Positions 1-64,000 of a DNA stretch of 64,000 nucleotides are shown here, in pieces. Position 1 is the first letter of the stretch. Each line of letters begins with the position of its first letter. The notes under the pieces were generated by a model. It was given only the letters and a program-made list of their open reading frames with translations, was not told where the DNA came from and searched no databases. Made by a program: the position numbers and the translations under genes. This DNA comes from Azolla caroliniana. Taxonomy: Eukaryota; Plantae; Polypodiophyta. The DNA is taken from positions 9,424,001-9,488,000 of the forward strand of contig JBHGNT010000021.1 in NCBI GenBank assembly GCA_043228905.1, in the 5' to 3' direction.

Positions 1-630
1 GGGTGTTGCACATCCTGAAACCATCCCTAGGATTGGAAGACAATCCGTCTCTATTACCACTTCTGACCCGATTAGGTAATCTTTATCCGCATTTACTATG
101 GACACAATACCCCAAAGCTTGCGTTTTACTTGGGCGTATCCTTGTTGTCGCTCGCTTAAGACCTTGGTTCTGAACCGGATGGCGTAGCGTGTACCATCCT
201 CCCCTTCTTGGTTTATGACCCATCCGATCCCTATTGGACTCGTATCTACCGTCATGTAGATGGGCACCCCTTCCTTGTATACGGCTTTTCGTAAAGCTAG
301 TGCTCCTATCAACATTCCTTTGAGCCTCTTCACTGCCTCTATGTGCTCTTCCTCCCACTTGAACTTCAGCCCCTTCTTGAGTAGCCCATACAAGGGCTCG
401 ACTAGGTGAGCATAGTGCGGGATCCAAATGTGGTAGAATGCACAGGCACCAAGAAATCGCCTCACATCTGTTTGCGATTTACATTCTTCCCTCATGTCTA
501 TGATGGCGGCCACCTTTGCCAGGGATGGCTTCCGTCCGTATGCCCCGCACAAGTGTCCCACCACAAGGATCTCTGGTTGGCCGAATGCCGATTTCTCACC
601 CGAGAAGGTCAAGCGTGCATCTTCAAGTCT

Positions 631-1341
631 TTATAGAACCTTCTCGCAATTGGAGATGTGATATGCCACAAAACGTCTGCACCCATCCTTGTCCAAGCTT
701 TCATCTTTCTCCGCTTCAGAGCACCCTTTTATGGGGATGTCATCGAGGAACAGCATGGTGATGTCGGGGATGCAATCTCTCAATACCTTGTTCATTGCAT
801 TTACCATGTGGGCTACAGAGTTAGTGCCTCCTTGTGGCAAGGTACACATTCGCACTAGGCTGATAGGGGTCCACATCGTTGTGATGTCCCTACTCTCCAC
901 AGCTAGTTGGAATTGATCATACCCCAAGTATAGATCACCAATCGAATAAATAGACCTTCCAGCGAAGGCCTCGGCGAATTTGTCAACACTCGGTCCAACC
1001 CCGGCATTTCGAATTGTCACTTGATTAACAAGTTGTAGGTCCTGGATGAAGCGTAATGTGTCGTTCTTCTTTGGCACAGTGAACCACCGATTCGAGTATG
1101 GGGCGCTTGATGGCTCGAGGATACCCATCTCGATCTTTTCCTTGAGTAGCTCAATCAACTTCGGGATGTGAGCTCTCGGAACAAGGATTGGCTTGATGTT
1201 CCACGGTACATGCGGCACCATAAAGATCACCATTGGCTCCACGATCTTAGGGTTTACATACCCTATCTCACCCAACGAGAAGGCAAAAGCCCTTCCGTGG
1301 CTTTCGATCATCCTTCTAAATCTTTCCTCCTCCCTAGGCAA
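631..1341 (-). pseudogene. pol: G1 reverse transcriptase fragment
   Basis: Motifs YSNRWFTVPKK, LPQG, FLDDIP; flanked by in-frame stops. Confidence 0.9.
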
Positions 1342-1948
1342 TAGGAAGCCACCCCCACAAATCCGGAGCTTCTGTCGTGTCTCATTGGTGAACTAGTGCC
1401 CTATGCCTCGTGGGTCCCGCAAGCTAGGATCAACCACTACCCCCTTTATCCGATCCCAACTATCGTTAGGCAATGGGGCAGCCACAGGCTTCACCTTCTT
1501 GTCCACGGTCTTGTACTTTGTTTGCACCTTGACAATCCTCGCTTCCTCAATCAACCACTCAAGCACTTCGATGGCGGTGTACATGTCAACTGAGTTTACT
1601 GGAATTACCTTTACTGGAATTACCCTCTCCATCTCTCTAAGAGTGTCATCGAACGAGACCGCCTCCATGGCGCTGCTTATGGTGTCATCTTTCCCCAATA
1701 AATTACATTGTTTGAGATATCTTTCGAATCTCTTGGCCCTAGACTTACCTTTATCACTTAAACTAGTAATTTTACAAGCTCCATTTTTGGAGAACCAAAA
1801 TTGTTTCCTTTTACATTTAATAGTTTTACAAGGGTTTAGGGTCTTAGTTTGCCTCGGACTATTGCGGCCCCACTCTTTAATAGCCCGAATAAAAAATCCT
1901 CTTGGCTATCCCCTTTGAGGGAGGCTCGATTGCGCTCATGGTTGGGCC

Positions 1949-2293
1949 TCACCGTAAGGAATTGGACCGAATGTTCCCATCTTGGCTCTTGACCCTCGCA
2001 TATGTTGACCCATTGTCTAGCACCTTCGTCTCCATGCGAGCCGCCGTGATGTATGGTTCACCCAAGATGACCGGGTGCGAGGACATCTCTTGAACAAAGA
2101 AATGTTGATCTATTTCTATGTCCCCCACCTTCACACGTACATTCGGGCAAGCCCCGTATAGCTCCTCGGTTGCTCGGGTTGCGGCTCTAATCTTCCACCC
2201 GTGCTTCGTGTTAACCGGGCACTTTGCCATTTTATAAAAGTCCATGGACATAAGGTTGATCTCAGAGCCATGGTCGATCAATGCTACAACCAA
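1949..2293 (-). pseudogene. pol: G1 aspartic protease fragment
   Basis: ALIDHGSEINLM and VILGEPY motifs. Confidence 0.85.
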
Positions 2294-2954
2294 CTCTTTT
2301 ACATCTCCGACCTATACCGGTGTCTCCGTTGTCGCTCTCGCCCAATGCGGCCTCGTGTAGTGACTGTCCGCATAGTCTTTGTCTTCCTCAGGAACCTTAG
2401 TTGACAATGCATTTACAATCGCAGGCTTTGCCACTTCTTGCTCCGTCGAGAGCCGCTTCCTCTTCATTAGGTCAATGATGACCTCGTGGAATTCTTTCTT
2501 GGCAATTCCGAGGACCTCTCATAGAGTAAACTCTACGCGACTATCGAGGATCCTCTCCTCCACTACCTTCTTCAAGTCCGTTGCTTGTTCGATCTCCGAG
2601 CAAAGCTTGAAGTTGGGGGGGGTTCCCATTCACTTTCCATCTTTCGTCGCGTGCTTAAGACTGGTTCAGTTCTTCCCTTCTTCGTGCACCTCAAGTGTCG
2701 TATTTCCTTGATGGACCGGCTTCCTCGTCATTTCCTACCTTCTTCTCTTCTACCATTACTTCGTAGTTTTGGCAAGCGGCTTCCACTAAGCATGTCTTTT
2801 CTTCCACCGGATCCTTCCACCCGGTTGCTTCTTGGACCCTTCTTTCCGCTTCGTCCGCTTCTTCTCTTTTGAACTTCCCCTTAGAGAGGCTTCCAAGGAT
2901 TGACAACCAAAAGTCTAACTATTTCTCCTCTTGCCTCCTCACCTCTTTCCCCAC

Positions 2955-3932
2955 TCAGATCCCAACCGATGCCGAGTAGTGGACGGCTTCAACATGTCGT
3001 GCTTCGGCCTCCTCCATTACCCTTCTCATGCCCCCTTGGCCTTGATTCAATCCCAAGGGGTGCCTTTTCTCCGTCGAATAGACCCTATTGTTCCAAAGAT
3101 AGACAATATCCTTTCTTAGGGCCTCTTGAAAGTCTCCACACTCCCTTCGTAGGTGGTCGGGGTTGTCGCACCACATACATCTTTGCGAGAATGGGGGACG
3201 TCTATCTTGAGGGCCGTCACTCTCTCTCCTAGCTTGCGTTATTTGGAGATCTCGCACCATCTTTGTGAGCTCATCTATTGCCGACCCTCCCGACGGTGCT
3301 TCAACCATGTTTCTCTCGGGGACGAACCTTGCATTTGCTTGCTCTCTTTCTTGAGGTATTCTACCACCCCTGGCTTCATGTGTCTCACTAATGGAACCTG
3401 TGGATGTTTGGCCGCTCAACGGACACCCGTCGTTCCATTCCCTTCTCTGATCGAAGCGGCTACAAACCCATTTTACCATAACCCAATCTGTCGTGAGCCC
3501 ATCATCAGTTTCAAGGAGGGATCCCACCTTCTCTTGGTCTCGTGCATCAACAATATTTATGAATAGTAGAACCTTTCTTGTGTCAAGCACCATCCTATCG
3601 AGAGCCGAGAGCCGAGAGTCGCGCGAAGCGCTTCTCAAATTCTTGTAAAAGTACCATAGTATTTCTCCCCTTGCCGGGAAGCTTAACCCACTCCATTAGA
3701 TCCCTTTTCGAAATTCTGAGTGAGTCATCAAGGCCGTACTTCTCGAGGAGTCTTTCTTCGAACTCCACCCAATTGCAACAATCCGCTTGGATCTCAAGTA
3801 ACTCTACGTGGATACTCGGCGTTACCACTCTAGCGAATCCGGTTAGCCGCCTATCTTCGGCGATGTTTCGCATAAGCATTTCGGCCTTATAGGCATCCAA
3901 GTAGCTCGTGATATCTCTTCCATTGAACCGAA
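2955..3932 (-). pseudogene. gag: G1 gag (frameshifted; N-terminus at 8621-8720)
   Basis: CX2CX4HX4C knuckle; reading frame continues on the other side of G2. Confidence 0.8.
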
Positions 3933-4372
3933 TGTTGTCGTTTAGGAACACGGTCCGTGGTCAGTCCTTCGACCTGGACTCCAAGGTAGGTGTGGAACAA
4001 CGAACAGGGTTTAAGCGTAATGTGTAAGGGGAGAACCTCTGTAATTCTGTCGCCGTAAAAGGGAAGACGGCTACAACCGAATCCCTATCACAAGTTACAC
4101 TTACGTACTACTATGCTTAAGTATCCGAGACACCGACACTGAATTAGCCGCAACTATACATAGAAACTCAGAGAAGATAGAATTCTATTATCAAGCGTTC
4201 TTTACATTTCCAAAAATTACACGCACCTCCATAAGAGGTTTTCTGCCCTTTATATATGCAGGGTCTAATTAGCCGTTCACGCTTCCTGCGTGAACCGTTA
4301 CATGCGTTATGCTCTTATATAGTTTCTTATTCCTATGCTTTTGGCTGTCGGTTACTATTCCGGCGGACAACA
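3933..4372 (-). repeat. G2 3' LTR
   Basis: Direct repeat of 8181-8620; termini TGTTG...CAACA. Confidence 0.95.
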
Positions 4373-4374
4373 CT

Positions 4375-4415
4375 TGGCATGCCTGTGGGACAGTGCCTTT
4401 GCACATCGGACCCAT
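4375..4415 (-). other. tRNA-3'-end-like motif replacing the PPT (G2 copy)
   Basis: Minus strand ATGGGTCCGA-T-GTGC-AAAG-GCAC-T-GTCCCACAGGCATGCCA-AG|LTR. Confidence 0.85.
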
Positions 4416-4566
4416 CCCGTTAATCCTCTTCCAAAATGGCCCGGATGTTCGGCTCTGTTGTGGAATAGTTACGCTCTGCTGCTGACAATTTACGACTTGC
4501 ATAGTATACTGGCCTGTACTAGTTTGGTTCGGTGAGTTGCATTAGCGCGCTTCCTATTGCTATGTC

Positions 4567-5589
4567 TCAGGCGTCGACGAACACGTGGAATGGCTTCACC
4601 CAAACTGGAGGTTGTACGACGGGGGCCTGTGTGAGCATTATCTTAAGTGCCTCATAGGCCTTATCCTCTGTTGCAGTCCATTGGAAAGGAGTCCGATGTA
4701 CGACAATGTGTAGTGGCATGGCGAAGTCCGCCAAATACCGTATCATCCGACTATGCCACCGTATTTGTCCCAAAAATCGGCTAAGTGATTTGGCATTTGT
4801 TGGAGTTTTAGCTTGCGTAATAGCGGAGATCTTGTTTGGGTCGACTGCTATTCCTTCTTTGCTGACAATGTGGCCTAGGAGAGTCCTGCTGGTCACGCCG
4901 ACGACACATTTCGCGGGATTCATGCTTAAGCGTGCGGTGTGGCAATGTTCCAGGCACAGACGTAAGTGCGAAAAATGGTCTTTTGTTTGCCCATATACCG
5001 CAAAATCGTCTAGAAAGACTTGCATGAATGCCGGAATGTATTCACCAAAGATCTCCGTAATTGTTTGTTGAAATGTTGCCGGCGTTGTCTTTAGCCCGAA
5101 CATCATGACGACTGCCACATATACTCCCCGGTCCATGACAAACGCCGTCTTCTCCTGGTCCTCGGGGTGCATGCGTACTTGGTTATAGCCACTGAAGCCA
5201 TCTAAGAAACTGTACATCTCATGGCTTGTGACGGCGTCCAACACGCTATCGGTGAAGGGTAAGGGAAATGCGTTCATAATGGTTACGGCTTTTAATTTTC
5301 GGTAATCTACGCATACCCGTATTTTGCTGTATTTCTTTGGGACAACCACTATCGGGCTTAGCCATGTCGCTTGTTTAACCGGCCGTATGAACCCCGCCCT
5401 CAGCAGCTTGTCAATTTCTTCTTTCACGCGGGTCGCGTAATTGGGGTTCATGCGGTAGCGGCGCTGTTGGACAGGTTTCGCGTCAGTTTCTAAATTGATC
5501 TTATGCTGATAGAACTTGGGATCTAACCCCTTCATGTCCTCGTGAGCCCAAGCGAACACATCTTTATATTCCGTGAGTAGTGTGATCAT
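4567..5589 (-). pseudogene. pol: G2 reverse transcriptase
   Basis: RVCVDYRKL, FLDGFSGYNQ, MMFGLK, FLDD motifs. Confidence 0.93.
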
Positions 5590-5973
5590 TGTGATTCTCT
5601 GGTCCGGCCTTAATTCCTTTGTGATGGAGAGGAACCGGGGCTCCGATTACATACCCACATTCACTTCGTCGAGAGCGAAAGCGGTGACTCTGCTGAGTTC
5701 CAATATGGACTCTGGGTTTGGTTCGTATGGCTCTTCGTGCGGAACAGTGGCCGTAGTATATTCTGTCGCAGTTGCGATGACATCTATTTCGAACAGCTGA
5801 ATAATCTGAGGATGTTTGTCAAGGTACGCTTCCAAGTCGGCATCCTCCACCCCAACCAACATATTTATGTCTTCCGCGTAGAACGGTGTTATACCCTTAG
5901 GTTGTGGCGTGTTGCCTTCCATAGGTACGCGAACCTTGGTGCATCCATGCCGGAAACTGATACACTCGTGTTG

Positions 5974-7890
5974 CTAGCTCTGCTTGATATTTGCTGTCCG
6001 AAGCCATGGTCTGCCCAGAAGCACTGGGTACGCTCCTGGGGCATCCAAAGCGAGGACGACCGCCGATATGTCGAAGCGGTGTCCGCCCACGATGATGCCT
6101 ATTTTGCGAATTAACCCCAACGGTCGTACTGAGCGGGTATCTACCATGCGGAGCCAGAATGGACACGCCTCCCATTCGGAAATGCCTAACTGTTTGCAAG
6201 TTTTCGTGCTAATCACATTGACGCCTGAGCCGCTGTCGATTACGAATCCAGGAACTTCCTGTCCGTGCAATATTACTGTAATAGCCGGGTTGTGCTGATC
6301 CACCACCGGTGGTCCATCGCTGACGTTTGTCAGGTTTATGGCAACGCTCACCCCGGGCATGCCCACCACATGTGCTTCCATGGTCTGGCGGAAACGTGGA
6401 ACTAGCTGTAGCAGTTTTTCCATAGTTAACGTGATTTCACAGCCTGCTAACACCTGCCAAATGGGGTCCGACCCCGGTCTTTCGTTCTCTGTTCGCTCCA
6501 TTGTGTTCGCGGACTCCTGCCGCATACGTTCCGTATTGTTCGTGTTTGCTTTTTCCACCCAAGCTTGGGCTTGTCGTCATACCTCGTCTTGCGCAGCCCA
6601 ATCCGCCGTTTTTGTTTGCTGGCGTGTTGTGACTTGTTGCACCTCCGCCGTAATCGTATTGATGGCGGGCCCCTTTCCCTTGCATGCTGGGCATTGCGTG
6701 GCATAGGGTTCGGGTTGCTGACAAATAAAACAATGGATGCTTGGTTCTCCCTTCTCAGTCCCAGGTGGTGTGTGCCGCTCTCCAAGCGCTACTTGCTCTT
6801 CGCGGTCCGGCCTTGTTTGTCGGGACGTACGCGGTGGCTGCTGTTGGTCCCGTCGTTGTTCCTGGTGCCGCTCATCCCCCGAGCTTTCGTCGTAACGCCG
6901 GTGATCCCTATATTGCCGAGGCTTACCCCGATAGCCATTGAAGCCACCCCGTTTGTTTGTTGGGCGTTGATGTTCGTATCGTTGTCCCCCTTTGGCGTAA
7001 CTCGGATGTCCACGATAATCCTTGTCCTCTGGGTCGTCCTCCTTGGACTCGTTGTGATTCCGGCGATTCCGGTTGTATCGGTCCTCCCGCGGGTTGCGAT
7101 CCTTATACCGAGGTCGGTCTTCTTGCCGCCTTTGTTCCGCCCGGTGCGGTTGACGCTGTGTGTCCATGTTGCGGATCGCGGGAGTGGCTCTGTTTAACAT
7201 ATTGTACTCGTATCGGTCGACTGTGTGAACCTTCGAGTGGAAGATTGGGTAGTGGATTCACATATTGCACTCCACCGCGGAATGCCCCGAGTTCAAGCAA
7301 ATCGTGTACTGGATTGCTTGACGAAATTGGCGTTCCTCATCCTAAGGTAACGCTTGTCGTAAGGATGACATCGAAAACCTCTCCTCCTCGTCATCCAACT
7401 CGAGCTGTAACGCTCGTTTAATCACCACATCCGTTGTTTCCCCTTTCACACTATTGTTGTTGAGCGTTGCCAGGATGGGCTGGTGTAACGCTGCCAGAAA
7501 TGTCTCCCGAGCCTCCTCCTCCGCGGGGCTTCGTTCCAGTTTCCGTCGTAAATTTTGGAAACGTAAGCTGAAGTCTGCTATCGTCTCGGTCAGTAGTTGC
7601 TTAATTGTATAAAACTGCCCGAGAATCTCGCGTTGTGGAACCCTCCGATGGAAGAATCGCAAGAAAGCGGATTGCAGCTGATCGAAGGTTGTTATGGCTG
7701 GTAAGTCCATCTGTGAAGGCCAGAACGCCGCATGCCCATCTAATGTTAATCCGAACTCTGTCATTTTTGACTGGTGTGCCACCGTCTCAGAGAGATTCTA
7801 CACCATGTGGCTTGCATTCCAAACATTCAAGAACATGCGAATATGAGTTGCGGCGTCGGTTTCGCCGTTAAAGCGAGGGTAGGCAAAGGC
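5974..7890 (-). pseudogene. gag: G2 gag-protease (disrupted)
   Basis: Retrotransposon-gag-like 7342-7782, degenerate knuckle CFICQQPEPYATQC, protease VIDSGSGVN / LLGRPWL. Confidence 0.85.
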
Positions 7891-8180
7891 CATAGTGGGA
7901 GCTACGGCGGATCGGAAACGGTCACAGGGTGGTTGCGGTGAGCGTGGTCCTCGCGTCTCGTCAAGGTATTTGGGGAGAAAAGAATCCGCTTTGCACTCAC
8001 GGCAGGTACTACTGAGGTCGCTGATGCGCGGATTTGCCGGGCGTGTTCTTTTGCCTGGCGTTTGACGGACCTTGTTATTGGCCGGTCTTGTCTTGTTGGT
8101 TCTCTAGGCCGTCTGCGGCTAAACATCCATTCGTTGTTGCTCGTCTGTGAGGAAACACAAATCACCAAGCGTGCCAAAAG

Positions 8181-8620
8181 TGTTGCCGTTTAGGAACATG
8201 GTTCGTGGTCAGTCCTTCAACCTAGACCCCAAGGTGGGTGTGGAACAACGAACAAGGTTTAAGCATAATGCGTAAGGGGAGAACCTCTGTAATTCCTTCG
8301 TCGTAAAAGGGAAGACGGCTACAACCGAATCCCTATCACAGGTTACACTTACGTACTACTACGCTTAAGTATCCGAGACACAGACACTGAATTAGCCGCA
8401 GCTATATACAGAAACTCAGAGAAGATAGAATTCTATTATCATGCGTTCTTTACATTTCCAAACATTACATGCACCTCCCTAAGAGGTTTTCCGCCCTTTA
8501 TATATGTAGGGTCTAATTAGCGATTCACGCTTCCGGCGTGAACCGTTACATGCGTTATGCTCTTATATAGTTTCTTGTTCCTACACTTTTGGCCGTCGGT
8601 TACTATTCCGGCGGACAACA
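8181..8620 (-). repeat. G2 5' LTR
   Basis: Direct repeat of 3933-4372; followed on the minus strand by a tRNA-Arg-type PBS. Confidence 0.95.
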
Positions 8621-8763
8621 CCGACCCATTGTGCTGACCACCGTCTCTAAGGCCCGTTCTAGGCCGGTGACGCCTTCTCGGGCATTTACCAAGCGGTCCA
8701 CCACAGCCGCCATTGCTTCAGCGAGTTCTCCTCCTCGCATTTTGGTTCTCCCTTGCCGCCCTT

Positions 8764-8780
8764 TCACGTCGGGTTCATCA
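8764..8780 (-). other. G1 primer-binding site, tRNA-Trp-like
   Basis: Minus strand TGATGAACCCGACGTGA, one mismatch to the complement of the plant tRNA-Trp 3' end as recalled (TGGTGAACCCGACGTGA); 5 nt inside the LTR end at 8786. Confidence 0.75.
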
Positions 8781-8785
8781 ATTTA

Positions 8786-10135
8786 TGTCGCAAAGTTTCA
8801 CACATGTGTGTTACTTGGGCGGGACCACGGGGGTCTTGGTCTAGGGAGTACTCAAGGGATAGAGAAGACCCGAGGTTTGCTTTACAACAATACTACTTCC
8901 CTACCCCTTCCCGAGCAAGGTCTCGTTGCCCTTTGTTTTGTGAGGCCGGTGGCTCTCGTTGATCATGACTCGTCGACCTTACGAGATCACCGCACAAGCC
9001 AAGTGACCAAACGGATCAAGCAAGATGATCACGCAACATGAACGAACAAGGGGACGATAACACAAACACGAATGTCCGTACGTCTTTATGAGGAGGAGAG
9101 GTGCATGGGCAAGCCCGAAACGGTCCCTTGTCATAGGACGACCGAACGTACACGAAAGACACAAACACATGCATAAATGCTCGTACGTCTTTATGAGGAG
9201 GAGAGGTGCATGGGCACGCCCGAAACGCTCCCTCGTCACAAGACGACCAAACGTACAAGGAAGACACGAATAAAGAAAGAAGAAGAGAAAGAAACACAAA
9301 TGATATCGACCAAAGAGATAAATACGTGTTCGATTCCAACGCAAGAGGACCCTTTATAAAATAGGGTTTTGTTTACAATGGCAACTTATAGTTAACCACA
9401 AGCTCAATCAAAACATAAATATTAAATGCCCTTAGAGACAAAAGAAAATCCCTACACGGCGAAGATGAACACACGAGCACCACCAAAATGCCAATCCCAA
9501 TGAACTACGACCACTCGAGCGGCGAGCACACATGCTCGCAACGACGAACAAGGCGGAGCAACGTCGAACCAACGAAGCTTGGGTTCACGTGCACTTCGAG
9601 TGCCGACGTGAAGAAGACGAGCACGTGGCGATGGGGGGATGAAGGGGTATGAGATGAAGAGAAGTGGTGAATAAGAAGATGAAGAGCTTCGAAGGAAAAT
9701 TGGTGATAGTCTCCTCCTCCCAAAACGTCCTCCCGAATGAGCCCCCCCTCGACCTCCTTTTATCGGAAAAAACGAAGGGGGGGTCGCCAAATTTGTCTTC
9801 AATGAAAAAGGAATAAAATTCCTTAAATCACGCTGCACTTTAAGTCTAGATTCGAACCATGCACCTCTAGCTAGTAGTCAATGTGACTATCTACTATCCC
9901 ACTAACTCTCTCTTATATACTATATATTTTTATCTCTACAAATTCTTAGCCTGTCTCTCCTCTACATTTTATCTCGCTTGTCTCTTACTTTTTGTGCGGG
10001 CTTCTATGCATCCTTTCCACTCTTTCTTTTCCCTTTTATTTTGCATATGCACAACTAATCGGTTTTGTGTGCACACACATTGCACATGCACATTTTTTAC
10101 CCCTCCGTTTCGCCGGTTTTTCCCACTCTCGATCA
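8786..10135 (-). repeat. G1 5' LTR (~1.35 kb; right end approximate) with an internal 105-bp tandem duplication at 9077-9267
   Basis: TGTCG terminus next to the PBS; TATA-like ATAAAAGG on the minus strand near 9760; abrupt switch to G3 RT at ~10136. Confidence 0.65.
9845..9906 (-). promoter_or_regulatory. tRNA-like A/B-box segment in the G1 LTR
   Basis: Minus strand TAGTGGGATAGTAGATAG...GAGGTGCATGGTTCGAATC. Confidence 0.5.
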
Positions 10136-12784
10136 GCGTCGCTACCGCATGAACCCGAACTACGCGACCCGCGTTAAAGGAAAAATTGACAAACTCCTAA
10201 AGGCGGGATTCATATGGCCAGTTAAACAAGCCACATGGTTAAGTCCGATAGTAGTCATTCCAAAGAAAAACGACAAAATACGAGTATGCGTGGATTACCG
10301 AAAATTAAACGTCGTAACCATTACGGATGCATTCCCTTTACCATTCACCGATAACGTACTGGACGCCGTCGTAGGGCATGACATGTACAGTTTTTTAGAT
10401 GGCTTCAGTGGATACAACCAGGTATGCATGCATCCTAATGACCAAGAGAAGACCGCATTTGTCACGGACTGGGAGTCTATGTGGCAGTCATCATGATGTT
10501 CGGGCTAAAGACGGTGTCGACGACATTTCAACAAACAATCACAGAGATCTTTGGGGAATATATTCCGGCATTCATGCAAGTTGTTTTAGACGATTTTGCG
10601 GTATATGGGAAAAGAACCGACCATTTTACGCATCTGCAAATGTGCCTAGAACGTTGCCGCACCGCACGCTTAGGCATGAATCCCACGAAATGTGCCTTCG
10701 GCATTACCAGCGGGGCTCTCCTAGGCCATATAGTCAGCAAGGGATAGCGGTCGATCCGAACAAAATCTCTGCGATTACTCAAGCCAAAACTCCGACAAAC
10801 GCGAAATCACTCAACCGGTTTTTAGGACAAATACGATGGCATAGTCGGATGATACGATACTTGGCGAACTTCGCCACCCCGTTACATGCCGCCGTGCATC
10901 GGACTCCCTTCCAATGGACTACAACGGAAGACAAGGCGTCTGATGCGCTAAAAATAATGCTCACGCAGGCACCCGTCGTACAGCCACTAGTTGGGGCGAA
11001 CCCATTCCACGTGTTTATAGATGCCTCAAACATTGCAATAGGAAGTGCGCTAATGCAGCTCACAAAACTGAATTGGTACCGGCCAGTGTACTACGCGAGT
11101 TGCAAATTATCAACAGCAAAGCGTAACTATTCCACAACGGAGCATGAGGCATTGGGGATGATCTATAGCATCAATAAATTCCGGCATTATCTATTAGGGA
11201 GGAAATTCACGTTCCACGTAGATCATTCGGCACTACTGTATTTGGTGGAGAAACAAGCACTGACGGGGAAATTGGTGCGATGGATGCTGCTGCTTCAAGA
11301 ATTCGATTTTGTAATTCAGCACCGCCCCGGGTACACAACACGTAGTGGTAGATTTTTTGAGCAGACTTGATAATGGAGAAATGCCGCAGAAGGACGACGC
11401 CGACTTTCCGGACGCAAACATTATGCGGGTAGCAGCACTAGCAGGAAGAATGGAAACGACCTTTCCGGACTGTTGGCTCATGGAAATGACCATACTTTTT
11501 GACTACGGGACTACCCCCACCACAATTACGCATGGACGAGAAGAAACGATTAGCCGTCCGGAGCCGTAACTTCTGCCTAGTAGAAGGAATCTTATATCAC
11601 AAAGGTAGTGATGGTATTTGGCGACGCGGTATACATCAGGATGAGAAAGAAGCGGTCTTACGGGAGGCTCACTACGGAATGGCAGGCGGACACTACGCAG
11701 GCGATGTTATGGCCCGGAAAATATGGCAAGCAGGCCTATGGTGGCCTACTACACAAAAGGACGCATACGAGTATTTTAGAAAGTGCAATTTGTGTCAACG
11801 GATGGGCCATCCCACGGAGGGCGCAAGAATGCCACACCAGCCCGTATTCCTGTTAGGTCCCTTCCAAAAGTGGGGATTGGATTTTGTGGGCCCCTTCACA
11901 CCGGCGGTGGCCCAAACGGGCAATAAATACATATTGGTGGCCACGGATTATTGCACCAAGTGGGTAGAAGCAAAGGCATTACGAGAGAATATGACGGCCG
12001 TCACAACGAGATTCCTTTACGAACACATCTAGTGTCGGTTCGATTGTCCGATTGAGCTTATCAGTGATCAGGGGAGCCACTTTCTCAATACAGTGGTTCG
12101 TGAACTAACACATCATTACGTCGTAGTCCACAAGAACAATACACCATATTATCCACAGGCGAATGGGATAGCGGAATCCACCAACAAGACATTGCAGACC
12201 ATATTAAAGAAAATCGTCAATGAAAATAGAATGGATTGGGATACCAAATTACATAGTGCGTTATGGGCGTACAGAACCAGCTACAAAACAAGCATACAGT
12301 CAACACCGTTTCAACTCGCATTTGGGCTGGAGGTCGTTATACCGGTAGAGTTCTAGATACCAGTTTACGGATTCAGGTACGGGACCGCCTATCGGAAGCC
12401 AAGTCAGAGGAAGTACGGCTCAACTAGCTACTCGAACTCGGCGAAAAACGCATACATAGCATGGCTGTGTTGGAGCAGGAACAACGACGGTGTAAAGCAT
12501 TTGTGGATCGACATCGGAACGTACAAGAAAAGGATTATGCGGTCAATAGAGCGGTACTGGTTTTCCAAACCCACATGGGCCATATGCCAAGAAAATTACG
12601 ATTCCGCTGGACATGCCCGTACTGGATAATAGGAGCGGAACAAGGCACGTTCCAACTGGGCACGTTGGCCTGGGAAGTATTACGACAGAAGGTGAATGGG
12701 TTTCGCCTTAAACTTTATTTGGGACCTACGCCACCTAACCCATTCCCCGCCGGAAAGGACAAAGCCGAAGAATCCGCGGAGTAA
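10136..12784 (+). pseudogene. pol: G3 pol (RT-RNase H-integrase), frameshifted
   Basis: [29 protein letters not shown] motifs across several frames. Confidence 0.92.
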
Positions 12785-12928
12785 GTAGACAGCCCTACTT
12801 GTATCATAGTGTAAAAATAGGCTTGTATGTAACCGTTAGGAAAAAAGAAGAAGAAGAAGATAGCGATGCTATTAAAAAAGGACTAAAAGCATGCACAGAC
12901 TTCTAGACCAAGAACACGCGACACCACG

Positions 12929-15847
12929 ATGGCTCACCGCCCAATGAACCCTAGGCCACAAAAAGAAGGAAATACAAGGTCTTCTGCACAATACAGAAAT
13001 CCACCTCCTAACTCTCAACGCTCTCATCACTCCCTCCCTCACCTTCTCCTCCATCCTATCACAGAACTCAAGCCCACCGCAACCAACAAACTTCCCCCCA
13101 CGAGCCTACTCTGACTATGCCGATATTTATCTCTACCGCCTTGCGTTGATGGCTCGTGGAGAAACACCTAGATGGGTACATCAGGGTCGCAAAGGCACCT
13201 CCACACCCGGAGGCATTGGACATCGCCAGAAAGCTCAACATCGACACGGTCACCAACTCATCCATCTGGAAAAAGTTGGACCTGTCATCACTAGGTGAAA
13301 GGCATTTCGAAATCTCTCCTGTGGAGTCGCTACAGAGATATTTCGGTCCATATTCATCCTCCGCCAAGGCATATAGAATGAAGGAGATCCCGGATCCCTT
13401 TTTCCATAAAGTTGCCAAGTTCCTATTAGAGGTCAAATGCATACATGTAAACGCATATGGGATACCCAAGCAGAAGGCAGGTATCATTATTGATACCTTT
13501 GAAGGGCGTACAGTCGATTGGGGGGTCATCATAGGGCCGACGTTAAGCGAAGGCTTGCACGCGTATCAAGGAGGTAGGAAGCTCAGGCCTATCATACAAC
13601 AGCACCTGACAGTACTATTCCCACCCCGAGGCTTGCCGGCACCGCAGCCCAGCAAGCCCACATCGCCGCCTCGATCTGCGAAGCGCAAGTTAGCGGAGTT
13701 AGCCACCACAAAGTGGGAGGATGAACCCCAACCCGCCGAGCCGGACACACGGACAACGCTGGAAGAGCAGGCAGAGCGCTCCGAGAAAGCGCCACCAAAG
13801 CCAGACGCTGAACCACGACAGGAAAGCCCCAGGCCGAAACGGTGGAGGCTGGACAAGAAAGATGGGCGAGGATTAGTTAAAGACGTACTCGCAGCGGCGG
13901 AGACAATGACCGTAGGCGACGACTCCGCAACTACGGGGCCCAACACCATCTTCGAAATAATCCAGGAGCCACGCCTGATCATTACACCCCAGGCACAATG
14001 AGGGAAAGTTGTATTGACAGCGGAAAGCGAGGTCTTGGCATATCCGGATATCCCGGACACGGCCCATCAGTTCAGCGCACTATTACAGTTTGGAACCTCT
14101 TTTGAGCTCATGGAATTCTTGGCAACACAACAGATAAAGGTCTCACAACGAATGGCCGAGGAGCACGCGGAGCGCCAGATGATCAAGCATGCCTTAACAC
14201 AAACGGCGAAGAGCGACGATGAGGACCAGTTAGCCAGAGTCGGCAGACGGAGGAATGACGATATACGCCGAATGGGGATGGAACTACCCCCATTAAACGC
14301 GGACCTAGTCGAAGTTCAGAGGGAATTGGCAAAGGTCAGCATGGGCACCAAGGAGATGGCCATTAAAAATAAGAATGTCTGGAAGAACGAACGCATCGCG
14401 GAGTTGCAAAAAGCCAACGAACGCATCGCGGAGTTGGAAAATAACGCAATTACGGTGCAACAGGCAGCTCCACCACCAAACAACGTCGTTGAAGCCTTGA
14501 AGGAAGAGATTGAGGTGCAAACCGCCATTACCTCAAAAGAAAAACGGGCCATACAACTAGCGGAATCAGATTTTGACCACCTCCATGCTGAACTTCACCA
14601 GTCCTCAGATAGGGAAAAGGACATCCGGGCCAATGGCCGAAAGGGAGTAAAAACCCTTGAAGAGAACCTCACAGCAGAGACAGCATAGCACACCCGGACA
14701 AAAGAAGAAAAACTCCCAATTACGGGAGGAAGCGAAAAAATCGGAAGTGGCAATCGAAGGACTCCGGGCCTTATTGGAGAAAAAGAAAGCATGGTTCGAC
14801 GAGTAGTTGGTGGGCGAACAGGAAAGAAGGCATCAGCTCGAAATCTGCCTGAACAATGAAATGGGAAAACTAGAAGAACTACATGCGAAGGAATCCCAAC
14901 TGTGGGCGGGCATGAAGAGCACGTATGAAGAAGCGGCGGCAGTTAGTCAACAAGAAATTGCAAACCTCAAGAAGTCGGTGGAAGAAGCATGCAACCATTG
15001 CCAGGCCATCACAGACAACATGCATATCCTTCTACAAACGAATCGGGAGAGGTTTACGGTGCAATTGAAAACGGCGCTAGACAAAGGATGGATGGTGTGG
15101 GTGGCACAAGCGGCGGAATTGCACGCATATCGAGCGGACTTGGAGAACCGAAGAAAAGACGGCTGAGGCTTCTATAAACTCAATGAGGAAAGCATTTCGG
15201 TAGTACGCGAGGACCTAGCGCAAGACTATCGCATGCTAGCGGACCAACATTCTAAAGAACTCGTGCAACTATTAGATGATTTTGGTGAAAGTCAAGAGGA
15301 TCTGTTTCACCAGATCACGCAAGCCGGTAGCACGCGAACAAACGAGGAATCCAACGCGACACCAATTCTAGATATTGCCAAACAAGAGGAACCTCAGGCC
15401 AGGCTAGCAGAAATGACAACTAAGGTGAACAACGCAGAACGGCGAGCGCAGTCCCCCACAATACCAGACAACGATACCACTGCCCAAGAGGAACCCCATC
15501 TACCGGAGCATACGCTATCGGCCAACCGCACGAAGAACGTTGCGGACCAAGAGGAACCGCAACCCCACTCCCCAGAGCGTACAACGACGGCTGTCATCAC
15601 GGAGGAAGTGACAGACGAAATCGAGCCGCGACCGACTACAAGCCCGCCGACGGCTGAACCAAACCTCCTAGCCCAAGAAGAGCCCACAGAACCCAGACCG
15701 CCCACATAGGATGATCGCGACACCATGAGAAGGCCTCTCGACCAAGCATGGGAACCACACCACGATGCACCTACGGGCCCTATGCCATCCCCGGACACGG
15801 ACACCGTAGCAGAGCCAAACATCAGGGCCATTTAGGAAGAAGATTAA
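12929..15847 (+). pseudogene. G3 extra 3' ORF: globular N-terminal part, long coiled coil, P/E/T-rich tail; disrupted
   Basis: ORF pieces 13156-14001, 14014-14688, 14807-15166, 15233-15709; homologous blocks in G4 and G5 (AELxxxRxDxENRRKxG; C-terminal I-[L]-xEx-stop). Confidence 0.75.
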
Positions 15848-15851
15848 AGGG

Positions 15852-15892
15852 ATGGGTCCGACGTGCCATGGCACTGTCCCACAGGCATGCCA
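15852..15892 (+). other. tRNA-3'-end-like motif replacing the PPT (G3 copy)
   Basis: ATGGGTCCGA-C-GTGC-CATG-GCAC-T-GTCCCACAGGCATGCCA-GG|LTR at 15895. Confidence 0.85.
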
Positions 15893-15894
15893 GG

Positions 15895-16295
15895 TGTTGT
15901 CCACCGGAATAGTAACCGACGGACAAGAGCGCAGGAATACGGAATAGTATAATATTGTAACACATGTAAAGGGCAGAAAACCTCTGATAGAGGGAGCGTG
16001 TAATTTTGAATGAAAAGACGTATTGTAATAGAGTTCTCTCTTCTCTGATATTTGTGTATAGTTGCGGTTAATCTACTGTGTGTCTGTAATTCTTAAGAGC
16101 GTAGGAATAAGTAACGGTGTGTAAGCTAGCCCATTGTCTAAGGAGCTCGGTTGTAGCCGTCTCCCTTATACGCTACTAGGGTACGGGAAGTATCCCACAA
16201 AGTATTACGCACAGACGCTACCATTCGTTGTTACACAGTCACTTGGAGGTCTAGGTCGAAGGACTAACCATAGACCGTGTTCCTAATCGGTAACA
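15895..16295 (+). repeat. G3 3' LTR
   Basis: TGTTGTCC...GGTAACA; aligns with the reverse complement of the G2 LTRs. Confidence 0.9.
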
Positions 16296-16597
16296 ACTAG
16301 ATATAAAGAAATTAGGCAGATACATCCTAGAATTAAAACAACACAGAGAGAATAAGTTACAAAATGTTGACAATAAGGTTGCTAATGTTCACCAACATGT
16401 AACAAATGAAGTCTTTCAGGAACAGGGGGAGACAACGAATGTCGACACACCTGCACCACTCGGGAGTTTTCTTGATGAAGTAGAAAATCAAAGAAGAACA
16501 AAACTCCCTTAGATGTCACGTTTCAAAGCAACTCAACGTGATGTAGAAGCAGTAAAGAAAATAAGGGAACGTGAGCTACACCGCCTAGAAGCCATGG

Positions 16598-18736
16598 TTG
16601 GGGCATGCATGTGCTAAATTTTGGGGAAATCTAAAGGGAAAACGTGTTGAGAGTTATGGTGACTTAACTCTTCACGACTTGTCTATGCATTGTAAGAATT
16701 TATATGAGTTATCTCTTGCCGGAAAGATGATGTGTTATGGTTCTCTTTCACATATGCCTCCCTTCTTTACAATTGAAGGTATATGCATAGGACTTAAGAA
16801 ATTGGCCTCTCGAAAGGCAAGCGATCTTCAATGTATAAAGGCTGAAATGCTCAAATGGACGGGAAAGGAAGCACATATATGGATAAGCGATATGTTTAAT
16901 GATGCATTGCAACATGGTATGCCGTACGATTGGACTACAAATTGGATCAAACCTTTACATAAAGGTGGAGATATAAATAATGTAAACAACTATCGAACCA
17001 TCATGGTTGGCTCATTAATGGCAAAACTATTTGGATGTATAATGGAATCAAAGATAAGTGTATGGGTTGAAAAAAGTGGTAAGAGAGCTTATGGACAAGC
17101 TGGCTTTCGGAAACACCATAGCACCATTGATCACCTTATCACCCTTCGAGTATTAACGGAGGAAAGTCGCCTTAGAGGTAAAGGTTTATATTGTTGCTTT
17201 GTAGACTTCAAGAAAGCTTTTGATATGGTACCTCGTGAGCATCTTTGGAGGCGAATGGAAGAACTTGACGTGCCAAGTGAATATATGCTTGCAATTTCCC
17301 GAATTTATGAGAAGGTTATATGTTGTGTGCGCATGAGAGATAAACTTTCAGATTTTTTCAAAAGCACTATTGGTGTTAAGCAAGGATGCCCACTCTCACC
17401 AACACTATTTGGTCTATGCATTGATGAATTGGAAGAAATGGTTACCAAGTTTGCAAAGGAAGAATGTGTTGAAGAAGTTGCCATTGGGAATGTTGTGATT
17501 ATGCTTTTGCTATATGCAGATGATGTAGTGCTTTTTGCAAATACTTTAGGAGATGCACAAAAGCTTATGAAGGCATTGGAAAAATTTTGCATGCATACTA
17601 AATTAAGTGTCAATAGCTCTAAAACAAAGATTATGCTTGTGAAGAGCCAAAAAAGAGATAAACCATGCATTATGTACAACAATGAGCCACTTGAATGTGT
17701 GGAAAGCTTCAAATATCTTGGCCTTGAAGTTCCTTCAAATCATAGATGGAATGAATGTGCTACACGCCGCTTAGAGGCGGGCAAGCGAGCATACTATGCA
17801 TTTGAGAACACATGCAATCTTGGAGATATTAAGTGTTGGTTCCTCAAGAAATATCTTTTCGACACTTTGGTGACACTGGTTCTTCTCTATGGGGTGGAAG
17901 TATGGGGCGGTAGCATCCCTAAATCTATGTGGAAAGAGTTTGAAAATGTCCAAAAGCATTTTCTTACCAAGTTTCTACAAGTTAAGAAACAAACGCCCTA
18001 CACCCTCCTCCTCCTTGAGACGGGATCGCTTCCCATTGAGATCATGGCCATGGAAAGGGTTGTTGAATACATGCTTAAGGTTCAAAAAAGTCCCTCACAT
18101 CGACTTCCTAGAATTGCGTGGGAAGCAAGCAAAAAGATCCAAAAGACGCATAAAAGCAAAATTTTGTGTTCCGGTTGGATGCAAGATATAGAAAAATGGT
18201 TTTGTAGATGGGATGCGAGACACTTGCTTCATGATGTATCATTAGATTCCTCTGTAAATGAGGCATTTTTGCAACACCAATGTATCATGACATGGGACAA
18301 ATGTGGAGGCTCACGCTTCACACATTATACTACACATGTTGCACCTAACTACAAAACCATATTCTTCGCGGAACGGGGAAATCGTACACATCCATACATG
18401 TTAGAGCCCATACCGTTATCTTCCATTCGAACCATTGCTTCCATGCGACTTAGCTCACATGCATTGCGATGTGAAACAGGGCGTTGGGGTACAAGTGATA
18501 AGAGTGGTCAGTTATGCGCACTTTGCCCTAAACAAGTTCGCGAGTCTGAGTATCACACTTTGATACAATGCTCTGCCTTTGATCATATTCGACCATGCTT
18601 TACACATCTCTTCGATCGAGCCCAATCTTTGCATGAATTCCTCTCACAACCACAATGTGCACTCTCGATTGCAACATTCATTGGTAAAGTTCTTGAACAT
18701 CGAGAGTCACTACTCACTTTCACACATATCACGTGA
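16598..18736 (+). CDS. LINE ORF2 reverse transcriptase plus C-terminal CCHC finger (5'-truncated, open frame)
   Basis: QAGFR, VDFKKAFD, GVKQGCPLSP, LLYADD, CALC..EYH..C. Confidence 0.9.
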   Translation: MGHACAKFWGNLKGKRVESYGDLTLHDLSMHCKNLYELSLAGKMMCYGSLSHMPPFFTIEGICIGLKKLASRKASDLQCIKAEMLKWTGKEAHIWISDMFNDALQHGMPYDWTTNWIKPLHKGGDINNVNNYRTIMVGSLMAKLFGCIMESKISVWVEKSGKRAYGQAGFRKHHSTIDHLITLRVLTEESRLRGKGLYCCFVDFKKAFDMVPREHLWRRMEELDVPSEYMLAISRIYEKVICCVRMRDKLSDFFKSTIGVKQGCPLSPTLFGLCIDELEEMVTKFAKEECVEEVAIGNVVIMLLLYADDVVLFANTLGDAQKLMKALEKFCMHTKLSVNSSKTKIMLVKSQKRDKPCIMYNNEPLECVESFKYLGLEVPSNHRWNECATRRLEAGKRAYYAFENTCNLGDIKCWFLKKYLFDTLVTLVLLYGVEVWGGSIPKSMWKEFENVQKHFLTKFLQVKKQTPYTLLLLETGSLPIEIMAMERVVEYMLKVQKSPSHRLPRIAWEASKKIQKTHKSKILCSGWMQDIEKWFCRWDARHLLHDVSLDSSVNEAFLQHQCIMTWDKCGGSRFTHYTTHVAPNYKTIFFAERGNRTHPYMLEPIPLSSIRTIASMRLSSHALRCETGRWGTSDKSGQLCALCPKQVRESEYHTLIQCSAFDHIRPCFTHLFDRAQSLHEFLSQPQCALSIATFIGKVLEHRESLLTFTHIT

Positions 18737-18791
18737 AATGTAATATTTTTGGTCTCATAGGTCATATTTGACCTCCGAAGACGATAATATA

Positions 18792-18830
<39 letters not shown>
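16604..18830 (+). mobile_element. R1: 5'-truncated RTE/RTEX-like LINE with (TCTA)n tail
   Basis: Uninterrupted ORF2 segment; short 3' UTR; (TCTA)n at 18793-18830; close paralog of R3. Confidence 0.9.
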
Positions 18831-18840
18831 GTTTTCCTCT

Positions 18841-19724
18841 CGGAAAGAGTTTGAAATGTCCAAAAGCATTTTTTTTACAAATTTTCTCCAAGTCAAGAAA
18901 CAAATGCCATACACTCTCTTACTTCTTGAGACAAGATCACTTCACATTGAGATCATTTTCATGAAAAGGATTGTTGAATGCATGCTTAAGGTTCAACAAA
19001 GACGCTCACGCGACTTCCAAGACTACTTGGGAAGCAAGAAAAATAATAATCCAAAGACACATAAAAGCTAAATTTTGTGATTCTATTGAATGTAAAATAT
19101 TACAAAATAGTTTGGAAGATTGGATGCACCACACTTGCTTCATGATGCATCAATAGATTCCTTTGTGAATAAGGATGTTTTGTCATCTATCATCACATGC
19201 AGAAAATGTGGAGGCTCATGCTTCACATATTATACTACATGTGTTGCACCTAACTAAACCATGTTCTTCACCCAACAAGAAAACCACACACCTCAATACT
19301 TGCTAAAACACATCCCATCCCATTGTCTGTCATCCGAACATATGGTTCCATGTGACTTAGTTCATACTCATTACGATGTAAGACAAGGCGTTGGGGCTCA
19401 AGTGATGAGAGTTAACAACTATGCACATTTTTCTTTGAACAAGTTCGAGAATCTAAGTATATCACATCTTGATATAATATTCCACATTTGTTCACATCTA
19501 ACCATGATTTTTGCACCAAATCCCAATCCTTGCACTAATTTCTATCGCAATCACGGTGTGCACTCTCAATTGTGACATTCATTAGTAAAGTTCTTGAACA
19601 TCGAGAGTCACTACTTACTTCCAAATGTATAACGTGAAAATGGTATTATTACTTTTGTCTAATACGTCATATTTGACCTCCAAAGACGACAATCAAAACT
19701 CTCTCTTTCTCTCTCTCTCTCTCT
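18841..19724 (+). mobile_element. R2: older, degenerate 3' fragment of the same LINE group with (CT)n tail
   Basis: Aligns with R1 ~17930-18790 with many substitutions and indels; (CT)n at 19699-19724. Confidence 0.85.
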
Positions 19725-22700
19725 GGTAAAAGCACACAATTATATTAATTGTATGTAAAATCCACTTAGTTACAACACTTCTTAGTCTCCTCTACCTATC
19801 ATATGCCTATGTAGCGAGAGGGACGTTCTGCAATACTATTAAAAATCTTGAATATGCATTTGACAAAAATTCCACATGAGAATACCTTTCAACTTCTTTA
19901 TATAGGCTTTCAACCCATGTCTATTATCAAACATGAAAACATTACGCATATTCCAATTGTGTTGTAGACCCCAATAACGTAAAAATTGGAACAATATCTC
20001 CATCTCATCATTTGAACCATTTTGAACATATTGAGAAAAAAGCCATTGTTGAGCTCTCAAACAACAACAGGTTAAAACTTGCCAAATGTCCGATAAGTAC
20101 TTCCAAATGGCACACGCTATAGGACATTTAATGAACCTATGTGTACTATCCTCCAATGGAACAGTGCAAAAGAAACAAGTGTCGGACCCTAGTCCTCGTC
20201 TCTTTAAGGCAGAACCACGTTGTAATATTTTCCACCACCTTGCATCTGACTTACATACATTCCACAACTTCGCTATTTTAGGAGATAGACAAGATAATGA
20301 TGCCATCGCATGATGATACAATATATTTGTAGTGAGTTGTAACAAGTGTGTACCATCTTGTAACCGTCAATCCACCCAAGGTGCAAAAAAAAATTTCAAT
20401 GGCAAAGATCCTTGCAACAATGGTATATCTTGTAATTTCTCCCAAATAAATCCATAATCTGGGGGAATTCATAACCAGCGCTTGGCATCTTCAAAATCCG
20501 ACAACCTTTGAGATTCATTATCAACCACATCTTCCAAATGTACAATCCCCAATCGAAATAAACGATTGAATTGAGATCTCAACTTCTCTTTCCCATGCCA
20601 AAACAACACTCGAGAGGAAACAAGCAATTCATTTTGTAATTACTTACAATATTCTCTATCACTTGATGGTCCCCATTCAAAAAGAGATAATGCATATTGC
20701 CACGATCTTACCAAATGTTGTCCATATATAGAATGTTGAATCATTAGAGTCCAATACTTCCATTGAGTAATGACCATCAGGATGCTTGAATCTTTGTTTT
20801 CCCGTGCACCAATCCTTGAAATTCTCAATTAAATATTGCATCATAGATATCCATGGTTGATCTTGTTGTCATATATCTCGTAATAATGCAAATCTACAAG
20901 CCATCAAATGCCTTTCCAAATCCAATATTGCTGCACCACCTAACCTTTTAGGAGTAGCCAAATGGTCCCATGAAATCCATGTAACTCCCATCATTTCTCC
21001 CTTCAGCCACAACATGAACCGAATAGGTTGTAACATGTTTTGTAATGCTTTCTTAGTCCAAGGTAGTAAAGGCAAAAAATATAATAACATGGGTATCAAG
21101 ATACATTGCACCACTTTGAGTCGTACATGAAAGGACCATAATTGAGACTTCCAATACATAAATTTGTCCTTCAATTTACTACCAATCCAATCAATCAATT
21201 GAACATTTGTAACATCAACACCTAATGGATAATCCAAATGTCGATAAATTGATCCTTGTGCAATCACTAGCCCTCACCATCCCAAACATTCCAAAGATTC
21301 ATTCTCCGTACAAGAAATAAGGCGAGACTTCCTCCAATTTATATACAACCTTGAAGCCAAAGCAAATTGGTCCCAAACTTGCATACTCCTTTCAAGATTT
21401 TCTTTTGAGGCTTGTAAAAACATAAAAGAATCATCAACCAATGATTGTGCCACCAATTGTCCACCAGAAGGAAAATGCAAGCACCCACAATATCGCCATT
21501 AGCCGCAAGATTTGACACCATTACTAACAAAGGATGTGTAACAATAGCAAATAACAATGGTCTTAGTGGACATCATTGCCGCACGGATCTAATAAGAAAC
21601 ACTTTTGGAGTAACTACGCCATTAAGCATCACACGTGAGGTCGCATTTTGCCCTAGCAAAATGATAAGTCGACACATACGAGGACCAAACCCCATATTAT
21701 ACACCACACCTAAGAGGAAAGACCAATTAACATGATCATATGCTTTATCCAAATCTAATTGCACCATAACCATTCCTTGATGTGTATGTCGAGCATAATC
21801 GGTAGCCATTTGAACATTTAAAACATTATGCAATATATTTCTACCTGTAATAAAACCATATTGAGATAGATGAATAAGTTGAGGTAAGAACTTCTGAAGT
21901 TTGTTAGATAATATCTTTGCAAACACTTTTTATAACCCTCCCATGAATGAAATAGACCTCCATTGATGAAATGACTCCGGAGATGGTACCTTTGGTATCA
22001 ATTTGATTAAGCCCACCTTCCAACTCTCAGGCATGAAACCAAAATCCCAACATTGTTGAAACATTTGTGTGAATGGACTCTTAAGCATGCCAACATACTT
22101 CTTAAAAACTTCATTTGTAACACCATCCCAACCAGGGCTTTTACCATTTGGAAGGTGTAACAATACCTTTTCCAGCTCAACTTCTTCAAAATCAACATCC
22201 AATTCTTGACAAATATTTGTATTCACGACACTCCCAATTACATTATAAAACTCTTGTCATGCTTTCAACACATCATCATTAATAATCAACTCTGGCCCAA
22301 TCAAATTCTTAAAATGAGTAATACATAACTCAATAACCTTGATTGGGTCTACAACAATGTCATCCCCTATCTTAATTTGCACCACATTTGAACGAGCATA
22401 TGGTGGTCTTAATCCTTGAAAAAACATATGAGATTGTGATTGATTATCTATAAATCCCTCCTTGAATTGACGTAGTCTTGTTTTTTGATAACTTTGACAA
22501 GACAAATTCTTCACAATGTCCTATACTTGAACTTGAACATCCAAAAGCTCTTCATCATGTGGATTATTCATCAATAGTACATTGCATCGCATAAGAATAT
22601 ATGAAAACTTATCAATCAATTTCTTACATCTTTTAGCATTAGCCATACAATACATATGGTGAATATCATTGATGTTTTGTGGTGTTGTATCCCATGCATG

Positions 22701-23242
22701 TCATCCTTTTTAAATAACTTGTTCTGAAAACATGTCAAAATTTTGTGGCATATAGGCATCAAATAAGGAATGTAATAATAAAGAAGAATTAAACCTCAAA
22801 GACACTCGATCAAGCAATGTTTTGTGCATATCGACCCCATGTTTATTGAACTCAAAACATATGGGAAAATGATCCGATGTCACAACCTCTTGCATAATTG
22901 ACATATTAAGCATCTCTTGCAAAAAGGACTCATCATGCTTAACATACATTCTATCTAACCTACTCCATGTTTCCTTATATTGCATAGAATGAAATGTAAA
23001 CCCAACCTCATCTTGATGCAACCATTTCCATACATCCAACTTCAGAACCTCTGATGCCAATTTGTCCCAAACTCCTTGCTCAGGAGAATCCATCAATGAG
23101 AATCATGAAGTAGATTGTGAAGCATCAACACACATATTAAAATCACCCATTAAAAAACCAACACAGCCCACTAATAACCGTGTATACATTGAAGACCATA
23201 ACTCAATGCATTGATTAGCATTCTTGGGTGCATAGATTCCTA
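19725..23242 (-). mobile_element. T1: L1/Tx1-clade LINE ORF2 remnant, 5'-truncated within the endonuclease
   Basis: GIYAP, GDFN, SRLDR, SDH (APE); KSPGWDG, LDLDKAYD, SVRQ.CPL (RT); CFFC..EDSTHRFIKC (zf-RVT); (CT)n on both sides. Confidence 0.88.
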
Positions 23243-23681
23243 CTCTCTCTCTCTTGCTCTCTCTCTCTCTCACCGAATTCATGGGTCGATGTATGTGGTA
23301 TCAAACTCATCTAATATGCATGTGATACATCAAGAGAAGAATATAGAAAGCATAGATGTCCGAGAATTGAAAGAACATGAACAATGATCAAAGAACATTG
23401 TCGTCCGTGGGATTAAAGAAGAGAGTATGGAAACACCCGCATCCCTTGGAAAGGGATGCGAATGTATATGTCAGATGTGAATGTATATGGTGCGCACCGA
23501 GTTGGGAGACATCGCATTACTCGCTCCAAAGAAAGGCCTATTGTATGCACAATGACAGATGATACAAAGCGGCGGATCATACTCAAAAATAATTGGGTAT
23601 ACCTCAAAGGTACGCAATGCTTTATGAGTGAAGATCATACTATCTCACAACAAAATGCTCTTCGTAAAGCATATTATGAAG

Positions 23682-26600
23682 TGTTGAGCGGCAACCTCAA
23701 CTGGAGCCAGATTGGCTGAATAAGCCTAAACTGGCAAGCGAGACGGATCGGTAAGCCATGAACAACTGAGCCGGAAAGCAACAGACCCGATGAGTTGGGG
23801 AGCCAGTTAGCCGGATCCAGACGGTAACCGGAGGCCTAGTATTAGTTTAGACTACTAGGTAGTTATAGTCTCGTAGTAAGTGTCAGATGCTCGTGTGAGC
23901 ATTGAAGTACGCGGTACTTCTGTTAGTCCCACGAGGACTTGTATAAATAGTGCTACTAAGCACAGTTGTAAACACAGAGTGTCTATATTTTTTTGAATAT
24001 AGCTTTTATGTTCTACTCTCTCTGTCTCTCCCGTGTACTCTATGTATTCTCTGCTTTCTCTGTTTTCTAACGCTTCCGCAAGTAATCATTTACATGGTAT
24101 CAGAGCGCGAGGGTTGAGAACCTCTGTAGCTGACAAACGCTTGAAAGCAAACCCTAACAGGTCGTAAGAACAACAGACAGAGAACTGATGGATAGAGGGA
24201 TGGCTAGCTCGCTCCCTGTGGAGAAACTCGACAGATCCAACTACGCATCTTGGTCGTACAAGATGCACCAGTACCTACTTGGGCATGGCTACTAGAGTTT
24301 CGTCGAAGGAGCCAACGAAACAGCACCTAATGCGGCACATAAGGACTTCCCAGTATGGGAACAATCAGCAAGCAGAGTGATGTACTGCTTCGCGTCTAGT
24401 GTCGAAGACCAGCTGTTGAGCCACATCCGAGACACCAAGACGCCGAAGCAGGCTTGGGGAAACCTGAAGAAGGTTTTCGCCACGAGCACTACAGCCCAGA
24501 AGCTACAACTCCGACAGGAGTTAAGCAATGTTCGACAGAAGCACATGTCGGTGGCGGATTACACGGCCCAGATCAAAGAGATCTGTGACTCGCTTGCCTC
24601 TATCAACGTTACCATACAAGAAGAGGAGATGGTACAGGTTTGTCTTCGGGGCCTGGCATCTAAATACAGAGCATTCCGAATGGTGGTATGTACAAGGGAG
24701 AATACGTTGTCATTTTCGACTTACAGTCGATGCTCCTTGTAGAGGAGAACCACGTCGGTGCGTCCACTGGCGCACCCATTGACATCTGGATGTTGTACAC
24801 GGAAGCGGATCGGTCCCGTGGGTGTGGTGGATGAGGTGGGTCGGCACGCAATGGAGGCGACCGGCAAGACCAGGAACAAAGGCACAAAGAACGTGCCGAT
24901 AGCAGTTCCGAACCCTCCAAGAGCAGGGGGAGTCATGGCGGCACCGGAAGATGGCAAGAGAAGACTGCAACGGAATGCTGGTACTGTGGCAAAGAGGGCC
25001 ACAGAGAGAGCGAGTGCTAGAGAAAATGCGCCGATTCGGACAAATCCGGATCCGGCAAGGCCGGCAAGGATGGCCGGCAAAGCTCGCACTACGCGAAGGG
25101 ATCGGGAGGATCCAAGAACGGTAACGGGCCAGCCTTGGTGATGAAGCACTAGGCGAACTCAATGAAGAAGACCACTTCTAAATTGGAGGAAGTCTGGTAT
25201 GTTGATTCCGGTGCGTCGAACCACATGATGAACCACAAAGAGTGGTTCTCCATTTTGGAGAAACCGGATCAACAAGGAGTAGTCGAAACCGGAGACGACA
25301 CTCCTGACCCAATTGCGCACATCGGAGAAGTCCCTTTGAGCCATGTTGGACAGAAGGGGAAGTTGATGAACGTATTACACGTTCTGACAATCACGAAGAA
25401 CCTGGTGTCAGTCGGACAGATCGTCGACCAAGGGATGCAGGTGCGGTTTATACACCTCGGGTGCTTCATTCAGGAAGAGGGCCAGATTATTGGGCAAGGG
25501 CGCAGAGACGGGAGGATGTTTATCCTCGACACCAATGACATTGGCACCGCTCTGTTTGCAAAAGGACAGAAGGTGAAATCGAACATCGAGTTGTGGCACA
25601 AGCGGATAGGCTTACCAGAGGCTTCAAGACCTGCAAGCGAAACAACTTGTTTTCGGTTTGCCGAAGTTCAGCGGCCGAAAGGCCCAAGTATGTGAAGCCT
25701 GCCAATTCGGGAAGCAACACCGGCTTCCATTCCCTACCGAATGTAACTGGAGCCATAACAAGCTCGACCTTATCCATTCAGATGTGTGGGAACTCGCACA
25801 GAATGTTAGTCTAGCAGGAGTCGATATTTCATCTCCTTCATCGATGACTATACGCGGCACACATGGATCTACCTCATTGAGCGGAAGAGTGAAGTCTTCG
25901 AGTGTTTCCGAATTCTCCAAAGCATGGTGGAACAGGAATCGGAGAGGAAGATCAAATGCCTATGGTTGGATGGCGGAAAAGAATACTTTTCCGGCCAATT
26001 CAACAGTTATCTGCACCAAAAGGGAATTCAGCGAGAGTTCAGCTGCAGATACACACCGCAACAGAATGGTGTTGCCAAGAGGAAGAACCGGTTGCTTATT
26101 GATGCGGCAAGGGCAATGCATGAGAAGAAGAGCATGCCCAAATTCTACTAGGCGGAGGCAGTCCGAACGACTATCTACATCCAGAAACGGATCGGTGACA
26201 AGGTGTCAGCTCACGAGCTGTATTTCAGGCACAAGCCGAATTTGAGACACCTTAAGATCTTCGGCAGCATTGCATATGTGCATGTACCGGATGAGAAGCG
26301 GAGGAAGCTGGATGCAAAATCGGAAAAATGCATCCTAATCGGCTATGCTCAAGAGCAAAAGTGTTATAAGTGTTATAACCCCCGGACAAAGCATGTCCGA
26401 GTTAGTCGAGATGTCGAGTTCGATGAATCAGCATCGTGGTACTCCTTACTGGCCCCGACTTTCGAATCCGACCTGATGCCGGACGATGAGGCTAGTGAGC
26501 CTGAACCGGCCCAGGTAGATGATGATGAAGCGTGGACTCAGGATGAGAGTTTGGAATCGTTTCGGTTGAGCGGGCCAAACGAGAGACTGAGTCAATCTGA

Positions 26601-27954
26601 CCAATCCGATGAGGAACCGGCGAGTAGTGGAGACTCTATCGTGCACTCCCCGCGCAAGGAACCGAGCAGACGGTTCACGCGCAAAGATAAAGGGAAGAAA
26701 AAGATGCTAGACTTCGAAACCGGCAACGATGAGTCGGATCGGTGTGCATCCGACTCCGACAAGGAGAAAGGCGGATCTTCGGCAACGAAGACCGAACCGG
26801 CCAAGAAAGGCCTTAAACCGGGTAACGATGAGTTATGCCGGTCCACCCGCCAGAAGGATCCCGTCAAACGGTACAGGTACAATGAGTACATGGTGCAGCA
26901 TTACGCGTGCATGACTAAGGTGGCGGAAGTGCGTGAGCCAGAGAGCTACGCAGAAGCTGCAAAGGACACAAATTGGCGTGCCGTTATGGACAAAGAAATG
27001 CGGGCACTCGATGCCAACGAGACATGGGACCTAGTTGACCCTCCTCATCACTGTAAACTGATCGGATGCAAGTGGGTATACAAGGTAAAGTACAACGCTG
27101 ACGGTTTTGTTAACCGGTATAAAGCCCGGTTAGTGGCGAAGGGATACGCGCAAACCCACAGAATCGACTACGACGAGACCTTCGCTCCTGTAGCGAAGAT
27201 GATGACAGTTCGAGTGGTATTGCGGTTGTTGCGGCAAGGGGGTGGCATGTTCATCAGATGGATGTGAAGAATGCATTTCTTCAAGGTGATCTTGAAGAAG
27301 AAGTCTTTATGACTCAGCCTCCCGGTTTTCAATCGGAGATGAACAAGTCGGCGGTATGCCGACTGAAGAAGTCATTGTACGGCCTAAAGCAAGCCCCTCG
27401 AGCTTGGAATGCGAAGATCATGCACCAGGTGCGCAAAACCAGAAGCGTCGCGGTAAACAGAACCGGACCAGATGAGGAGCGCGAGCAAGGCGGAGCGACG
27501 CCAGGAGAAGTCGGTTGGAAGAATCGACTGCCACAGAGGTTGACACTAGGATCCAACCTCAAGTTGAGCTTGAGGGGGAGTGTTGAGCGGCAAGCTCAAA
27601 AGGAGCCGGATCGGCTGAGTAAGCCTGAGCCGGCAAGCAACAGAGCCGGTGAGCTAGGGAGCCGGTTAGCTGGATCCAGACGGTAACCGGAGGCCTAGTA
27701 TTACTCTAGACCACTAGGCAGTTATAGTCTCGTAGTAAGTGTCAGATGCTCATGTGAGCATTGAAGTACGCGGTACTTCTGTCAATCCCACGAGAACTTA
27801 TATAAATAGTGCTACTGAGCACAGTTGTAAACACAGAGTGTCTATATTGTTTTGAATATAGCTTTTACGTTCTGCTCTCTTTGTCTCTCCCGTGTACTCT
27901 ATGTATTCTCTGCTTTCTCTGTTTTTCGAACGCTTTCGCAAGTAATCGTTTATA
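23682..27954 (+). mobile_element. C1: Ty1/copia element, internally deleted (no RT C-terminus or RNase H)
   Basis: LTRs 23682-24094 and 27581-27954; TSD TGAAG; PBS TGGTATCAGAGC 24095-24106 (tRNA-iMet); PPT GAGGGGGAG 27572-27580; protease WYVDSGASNHM, integrase, RT ending at [11 protein letters not shown] ~27420. Confidence 0.93.
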
Positions 27955-30900
27955 TGAAGAAAGATTGAAAAATAAGGTTAAGAATGACATGCCGAAAGAT
28001 GGAAATGTAGGCAAATAGGGACACATGACCTATGAGACTAACCCATGCCTTTTACGACTATGCTTTTGGAATTGCAATCGATACCCATGGAATGCGGGAT
28101 TTGGCAAGAGGAGGTCACTGATGACTCGGATATCACACTTCTTGTTGAAACATGGGAGCATGATACTCAAAGGATTTAAGGTTTAGGAAACTATAATGTA
28201 CACTCTTTGATATGGAAGAAAAATCCAAGACAGAAGAGGACAAGCAGGGGTGGCATGTTTGATTAAGAAGGAACTAGAGAAATATGTATCAATCATAAAA
28301 AATGATGAACATAAATGCTACATATGGCTCAAAATAGAAACACCTAATGATTTTCCCACTTTTGTAGTTGGATGTTACATTCCTCGTCAAGGTTCTAACT
28401 TTTATGGTTGTTTGGATAAAGATCAACCTTTTTCCAATGTAGAAGCAGATATTCCTTATTTCAAATCCAAAGAAGAAGTTATTGTCTTTGGTGACATAAA
28501 TACTCGTACAAGAAGTTTCCAACTTGATTCACAAGGTATTTCATGCCACATATTTCAAGGATGCAAGAGGATATGCAAATGTATAGCCGCTCTTCTAGCG
28601 ATGAAAAAGATCCGGACCAATTTGGGAAGTTACTCCTACAAATGTGCAATAGTACCAGATTGCTTATTGCAAATGATATTTCCTTATGGCCCTTGGAACA
28701 CTAATGGTTTTACATGTACAAAACACAACGGAAATAGTGTCATTGATTATGTGCTACTTTCCGAAGGTATTTTGGATCGTATACATAAATTCTCACTTGG
28801 TGAAGGGACACCAGAATCCGATCACAGGCCTTTATGTATTGATCTCAAATATATGCATAGGTCTGATTGTGAGAAGGTTATGGAAGATATTAAACAACCG
28901 CACTTGAGCATGAACCTTAAGCGAGTGCCCATGTATTCCAAGATGGTTGAGGATATGTTACGAGACAAAGATACAACATGGTGCCACACTAGAATGCAAA
29001 TGGGAAGCTTTCAAGAAAGTCATTCTGTCCTGTACAAACAAATGTTTTTCGCCCAACGGCACATCTTGGAACTTCACCAAGAAACATAGGAAAAAATGGT
29101 TTGATAAAGAATGTCGTGAAGCTCGAAAGTGCCTTATGTTTTTGGATGTAGTTAAGGATAAAGAGAATTGCCAAAAGCATTTGCATGAGTATAAAAGCCT
29201 TATTCAAAGAAAGAGAAGAATATGGGAAGTTACTCAACAATTTATCCAAACGGAAGAGAAAGCACATGCATGTGCTAAATTTTGGGGAAATCTAAAGGGG
29301 AAACATGTTGATAGTAATGGTGACTTAACTCTTCACGACTTGTCTATGCATTGTAAGAATTTAGATGAGTTATCTCTTACCGAAAAGATGATGTGTTATG
29401 GTTCTCTTTCACATGTGTCTCCCTTCTTTACAATTCAAGATATATGCATAGGACTTAAGAAATTGGCCTCTCGAAAGGTAAGCGATCTTCAACATATAAA
29501 GCCTGAAATGCTCAAATGGACGGGAAAGGAAGCACATGTATGGATAAGCGATATGTTTAATGATGCATTGCAACATCGTATGCCATACAATTGGACTACA
29601 AATTGGATCAAACCTTTACATAAAGGTGAAGATGTAAATAATGTAAACAACTATCGAAACATCATGGTTGGCTCATTAATGGCAAAACTATTTGGATTTA
29701 TAATGGAATCAAAGATAAGTGTATGGCCTAAAAAAATTGGTAAGAGAGCGTATGGACAAGCTGGCTTTCGAAAACACCATAACACCATTGATCACCTTGT
29801 AACTCTTCGAGTATTCATGGATGAAAGTCGTCTTAGAGGTAAAGGTTTATATTGTTGCTTTGTAGACTTCAAGAAAGCTTTTGATATAGTACCCCGTGAG
29901 CATCTTTGGAGGCGAATGGAAGAACTTGAGGTGCCAAGTGAATATATGCTTGCAATTTCTCAAATTTTTGAGAAGGTTATATGTTGTGTGCGTATGCGAG
30001 ATAAAGTTTTAGATTTTTTCAAAAGTACTATTGGTGTTGAACAAGGTACCCACTCTCACCAACACTATTTGGTCTATGCATTGATGAATTAGAAGAAATG
30101 GTTACCAAGTTTGCAAAGGAAGAATGTGTTCAAGAAGTTGCCATTGGGAATTGTAAAAGATTATGTGCGGAAGCAATAGCAAACCAAACACATAGAAAAT
30201 ACGCAGGTTTAATGGAGAGCTTGAGTATACACAGTACGCGGGAGAGATAGAGAGAGAACACACAAAAACTCAATTCAAAAAATAATACTCAATCTGTACA
30301 TACACCGTGCTCAGTGAGCACCTTTTATACAAGCCCTGACAATCGGGCTAACACAAGTACTGATAGTACTTGACTGCTCATAAATAAGCCTCGACACTCA
30401 CTCCCAAAATTATTCCTTACGAGGAATATCTCTCTAACGGCCTTTCGGTTTACACACTGATATGGCCTCTCGTTACGCACCGGTTTGCGTATCCATTTAA
30501 CACACCGGTCCGGCCTAACCGATCGGTTCCAACCAATCCGGTCCTCGACTTGCTCAGCCGATCCGGCCGATGTTGAGCTTGTCTCTCAACACTCCCCCTC
30601 AAGCTCAACTTGAGGCTCTTTGGGATCTCCCAGATCACCACTCCGGTTCCTCCTGGCTCCACGCCTCACTCGCGCTCCTCGACCTGTTCGACTTCGCGCG
30701 CTTAGACCCTTCCGGTCGGCTTGTCTGCTCCCACGGCCCTTCACAGCTCCCTTGTTGTCGTGGTGTTGGCGCTTCTCCTGCTGCCTTCTTTTCCTTTTGA
30801 CCCTTGGTTGATTCAGTTGTTACCGGCCGGCAAAGAAGGCTTAAGGAGGTCCAAACCAGAGTGTGAAAGGAATAGTTATTCGGGAACTGTTGTAATTAGT

Positions 30901-31334
30901 AGTCTTAATATATATATATTATTATATAAGAAGATGTTGACGGACGGACCGGAATCGGTATGCCGATCCAGATCCGGAACGATTCCTAAAGGTGTCGGTT
31001 GGCACCGTTTTGTATTTCGCACCGGGAACCTATATAAAGGCCCGGTTACAATGTAATCAGGAGTGGATAATTAATAAAGCTTATTGTCTTAATCTTCAAG
31101 TGTTGATTACCGTTCTGTATTTATTGTTATATCTTATGCGTGTTAATTACGGATGGCTAAGTAATCGATTAAGGTCTAATTAAGCGTTGTGCCGTAAGTC
31201 ATTCTGCCGTACCACCCTTTGGTGACGTATCTTAAGTAGACACCCTGTGTTAGGCTGTTGTCCGGCCCTAGCAATAACACAGTTTTTGGCGACCACGATT
31301 CCTACATTATCGCAATGAACAGCGGCAGGAATGG

Positions 31335-33693
31335 ATGACTAGGCCAACAAACGACCCGGTTACAGAGACAGCACGAAGACTTGTTGAACGGAGACGGCGG
31401 CGAGAGGCTTTTCAGCAAGCAGTGGAAGAAATCCGAACGGATCGATCATTTTCCAAAGTGATCCGGAAAGTGGCGGAGGAGTCGCTCCGTCTGCAACAAA
31501 ACGCCTACCCGGACGAAGGAAGCAGCTTAAGCAGCCTCCGGGAAGCGGAAACCCTTCTCGAGGCCTTGGCCGGAAGAGACGGCGAATCCGAAGCATTTTC
31601 AGCGCTAGAATCGGATTCTGAAGGGGGTTACAGTGCGCATACGAACTATCGCAGCAGTAACGACACCCCAGGAGGACCGGAGGACGAGGACGAGGATGCT
31701 TTACCGACACCGGAACCACAGTTGGCAGACCAAGAACCTCCGGTGCTCGTCGTGGAGCAACCTCCGAAGACGGAAGTACACCAGCAAAAACCTCCAACAC
31801 CGGAAGTCGAGCCGGCAACACCAAAGGAAGACCGGCTAAGACCTCAGACACCGACGGAACAGCAGGAAAGACCACCAACACCGCCAGCCCGCGTACCGAC
31901 ACCGGACGACGATATGCCATTCCAGTACTCCAAGTATCGGGATGACACGGACGCAGAGGCTCATGTTCACGCGTTTCAACAAACATGGGAAGCAAAACAT
32001 GTGTCACAACGGTTAACCGCGGCAGAAGAGGAACGATCTAAGGTAGCCGAATTCGGCGTGACATTAGAAGGACCGGCCGCCAGATGGCACCGGACGCAGG
32101 ATCGCAGCACCATCACCACCTTTGCGGACCTAAAAGACAAATTCTTGCACTTATTCTAGAAGGAGGTGGATCAGCGAGAAATGGTGGTCTTATTTTACAC
32201 AATTTGGCAGGACCCCGGCGAGAGCATCCCACAGTTTGTCATCCGGTTTCAACGGATGCACAGTCAGCTTACCCGCGCAGGTCATCGACCGGGTTAGAGA
32301 AATGGAAAAAACAAGCTCTTGGCTAACAATGGGAGCCCTCCAATGAGCATTACCAACCGATGAGGATCTCTATTTCCGGCAAGCAATCCAATGTACGACC
32401 TGCTTGAATTCCGGACACTCGTCACTGGAGTGCACCATGCGGACGCACTGCTTACTCTGCCAATCTACGAGCCACACGATGGACCGGTGCGAATATAACT
32501 TATTGAATCGGTAAGCTCCACCAGTCCGGCAAATCGAGCCACGTAGCAGCCGAGACGAAGAAGATGAATGCTGGCAACGAGAGGAGCGATATCGACCGGC
32601 ACAAGATGTCTGGTACGACAATCGGCGAGACAATTACGACCGGTACAAGAGATACGACAAGTACCGAGATTACAATGGACGGTACGAGAATCACAACCGG
32701 GATCACTGCCCTGGGTATCACCAACGACGGGAATATTACAGGAGGTATGACGACCAACCCCGGCAAGGGTACCACAACAAAAAGAATTTTAATAAAAAAC
32801 AACATTTCAAAAACGGGAGCCACCCACGTGAACCGGAAAAAGGCGCCTCAAGCAGCCAACCAGACCAGAGCCCCACGGTTACCACAAGTCCTCCACCGGG
32901 TACAGGAAACAATGCCGAATCCAGTAACACCCGGAAAGCATATTGCTATTACTGCCGGCAAGAAGGACATTATAGTAATCAATGTCCGGCAAAAAGCTAT
33001 GATAAGTGACCGGCAGTAAACATGGTAGTTGCCGAAGTCGCAGACCTCCAACAGGTCACCACAAGGTCGAAGGGGAAGACTACGGAATGGGAGACACAAG
33101 AGGTCATCCGGAAACAGGCAACAGAATGGGTGAAAAAGGCAAATGAGCGAAACGTAGCAGAACTCGCGCAATAGAAGGAGAACACCGAAGAGCTCGCCGG
33201 CGGCAGTCAGTCCGAAAACGTGACATGGCAGGTATTGTAGGAATGCCAGATCACGCTGCCGTTAGGATGACTCTTGCAGCTAGTACCAAGATTCATAGAA
33301 GGACTCAAGTCTGGCATGACGACAGGCAGAACACCACCGGCTCCAGCATTCTTCCCAAATCCGGAAGAAGGACCGGCCGTGGTGGACACCAACAGTCCGG
33401 CAGTTACGGCCATTGTGAAAGGGGAAGAACTCCCCGGCACGATAATAGACGGAGGCTCTGGCATTAATGTAATCAGCCTTCGAACATGCGATGCTCTTGG
33501 AATCCGAGAGTGGGAGCCATGTCTGTTCTGGCTCCGAATGGCGAACACAAGCTCGGTGCGACTGACAGGTTTAATACGGAACTTGGAAGTAACCATCGGG
33601 GGCCACACATTCCGAATCTCAGCCGTAATTTTCCAGTTGCAGGCTGAAGGAGCGTACCCATTATTGTTGGGACACCCTTGGTTAAAAACGGCA
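31335..33693 (+). pseudogene. gag: G4 gag-protease (disrupted)
   Basis: Homologous to G2 gag (EFGVTLEGPAARW); knuckle CYYCRQEGHYSNQC near 32943; protease 33274-33690. Confidence 0.85.
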
Positions 33694-35489
33694 CAACAGG
33701 CAGCACCGGCAAGCCCCGTCACCCAAGAGCCAGAGATACAAAGGCCAACCACCCTAGCCGGCCAAGAACAAGCAGACAAGGGGCGGCTAGCCGAAACACA
33801 CTCAGAGCCGGAACGACAAAGTGGTCAGCTGGCAGAACCAGAAGCGCAGCTTGACGCAGAAAGGCGGGACCAGCCACCGGCGAGTGAACCCATCAGCCAA
33901 CTCTCCGTGCAAGCGCAACAACAGTGCACCGGCAGCCAATAGCTCCAGTGGATAGGAGACCAAATTGCCGGAGTAGTTGGATGCATAGAGGCGGAGGAAA
34001 GAGCGCAAACGAAACGGTTGCTCGTCAACCAATGAACTGGAGATGGCCCGGTCAAGGATCCGGTGCCTAGAACAAGACTTGGATCGGATCACAGGAGAGA
34101 TGGCCAGAATGGCCTTAACCACAACACAGATCCAAGCACCGGTGACTCCGGTGGATGTACAGAAGAATAAGACCCGGGAGACACAAACTATCCCAGGGAA
34201 AGAGGCGGCGCAAGCCCCAGAGCTTGCGGAATTACGAGATGAGCTCGCCGCACAAGAAGCATTACGGAGCCGCGAACGCGACTTGAAGAAGGCAGCCGAA
34301 GAAGAATTAAGAAAGACTGTTGAGAACCTTTGCCATGCAGAGGAAAACCTACGTAAAGGACATCATGCTTACGACTGGCTGAAGGAGGAAAAAGAGAAAG
34401 TGTTGCAGGAAAAAGACAAGCGGCGACGGATGGCTGAAGGAAGGGCTCCGGCAACAGAAGGACAGGGAGGACCGCGCGCGCCGTTAGATAAACCAACGAT
34501 TGAAGCAAAAGACCGATGATTTCAATCATCTGCATCGGGACTACAAGCAGCTGGAGACAGAGCATAAGCAACAACAGGAACGGATGGCCGAGCTCCGGCA
34601 AGAGGTTGATAGGGCCACAACGGCACTCACCGAAGAACGAGCGGAAAGTTCTAGGCTATTGGAGGAAGCGGCGAATGACCGTATGGAGCTCCACAAACAG
34701 AACCATGAAGACAAGGAAAGAGCGTCAATGGTACTACAGAGGTTGCAAACAACCTATCAAACTCAATTGTCGCATTATAGGGAGCAGGAGGCGGACACGG
34801 TTCGGATCATCAAGCAGTTGAAGGAAGAGCGACAAGCCGCAGAAAATAAATCACAGATGGGAGCCGAACGGATCCAGTGCATCCTCCGGTCATGGCTCAC
34901 TAAAACCAAAAGCTTGATTGATGACAGCTCTATGCGTTGGTGGGCAAAATGGGCGCAGAATACCGCGGAACTCCAATTGCTTAGGGCGGACGTTGAAAAC
35001 CGTCGAAAGGAGGGCGACGACTGCTATATGCAGACCTCGGAGGACTTCACCACCATCAGGGATGAGCTGGCGGAAGATTTCACAGCCCTGACGGATGAAC
35101 AATTGGTGCAGGTCCGGCAGCTCGTAGCTCAACTGGACGATAATCGGCTGGAGGCTCAAATCCAGTTCGAAAGCTATGAGTGGTCCCGGCTCCAGGAAGA
35201 AAAAGCGCGAAAGGCGGCAACGATCAACCTTAGTGATGAGGAACCGTCGCCGGTGCAAAGACCAGAGGGGGAACAGGCCGGGGTCAGTCAACCACAGACA
35301 ACTCTGACGAAGGAACCAACGACGGAAACGCCAGTGCTAGAGCAACAAACGGAGCCACAGCCACAAACGGAGCAACAACCACAGCCACAAACGGAACAAC
35401 AGCAGCAGCCACAGTAGCAACAACATATTCTCGATGAGGCATTGGAAATTTTGGATCAAAGCATTCTGGACATTTTGGACGAAGCGTAA
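33694..35489 (+). pseudogene. G4 extra coiled-coil ORF (C-terminal part)
   Basis: ORFs 34043-34519 and 34500-35417; WWAKWAQNTAELQLLRADVENRRKEGD; ends SILDILDEA-stop. Confidence 0.75.
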
Positions 35490-35501
35490 AAGGACTGGAT
35501 A

Positions 35502-35541
35502 GTGGGTTCGACGTACAAGGTACTGTTCCACAAGCGTGCCA
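35502..35541 (+). other. tRNA-3'-end-like motif replacing the PPT (G4 copy)
   Basis: GTGGGTTCGA-C-GTAC-AAG-GTAC-T-GTTCCACAAGCGTGCCA-TG|LTR at 35544. Confidence 0.85.
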
Positions 35542-36791
35542 TGTGTTACCGGCTGGCAAAGAAGGCTTAAGGAGGTCCAAACCAGAGTGTGAAAGGAATA
35601 GTTATTCGGGAACTATTGTAATTAGTAGTCTTAATATATATATATATATATATTATATAAGAAGATGTGGACGGACGGACTGGAATCGGTATGCCAATCC
35701 AGATCCGAAACGATTCCGTAAAGGTGCCGGTTGGCGCCGTTTTGTATTTCGCACCGGGAACCTATATAAAGGCCCGGTTACAATGTAATCAGGAGCGGAT
35801 AATTAATAAAGCTTATTGTCTTAATCTTCAAGTGTTGATTACCGTTTTGTATTTATTGTTATATCTTACGCGTGTTCATTACGGATGGCTAAGTAATCAA
35901 TTAAGGTCTAATTAAGCGTTGTGCTTTAAGTCATTCTGTCGTACCACCCTTTGGTGACGTGTCTTAAGTGGACACCATGTGTTAGGCTGTTGTCCGGCCC
36001 TAGCAATAACATCAGTGTATCCGAATCAAACATCTGAACCGACTCGGCTACCTCCGATCAGTTTTCGCTCTCGTCCGAGTTGGCTGTCTCCAACTCGTCT
36101 TCTCACCCTTGACGGCGTCATCTCCCCCATGCTTGGTTGGCTTCGGCTCTTTTTTCGGATGCTCCCCTTATGTCCGCTTTGAGACTCTTCCGCGGATCCG
36201 CCCTTGGCTTCGTCATCCGACTCGGCGTTGCGGTCTTCTCCCCCTCAAGTTCGGCACATCGAGGTGATGCAACCCAAGCGCACCCGAGAATTGTTGTAAC
36301 TTGTCCAAACCATACTGAACATACTGAAGTTCGACTTCACCAAAAAGGACACGCTCACGGACAAAATGGTAGTGTACCTCAATGTGCTTGGTCCGGGCAT
36401 GGAAAACGGGGTACTTCGCGAGCTGGATGCTGCTAACGTTGTCGCAGTAAATCGTCGTTGGATCGGACACCTCCTCTTGCAGGTCCTTAAGTAGTCACTT
36501 CAACCATATGGCTTCGCATGTCACAATAGTTGTTCCTCGGTACTCAGCTTCGGTGCTCGACAGTGCAACTGTCGGCTGCTTCTTACTGCTCCACGCTATT
36601 GCGGCACTCCCAAGAGAGAACGCGTATCCGGACGTGGATCGGCGAACGGCGATCGGCGATCGGCGATCGGTGATCGGCGGCATTGCCAACCCAATCCGCA
36701 TCAGTGTAGCCGACCAACTGCGAGGCTGTACCGGTCTGATATAGCAGTCCTCGGTCCTTAGTGTTGCTTAGGTACCGCGGTACGCGTTGCG

Positions 36792-39700
36792 TGTCGAATA
36801 CAAATGTATAATGGACGTATTCACACTATCCTCTTAGAGAGCCCAAGTTCGGGCTATTTCTGTAAATAACGTAAAGGGCAGTTACCCTAAGTGAGTCACT
36901 ATATAAAGTGACCTTGTAACCTTTTGTAAAGGTTGGTTGTTCATTGTTGTAACGGTTGCCCCTTTATGAATATAGATATATTCTTTGTGCCTCTCTCTCT
37001 CTCTGTGTGTACGTAATTTGTTCTTGCCTCTCTCATACGCAGGTATTTCTTCCTTACAGATTCATACTGTGTGATCTCTTCCGCACTGACAGCCTTGTTC
37101 ATTCCCTACATTTGGTATCAGAGCTTGGATGTCCTTCATCCCGCTGCCGGCCGCCATTCGAATCTTTGGATCACAACATTCTGTTTTTTTTTTTTTTTGT
37201 ACTTGAAGAAACAGAGAAGAGAGAAGAAGAAGAAAAATGAGGCTTGCATCTCATCGCGTTAGATCATCTTCACTTGGAGTAAGCCAGCCGGCTGTACTCT
37301 GTTCCTCGTGATCGTAACCGCTCAAGGTGAAATCCCCTTGTGCAACATTGACACAATCGTGCTCCACTTGGTTAAACGGCATCCGAACAGGTCACCGAAC
37401 GCTGCTCGCCGCCCGTTGTAACCACTCGGTGCAGATCGGTCTCAAGACAACAACCCCAATTCGTGCTTCATCCAGCTGATCGACATTCGGGAGGATCAAT
37501 TGGATCCGTCTCTCTCGTCGCTGCAGTCACCCGAAGCAGAATCGGTCCAGACAATCGGTTTCAATAATCGGTATTTGGCATATATATTCGGAAGCGAACC
37601 GGGCTCACTCCAACTCGGCAACATTCGGGAAGACCAGTCGGCTCTGTCCCTCAAGTTACCGGAGTCAATTCGAGGAAGTTCAACAATACATATATCCGAA
37701 ACCGAACCGACTCGGGTTCAAATCCGACTAGAACGATATCGGGTGAGCCGACCGGCTGCACTCCAACAAGGTTCATAGTCAACTCCGAACCGAGCTTCGT
37801 CAACCGAAACCAAATCTGATGGCATCAACATCCGGCTCATCGGAAATGAGTCTAAGGAGGTTCGATGGTTCGAATTTCAATTTTTGGAAGGAGCAAATGC
37901 AGGACTATCTTATAGTCAAGGGTCAGATCGATCCGATTGACAATGAAACTGCTCTAGAAATATACAAGGCAAATGAGTGGCAGAAGCTGGACAGAATCGT
38001 CTACACCACGATTCAGATGCACCTGTTGGAGTCAGTGTACTTCACAGTGCAATCGTGCACAACAGCCTTCGAACTTTGGAAGAAGTTGTCGGAAACCTAC
38101 GAAAAGAAGGTCGCCTCAACGAAGATGTATTTGATCCGGCGCCTCTACAACTTGCGGATGAAAGACTCCGATTCGGTTCAGGCACACCTTAACGAGTACG
38201 AAAGTTTGAGCTCCCAAATCTCGTCATAGGGGACGACAATCGAGGATGAGCTCAAAGCAATGATACTCATGAGCAGTCTCCCCTCCTCTTGGGAAACCTT
38301 CGTTACAACTGTGTGCGACGCTTCTACGACTGCCATCAAGTACTCCGAAGTCACAAGTGCAATCCTGACTGAAGCAGCTCAAAGAAAGTCTTTCACCAAA
38401 GACTCGGCAGAAGAAGCCTATGTAGTACAAGGTTCGACCGACCGATCGAACAACCGGGGAAGAAATTCTTCCCGACCGCCGACAAATCAGCGAAGCCGCA
38501 ACAAGTCCCGGGAAACCCGAATTTGCAACTACTGCAAGAAACCGGGACACATCAAGGCCGACTGTCGGGTACTCAAGTCAAAGACGGACAAAGCTCAGAG
38601 AGCTGATCAGAGGAGTAACCGGCATGAGGAAGTCAACTACGTCGGCTCTTCAACCGAGATATTGACGACCGACCCGAACATATTGTCCATAGAGAATCCA
38701 GTCGAATCAGAAGTTCTGCTTACGACTGAGGAATCGAGCACATGGCTTCTGGACTCGGACGTGTCGTATCACGTGACACCTCACCGATCACAGTTTCGGC
38801 AATATTCGGACCGACACTCCGACTCAGTTCGAGTCGGAAATTCGCAGCACTGTGCTATCATCGGAATCGGCACCATAGAGCTCAACCTTCCGGGTGGCTC
38901 TACACTCGTACTACACAACGTCCGACATGTTCCTGAGCTCTCACGACCCTTGATCTCCGTCGGACAACTTGATGAAACTAGCATCCGTGCTAGTTTCTCA
39001 TCAGGAGGGTGGACACTCCACAGAGGGAACCTCCTGCTTGCTAGAGGACCAAAGGTACACTCATTGTACCCTTTGTATGTCACACTCAGAGAGGGTGACT
39101 TATTTCTAGTAGATATCCCTGTGTCATCCTTATGGCATGGACGACTTGGACACCTCAGCAAGGCCGGCATCACGCACCTATCCAGAGCCGGATACATCCC
39201 GAAACTCTCCTTCTCGGACCATCAGTTTTGCGAGCATTGCCAGTATGGCAAACAGGTAGCCGCATCACACCCGACATCAGCACCAAGAGAGTCCAGCCCG
39301 CTCGATTTGGTCCACTCGGACGTCTGTGGCTCGATGCCACATCAGTCACTCGGTGGTGCCTCGTACTTCGTCAGTTTCATTGACGACTCGACTCGGAAGG
39401 TGTGGGCTTACCCCATCAGAACCAAAGATCGAGTGTTCTCGATCTTCTCAGATTGGCTCGCAATGGTCGAAAACCAGACCGGTCGGAAACTGAAGTGTCT
39501 CCGAACCGACAATGGAGGTGAGTTCAAATCTGATGAATTCGTCAAATTTTGCCGAGAACGCGGCATTAGACGTGAATATACGGCACCATATAGTCCGGAG
39601 CAGAATGGAATCGCAGAACGCATGAATCGGACAATTCAAGAACGCGTTGTATCCATGCTCTAACACTCCGGACTGTCGAATGGCTTCTGGGCAGAGGCTC

Positions 39701-41911
39701 TACTCACGGCAGTACACATAATCAATATGTCGCCAAGTAGACCTCTAGGACTTAAGATACCTCAGTAAATATGGAGCGGCAGAAAGCCGAATTATGAGAA
39801 GCTGAGGATTTTCGGTTGTGAGGCATACGCCCTCATACCGAAAGACGACCGCCGAAAACTCGAACCGAGATCATGGAAATGCGTTTTCCTCAGGTATGGA
39901 CCCGACGGCGAGATCGGATACCGACTCTGGGACCCCGAGCACAGGCAAATTGTCCGAAGTTCGGACGTCGTGTTCAACGAGTCCACTATGCACAAAACGG
40001 CCGAAAGGCCTATTGAAGTTCGAAGGGTAATATTTTCCGAAGTGCCAACCCTTCATGACGGCCCAGCACACAACACGAGACCGGTTTCACAGGTAACCGA
40101 CTTCTCTCGCACCGAATCCACAGATTCGGCACAGCCGAATGGCTTGACTTCCGACCATCCGACATCGACACCCGGTGCGACCAGTCCAGTCATACCTCGA
40201 AGATTCGAGAGACTGTCGCAACCTCCGGAGAGGTACTCTCCCGGAATTTTCTTCACCGACGCTGGCGAACTGACGTCCTACGAAGAAGCATCGGCAGCTG
40301 CCGATTCAGCCACCTGGCATCTGGCAATGGAGTCGGAAATGCATTCCATCCGCGCCAACAAGACTTGGGATCTGGTCGACTTACCGAAGAATCGACGTCC
40401 TCTTCCTTGCAAGTGGGTCTATAGAATAAAGGAGACGTCTGAATCGACCACCCCAAAGTACAAGGCTAGATTAGTTGCGAAGGGATTTCGACAAGAATAT
40501 GGCGTTGACTTCGACGAAATCTTTTCACCAGTGGTGAAAATGACAACCCTTCGTTTCATGCTCGGTGTTGTGGCTGCCGACAATTTGGGGCTGATTCAGG
40601 TAGATGTGAAAACGGCATTCCTCCACGGTGATCTAAAGGAGGAAATCTACATGGAGCAGCCGAAAGGCTTTGTGGCCACCGGTCAGGAACATCTAGTCTA
40701 CCGACTCAGGAAGAGTCTCTACGGCCTGAAACAGGCACCCCGATAGTGGTACAAGAAGTTTGACGATTTCATCCAGTCGGTCGGCTTCTCCAAGAGCGAT
40801 GAGGACCATTGCCTCTTCACCAAAACAACTCAAGACGGTTCTCCCGTCTTCCTCATCATCTACGTGGACGACATGCTACTCTCCGGTCGGCATACCGGAG
40901 AGCTCACCGAACTCGTTCGGAAACTGCGATTGAAGTTTGCCATGAAGGACCTCGGTTCGGCAAGACACATACTCGGAATGAAGATTAGTTGGAATCACGC
41001 CAAAAGACAGCTTTTTCTGTCTCAAACCGACTACATCGGACGTGTCTTGGAACGCTTCAACATGCAATCGGCCAAGTCTGCTTCAACCCCGCTCCCCATT
41101 CATCTTCGGCTTTCTCAGCAAGACTGCCTGACATCCGGTCCAGAGGTGGAAGACATGAAGTCGGTACTGTATGCACCGGCAGTAGGCTCTCTGATGTACA
41201 CGATGGTTGTGACACGGTCTGATATTTCTCACGTCGTAGGAGTCATCAGCAAATTTATGCACAATCCAGGCCGATCGCACTGGAACGCAGTCAAGCATGT
41301 GTTCAGATATTTAGCTGGCACAAAAGACCACGGCATCCTTTTCAGTCCGAACTCAACTTCAGGCGTAGCCGGTTACACCGACTCGTACTTCGCCGGCTGT
41401 GTGGACAGTCGCAAGTCAACAACCGGATATTGCTTTAAATTCGGCAATGGAGCAATCTCGTGGAAGTCGAAACTTCAGGAGTGCATAGCCACCTCAACAA
41501 CCGAAGCAGAATATGTAGCTGCCTCCGACGCAGCAAAAGAAGCTCTATGGCTCGGTCGGCTGGCGCACACGTTTCGGTAAGTCGACTCCGACTCGGCTCC
41601 AGTTGTCTACAGCGACAGTTAGAGTGTTGTTGCTTTGTCGAAAAATCTGGTTCATCACAACGCATCCAAGCATATCGAAGTTCGATATCACTTCGTTTGG
41701 GACTGCGTCATTTCCGAGAAAATCGGTTTAGAGAAGATATCCACAACCGATAATGTCGCAGATGGAATGACCAAGTGTCTTTCGGTACACCGGTTCCGGT
41801 CTCTTCGGCAACAGATGGGCGTAACAACATATCGGTCCGGTTGAAGCCGGACATAGTGCGGGACGGTTTCGGACAACATACATCGGTTCACTAACGATCG
41901 GCTTCAGCTTT
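36792..41911 (+). mobile_element. C3: Ty1/copia element (family of C4), decayed, 3' LTR deleted
   Basis: 5' LTR 36792-37110; PBS 37113-37124; gag-pol 37819-41844 collinear with C4 but with several stops; breaks ~65 nt after the stop codon. Confidence 0.92.
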
Positions 41912-44900
41912 TCGCATTCTTTACATCCATCTGATGTAAGTGCCACCCCTTTGCCGCAGCTACCCCGAGCAAAACACGGACGGTCGTCATCTTCGCGACC
42001 AGCGCAAACGTCTCATCATAGTCGATGTCGTGTTTCTGTGCGTAGCCTTTTGCTACTAATTGGGCCTTGTATTGGTTGACTGAGTCTTCGGTGTTGTACT
42101 TGACCTTGTACACCCACCTACATCCGATCAGCTTCACACCCTTCGGTGCATCAACCAGGTCCCAGGTCTCGTTTGCCGGCAATGCGTGCATTTCTTCCTC
42201 CATCGCAGCACGCCAATTCGCGTCCTTCGCCGCTTCTGCGTAGCTCTCTGGCTCACGCACTTCCGCTACAGGGGTCATGTACGCATAATGATGTGCCATG
42301 TACTCATTGTATCTGAACCGCACAACTGGGTTCTTCTGGTGGGTAGATCAGCGTAATTGGTCATTAGCCAATGTTGAGGTCTTCTCGGCTGACGCGGACT
42401 TCGCTCTTGAAGACCCATCACCGCTTCCCTCGGAGTCGGACTCGCGTCGATCCGACTCGTTCCTATCTGTGTTGTAATCCGACACCTTCTTCTTTGCGCG
42501 TAAGCAGTCTCCTCAGCTTCTTGCGTGGGAAATGCATGGCCGAGTCTCCACTACTCGCCGGCTCTTCATCGGACTGGTCAATCCGACTCAGTCGTCCATT
42601 CGTTCCGCTTAACCGAATCGAAATCGGACTCTCTTCGAGGGTCTCGATTTCAGGCTCATCCAGAGGCATCTCGGCCTCACTGACCTCATCATCAAAACTC
42701 GGATTGGAGGTGAGGTGAGGTGTCGGAGGCAAGTACCAGGACGCAGACTCATCAAACACAACGTCGCAGCTCATGCGCGCTTGTTTGGTGCGAGGGTTAT
42801 AGCACTTATAGCCCTTTTGCTCGTCCGAATAGCGACCAAGATACACTTCTCGGCTTTCACGTCCAACTTCCTCCTTTTATCCTTTGGCACATGCACATAC
42901 GCAATGCTCCCGAAAACTCGTAAGTGTCGCAGGTTCGGCTTCCTTCCGAAATATAGCTCATACGTCGACACTTTGTCTCCGATCCGGTTCTAGATGTATA
43001 CCACGGTTCGTACCGTCTCGGCCTCTTCCAGCATTGCCCGTGCCGCTTCCACGACCGACCGATTTTTCCTCTCGGCCACGCCGTTTTGCTCCGGCGTGTA
43101 CCTACAACTAAATTCGCGCCGAATTCCCATCTATTGTAGATAACCATTGAATTGACCAGAAAAGTATTCTTTTCCGCCATCCAACCGTAGGCACTTGATC
43201 TTCCTTCCTGTTTCCGTTTCCATGAACCCTTTCAAGTCCCGGAAATAGTCGAAGACTTCGCTCTTCCTCTCAATGAGGTAGATCCACGTGTGTCGCGTGT
43301 AGTCGTCGATGAAGGAGACGAAATATCGGCTCCCGCCAAGACTAACGTTTTGTGTCGGACCCCACACATCGGAGTGTATCAAGTCGAGCTTGTTCCGGCT
43401 TGGGTTACGCTCGTTGGGGAAGGGAAGTCGGTGTTGCTTCACAAGCTGGCAGGTTTCACAAATTTGTGTCTTCCGGCCACTAAATTTGGGTAATCCAAAC
43501 ACCACTTGTTTCGATTGCAGGTCTTCAAGCCGCTAGTAGTTGACGTGGCCTATCCTCTTGTGCCATAAGTTGATGTCCGACTCGACTTTTTGTCCCTTCG
43601 CGAACATTGCGGTACCACCGTCAATAGAGTCGAGGATGAACATCCTCCCATCTCTGCGCCCTTGCGCAATAACACAGCCTTCTTCCTCAATGAAGCACCC
43701 GAGGTGTGTAAACCGAACCTGCATCCCCTGGTCGACGATCTGCCCGACCGACACCAAATTCTTCGTGATGGTTGGGACCTGTAACACGTTATTAAATTTC
43801 CCTTTCTGTCCGACATGGCTCAAGGGAACTTCACCGACATTCGCAATCGGATGCGGAGTGTCATCTCCGGTTGCGACTACTCCTGGTTGTGTCGGTTCCT
43901 CAAGATATGAGAACCACTCCTTGTGGCAAGTCATGTGGTTTGACGCACCGAAATCGACGTACCACACCTCCGACTTCGGGGTGATCTTCTTCATTGAGTT
44001 TGTTTTGTGTCTCTTCACGAAGATTGACCCTTTTCCGGCTTCTCTGGATCCTTCGGCGTATTGCGATCATTGCCGATTTCCTTTGTCGATCTGTCCGGAA
44101 CCTGTTCTGAACCCGGTTCCCTCCGAATCGGCGCACTTTTTCCAGCACTCGCTCTCCTTGTGGCCTTTCTTGCCACAGTACCAGCATTTTGCGGCGGATT
44201 TCCCTTGCCGGTTCTCGCCGCCTCGACTCCCCCTATTTCCGGAGAGTCCGGAATTGCTATCGGCATCACTTCGGTGCCTTCTTCCTTGATCCCGTCGGCC
44301 ACCTCCATTACGTACCGACTCAACTCGTCCGCCACGACCACGGGGCCTATCTCCCTCCATGTACAGCATCTTGTTGTCGGCATGCATGTTTGTCGATGCA
44401 CCCGCATGGTTCTCCTCTATAAGCAGCATCGATTGTAAGTCGAAGAACGACGGCGTATTCTCCCGTGTACACACAGCAGTTCAGAACGCTCCGAACATTG
44501 ATGCCAAACCCCCGAGACAGACCTGGACCATCTCGCTTTCCTCGATGTTCACATCGATGGAAGCTAAGGAGTCGCATATGTCCTTGATCGTATAAATCGC
44601 GTTGTCGTAGGTTGCTCAACTCCTGTCGGAGCTGAAGCTTCCTAGCTGTGGTGCTCGCGGCGAAGATCTTCTTCAGATTTTCCCACGCACCCTTCGGCGT
44701 TTTTGCATCCCGAACGTAGTTTAACCATTGTTCGCCCACACAAGACGCGAAACAGTATAGCACTCTACTCGCCGATTGTTCCCACACCAAGAAGACTTTG
44801 TGTGTTGAATCAGGTGTTGTGTCATTTGCTCCATCAACATTACTCTAGTAACCGTGTCCGAGCAAGTACTGGTGCATCTTGTAGGACCAAGATGCGTAAT

Positions 44901-46707
44901 TGGTTCTGTCGAGCTAGCCATTCCTCTGTCCATCGGTTTTCTTGTTCTTCTTCGTTGGTTTCTCCTTCAAGCAAAGTCGGTTGCAGAGGTTCTCAACCCT
45001 CGTGCTCTGATACCATGTAAAAGATTATGTGCGGAAGCAATAGAAAACCAAACACACAGAAAATACGCAGGTTTAATGGAGAACTTGAGTATACACAGTA
45101 CGTGGGAGAGACAGAGAGAGAACACACAAAAACTCAATTCAAAAAATAATACTCAATCTGTACATACACCGTGCTCAGTGAGCACCTTTTATACAAGCCC
45201 CGACAATCGGGCTGACACAAGTACTGACAGTACTTGACTGCTCATAAATGAGCCTCAACACTCACTCCCAAAATTATTCCTTACGAGGAATATCTCTCTA
45301 ACGGCCTTTCGGTTTACGCACCGATACGGCCTCTCGTTACGCACCGGTTTGCGTATCCATTTTACGCACCGGTCCGGCCTAACCGATCAATCCCAACTGA
45401 TCCGGCCGATGTTGAACTTGTCTCTCAACGGGAATGTTGTGATTATGCTTTTGCTATATGCAGATGATATACTGCTTTTTGCAAATACTTTAGGAGATGC
45501 ACAAAAGCTTATGAAGGCATTGGAAAAAATTTGCATGCATACTAAACTAAGTGTCAATAGCTCTAAAAAAAAGATTGTGCTTATGAAGAGGCAAAAAAGA
45601 GATAAAGCATGCATTATGTACAACAATGAGTCACTTGAATGCGTGGAAAGCTTCAAATTTCTTGGTCTTGAAGTTCTTTTAAATCATAGATGGAATGAAT
45701 GTGCTACACGCCGCTTAGAGGCGGGTAAGTGGTCATACTATGCATTTGAGAACACATGCAATCTTGGAGATATTAAGTGTTGTGTCCTCAAGAAATATCT
45801 TTTCGACACTTTGGTGACACCGGTTCTTCTCTATGGGATGGAAGTATGGGGCGTTAGCAACCCTAAATCTATGTAGAAAGATTTTGAAAATCTCCAAAAA
45901 CATTTTCTTACAAAGTTTCTACAAGTTAAGAAACAAACGCCCTACATCCTCCTCCTTGAGATGGGATCGCGTCCCATTGAGATCATAGCCATGGAAAGGG
46001 TGGTGTTGAATACATGCTTAAGGTTCAAAAAAGTCCCTCACATCGACTTCCGAGAATTGCATGGGAAGCAAGAAAAAATATCCAAAAGTCGCATAAAAGC
46101 AAAATTGTGTTCCGGTTAGATGCAAGATATAGAAAAATGGTGTCGTAGATGGGATGTGAGACACTTGCTTCATGATGCATCACTAGATTCTTCTGTAAAT
46201 GAGGCCTTTTTGCAACGCCAATGTATCATGACATGGGACAAATGTGGAGGCTCACGCTTCACACATTATACTACACATGTTGCACCTAACTACAAAACCA
46301 TATTCTTTGTGAAACGGGGAAACCGTACACATCGATACATGTTAGAGCCCATACCGTTATCTACCATTCGAACCATTGCTTCCATACGACTTAGCTCACA
46401 TGCATTGCGATGTGAGATAGGGCATTGGGGTACAAGTGATGAGAGTGGTTGGCTATGCACACTTTCCCCTAAACAAGTTTGTGAATCTGAGATACAATGC
46501 TCTACCTTTGATCATATTCGACCATGCTTTCCACATCTCTTCGACCAAGCCCAATCCTTGCATGAATTCCTCTCACAAACACCATGTGCACTCTCGACTG
46601 CAACATTCATTCGTAAAATTCTTGAACATCGAGAGTCACTACTCACTTTCACAAGTATCACATGAAATGTAATATTTTTGGTCTCATAGGTCATATTTGA
46701 AGATAAT

Positions 46708-46760
<53 letters not shown>

Positions 46761-46764
<4 letters not shown>

Positions 46765-48976
46765 GTTCACTCCGGCCATCTTTTTGTACGTTCTATAGGT
46801 CATTGGAAAACTCTTTCAGAGAGCTTTCTAAAGAATGTTCATTTACTAAATTCCGTTACCATGGCGAGAAGTTATGAGCATTTTCATCCGCAGTCATCTT
46901 TGCCCCACGGTTCCTCAAATGCAAGGTAGATTTTGAAGCCCTAAATCGAGTGAAAGGTACATTCTTTCTCCTTCCCTCTCTGTCTCTCTCTTCCCATAGG
47001 GTTTGTCCCTACAATGGCAAATACTCGTAAAGCCGCCGCAAAGTTCAGGGGTATGATTGATAATGAGCCGAGATCACCAACAAATCTCGATTCCAATGCA
47101 ATGGACAAAATGCTTATGAGTCACTTGACTTTCCTTCAAGAAACCATAAACAAGCAAGGTGAAGATATTAGGACGTTAATTAAAGAGAATACTAAGCCCC
47201 AAAGTGTTGTCATTGAGAATGAAAGTCTTAAACAAGTGGTTGCAAAACTTCAAGAACAGATTCAAGAATGTAAAAGAGCTTCTTTCGAAACAAATGAGCG
47301 CCTTAACAAGATTGAGTTAAAGGAAGCATTAAAAGAAGAAAAATTGGACATGATGAGGCGGGATGTAAGTGAGATTAAAAATGTATGTACAACGAAGCCA
47401 TGGGCCATTGTATGTGGTGGGGATGTGCTATCAAACTCATCTAATATGCATGTGATGCATCAAGAGAAGAATATAGAAATCATAGATGTCCGAGAAGTGA
47501 AAGAACGTGAACGACGATCAAAGAACATTGTTGTCCGTGGGATTAAAGAAGAGAGTATTCCCTTGGAAAGGCCATTGGTGAATTTTTTAGCATGCATTAT
47601 GGGATGCCAGATGTGAATGTATATGGGGCACACCGAGTTGGGAAACATGGTGTTACTCGCTCCGGAGAAAGGCCTATTGTATGCACAATAACAGATGATA
47701 CAAAGTGGCGGATCATACTCGAAAATAGTTGGGTATACCTCAAAGATACGCAATGCTTTGTGAGTGAAGATTGGACTATCTCACAACAAAATGCTTGCCA
47801 TAAAGCATATGAAGAAAGATTGAAAATAAGGTTAAGGATGTGCCTAAAGATGGAAATGTAGGCAAATAGGGACACGTGATCTATGAGACTAACCCATGCC
47901 TTTTACGACTATGCTTTTGGAATTGCAATCGATACCCATGGAATGCGGGATTTGGCATAGAGGAGTTCACCGATGACTCGGATATCACACTTCTTGTTGA
48001 AACATGGGAGCATGATACTCAAAGGATTCAAGGTTTAGGAAACTATAATGTACACTCTTTGATATGGAAGAAAAATCCAAGAAAGAGAAGAGGACTAGGA
48101 GGGGTGGCATGTTTGATTAAGAAGGAAATAGAGAAATATGTGTCAATCATAAAAAATGATGAACATAAATGCTACATATGGCTCAAAATAGAAACACCTA
48201 ATGATTTTCCCACTTTTGTAGTTGGATGTTACATTCCTCATCAAGATTCTAACTTTTATGCTTGTTTGGATAAAGATCAACCGTTTGCCAATCTAGAAGA
48301 TGATATTGCTTATTTCAAATCCACAGGGGAAGTTATTGTCTTTGGTGACACGAATGCTCGCACAAGAAGTTTCCAACTTGATTCACAAGAATCTTTCATT
48401 GCACATATCTCAAGGATGCAAGAGGATATGCAAATGTATAGTACTCCTACAAATGTGCAATAGTACCAAATTGCATATTGCAAATGGTATTTCCTTATGG
48501 TCCAACACTAATGGTTTTACATGTAGAAAACACAATGGAAATAGTGTGATTGACTATGTGCTACTTTCCAAAGGTATTTTGGATCGCTCACTTGGTGAAT
48601 GGACACCGGAATCCGATCAAAGGCCTTTATGTATTAATCTCAAATGTATGCATAGGTTTGATTGTGAGAAGGCTTTTGAAGATAATAAACAACCTCACTT
48701 GAGCATGAACCTTAAGCGAGCACCCATGTATTCCAAGATGGTTGAGGATATGTTACAAATGACAAAGATACAACATGGTGCCACACTAGAATGCAAATGG
48801 CAAGCTTTCAAGAAAGTCATTCTCTCCTGTACAAACAAATGTTTTTCGACCAACCGCACATCTTGGAAATGCACCAAGAAACTTAGGAAAAAATGGTTTG
48901 ATAAAGAATATTGTGAAGCTCAAAACTGCCTTATGGTTTTGAATGTAGTTAAAGACAAAGAGAATTACCAAAAGCA
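46761..48976 (+). mobile_element. R4: 5' half of an RTE/RTEX-like LINE (5' UTR, ORF1, endonuclease); 3' half deleted
   Basis: Starts directly after (CT)n; ORF1 47014-~47870 (coiled coil + ERRSKNIVVRGIKE); ORF2 47876-48976 (FWNC, LVETW, GGVA, GDTNAR). Confidence 0.88.
47014..47616 (+). pseudogene. LINE ORF1 (frameshifted; continues in 47592-47861)
   Basis: Coiled coil followed by an RRM-like N(I)VVRG..E motif typical of LINE ORF1. Confidence 0.7.
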
Positions 48977-51179
48977 CGGGGTGGTGTGCCACATAGAAGC
49001 AGAAGAAAGACCACACGTGGACCGGTTGCTCGCCACAACCGAAGAACTAGAGAAGGCCCAGTCAAGAATCCGGCGCATGGAACACAAAATGGAAAATACC
49101 AAAGAAGATGCGGCTAAGCTAGCATCGAAGGACCAAAACAATTAGAATCGGTGGCACCGATGAGTGTTCAGAATAACAAGACCCCGGTGACTGAAACAGT
49201 CCCAGATATGAATAAGGCACAGGAACAAGAACTCGCCATGTTGAAAGAAGAATTGGAAGCCCAAGAGGCCTTAAGGGCTTAGAGAATGTGAAGGGAAGAA
49301 GGCGGCGGGGGAAGAACAAAAGAAATTAGCCGAAAGCCTCCGGCAAGCCGGAGAAAGCCTATGAAAAGGTCATCAAGCATATGACTGACTGAAGGAAGAA
49401 AAAGAAAATACCCTGCAGGAAAAGGACAAACTCCGGCACTCGGCGGAAGTAGAGATCGAGCGACTCAAGGAAGAGCTCCGACAACAAAAGGACGGGGAAC
49501 ACCGTGCTTTCCGTCTTATCAATCAAAGGCTGAAACAAAAAACAGACGACTTTGATCGGCTGCACCGGGATCACAAACACTTGGATGCGGAACACAAGAA
49601 ATTGATCACCGAAAGTGACCGGCAGCAGGAGAAGTTACGGGAACTTCGGGATGAGGTTAACCGGACAACGGCGGCCTTGGCGGAGGAACAGTCGAAGGGG
49701 GCTGAAGTAGTGAAAAGACGGGCGGAAGCGGCGAAAGAACGGATGGAGTTGACCCGGCAGCACTTTGAGACAACGGAACACGCTACAATGGCTCTAAATA
49801 AAGGTCAGACTACCTATAAGACACACCTCATGCACTACAGAAGCCAAGAAGTGGCAACCGCGAGCCTTATCAAACAATCAAAGGATGAAAAACAGGCCGC
49901 GGAGAATAAGTCGAAGATAGGACTGGGGCGAATCCGTGATCTGGTGCTGGCATGGAGAGACCGGACGAAGAGACTAGTGGAAGAAAGTTCGGTTCAATGG
50001 TGGTCTAAATGGGCTAAGCAGGCAGTAAAGTTACAATTGCTGAGAGTGGATGCAGAGAACCGGAGGAAGGACGGCGACAATTTCTATAAACTGGACGAGG
50101 AGAACATTGTAGCCATAAGGGAGGAATTGTCAGACGACTTCCTATCATTAGCCGGGGAACAATTGCCAACGGTGAGGCGATTGGTGGAAGAGCTAGACGA
50201 CGACCAGCTAGATACACAACTCCAGTTCGAGCGGTATGAACGAGAACGATGACGGCAAGAGGTGGTTAGAAGAACTGCGGCGATCAATATCAGTGACAAA
50301 GAGCAATCTTCGGAGCAGGCGCCGAATGAAGCCGGAACTGGGGAAAGCCAGTCGAACAAAACTCCAGAGGAGCAGCCGAAGGAGGAAAACCTGCACACTA
50401 GAAACCATCAACAAGAGGAGCCCAAACCAACAGAACCAAAATCGGAAGCCTCGAGGCCAGTGGAACCGGAGAGACCAAAGCAGCAGGAGCAGGAGGAGCC
50501 CAAACCAACAAAACCAGAACCAGAAGCCTTGAGACCAGTGGAACCAAAGAGACCAGAGTAGCAGCAACAGATGACGGAGCAGCTACCTGATGAACGATTA
50601 GAACCCCTCGACAGAGCATTTTGGACATTTTGGAGGAAGATTGAAGGGCGAACCATGGGATTCGACGTACAAGGTATTGTCCCACAGGCGTGCCATGTGT
50701 TGACCGGCAAAGACTTAAAAGCGGGATAAATTCCAGAATGTCAAAGGGATAATTATTTTAGAACCAGGAGTTGTTACCTATAATTATGATATATTTTGCG
50801 AAGCGAACAAACGGACCCGTAATCGGTATGCCGATCCAGATCCGGACCAGTTCGTGGCCGGTTGCCGGTTGGCACCGGTTCGTACCCTGAGCCAGTGACC
50901 TTTAAAAGGACCCGGTTAGATTGCAATCAGATAGCGGTTTATTAATGAAAGTGTTGTTGTCTACAACCTATTTAATCTTTGAAGCTTTGGCTAATTACCG
51001 TTTTGTGCTTAATAGAATCTGTCTTACGCGTGTATTACGATCCTTAACCACACCGGTTAGTAGCCTGTTAGGAATACGTTTGTATCACGGTCTATGCCTA
51101 CCCCAGTTGTAACACCCTTTGGTGAAGTGTCTTAGAGGGACACCTTGTGTTAGGGCTAATCCTGCCCCAAGGAGTAACA
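48977..51179 (+). mobile_element. G5: 3' remnant of a G4-related gypsy element (extra ORF + 3' LTR 50698-51179)
   Basis: WWSKWAKQAVKLQLLRVDAENRRKDGD; ends QSILDILEED-stop at 50644; LTR TGTTGACC...GTAACA shares blocks with the G4 LTRs. Confidence 0.85.
50655..50695 (+). other. tRNA-3'-end-like motif replacing the PPT (G5 copy)
   Basis: ATGGGATTCGA-C-GTAC-AAG-GTAT-T-GTCCCACAGGCGTGCCA-TG|LTR at 50698. Confidence 0.85.
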
Positions 51180-51301
51180 ACGAATTAATCAATTGTTGGG
51201 CTGATACTTGCGTTGCGAATGGTCACTTTGTGGACCGGTTGCAGGTGTCAAGAATAGTACTAAAAACAGAGAGGGAATTAGTGCTAGAGAAGGAAAGTAC
51301 T

Positions 51302-54300
51302 TGTCGAATACAAGTGTATAATGGACGTATTCACACTATCCCTTTGTATAGCTCAAGTTTGGGCCATTTGTGTAATTAGCATAAATGGTAGTTGCCCTAA
51401 GTTTGTCACTATATAAAGTGACCTAGTAACCTTTTTGTAAGGTTGGTTGTATTATTGTTTCTATTGAATAGAAAGAGTCTTTTGTGCCTCCTCTCTCTCT
51501 CTCTCTCTATCTCTGTGCACGATCTTAGAAACTGTCATACGCAGGTACTCAACCCCAATCGAATGCTACTTGATCTTCCGCATTGACGGCCTTGTCTTCA
51601 ACATTTGGTATCAGAGCGAGGTTCCTCAACCCACTGACGGCCGTCATCACAGCCTGCACAGTATTCGGCCTTTCGCTTCATCCTAGTCTGCAAAGCATTC
51701 GGTTTCTTGCGTCATTCGAAGAAACAGAGAAGAAAGTAGGCAAACACAAGCTTGAATCTCGCTGCGTTAGATCATCACTCGGAGTAAGCCAGTCGGCTGT
51801 ACTCTACTTCCTTGATCGTAACTGCTTGAGGTGGGCTTCCTGCACAACGATGACTTCAAGGACAACCCCAGTTCGTGTTTCATTCGATTGGACAATAATC
51901 GGAAGGACCAGTCGGTTCCATTGCTCTCACCGTTGCAGTCAACCGAAACCGAATCGGCTTGAAGTACTGTCGGATCGTTAAATCTAGGTTCAACTCGACT
52001 AAGACAGTTGTCGGTAGTCAATCCGAACCAAATCCCCGATTCTCCGTAATCAACATCACTTGTGTCCAACTTCGGCTAGAACGACACTGAGTGGGCCAAA
52101 CCGCTGCACTTCACCAAAGTTCGTAGCCGACTTAGGGCAGAGTCATGACATCAACATCCGGCTCGTCAGAAATGAGTCTACGAAAGTTCGATGGATCGAA
52201 CTTCAACTTCTGGAAGGAGCAAATGCAGGACTATCTCATAGTCAAGGGGCAAATCGATCCCATCGAAAATGAAGCACCTCCAGAAGGATACAAACCAATT
52301 GAGTGGCAGAAGCTGGACAGAATCGTCCGCGCCACGATTCGGATGCACCTATCGGAATCGGTATACTTTACGGTGCAATCGTGTACGACAGCATTCGAAC
52401 TGTGGAAAACACTGTCGGACACCTACGAAAAGAAGGTCGCTGCAACGAAGATGTTCCTGATCCGGCGCCTCTACAACTTGCGGATGAAAGAATCAGATTC
52501 GGTTCAAGCACATCTCAATGAGTACGAAAGCATAAGCTCCCAAATCTCATCTCAGGGGACGGCAATCGAGGATGAACTCAGAGCAATGATACTCATGAGC
52601 AGCCTTCCCTCATCATGGGAAACTTTCGTCACAACCGTGTGCAACGCGTCAACCACGGCTGTTAAATACTCCGAAGTCACGAGCGCAATCCTGACCGAAG
52701 CAGCTCGGAGAAAGTCTTTCGCCAAAGACTCAACAGACGACGCTTATGTAGTACAAGGTTCGACAGACCGATCGAACATACGAGGAAGAGATTCCTCACG
52801 GCAGCCGAACAATCAGCGAAGACGGAGCCAGTCACGGGATAATCGAATCTGCAACTATTGTAAGAAACCCGGACACATCAAAGCCGACTGCCGCGCACTC
52901 AAGAACAAGAACGACAAGTCTCAGAAATCAGACAAGAAGAGTGGCCGGCATGAGGAGATCAATTACGTCAGCTTCTCAGCTGATGTGCTACCAAACGACC
53001 CGAATATACTATCAATCGAAAATCCAGTCGGATCAGAAGTTCTGCTCACGACTGAAGAATCGAGCACATGGCTCTTAGATTCGGGCGCGTCATTTCACGT
53101 GACTCCTCATCGATCCCAATTTCGGCAATATACGATCCGTCACTCCGACTCAGTTCGAGTCGGCAACTCGCAACACTGTGACATCATTGGAATCGGCACA
53201 GTAGAGCTCAACCTTGCAGGTGGCTCTACACTTGTACTTCACAATGTCCGACATGTACCCGAGCTCTCAAGGCCATTGATCTCAGTCGGACAACTAGATG
53301 AAGACGGCATTCGTGCCGGTTTTTCTTCGGGAGGGTGGACACTCCACAGGGGGAACCTCCTGCTTGCTAGAGGACCCAAGATACACTCACTGTATCCGTT
53401 ACATGTTACGCTCAGAGAGGGTAACCTGTTTTTGGTGGATATTCCTGTGTCATCACTATGGCACAGAAGATTAGGACACCTCAGCAAGGCCGGCATTACG
53501 CACCTATCTAGAGCCGGATACATCCCTAAACTCTCCTTCTCGGACCATCAATTCTGCGAACATTGCCAGTATGGCAAACAAGCAGCCGCATCACACCCGA
53601 CATCAGCACCAAGAGAAACGAGACCTCTCGATTTAGTCCACTCGGACGTCTGTGGCCCAATGCCGCATCAGTCTCTCGGCGGTGCCTCTTACTTCGTCAG
53701 TTTTATTGACGATTCGACTCGAAAGGTGTGGGCTTATCCAATTCGCACCAAAGATCGTGTCTTCTCGATCTTCTCCGATTGGCTCGCTATGGTAGAAAAT
53801 CAAACTGACCGAAAACTGAAATGCTTTCGGACCGACAATGGGGGAGAGTTCAAATCAGAAGAATTCGTCAAATTCTGCCGACAACGCGGCATCCGACGTG
53901 AATTTACGGCACCACACAGTCCGGAGCAAAACGGGATTGCAGAACGCATGAATCGGACAATCCAAGAACGGATAGTTTCCATGCTCCAACACTCCGGACT
54001 GTCGGATGGCTTCTGGGCAGAGGCTCTACTCACGGCAGTACACATAATCAATATGTCGCCAAGCAGACCTCTAGGACTTCAAATTCCTCAGGAACTATGG
54101 ATCGGCAGTAAGCCGAATTACGACAAGCTGAGGATCTTTGGATGCGAGGCGTACGCCCTTATTCCGAAAGATGATCGCCGAAAACTTGCACCTCGGTCCA
54201 GGAAATGCATTTTCCTTGGATATGGATCAGACGGCGAAATGGGATACCGACTCTGGGACCCCGAACGCAGACAAATCGTTCGAAGTTCGGACGTTGTGTT

Positions 54301-56671
54301 CAACGAGTCGGCTATGAATCCATCAGTCGAAACACCGATCGAAGTCCGAAGGGTAACATTTTCCGATGTGCCGACCCTTCAAGAAGGCCCCGCTCTTAAC
54401 ACACGGTCAGCTTCACGGGTAGCTGAACCTTACACTACCGACTCGGACAACTCTGACTCGGCACAGCAGAATAATTCGCTTTCGGACCATCCGACCTCAA
54501 TACCCGATACGACCAGTCCAATCATACCTCGACGATCCGAGAGACTGTCGCAACCTCCGGAAAGGTATTCTCCTGGAATTTTCTTCACCGACGCCGGCGA
54601 ACCGACGTCTTACGAAGAAGCATCGACATCTGTCGATTCAGCCACCTGGCATTTGGCGATGGAGTCGGAAATGCACTCCATTCGGGCAAACAAGACTTGG
54701 GATCTGGTCAAATTACCTAAGAATCGACGTGCTCTTCCTTGCAAGTGGGTTTATCGACTAAAAGAGACGTCTGATTCGACCACCCCAAAGTACAAGGCCA
54801 GATTAGTTGCGAAGGGCTTCCGACAAGAATATGGCGTTGACTTCGACGAGATTTTTTCACCAGTGGTGAAAATGACAACCCTTCGTTTTCTACTCGGCGT
54901 AGTGGCAGCCGACAACTTGGAGCTGATTCAGCTAGATGTCAAAACAGCCTTCCTCCATGGTGATCTTGAAGAGGAAATTTATATGGAGCAGCCAAAAGGC
55001 TTCGTGGCAACTGGCCAAGAACATCTAGTCTGCCGACTCAGGAAGAGTCTATACGGCCTCAAACAGGCACCGCGACAATGGTACAAGAAGTTCGACGACT
55101 TCATCCAATCGATCGGCTTCTCAAAAAGCGATGAGGACCATTGTCTTTTTACCAACACAGCTCAAGATGGATCACCCATCTTCCTCATCATTTACGTGGA
55201 CGACATGCTAATTTCTGGACGCCACGCGGGCGAACTTGCCGATCTCATTCGGCAATTGCGGTTGAAGTTTGCCATGAAGGACCTCGGTCCGGCACGACAC
55301 ATACTTGGCATGAAGATTAGTCGGCATCGCGATAAACGACATCTTTTTTTGTCTCAGACCGACTATATCGGACGTGTCTTGGAACGCTTCAACATGCAAT
55401 CAGCCAAATCTGCTTCAACCCCGCTCCCCATGAATCTTCGGCTCTCTCAGCGAGACTGCCCGACATCCGGTCCGGAGGGGGAAGATATGAAGTCGGTACC
55501 GTATGCACCGGCAGTCAGCTCCCTTATGTACCTGATGGTCGCGACACGGCCTGATATTTCTCATGCCGTAGGAGTCGTTAGCAGATTTATGCACAATCCT
55601 GGCCGATCGCATTGGAACGCAGTCAAGCATGTGTTCAAATATCTGGCTGGCACAAAAGACCACGGCATTCTTTTCGGTCCGAACTCAACCTCAGGCGTAG
55701 TCGGTTACACCGACTCGGACTTCGCCGGCTGTATAGACAGTCGGAAATCAACAACTGGATACTGCTTCAAATTCGGCAATGGAGCAATTTCGTGGAAGTC
55801 GAAACTTCAGGAGTGCACAGCGACCTCAACGACCGAAGCAGAATATGTAGCTGCGTCCGACGCTGCAAAAGAAGCTTTGTGGCTCGGCCGGCTGGCGCAC
55901 ACGTTTCGACAAGTCGACCATGACTCGGCCCCAGTTGTCTATAGCGACAGTCACGGTGCTGTTGCCTTGTCGAAAAATCCGGTTCACCACAACGCCTCCA
56001 AACATATCGACGTTCGATATCACTTCGTTCGGAACTGCGTCATTTCAGGGAAAATCGGTCTAGAGAAAATATCCACAACCGACAATGTCGCAGATGGAAT
56101 GACCAAGTGTCTTTTGGCAAACCGCTTTCGGTCCCTTCGGCATCAGATGGGCGTAACGACAAACCAGTCCGGTTAGAGCCGGACACAGCGCAGGATGGTT
56201 TCAGACAACCGACATCAGTTCCTTAATGATCGGCTTCAACTCTTCCGACCCGACCAGTCCGGCCTTCTGCCTTCGGACCCTGCCGACTCGAACAAAACTG
56301 ATATGTCCGAGAACCTAGGTTTATACCTGTAATCTTAGATAACCCATGTATACGCCCATTACGGGGGAGTGTCGAATACAAGTGTATAATGGACGTATTC
56401 ACACTATCCCTTTGTATAGCTCAAGTTTGGGCCATTTGTGTAATTAGCATAAATGGTAGTTGCCCTAAGTTTGTCACTATATAAAGTGACCTAGTAACCT
56501 TTTTGTAAGGTTGGTTGTATTATTGTTTCTATTGAATAGAAAGAGTCTTTTGTGCCTCCTCTCTCTCTCTCTCTCTATCTCTGTGCACGATCTTAGAAAC
56601 TGTCATACGCAGGTACTCAACCCCAATCGAATGCTACTTGATCTTCCGCATTGACGGCCTTGTCTTCAACA
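51302..56671 (+). mobile_element. C4: intact Ty1/copia element (Tnt1/Tork-like)
   Basis: 302-bp LTRs 51302-51603 and 56370-56671 with no differences seen by eye; TSD GTACT; PBS TGGTATCAGAGC 51606-51617; PPT GGGGGAG 56363-56369. Confidence 0.97.
52145..56176 (+). CDS. gag-pol: Copia Gag-Pol polyprotein (gag, CCHC, PR, IN, RT, RNase H), 1343 aa
   Basis: CNYCKKPGHIKADC, WLLDSGAS, HSDVCG/TDNG/AER, YVDD, YTDSD; no stops. Confidence 0.97.
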   Translation: MTSTSGSSEMSLRKFDGSNFNFWKEQMQDYLIVKGQIDPIENEAPPEGYKPIEWQKLDRIVRATIRMHLSESVYFTVQSCTTAFELWKTLSDTYEKKVAATKMFLIRRLYNLRMKESDSVQAHLNEYESISSQISSQGTAIEDELRAMILMSSLPSSWETFVTTVCNASTTAVKYSEVTSAILTEAARRKSFAKDSTDDAYVVQGSTDRSNIRGRDSSRQPNNQRRRSQSRDNRICNYCKKPGHIKADCRALKNKNDKSQKSDKKSGRHEEINYVSFSADVLPNDPNILSIENPVGSEVLLTTEESSTWLLDSGASFHVTPHRSQFRQYTIRHSDSVRVGNSQHCDIIGIGTVELNLAGGSTLVLHNVRHVPELSRPLISVGQLDEDGIRAGFSSGGWTLHRGNLLLARGPKIHSLYPLHVTLREGNLFLVDIPVSSLWHRRLGHLSKAGITHLSRAGYIPKLSFSDHQFCEHCQYGKQAAASHPTSAPRETRPLDLVHSDVCGPMPHQSLGGASYFVSFIDDSTRKVWAYPIRTKDRVFSIFSDWLAMVENQTDRKLKCFRTDNGGEFKSEEFVKFCRQRGIRREFTAPHSPEQNGIAERMNRTIQERIVSMLQHSGLSDGFWAEALLTAVHIINMSPSRPLGLQIPQELWIGSKPNYDKLRIFGCEAYALIPKDDRRKLAPRSRKCIFLGYGSDGEMGYRLWDPERRQIVRSSDVVFNESAMNPSVETPIEVRRVTFSDVPTLQEGPALNTRSASRVAEPYTTDSDNSDSAQQNNSLSDHPTSIPDTTSPIIPRRSERLSQPPERYSPGIFFTDAGEPTSYEEASTSVDSATWHLAMESEMHSIRANKTWDLVKLPKNRRALPCKWVYRLKETSDSTTPKYKARLVAKGFRQEYGVDFDEIFSPVVKMTTLRFLLGVVAADNLELIQLDVKTAFLHGDLEEEIYMEQPKGFVATGQEHLVCRLRKSLYGLKQAPRQWYKKFDDFIQSIGFSKSDEDHCLFTNTAQDGSPIFLIIYVDDMLISGRHAGELADLIRQLRLKFAMKDLGPARHILGMKISRHRDKRHLFLSQTDYIGRVLERFNMQSAKSASTPLPMNLRLSQRDCPTSGPEGEDMKSVPYAPAVSSLMYLMVATRPDISHAVGVVSRFMHNPGRSHWNAVKHVFKYLAGTKDHGILFGPNSTSGVVGYTDSDFAGCIDSRKSTTGYCFKFGNGAISWKSKLQECTATSTTEAEYVAASDAAKEALWLGRLAHTFRQVDHDSAPVVYSDSHGAVALSKNPVHHNASKHIDVRYHFVRNCVISGKIGLEKISTTDNVADGMTKCLLANRFRSLRHQMGVTTNQSG

Positions 56672-56955
56672 GTACTATGAGGATTAGTAATAAGTGGAAG
56701 GTAGTGTATAAGACTAATGAGAGAGAGAGAGAGATGATAACATGTGATATATTATATGAAGAGTAAGTACAAGAATATCTAGGAGGCTTAAGACTGGTGT
56801 TGAACCGAATTGGTTCAAAATAATGCCTTGTGCCTCTTTTTATAGTGTTGTCAAGAGTACTCCTAAAGTTTCTAGAATGTTTCAGAGAAATCTGGAATAT
56901 ACATCAATTTTTTATAGTGAAATAATAAATGAAAACAATGTTTTTGTATTATAAT

Positions 56956-57016
56956 GTATAGCTTAATGGTAGGGCTTCAACCCATGTGACACTAGATCAT
57001 GGATTCAAATCCTTTT
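56956..57016 (+). promoter_or_regulatory. tRNA-like A/B-box segment in the G6 LTR
   Basis: TAGCTTAATGGTAG (56959) ... GGATTCAAATCC (57001-57012) followed by TTTT. Confidence 0.55.
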
Positions 57017-57031
57017 AATGTTGTATCATGA

Positions 57032-59760
57032 TGAAGAGAAAACACGCGGAATATTGCTCGGCCACAACCAAGTCTTGAATCACTTTGATGAGAATGAAAA
57101 ACACAGAAATGGGAAATGAAGAGTACACAAGGAAATACTCAGAATGTTTACGTGGAAAACCCTAAGTGGGAAAAACCACGGGAGCCCACGGACTCCAACT
57201 ATCACTATAGGAGAAAGGTACAATCAGAGCCTCGGAGGCAACGACCCCGAGCTCTGTATCTTCGCCAACCGGTGGTTACAACAGAGTATCTCTCTGTATC
57301 TCACACTCTCTCCCTCTGTGGCTCTCTGTACAACAATATGTCAGCAACATACGACATCCTCACATAAGTGATTGCCCTAAGTCATATTTATACTTATATG
57401 AACTTAGGGCTATTTACAAATATAGCCTCAATAGGCTTACTCAAAAAACATATTTACAAATATGTCTTCTCTTCCGGTTCTCACTAGGTCCTCTTCATTC
57501 ACCACCAAATCCCATCCGGGGGGGCCGATATCCCAACAATCTCCCCCTTCACTACGGCATGGGATGTCTCGCCAGCCCGATCCGCTTTCAGCACGCGTCC
57601 AGCTTGTCGGTTGTCAGCACCTTGGTCAGAATGTCCAACCTGTTCTCCTCCGTGTGGATCTTTGTCAACACGAACTCTTGATCTTCTACTCTCTCCTGAA
57701 TCAAATGGTATCTTCGCTTGATATGTTTCGTCCGGGAATGTACTGTGATCTGATAGCACCTTGAAGACGGATAGCACCTGATCCTTCGTCTTCAACGTTG
57801 TCTTCGGCAAGCCTCTTCATCCCCTTCTCACTCATGTGACACAACCTCTTGTGCCACAGCTCACCGGCATTGTCGGATGCTACATTCACTTCTTCCCGCC
57901 ATATTTGGGCATGCATCAAGTACAATGTGTTGACCTTCTGGGTTCAAGCCACTATTACGCTCCCTTTGCTGAACTTCATGACTCCGTTCCAAATTCTACC
58001 CGTGTAGCCTTCATCATCTAGCCGACCGGCTGATATCAGGTTCAGTCGAACCTCCAGAACGTGTCGGACATCCTTCAGCAGCAACTTCCATCTGGTTGAT
58101 GTCATCAACAGCACATCTCCTATGCTGATAATTCGGCATGTCCCTTCATTCCCCATCCGGACATAACCGTGATCTCTGGTTGTGTAGGATGAGAAGCATC
58201 TCCAGTCCGGTGTCAGGTGGAACGACGCTCCAGAATCGACAACCCACGTTGTCTCGTCACCAACAAGGTTTAACTCATTCCCTTCGGTAATGAGCATCAG
58301 TTCTTCTTCAGTTGTCGCGATTGACAACGTTCCCTTCCGATCCGACCCTTTCCGGTCCAAACCGGTCCAGTCCGAACCCTTCTTCGAATCGGTAGTGCCG
58401 GTTTCTTTCTCTTTCCCGAAATGTCGACAATTCTTCTAGAAGTGTCCCAGCTTCCCACACTAGAAGCACGTGGGCCTCCCCCTTGACTTTGACCTCGTCC
58501 CCGACTTGTCCCGGTTTTGGGGACTCTGATACCGGCCTCGTTCCCGGTTGTGGTCATCTTCTGTGACCAAGGCCTTTAGATCGGTTCCGGACTCCCAGTC
58601 CTTCCGGCGAGCTTCTTCATCTAGCAAGCTTGACTTTACCCTTGTTAGGGACAACTGTTTTCCTTCCGGATCGGTGTTGCCCAACTTGACAACTAACGTC
58701 TCCCAGCTATTCGGGAGGGAACCGATCAGGAGCAATGCGAGTACCTCATCTGCGAGAGGTACTTCCATTGAGGTTGCCTGGTATATCAGTCCCTGGAAGG
58801 CATTCATGTGCTCCACCATACTGGAGCCGTCCTGGTACCGGAGCCTCACTAGCTTCCGGAATACCAAAACCCGATTAACAACATTCTTGTTGTGGAACAT
58901 GATGTCGATCTTCTCCCAGAGTTCATGAGCCTTGCTCTCTTCATTGAAGTTGTTGTATAGGCTCATGTCGATGAAGCACCGGATGTATGCAGTCGTCTTC
59001 CTGTGCATCACCTCCCACAATGTGAAATCTTATCCAGTCTCTTGTCCCCGAACGGAACCGGCAACCAAAGCTCTTTAACCATCAGCATATCCCTCATCGT
59101 CGACTTCCACATTGAGTAGTTGGAGTCGATGAGCTTGAACATACCGCCGAATGATTCTTCCATTTCCTGTGTTGTTCATTCTGATACCAGATTCAAGAGA
59201 AAACGTGCGGAATATTGATCGGCCACAACCGATTATTGAATCACTTCGATGAGAATGAAAAACACAGAAATGGGAAATGAAAAGTACAAAAGGAAATACT
59301 TAGAATGTTTACGTGGAAAACCCTAAGTGGGAAAAACCACGGGAGCCCACGGACTCCAACTATCACTATAGGAGAAAGGTACAATCAGAGCCTCGGAGGC
59401 AACAACCTTGAGCTCTGTATCTTCACCAACCGGCGGTTACAACAACGTATCTCTCTATATCCCACACTCTCTCCCTTTGTAGCTCTTTGTACAACAATAT
59501 ATCAGCAACATACAACATCCTCACATAAGTGATTGCCCTAAGTCATATTTATACTTATAGGAACTTAGGGCTATTTACAAATATAGCCTCAATAGGCTTA
59601 CTCAAAAAAACATATTTACAAATATGTCTTCTCTGCCGGTTCTCACTGGGTCTCCACCGATTTCTGGATCTTTTTTGGTTCTCACCGGCTCTCTTCCGGT
59701 TCTCACCGGGTCCTCTTCATTCATCACCAGATCCCATCCGAAGGGACCGATATCCCAACA
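57032..59760 (-). mobile_element. C5: non-autonomous Ty1/copia element (gag-PR with scraps of IN and RNase H)
   Basis: LTRs 57032-57538 and 59193-59760; TSD CATGA; iMet PBS 59179-59189; PPT 57539-57550; WVVDSGASFH. Confidence 0.92.
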
Positions 59761-59812
59761 CATGACACTATCCCCCCCTTTAAACGACGAGTGTTATGAA
59801 TCGTCTTTGATT

Positions 59813-59990
59813 GAGGACCTGGTTTGTTTCGATATTGACAATGGAAGTCTTAAAGAAGAGCTCGAGCATTCGCCAAATTTGTCACTAGTTCCCAAGTACG
59901 CTCGCTAGGACTATATCCGAACCAATCGACCAAATAATAGAGCTTATTGCGAAAAATCTTGGAGTCGAGGATGGCAACAACCTTGAACTC
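59813..59990 (-). pseudogene. Chromodomain of the G6 integrase
   Basis: Hand translation EFKVVAILDSKIFRNKLYYLVDWFGYSPSERTWELVTNL. Confidence 0.88.
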
Positions 59991-60549
59991 AGGTCCATCT
60001 TCAAGTTCGATCCGGGGTGGAGGTGGTGTAATACGATCTGGGATAGCATTGTCCTGATAGGGTTCTAGGAGAGAACTATGAAATATTGGATGTATCCGAG
60101 GTTGCGGAGGAAGATCAAGGCAAAAAGTAACATCATTAATTTTTCCGTTAATATGGAAATGGCCTAGCCATCAATAATCCAGTTTGTCACACGGTCGAGT
60201 AATCTTGATGTGTTGTCGTAATAGCCATACTCGATCTCCAATAGTAAAAGGGGATGGAAGCCGATGATGATCCGCATACTCCTTCTATGTTTGTTGTGCG
60301 TGATGTAGGTGGATAGATAGTTCTACCTGAATTTGTCGCAATCACTCCAAATCATCCTCTGCACTAGGATTTGTGGGTAACTTAGGAGTTTCTAACATAC
60401 ACCAACGGGGATGATAGCCGATATAAGCGTAGAATGATGAAACCCTATTAGAGGAGTGGGTAGAATTATTATAAGCAAATTCAGCAAAATGTAGAATATC
60501 CGCCCAAAGGAAACACCGAAGATATTGTTCCAATATTTTATTGGTACAT

Positions 60550-61268
60550 TTTCAGGGAAATCCTCGCATGTTCGCGAAATGAAGCGGGACCACCGGGGTT
60601 CTGGACCGGAAGGATTCGATGTTTTTAGCAGCGTCAGCGAGAAAGTATTGAAGATAGATAGATGGATGAAGAGTGAGAGAGAGAGAGAGAGATAGAGATT
60701 GAACCCTTAACTTTAGTTTTACAAGACAAGATACATCACCATTAGGATAACTCCGATCTTTGATTAAAAGTTTCTTTTTTTTAACTTACATCACTTGTCT
60801 CCCTTACAAAAGCCCAACTATAGGCTTTTATAGGTCTCTCCATGCAAAAACCACAGGCTAAAACCATGGTTTTGTGCCCACGGTTTCTATATGTTTGCTT
60901 CCTACAAAATACTGAATATGAAAAGAAAATATACACATTCTACAGCACTCAGTAGTGGCTTTAGTGGGAAGTTAATTTGTCTCTTACATTGGAGGTGCAA
61001 GGTTCAATCCTTGCTTCCACTCCTATGTATGCACTTAAATGTTACTAGGCTTTAGTCTTATTTTTTATATTTACAATTGAGCGCACATCACGCGTGCACA
61101 TGTTTAACTTTACATCTAGCTTTTCTTTTATGATTCTCTTTTGAGTACTATTTACAACATGCTAGCATATGCGTGTGGCCTTCACCCCTTTCTCTCGTGC
61201 ACATTGCACCTTCTTGATTTCGTTTGTTGCACACAATTTTCACACCATTGCCAAAAATCTTCACGACA
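60550..61268 (-). repeat. LTR-I: 3' LTR of a further minus-strand element inserted in the G6 integrase
   Basis: Ends CACGACA next to the PPT GGTGGGGGTGGA (61269-61280, minus); TATA CCTATAAAAG; its U5 end resembles 62489-62553 in reverse complement. Confidence 0.7.
60951..61020 (+). promoter_or_regulatory. tRNA-like A/B-box segment in LTR-I
   Basis: TGGCTTTAGTGG ... GGAGGT GCAAGG-TTCAAT-CCTTGC (perfect 6-bp T-arm-like hairpin). Confidence 0.6.
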
Positions 61269-61289
61269 TCCACCCCCACCAAACCGCGT

Positions 61290-62553
61290 TGTTGTGTGAA
61301 TCTTCACACACTATGTAAAAAAATAATGAAATAATTATTATAGATTAGATTAGTAGCTTACTATAGAAAGATGGATATACTCAAGAGCTTCAAAATGTAT
61401 TTTACTATATACAAAATGGAGAAATATATATCAAGTTATGTGAAAATAAAGTTTGAGAAGATAGGGAAATTAGAACTATCCCACATAGATAGAAAAGTTA
61501 AGGCCCTGGCTATATAAGCACCTTGAGCTCCCTCATTTTTCATTTGTGCTAAGAGCACTTTGGCCACTTTGTCTTGATCGATGATGGTGGCCAAATTCCC
61601 TAAAACCGGAAACCAGCTGGTATGCAAAACCGGAACCGGAACCGGCAAGCAAAATCGGAACCGGAACCGGCAAGCAAACCGGAACCGACCGTCAAGCAAA
61701 ACCGAAACCGACCGGTAAGCAAAACCGGAACCGGAACCAGTATGCAAATCGGAACCGACCGGTAAGCAAAACCGGAACCGACAAGCAAACTGGAACCGGC
61801 CGACAAGCAAAACCGGAACCGGAATCGGCCAGCGAGGGATTCGGCGATCGGGTGGAACCGGTGACCGTACGAGGTTGGGCGCAAATCGAACGGATAAAAG
61901 GATCATGTGGCTATTTAAAGAAATGTAAAAGAGACTAAAGTAAAGGTCAAGTGGACGGTCGCATGCAACTAAAAATAGATTCAACAAAAAGAAAAGCTAT
62001 GCAACTAAAAGTAGAGGCCATGCAACAAAAAGTGGAGGCATATGATCAACGAGGAACTCCATATATAATTCCATTTTTTTTCCTATACTCAAAAGCTCTC
62101 TCCATATAATATATTTCTTTTTCTTTTCCTTCTCAACTCCCTTAGCTTAGGGAAGTAATATCTCTCATAAACCCTAATTTCCTTACGGAATCCAAAAACC
62201 CTAATCTTCCCTACGAAAGCCATAACACTCAAAAATGCTAATCTTCCCTACGGAAGCCATAATACTCATATAACCATAATCTCTTATCAAAGACAAGAAC
62301 CCTAAATCTCTATGGAATCCATATCTTAGTTTCTTCTAATCTATTATTCTAGCAATCTCCTTAAGATAAAACTTTTGTAATCTCAATCTTGAGATTGATT
62401 GTAATCTTTCTTTCCCTTTATTAATGAAATTTGTGAATCTTTATCATTTTGTATTAATTGTTTAATATAAACGCACGAATGTGAATATCTTCCGGTCGGA
62501 GGCCCCGGGGTCCTGCTTCAACGTTCACGTATCCTCGTCGTATTTCCGCGACA
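61290..62553 (+). repeat. LTR-H: probable long plus-strand LTR; left boundary unresolved
   Basis: 3' end TTCCGGTC..CCCCGG..GCTTCA..ATTTCCGCGACA homologous to the LTR-I end; TATATAA ~62062; internal tandem repeats. Confidence 0.5.
61601..61865 (+). repeat. Tandem array of ~25-30-bp units built on AACCGG hexamers
   Basis: About 9 units of GCAAAACCGGAACCG(G/A)...AA. Confidence 0.9.
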
Positions 62554-62646
62554 GCGCGTCCTCTGGTACGTGCCAAGAAGAGAGAGTGTGAGATTTCGAC
62601 TACGGTGATCATTACAATTCCTCCATTTCAAGCATGTCTATTCCTT

Positions 62647-63996
62647 TCACTCGAACCATTGTCGCCACCCAATCCACCATATCATTCGCTCATTCTTTGC
62701 TTTACCATGACCGGTTGTCATGGTCTCTTGTTCTTCTTTCGAGCATATCTGTTTACGCTTTATGCATGTTCCACCTTTGTCCTGATCGTCTCCTTGCTCA
62801 AGGCTCTTTGACCCATCACACATTTTTGTTTTGTGTCTTTCTCCCCAACCCTTTATCTGAATAATGATATTGACTACCACATTTAGTACCTTCAAGTGCG
62901 TGCGCACTTCGAGATCCTTACACGACCATGCTCTATGTTTCTCACTTTGTCCATTTTTATGGTACAATCTCATGTTAGAGTTCAAAATCTTCACACTAGA
63001 ATCTTTGCTAGATATTTTGATCACATCCTTTGGATCTTGATGGCTTGCTTGGTCATCGCCATCCCTTGTCATAGTTTGCTCAGACTCTTTGTTGTTAACA
63101 TCAACTTTTGTCTCTATGCTTTGCTTGACCTCTTCGTCCCAAACATCAGCTTCAACCCTTGCTTCTTCTTCGTCATTGTCCTTCTCTTGGGTCTTACATC
63201 GGTTAATGCCCAAGTCTCCGGAATGAGTGTGGAGAGATACATACGTATTTGTCGGCCACTCCCCAACTTCGTTATTTGCAACATCTTGGACCTTCGCTTC
63301 CCCGCCATCATCTTTTGTCTCTTGGGTCTCACGTTGTCTTTGATCCACAACTGCCCAAGTCTCTAGAACATGTGTGAAGGAATCAGTTTGTCTTTGGTCA
63401 ATTTCCTTCAACACCTTTGTCTTGATGTCATCTTTCACATCAGATTTGAACTCCCCCTTGTTGCCACCTTCCATCTCTTGGGTCTTCTGTTGGTTCTCGG
63501 ACGCAACTGCCCAAGTCTTTGGAACCAGTGTGGAGAAATTCTTGTCACTACCATCATTCACCATCGACTCGTCCATATCTATCTTTGCCTCGATGTTGTG
63601 CACACCATCTTGGTCCTTCCCCTTACTACCACCTTCCATCTCTTGGGTCTCACGTTGACTCTCTACAATTGCCCAAGTCTTCGGAACTTGTGTGAAGGAA
63701 TCCTCAACGTGGTTATCTGCCATTAATTCTTCCATAGCCACCTCTGACTCGATGTCATTTTTCGTGGCTATCTCTTCAATCTCATGGGCCTCGTACCCAT
63801 TGACCCTCTTGATCAAGCAAGATTCAATTATGCTTTTCTCTTCATCGCATGTATTCATTTCGACCTTCGGCTCCTCGCCGACACCTTTCGTCTCTTGGGT
63901 CTGATGTTGGTTCTTGGACGCAACTGCCCAAGTCTCTGGAACAAGTGTGGAGAAAATATGGCCATGGTCATTGTCGATGCTTGTTGTCTTGTTCAT
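62647..63996 (-). CDS. Acidic repeat-containing protein of unknown function; open to the window edge; probably element-borne
   Basis: Five copies of a [PL][EK]TWA...TQE motif (the fifth frameshifted); C-terminal part less credible. Confidence 0.5.
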   Translation of the reverse strand: MNKTTSIDNDHGHIFSTLVPETWAVASKNQHQTQETKGVGEEPKVEMNTCDEEKSIIESCLIKRVNGYEAHEIEEIATKNDIESEVAMEELMADNHVEDSFTQVPKTWAIVESQRETQEMEGGSKGKDQDGVHNIEAKIDMDESMVNDGSDKNFSTLVPKTWAVASENQQKTQEMEGGNKGEFKSDVKDDIKTKVLKEIDQRQTDSFTHVLETWAVVDQRQRETQETKDDGGEAKVQDVANNEVGEWPTNTYVSLHTHSGDLGINRCKTQEKDNDEEEARVEADVWDEEVKQSIETKVDVNNKESEQTMTRDGDDQASHQDPKDVIKISSKDSSVKILNSNMRLYHKNGQSEKHRAWSCKDLEVRTHLKVLNVVVNIIIQIKGWGERHKTKMCDGSKSLEQGDDQDKGGTCIKRKQICSKEEQETMTTGHGKAKNERMIWWIGWRQWFE

Positions 63997-64000
63997 AGTC

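Follow-up and report, generated by a model that had tools for sequence, protein, structure and literature searches.

Plus-strand priming from a polypurine tract (PPT) is regarded as universal among retroviruses, LTR retrotransposons and pararetroviruses, and annotation tools of the LTRdigest type rely on this tract. In vitro, reverse transcriptases (RTs) can likewise prime from a tRNA bound to a DNA primer-binding site (PBS), and 3' tRNA-like structures ending in CCA occur in plant RNA viruses and in the Neurospora Mauriceville retroplasmid. The RTs of LTR retroelements normally extend an RNA annealed to minus-strand DNA, as is the case for the PPT primer (PMC5371799). In PPT systems such as the Ty3 PPT/U3 junction, the tract is located directly before U3, within 2 nt that are trimmed by integrase (PMC5371799, PMC3185511). 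Sequences involved in priming can also lie near the 3' end of an element, as in the bipartite PBS of Ty3 and the CYC5/CYC3 pair of Ty1 (PMC5371799), where the 3' PBS of Ty3 is antisense to the tRNA and inside U3. Tf1/Sushi elements prime themselves with a segment of their own RNA that is complementary to the PBS; Tf1 uses the 11 nt with which its transcript begins. Finally, the Helenus TRIMs are LTR retrotransposons that have recruited a tRNA-derived sequence into the LTR, where it acts as a Pol III promoter; their PBS and PPT are normal (PMC10886601).

The window, by which we mean the whole 64,000-nucleotide stretch of Azolla caroliniana DNA analysed here, holds four Ty3/gypsy elements (G2 to G5) in which a single module of about 40 nt is found where the PPT should be, followed in each case by 2 nt and then TGTT. 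What the sequences show directly is the anatomy of this module, the tRNA from which it comes, that it is conserved throughout the lineage, that a PPT is missing and that a hairpin inside the module covaries. A tRNA-derived module in the position of a PPT points to a way of starting the second strand that we did not find described. We propose that the module is the plus-strand priming site of this lineage in place of a PPT, tentatively with a packaged host tRNA-Arg as the most likely primer. The CCA end of the module is probably the terminus of the plus-strand primer. The literature outside subscription journals gave no description of such priming, in agreement with the original prediction, to which no LTR element of this kind was known.

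Comparison with the known systems helps to place the module. Like a PPT, it sets the LTR boundary, is present in every copy and stands within 2 nt of U3. Unlike a PPT, it is derived from a tRNA, ends in CCA, contains a covarying hairpin and has purine runs of at most 3, and it cannot form an RNase H-resistant rPu:dPy hybrid. It also resembles a 5' PBS in mirror image, since the minus strand reads LTR, a few nt and then TGG..., with complementarity to the 3'-terminal 9-11 nt of the same tRNA, Arg(UCU), that is used at the 5' PBS in most subfamilies. In contrast to a 5' PBS its template would be DNA, it retains tRNA positions 49-58 together with the hairpin and is short of one nucleotide, and, judging from the standard replication scheme, it would not be copied anew from the tRNA in each cycle. 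Like the 3' PBS of Ty3, it is a tRNA-related sequence that a Ty3/gypsy element carries close to its 3' LTR, but it is tRNA-sense and lies just outside U3. As in Tf1/Sushi self-priming, members of the G2 type have a segment of their own RNA, here of 11 nt, with complementarity to the PBS. This segment closes the internal region on its 3' side instead of opening the transcript, and in G4-type members it is not complementary. The 3' tRNA-like structures are likewise encoded by the genome, end in CCA and are tied to the start of replication. They differ in being full acceptor/T-arm mimics at the extreme 3' end of the RNA, whereas the module is internal, lacks the 5' acceptor strand and escapes detection by ARAGORN and the Rfam tRNA model.

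The module of G4 occupies positions 35502..35541 of the plus strand and scores 73.8 bits with a covariance model. It consists of GTGGGTTCGA (tRNA positions 49-58), a C, the hairpin GTAC-aag-GTAC, a T and GTTCCACAAGCGTGCCA (tRNA positions 59-76 minus one C), and the spacer TG at 35542..35543 leads from CCA to the 3' LTR. In G3 the module is found at 15852..15892 of the plus strand, with the hairpin GTGC-catg-GCAC, the spacer GG and the LTR from 15895, and in G5 at 50655..50695, also on the plus strand, with the hairpin GTAC-aag-GTAT, the spacer TG and the LTR from 50698. That of G2 lies on the minus strand at 4375..4415, with the hairpin GTGC-aaag-GCAC and the spacer AG, and the 3' LTR runs from 4372 down to 3933. 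The motif and an invariant 2-nt spacer (AG, GG, TG, TG) had been claimed for exactly these places; the spacer holds at all four, and pattern search and covariance model agree on the sites. A 22-nt pattern matched the window 4 times against 0.03 expected by chance, and a covariance model built from other members recovered these four window sites and no others (E from 1e-19 to 1e-26).

The claim that the LTR boundaries of G2 and G4 are set by LTR pairs and target site duplications (TSDs) was confirmed. The 5' LTR of G4 (30818..31279, plus strand) starts with TGTT without a module and follows the TSD TCAGT at 30813-30817, and its 3' LTR (35544..36011, plus strand, TGTT...AACA) is followed by TCAGT at 36012-36016, a perfect 5 bp on both flanks. 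The LTRs of G2 lie at 8620-8181 and 4372-3933 of the minus strand, with a TSD (GTCGG/TTCGG) that agrees at 4/5 positions. For G3 and G5 there is no 5' LTR within the window, and their LTR boundaries were placed by homology. The decayed RT, RNase H and integrase of G3 (10059..12781, plus strand) give the orientation and the domain order of Ty3/gypsy; in them Pfam identifies RT_RNaseH at 10399-11370 and then Integrase_H2C2/rve at 11499-12032; G2 contains RVT_1. For the RNase H, the nearest named relative is from Marchantia paleacea, at 41%. The gag-like and protease-like ORFs of G4, the RT/RNase H and integrase of G3 and the RT of G2 are all on the same strand as the tRNA-sense motif, which is therefore not a misoriented 5' PBS. 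That reading, which would require elements on the opposite strand, is excluded by the ORF and Pfam orientation and also by the conserved stop of the last ORF just upstream. With a TG..CA LTR pair and TSD, the order RT - RNase H - integrase and a PBS complementary to a tRNA, the elements have the characters of Ty3/gypsy (Metaviridae), except for a polypurine tract beside the 3' LTR.

This absence, which the original prediction had put forward for the group, is borne out among all members found: in 66/66 purine runs reach a length of 3 at most within the 25 nt adjoining the LTR, a value partly forced by the search pattern. One could still imagine that a displaced or cryptic PPT primes the plus strand, either at the end of an extra ORF about 45 nt upstream or in the AGG/AAG of the tail, and that the tRNA-like part is an old template-switch relic. 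The sequence GGAAGARGATTRAAGGG just upstream of the module in G2, G3 and G5 agrees with this. We consider it very improbable. The purine-rich box, named beforehand as a possible plus-strand start, turned out to be coding sequence and not a displaced PPT: the last ORF ends there (..ILDILEED*), as seen in decayed form in G4 (..SILDILDEA, 35460..35489, plus strand, stop at 35487-35489). Upstream purine runs are missing from several subfamilies, and over the whole family their median length matches the window background (6 vs 5). Nor would a passenger exceed all other segments in conservation and depth of coverage. Further, the TSD-flanked 5' LTRs start with TGTT and carry no module, and therefore plus strands cannot start upstream of it. 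The displaced upstream PPT was rejected because the box codes for the last residues of the extra ORF and is not shared by all subfamilies.

The source of the module could be identified because one locus, L023, holds in PBS position a full-length copy of tRNA-Arg(tct) including CCA (2079-2154, minus strand; found by ARAGORN, and 54.5 bits with the Rfam tRNA model). Across positions 49-76 of this tRNA 24-25/28 are identical to the motif, which supports the suggested resemblance to the 3' end of tRNA-Arg(UCU). The module is made up of tRNA 49-58, then C, the covarying 4-bp hairpin, T, and 59-76 minus one C; it is not a complete cloverleaf, lacking the 5' acceptor strand and both the D and the anticodon arm, and ARAGORN found no tRNA in the window and Rfam no tRNA match at the motif. 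The expectation that the terminal 17-18 nt form a perfect mirror PBS failed. One C is missing at the T-stem/acceptor junction in every member, which limits the unbroken match with the 3' end of the tRNA to 9-11 nt, with a further 6-7 nt past a 1-nt bulge, the reference being a decayed retro-copy. An authentic tRNA 3' end before an LTR, with the extra C kept as a relict, was absent from the window and the loci except for the PBS copy of L023. Position 58, where the hairpin is inserted, is A in 36, C in 21, T in 11 and G in 3 members, and the neighboring positions 50-52 and 54 are about 97% invariant. Position 58 is the counterpart of m1A58 in cytosolic tRNAs, which is incapable of Watson-Crick pairing. 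The other variants are mostly G>A or T>C, which preserve rG.dT and rU.dG wobbles with a tRNA. The freedom of position 58 and this type of variant weakly favour annealing of a tRNA over structural mimicry.

The survey of the family beyond the window was made in assembled metagenome contigs (Logan contigs of DNA runs) with a module pattern that contained no LTR bases, by which part of the conservation of the 18-nt core is forced. It gave about 65 further distinct members. When 75 loosely filtered candidates were considered, some 10 of which are chance hits, 57 read on as NN+TGTT and the remainder were mostly point or indel variants of NN+TGTT or interrupted by other sequence; TG was the most frequent spacer (46). 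Contigs recovered through the extra ORF alone contained the module in 5/5 cases. In DNA runs of two organisms the k-mer depth at the module is 15-20x that of the upstream flank and 3-4x that of the LTR start; the module is common to far more copies and families than either flank. The runs that hold the family are DNA runs, and no RNA run holding it was found. Among more distant relatives the sole scorable one, the Marchantia paleacea element L130, is without the module and carries GGGGTAAA immediately before TG together with a tRNA-Asp-like PBS; L131-L133 gave no match, and their 3' ends are off their contigs. Against a protein atlas the extra ORF had only weak coiled-coil look-alikes.

At the other end of the elements, the 5' PBS is found 4-7 nt past the LTR and is either TGGCACGCYTGG.. 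(Arg-UCU type) or TGGCGACCACGA. The tRNA-Arg(UCU) PBS, TGGCACGCCTGGTG or TGGCACGCTCGGT, is present in many members, with the full copy in L023 being a read-through of it. G2 has a PBS of this type, TGGCACGCTTGGTGA, at 8162..8176 of the minus strand, 4 nt (CTTT) past the 5' LTR at 8620-8181, and the module tail has complementarity to the first 11 nt of this PBS. The PBS of the G4 type, TGGCGACCACGATTCC at 31287..31302 of the plus strand, is 7 nt past the LTR, shows no complementarity to the module and is kept in L121, L122 and L128. In G4 and these three the module is still Arg-like though the 5' PBS has changed, so that it must serve for something other than priming of the minus strand. This has to be weighed against an explanation in which the module works on the RNA, its tail pairing with the 5' PBS either to circularise or dimerise the genome, in the manner of Ty1 CYC5/CYC3 or the bipartite PBS of Ty3, or to self-prime the minus strand as in Tf1, with the plus strand started from an unrecognised short primer. 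G2 and many metagenome members have the complementarity that such pairing would need, between the tail CAGGCGTGCCA and the initial 11 nt of the PBS TGGCACGCCTG. However, the G4-type subfamily retains the module with a PBS that does not pair, covariation of tail and PBS is not seen in contigs that hold both, and the invariant 2-nt distance to the LTR and the missing PPT are left unexplained, which makes a role on the RNA improbable.

If a host tRNA is the primer, plus-strand initiation might proceed as follows. The element would package host tRNA-Arg(UCU), and the use of this tRNA at the 5' PBS means that it is expected inside particles. After the minus strand is made and RNase H has degraded the template RNA, the complement of the module (TGGCACGCCTGTGGGAC...) would be exposed, and a second tRNA-Arg could anneal there with its last 9-11 nt contiguous and its T-arm strands flanking the looped-out hairpin. 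The natural CCA-3'OH of the tRNA would then be extended through U3-R-U5, and RNase H would remove the tRNA as it does at the opposite end. Trimming of the 2-nt spacer by integrase is proposed as the reason why the LTR always starts 2 nt past CCA. The scheme presupposes an Arg(UCU) isodecoder ending in ..GGCGTGCCA. It is possible, and we put it forward with caution, that the same host tRNA primes both strands, the minus strand from the RNA PBS and the plus strand from its mirror image on minus-strand DNA. Were this so, the PPT and the specialised RNase H recognition that goes with it would be dispensable, and both ends of the linear cDNA would be set by one tRNA and one primer-removal specificity.

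The hairpin, which the original prediction had put at 13-14 nt, sits at the 58/59 boundary and covaries (0.194 vs 0.089 in shuffles, 0/500), with double changes in 4/4 pairs and 92.7% of cells paired. Its distance to CCA is constant, and the counts of G.T and A.C (16 vs 11, fixed register) are uninformative on the folding strand. A covarying hairpin and the retained 5' half of the T arm are not required by simple annealing of a tRNA, and could instead belong to a structured RNA acting in cis. The primer would then be the element's own RNA, cut by RNase H after CCA, with the RT stalling during minus-strand synthesis at the T-stem-like helix or at the hairpin, whose starts precede the CCA end by 11 and 19 nt. 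The cut would use the same RNase H specificity that removes the tRNA primer at the opposite end, and the hairpin would be a genome-encoded stand-in for the m1A58 roadblock. Such a primer accounts for the imperfect match of module and tRNA and does not depend on a folded tRNA being annealed, and it gives a use to a hairpin that compensatory changes maintain at a fixed distance from CCA. The polymerase and RNase H sites of the Ty3 RT are also about 13 bp apart, and local helix anomalies shift its cut 10-12 bp downstream (PMC5371799). Despite this we find a cis primer unlikely. No RT is known to choose a non-purine primer by such a route, a hairpin of only 4 bp would be a weak roadblock, and the identity of the tail to a tRNA end with CCA precisely at the cut is left unexplained. 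Nor does the module behave as a T-loop mimic: A58, which is essential to the true T-loop fold, varies freely (A in 36/71), the outer helix is without covariation, and the 53-61 pair is an uncompensated A.C in a large subfamily (22/72).

Should the module prove to be a priming site, plus-strand initiation can be rebuilt from the machinery of minus-strand priming, and this has happened in a large and successful plant lineage. Such elements would offer a natural system for the study of primer choice by RT and RNase H, and their failure in PPT-based annotation would be explained. The 40-nt module can be used as a compact signature by which any genome can be searched for the lineage. One nucleotide and the hairpin set the element's copy apart from the tRNA, so the two primers can be distinguished by sequence.

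Normal PPTs had been claimed for the other elements of the window. This was confirmed in the one that was checked, a Copia element with an iMet PBS that has GGGGGAG immediately followed by TG at 56363-56371. The nearest named relatives also include angiosperm Copia elements, at 44%.

Reading of the sequence, a 22-nt degenerate pattern (4 matches against 0.03 expected in the whole window) and a covariance model all confirmed the predicted motif at each of its four sites, in the Ty3/gypsy copies G2 (4375-4415, minus strand), G3 (15852-15892, plus), G4 (35502-35541, plus) and G5 (50655-50695, plus). The covariance model was built only from members other than G2, G3 and G5, and its search of the 64 kb returned only these four sites (E 1e-19 to 1e-26). 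All share the layout (G/A)TGGG(A)TYCGA, C or T, an inserted hairpin of 4 bp with a loop of 3-4 nt, T, GTYCCAC, ARGCRTG and CCA, and the CCA is followed by 2 nt and an LTR beginning TGTT. As had been claimed for G2 and G4, their LTR boundaries are fixed independently of the motif by paired LTRs and target site duplications: 8620-8181 and 4372-3933 on the minus strand with GTCGG/TTCGG for G2, and 30818-31279 and 35544-36011 on the plus strand with a perfect TCAGT for G4. Both 5' LTRs start with TGTT and have no module inside; for G3 and G5 no 5' LTR lies within the window.

Taken in reverse complement, the module shows the textbook layout of an LTR, 2 nt and a TGG... primer binding site (PBS). 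That it is a misread 5' PBS of opposite-strand elements is ruled out by the orientation of the ORFs and by the stop codon upstream of it. G4 has gag-like and protease-like ORFs (DGGSG motif) on the plus strand, G3 has RT/RNase H and then integrase on the plus strand, and G2 has RT on the minus strand. In dozens of related contigs the stop codon of the extra ORF's conserved C-terminal peptide (..EPSILDIFDDA or ..ILDILEED, then stop) lies 10-25 nt 5' of the module. On the coding strand the module therefore reads in the sense of the tRNA, and it closes the internal region on the 3' side. The extra ORF, which follows the integrase (12900-15850 in G3, 34043-35489 in G4, and also in contigs L121-L129), is large, coiled-coil and Q/E-rich and ends in a conserved acidic peptide (..EPLDQSILDILDED, then stop); it matched no Pfam family, and an atlas search gave only weak look-alikes.

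The predicted lack of a polypurine tract (PPT) beside the 3' LTR was borne out, the longest purine run in the adjoining 25 nt being 3 in 66 of 66 distinct members, a figure partly forced by the search pattern. We rejected a displaced upstream PPT, since the purine-rich box upstream of the module codes for the acidic C-terminal end of the extra-ORF protein, no such box occurs in several subfamilies, and upstream purine runs are at the background level of the window (median 6 vs 5). Priming from there would also leave a module within the 5' LTR, and none was found in it, so the upstream purine stretch falls as a plus-strand start. A cryptic PPT as the source of the primer is less likely, being at odds with the 5' LTR boundaries. 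The original prediction also gave other elements in the window normal PPTs, and this holds for the one element checked, an intact Ty1/copia at 51302-56669 with GGGGGAG directly before TG and a tRNA-iMet PBS after a 2-nt spacer. This element, which interrupts the 3' LTR of G5, encodes an uninterrupted polyprotein of 1343 aa; its LTRs match without a difference over 300 nt or more, and it is probably a very recent insertion.

Judged by sequence, the module comes from tRNA-Arg(UCU), which serves this lineage as minus-strand primer. It is common for a short-read contig to span the 3' internal end, the LTR and the PBS, and in many members this PBS is TGGCACGCCTGGTG.. or TGGCACGCTCGGT.., 4-5 nt past the LTR; in G2 it is TGGCACGCTTGGTGA. 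Contig L023 has in the PBS position after its LTR a complete antisense tRNA copy with CCA (2079-2154, minus strand), called tRNA-Arg(tct) by ARAGORN and scoring 54.5 bits as a tRNA by Rfam; in its sister copy L063 the PBS is only about 13 nt. The L023 tRNA resembles a whole primer copied by read-through during plus-strand strong-stop synthesis, in which case the A58 block would not be absolute for this RT or tRNA. Compared with positions 49-76 of this copy (tRNA numbering), which is a retro-copy and not a host gene, the module agrees at 24-25 of the 28 sites. Two differences are constant: the module has one C fewer where the T-stem meets the acceptor (CCCAC-C-RGGCGTG to CCCAC-RGGCGTG), and 13-14 nt are inserted immediately 3' of A58. 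The missing C limits the unbroken match with the tRNA 3' end to 9-11 nt, so the predicted likeness to tRNA-Arg(UCU) stands but not over the terminal 17-18 nt. From the end of the 5' LTR (..ACA) to the TGG of the PBS there is an unusually long, T-rich spacer of 4-7 nt (CTTT, CAATT, CAGTTTT; 8177-8180 and 31280-31286 in the window, 2074-2078 in L023), unlike the strict 2 nt at the module.

In the G4-type subfamily (G4 and contigs L121, L122 and L128) the 5' PBS differs, being TGGCGACCACGATTCC, and the Arg-type module is kept. This PBS contradicts a pairing of module and PBS for circularisation or self-priming, which we consider less likely. Retention of an Arg-like module despite a changed 5' PBS is what follows if a host tRNA primes the plus strand. 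A packaged tRNA-Arg would anneal to the module complement on minus-strand DNA and then be extended, a reading we hold tentatively, at a little under an even chance. The tail must then remain tRNA-like and end in CCA, and new enzymology would be unnecessary. From the standard replication scheme, it is fairly probable that plus-strand synthesis starts at the CCA end, which would set the U3 boundary, with integrase then trimming the 2 nt. In full-text literature that covered few subscription journals, and as absence of evidence only, we found neither a sequence of tRNA origin at the PPT site nor tRNA-primed plus strands; this includes a survey of plant LTR retrotransposons (PMC6317226), reviews of plus-strand priming and the paper on Helenus and Ajax, whose tRNA-like sequences sit in the LTRs (PMC10886601).

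The predicted folding of the 13-14-nt insert is supported by compensatory change at 4 of 4 pairs in a model-guided alignment of 75 matches. Position 2 of the hairpin is U-A in 38, G-C in 24 and C-G in 2, position 3 is G-C in 56 and A-U in 11, and 92.7% of hairpin cells are paired. The covariation score (0.194 vs 0.089 shuffled, 0/500) collapses once the partner columns are slid. The outer T-stem-like helix showed no covariation in this alignment, though its sequence is conserved, and pair 53-61 is an uncompensated A.C in a large subfamily. Hairpin G.T and A.C counts (16 vs 11) do not reveal the folding strand. In the module half outside the constraint of the search pattern, positions 50-52 and 54 are about 97% invariant, variation at 49, 53, 55 and 57 is almost only G>A or T>C, and position 58 is free to vary (A 36, C 21, T 11, G 3). 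In the tRNA, m1A58 is the one position unable to pair. Priming by the host tRNA would thus make it both the unconstrained position and the site tolerating a looped-out hairpin. Active sites in retroviral RTs are 17-18 bp apart. An unlikelier account is a primer made in cis, in which RT stalls in the structured sequence and the template is cleaved by the enzyme's RNase H on the 3' side of the CCA. The two helices start 11 and 19 nt from this cut, and in Ty3 RT about 13 bp separate the two active sites and helix anomalies shift the cut by 10-12 bp (PMC5371799). The hairpin would in that case replace the m1A58 stop with one encoded in the genome.

We scanned public metagenome contigs with the pattern TGTYCCACARGCRTGCCA, from which the LTR and the 5' half of the module were deliberately left out; conservation within the 18-nt core is inflated by the pattern. 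Among the matches listed are at least about 65 distinct family members, most of them in a single set of ENA assemblies; their LTRs and flanks are unrelated, yet upstream of the core they have the GTGGGTTCGA-like half and the hairpin. Also among the matches listed, 75 candidates pass a loose filter, some 10 of which are chance matches; in 57 of the 75 NN+TGTT directly follows the module, and the spacer is TG in 46. Most of the remaining candidates have TGTA, TGTG, TATT or TCTT variants, an indel shift (L024) or a cut by other sequence (L044, L108). To avoid circularity we also searched for extra-ORF homologues and retrieved their contigs, and the module was present in 5 of 5 that extend beyond the stop codon (L121, L122, L127, L128 and L129, the last ending inside the module). 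Their tails vary as CGGGCGTGCCA, CGGACGTGCCA and CGGGTGTGCCA, then TG or AG and TGTT.

K-mer depth along positions 35250-35850 was taken from the contigs of four DNA sequencing runs, which represent two organisms. Summed depth is 140,000-209,000 at 35523-35543, 6,000-10,000 just upstream of the module and 38,000-47,000 at the LTR start, with the same relative peak in a smaller run (X6), and loose contig ends diverge at 35502 and at 35547-35550. This peak indicates that the module is shared much more widely, among both copies and families, than the flank on either side. The nearest named relative (41% RNase H identity) is a young Marchantia paleacea element of ordinary architecture (within MUAA02000074.1, 1998843-2019628; ~7 kb, LTRs 99% identical). 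No module was found in it; GGGGTAAA|TG precedes its 3' LTR and its PBS is tRNA-Asp-like, so replacement of the PPT is specific to the module-bearing lineage.

G4 (30818-36011) keeps gag-like, protease-like and extra-ORF sequences in an internal region of 4.26 kb and has no RT, RNase H or integrase. Contigs L121, L122 and L128 share its architecture and PBS, so the type looks like a propagating non-autonomous subfamily. In G2, at 4420-4480 on the minus strand, an internal deletion fuses the RNase H start (..RKLSAAERNYSTTE) directly to the final codons of the extra ORF, with the junction at a short shared CAGAGCC. Two LINE-type elements with RVT_1 and an Exo_endo_phos endonuclease (16598-18736 and 45349-48463) are a related pair, about 95% identical. 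An (AT)n microsatellite differs in length between the 5' (30907-30925) and 3' (35627-35655) LTRs of G4, and in the depth comparison reads appear to be cut there.
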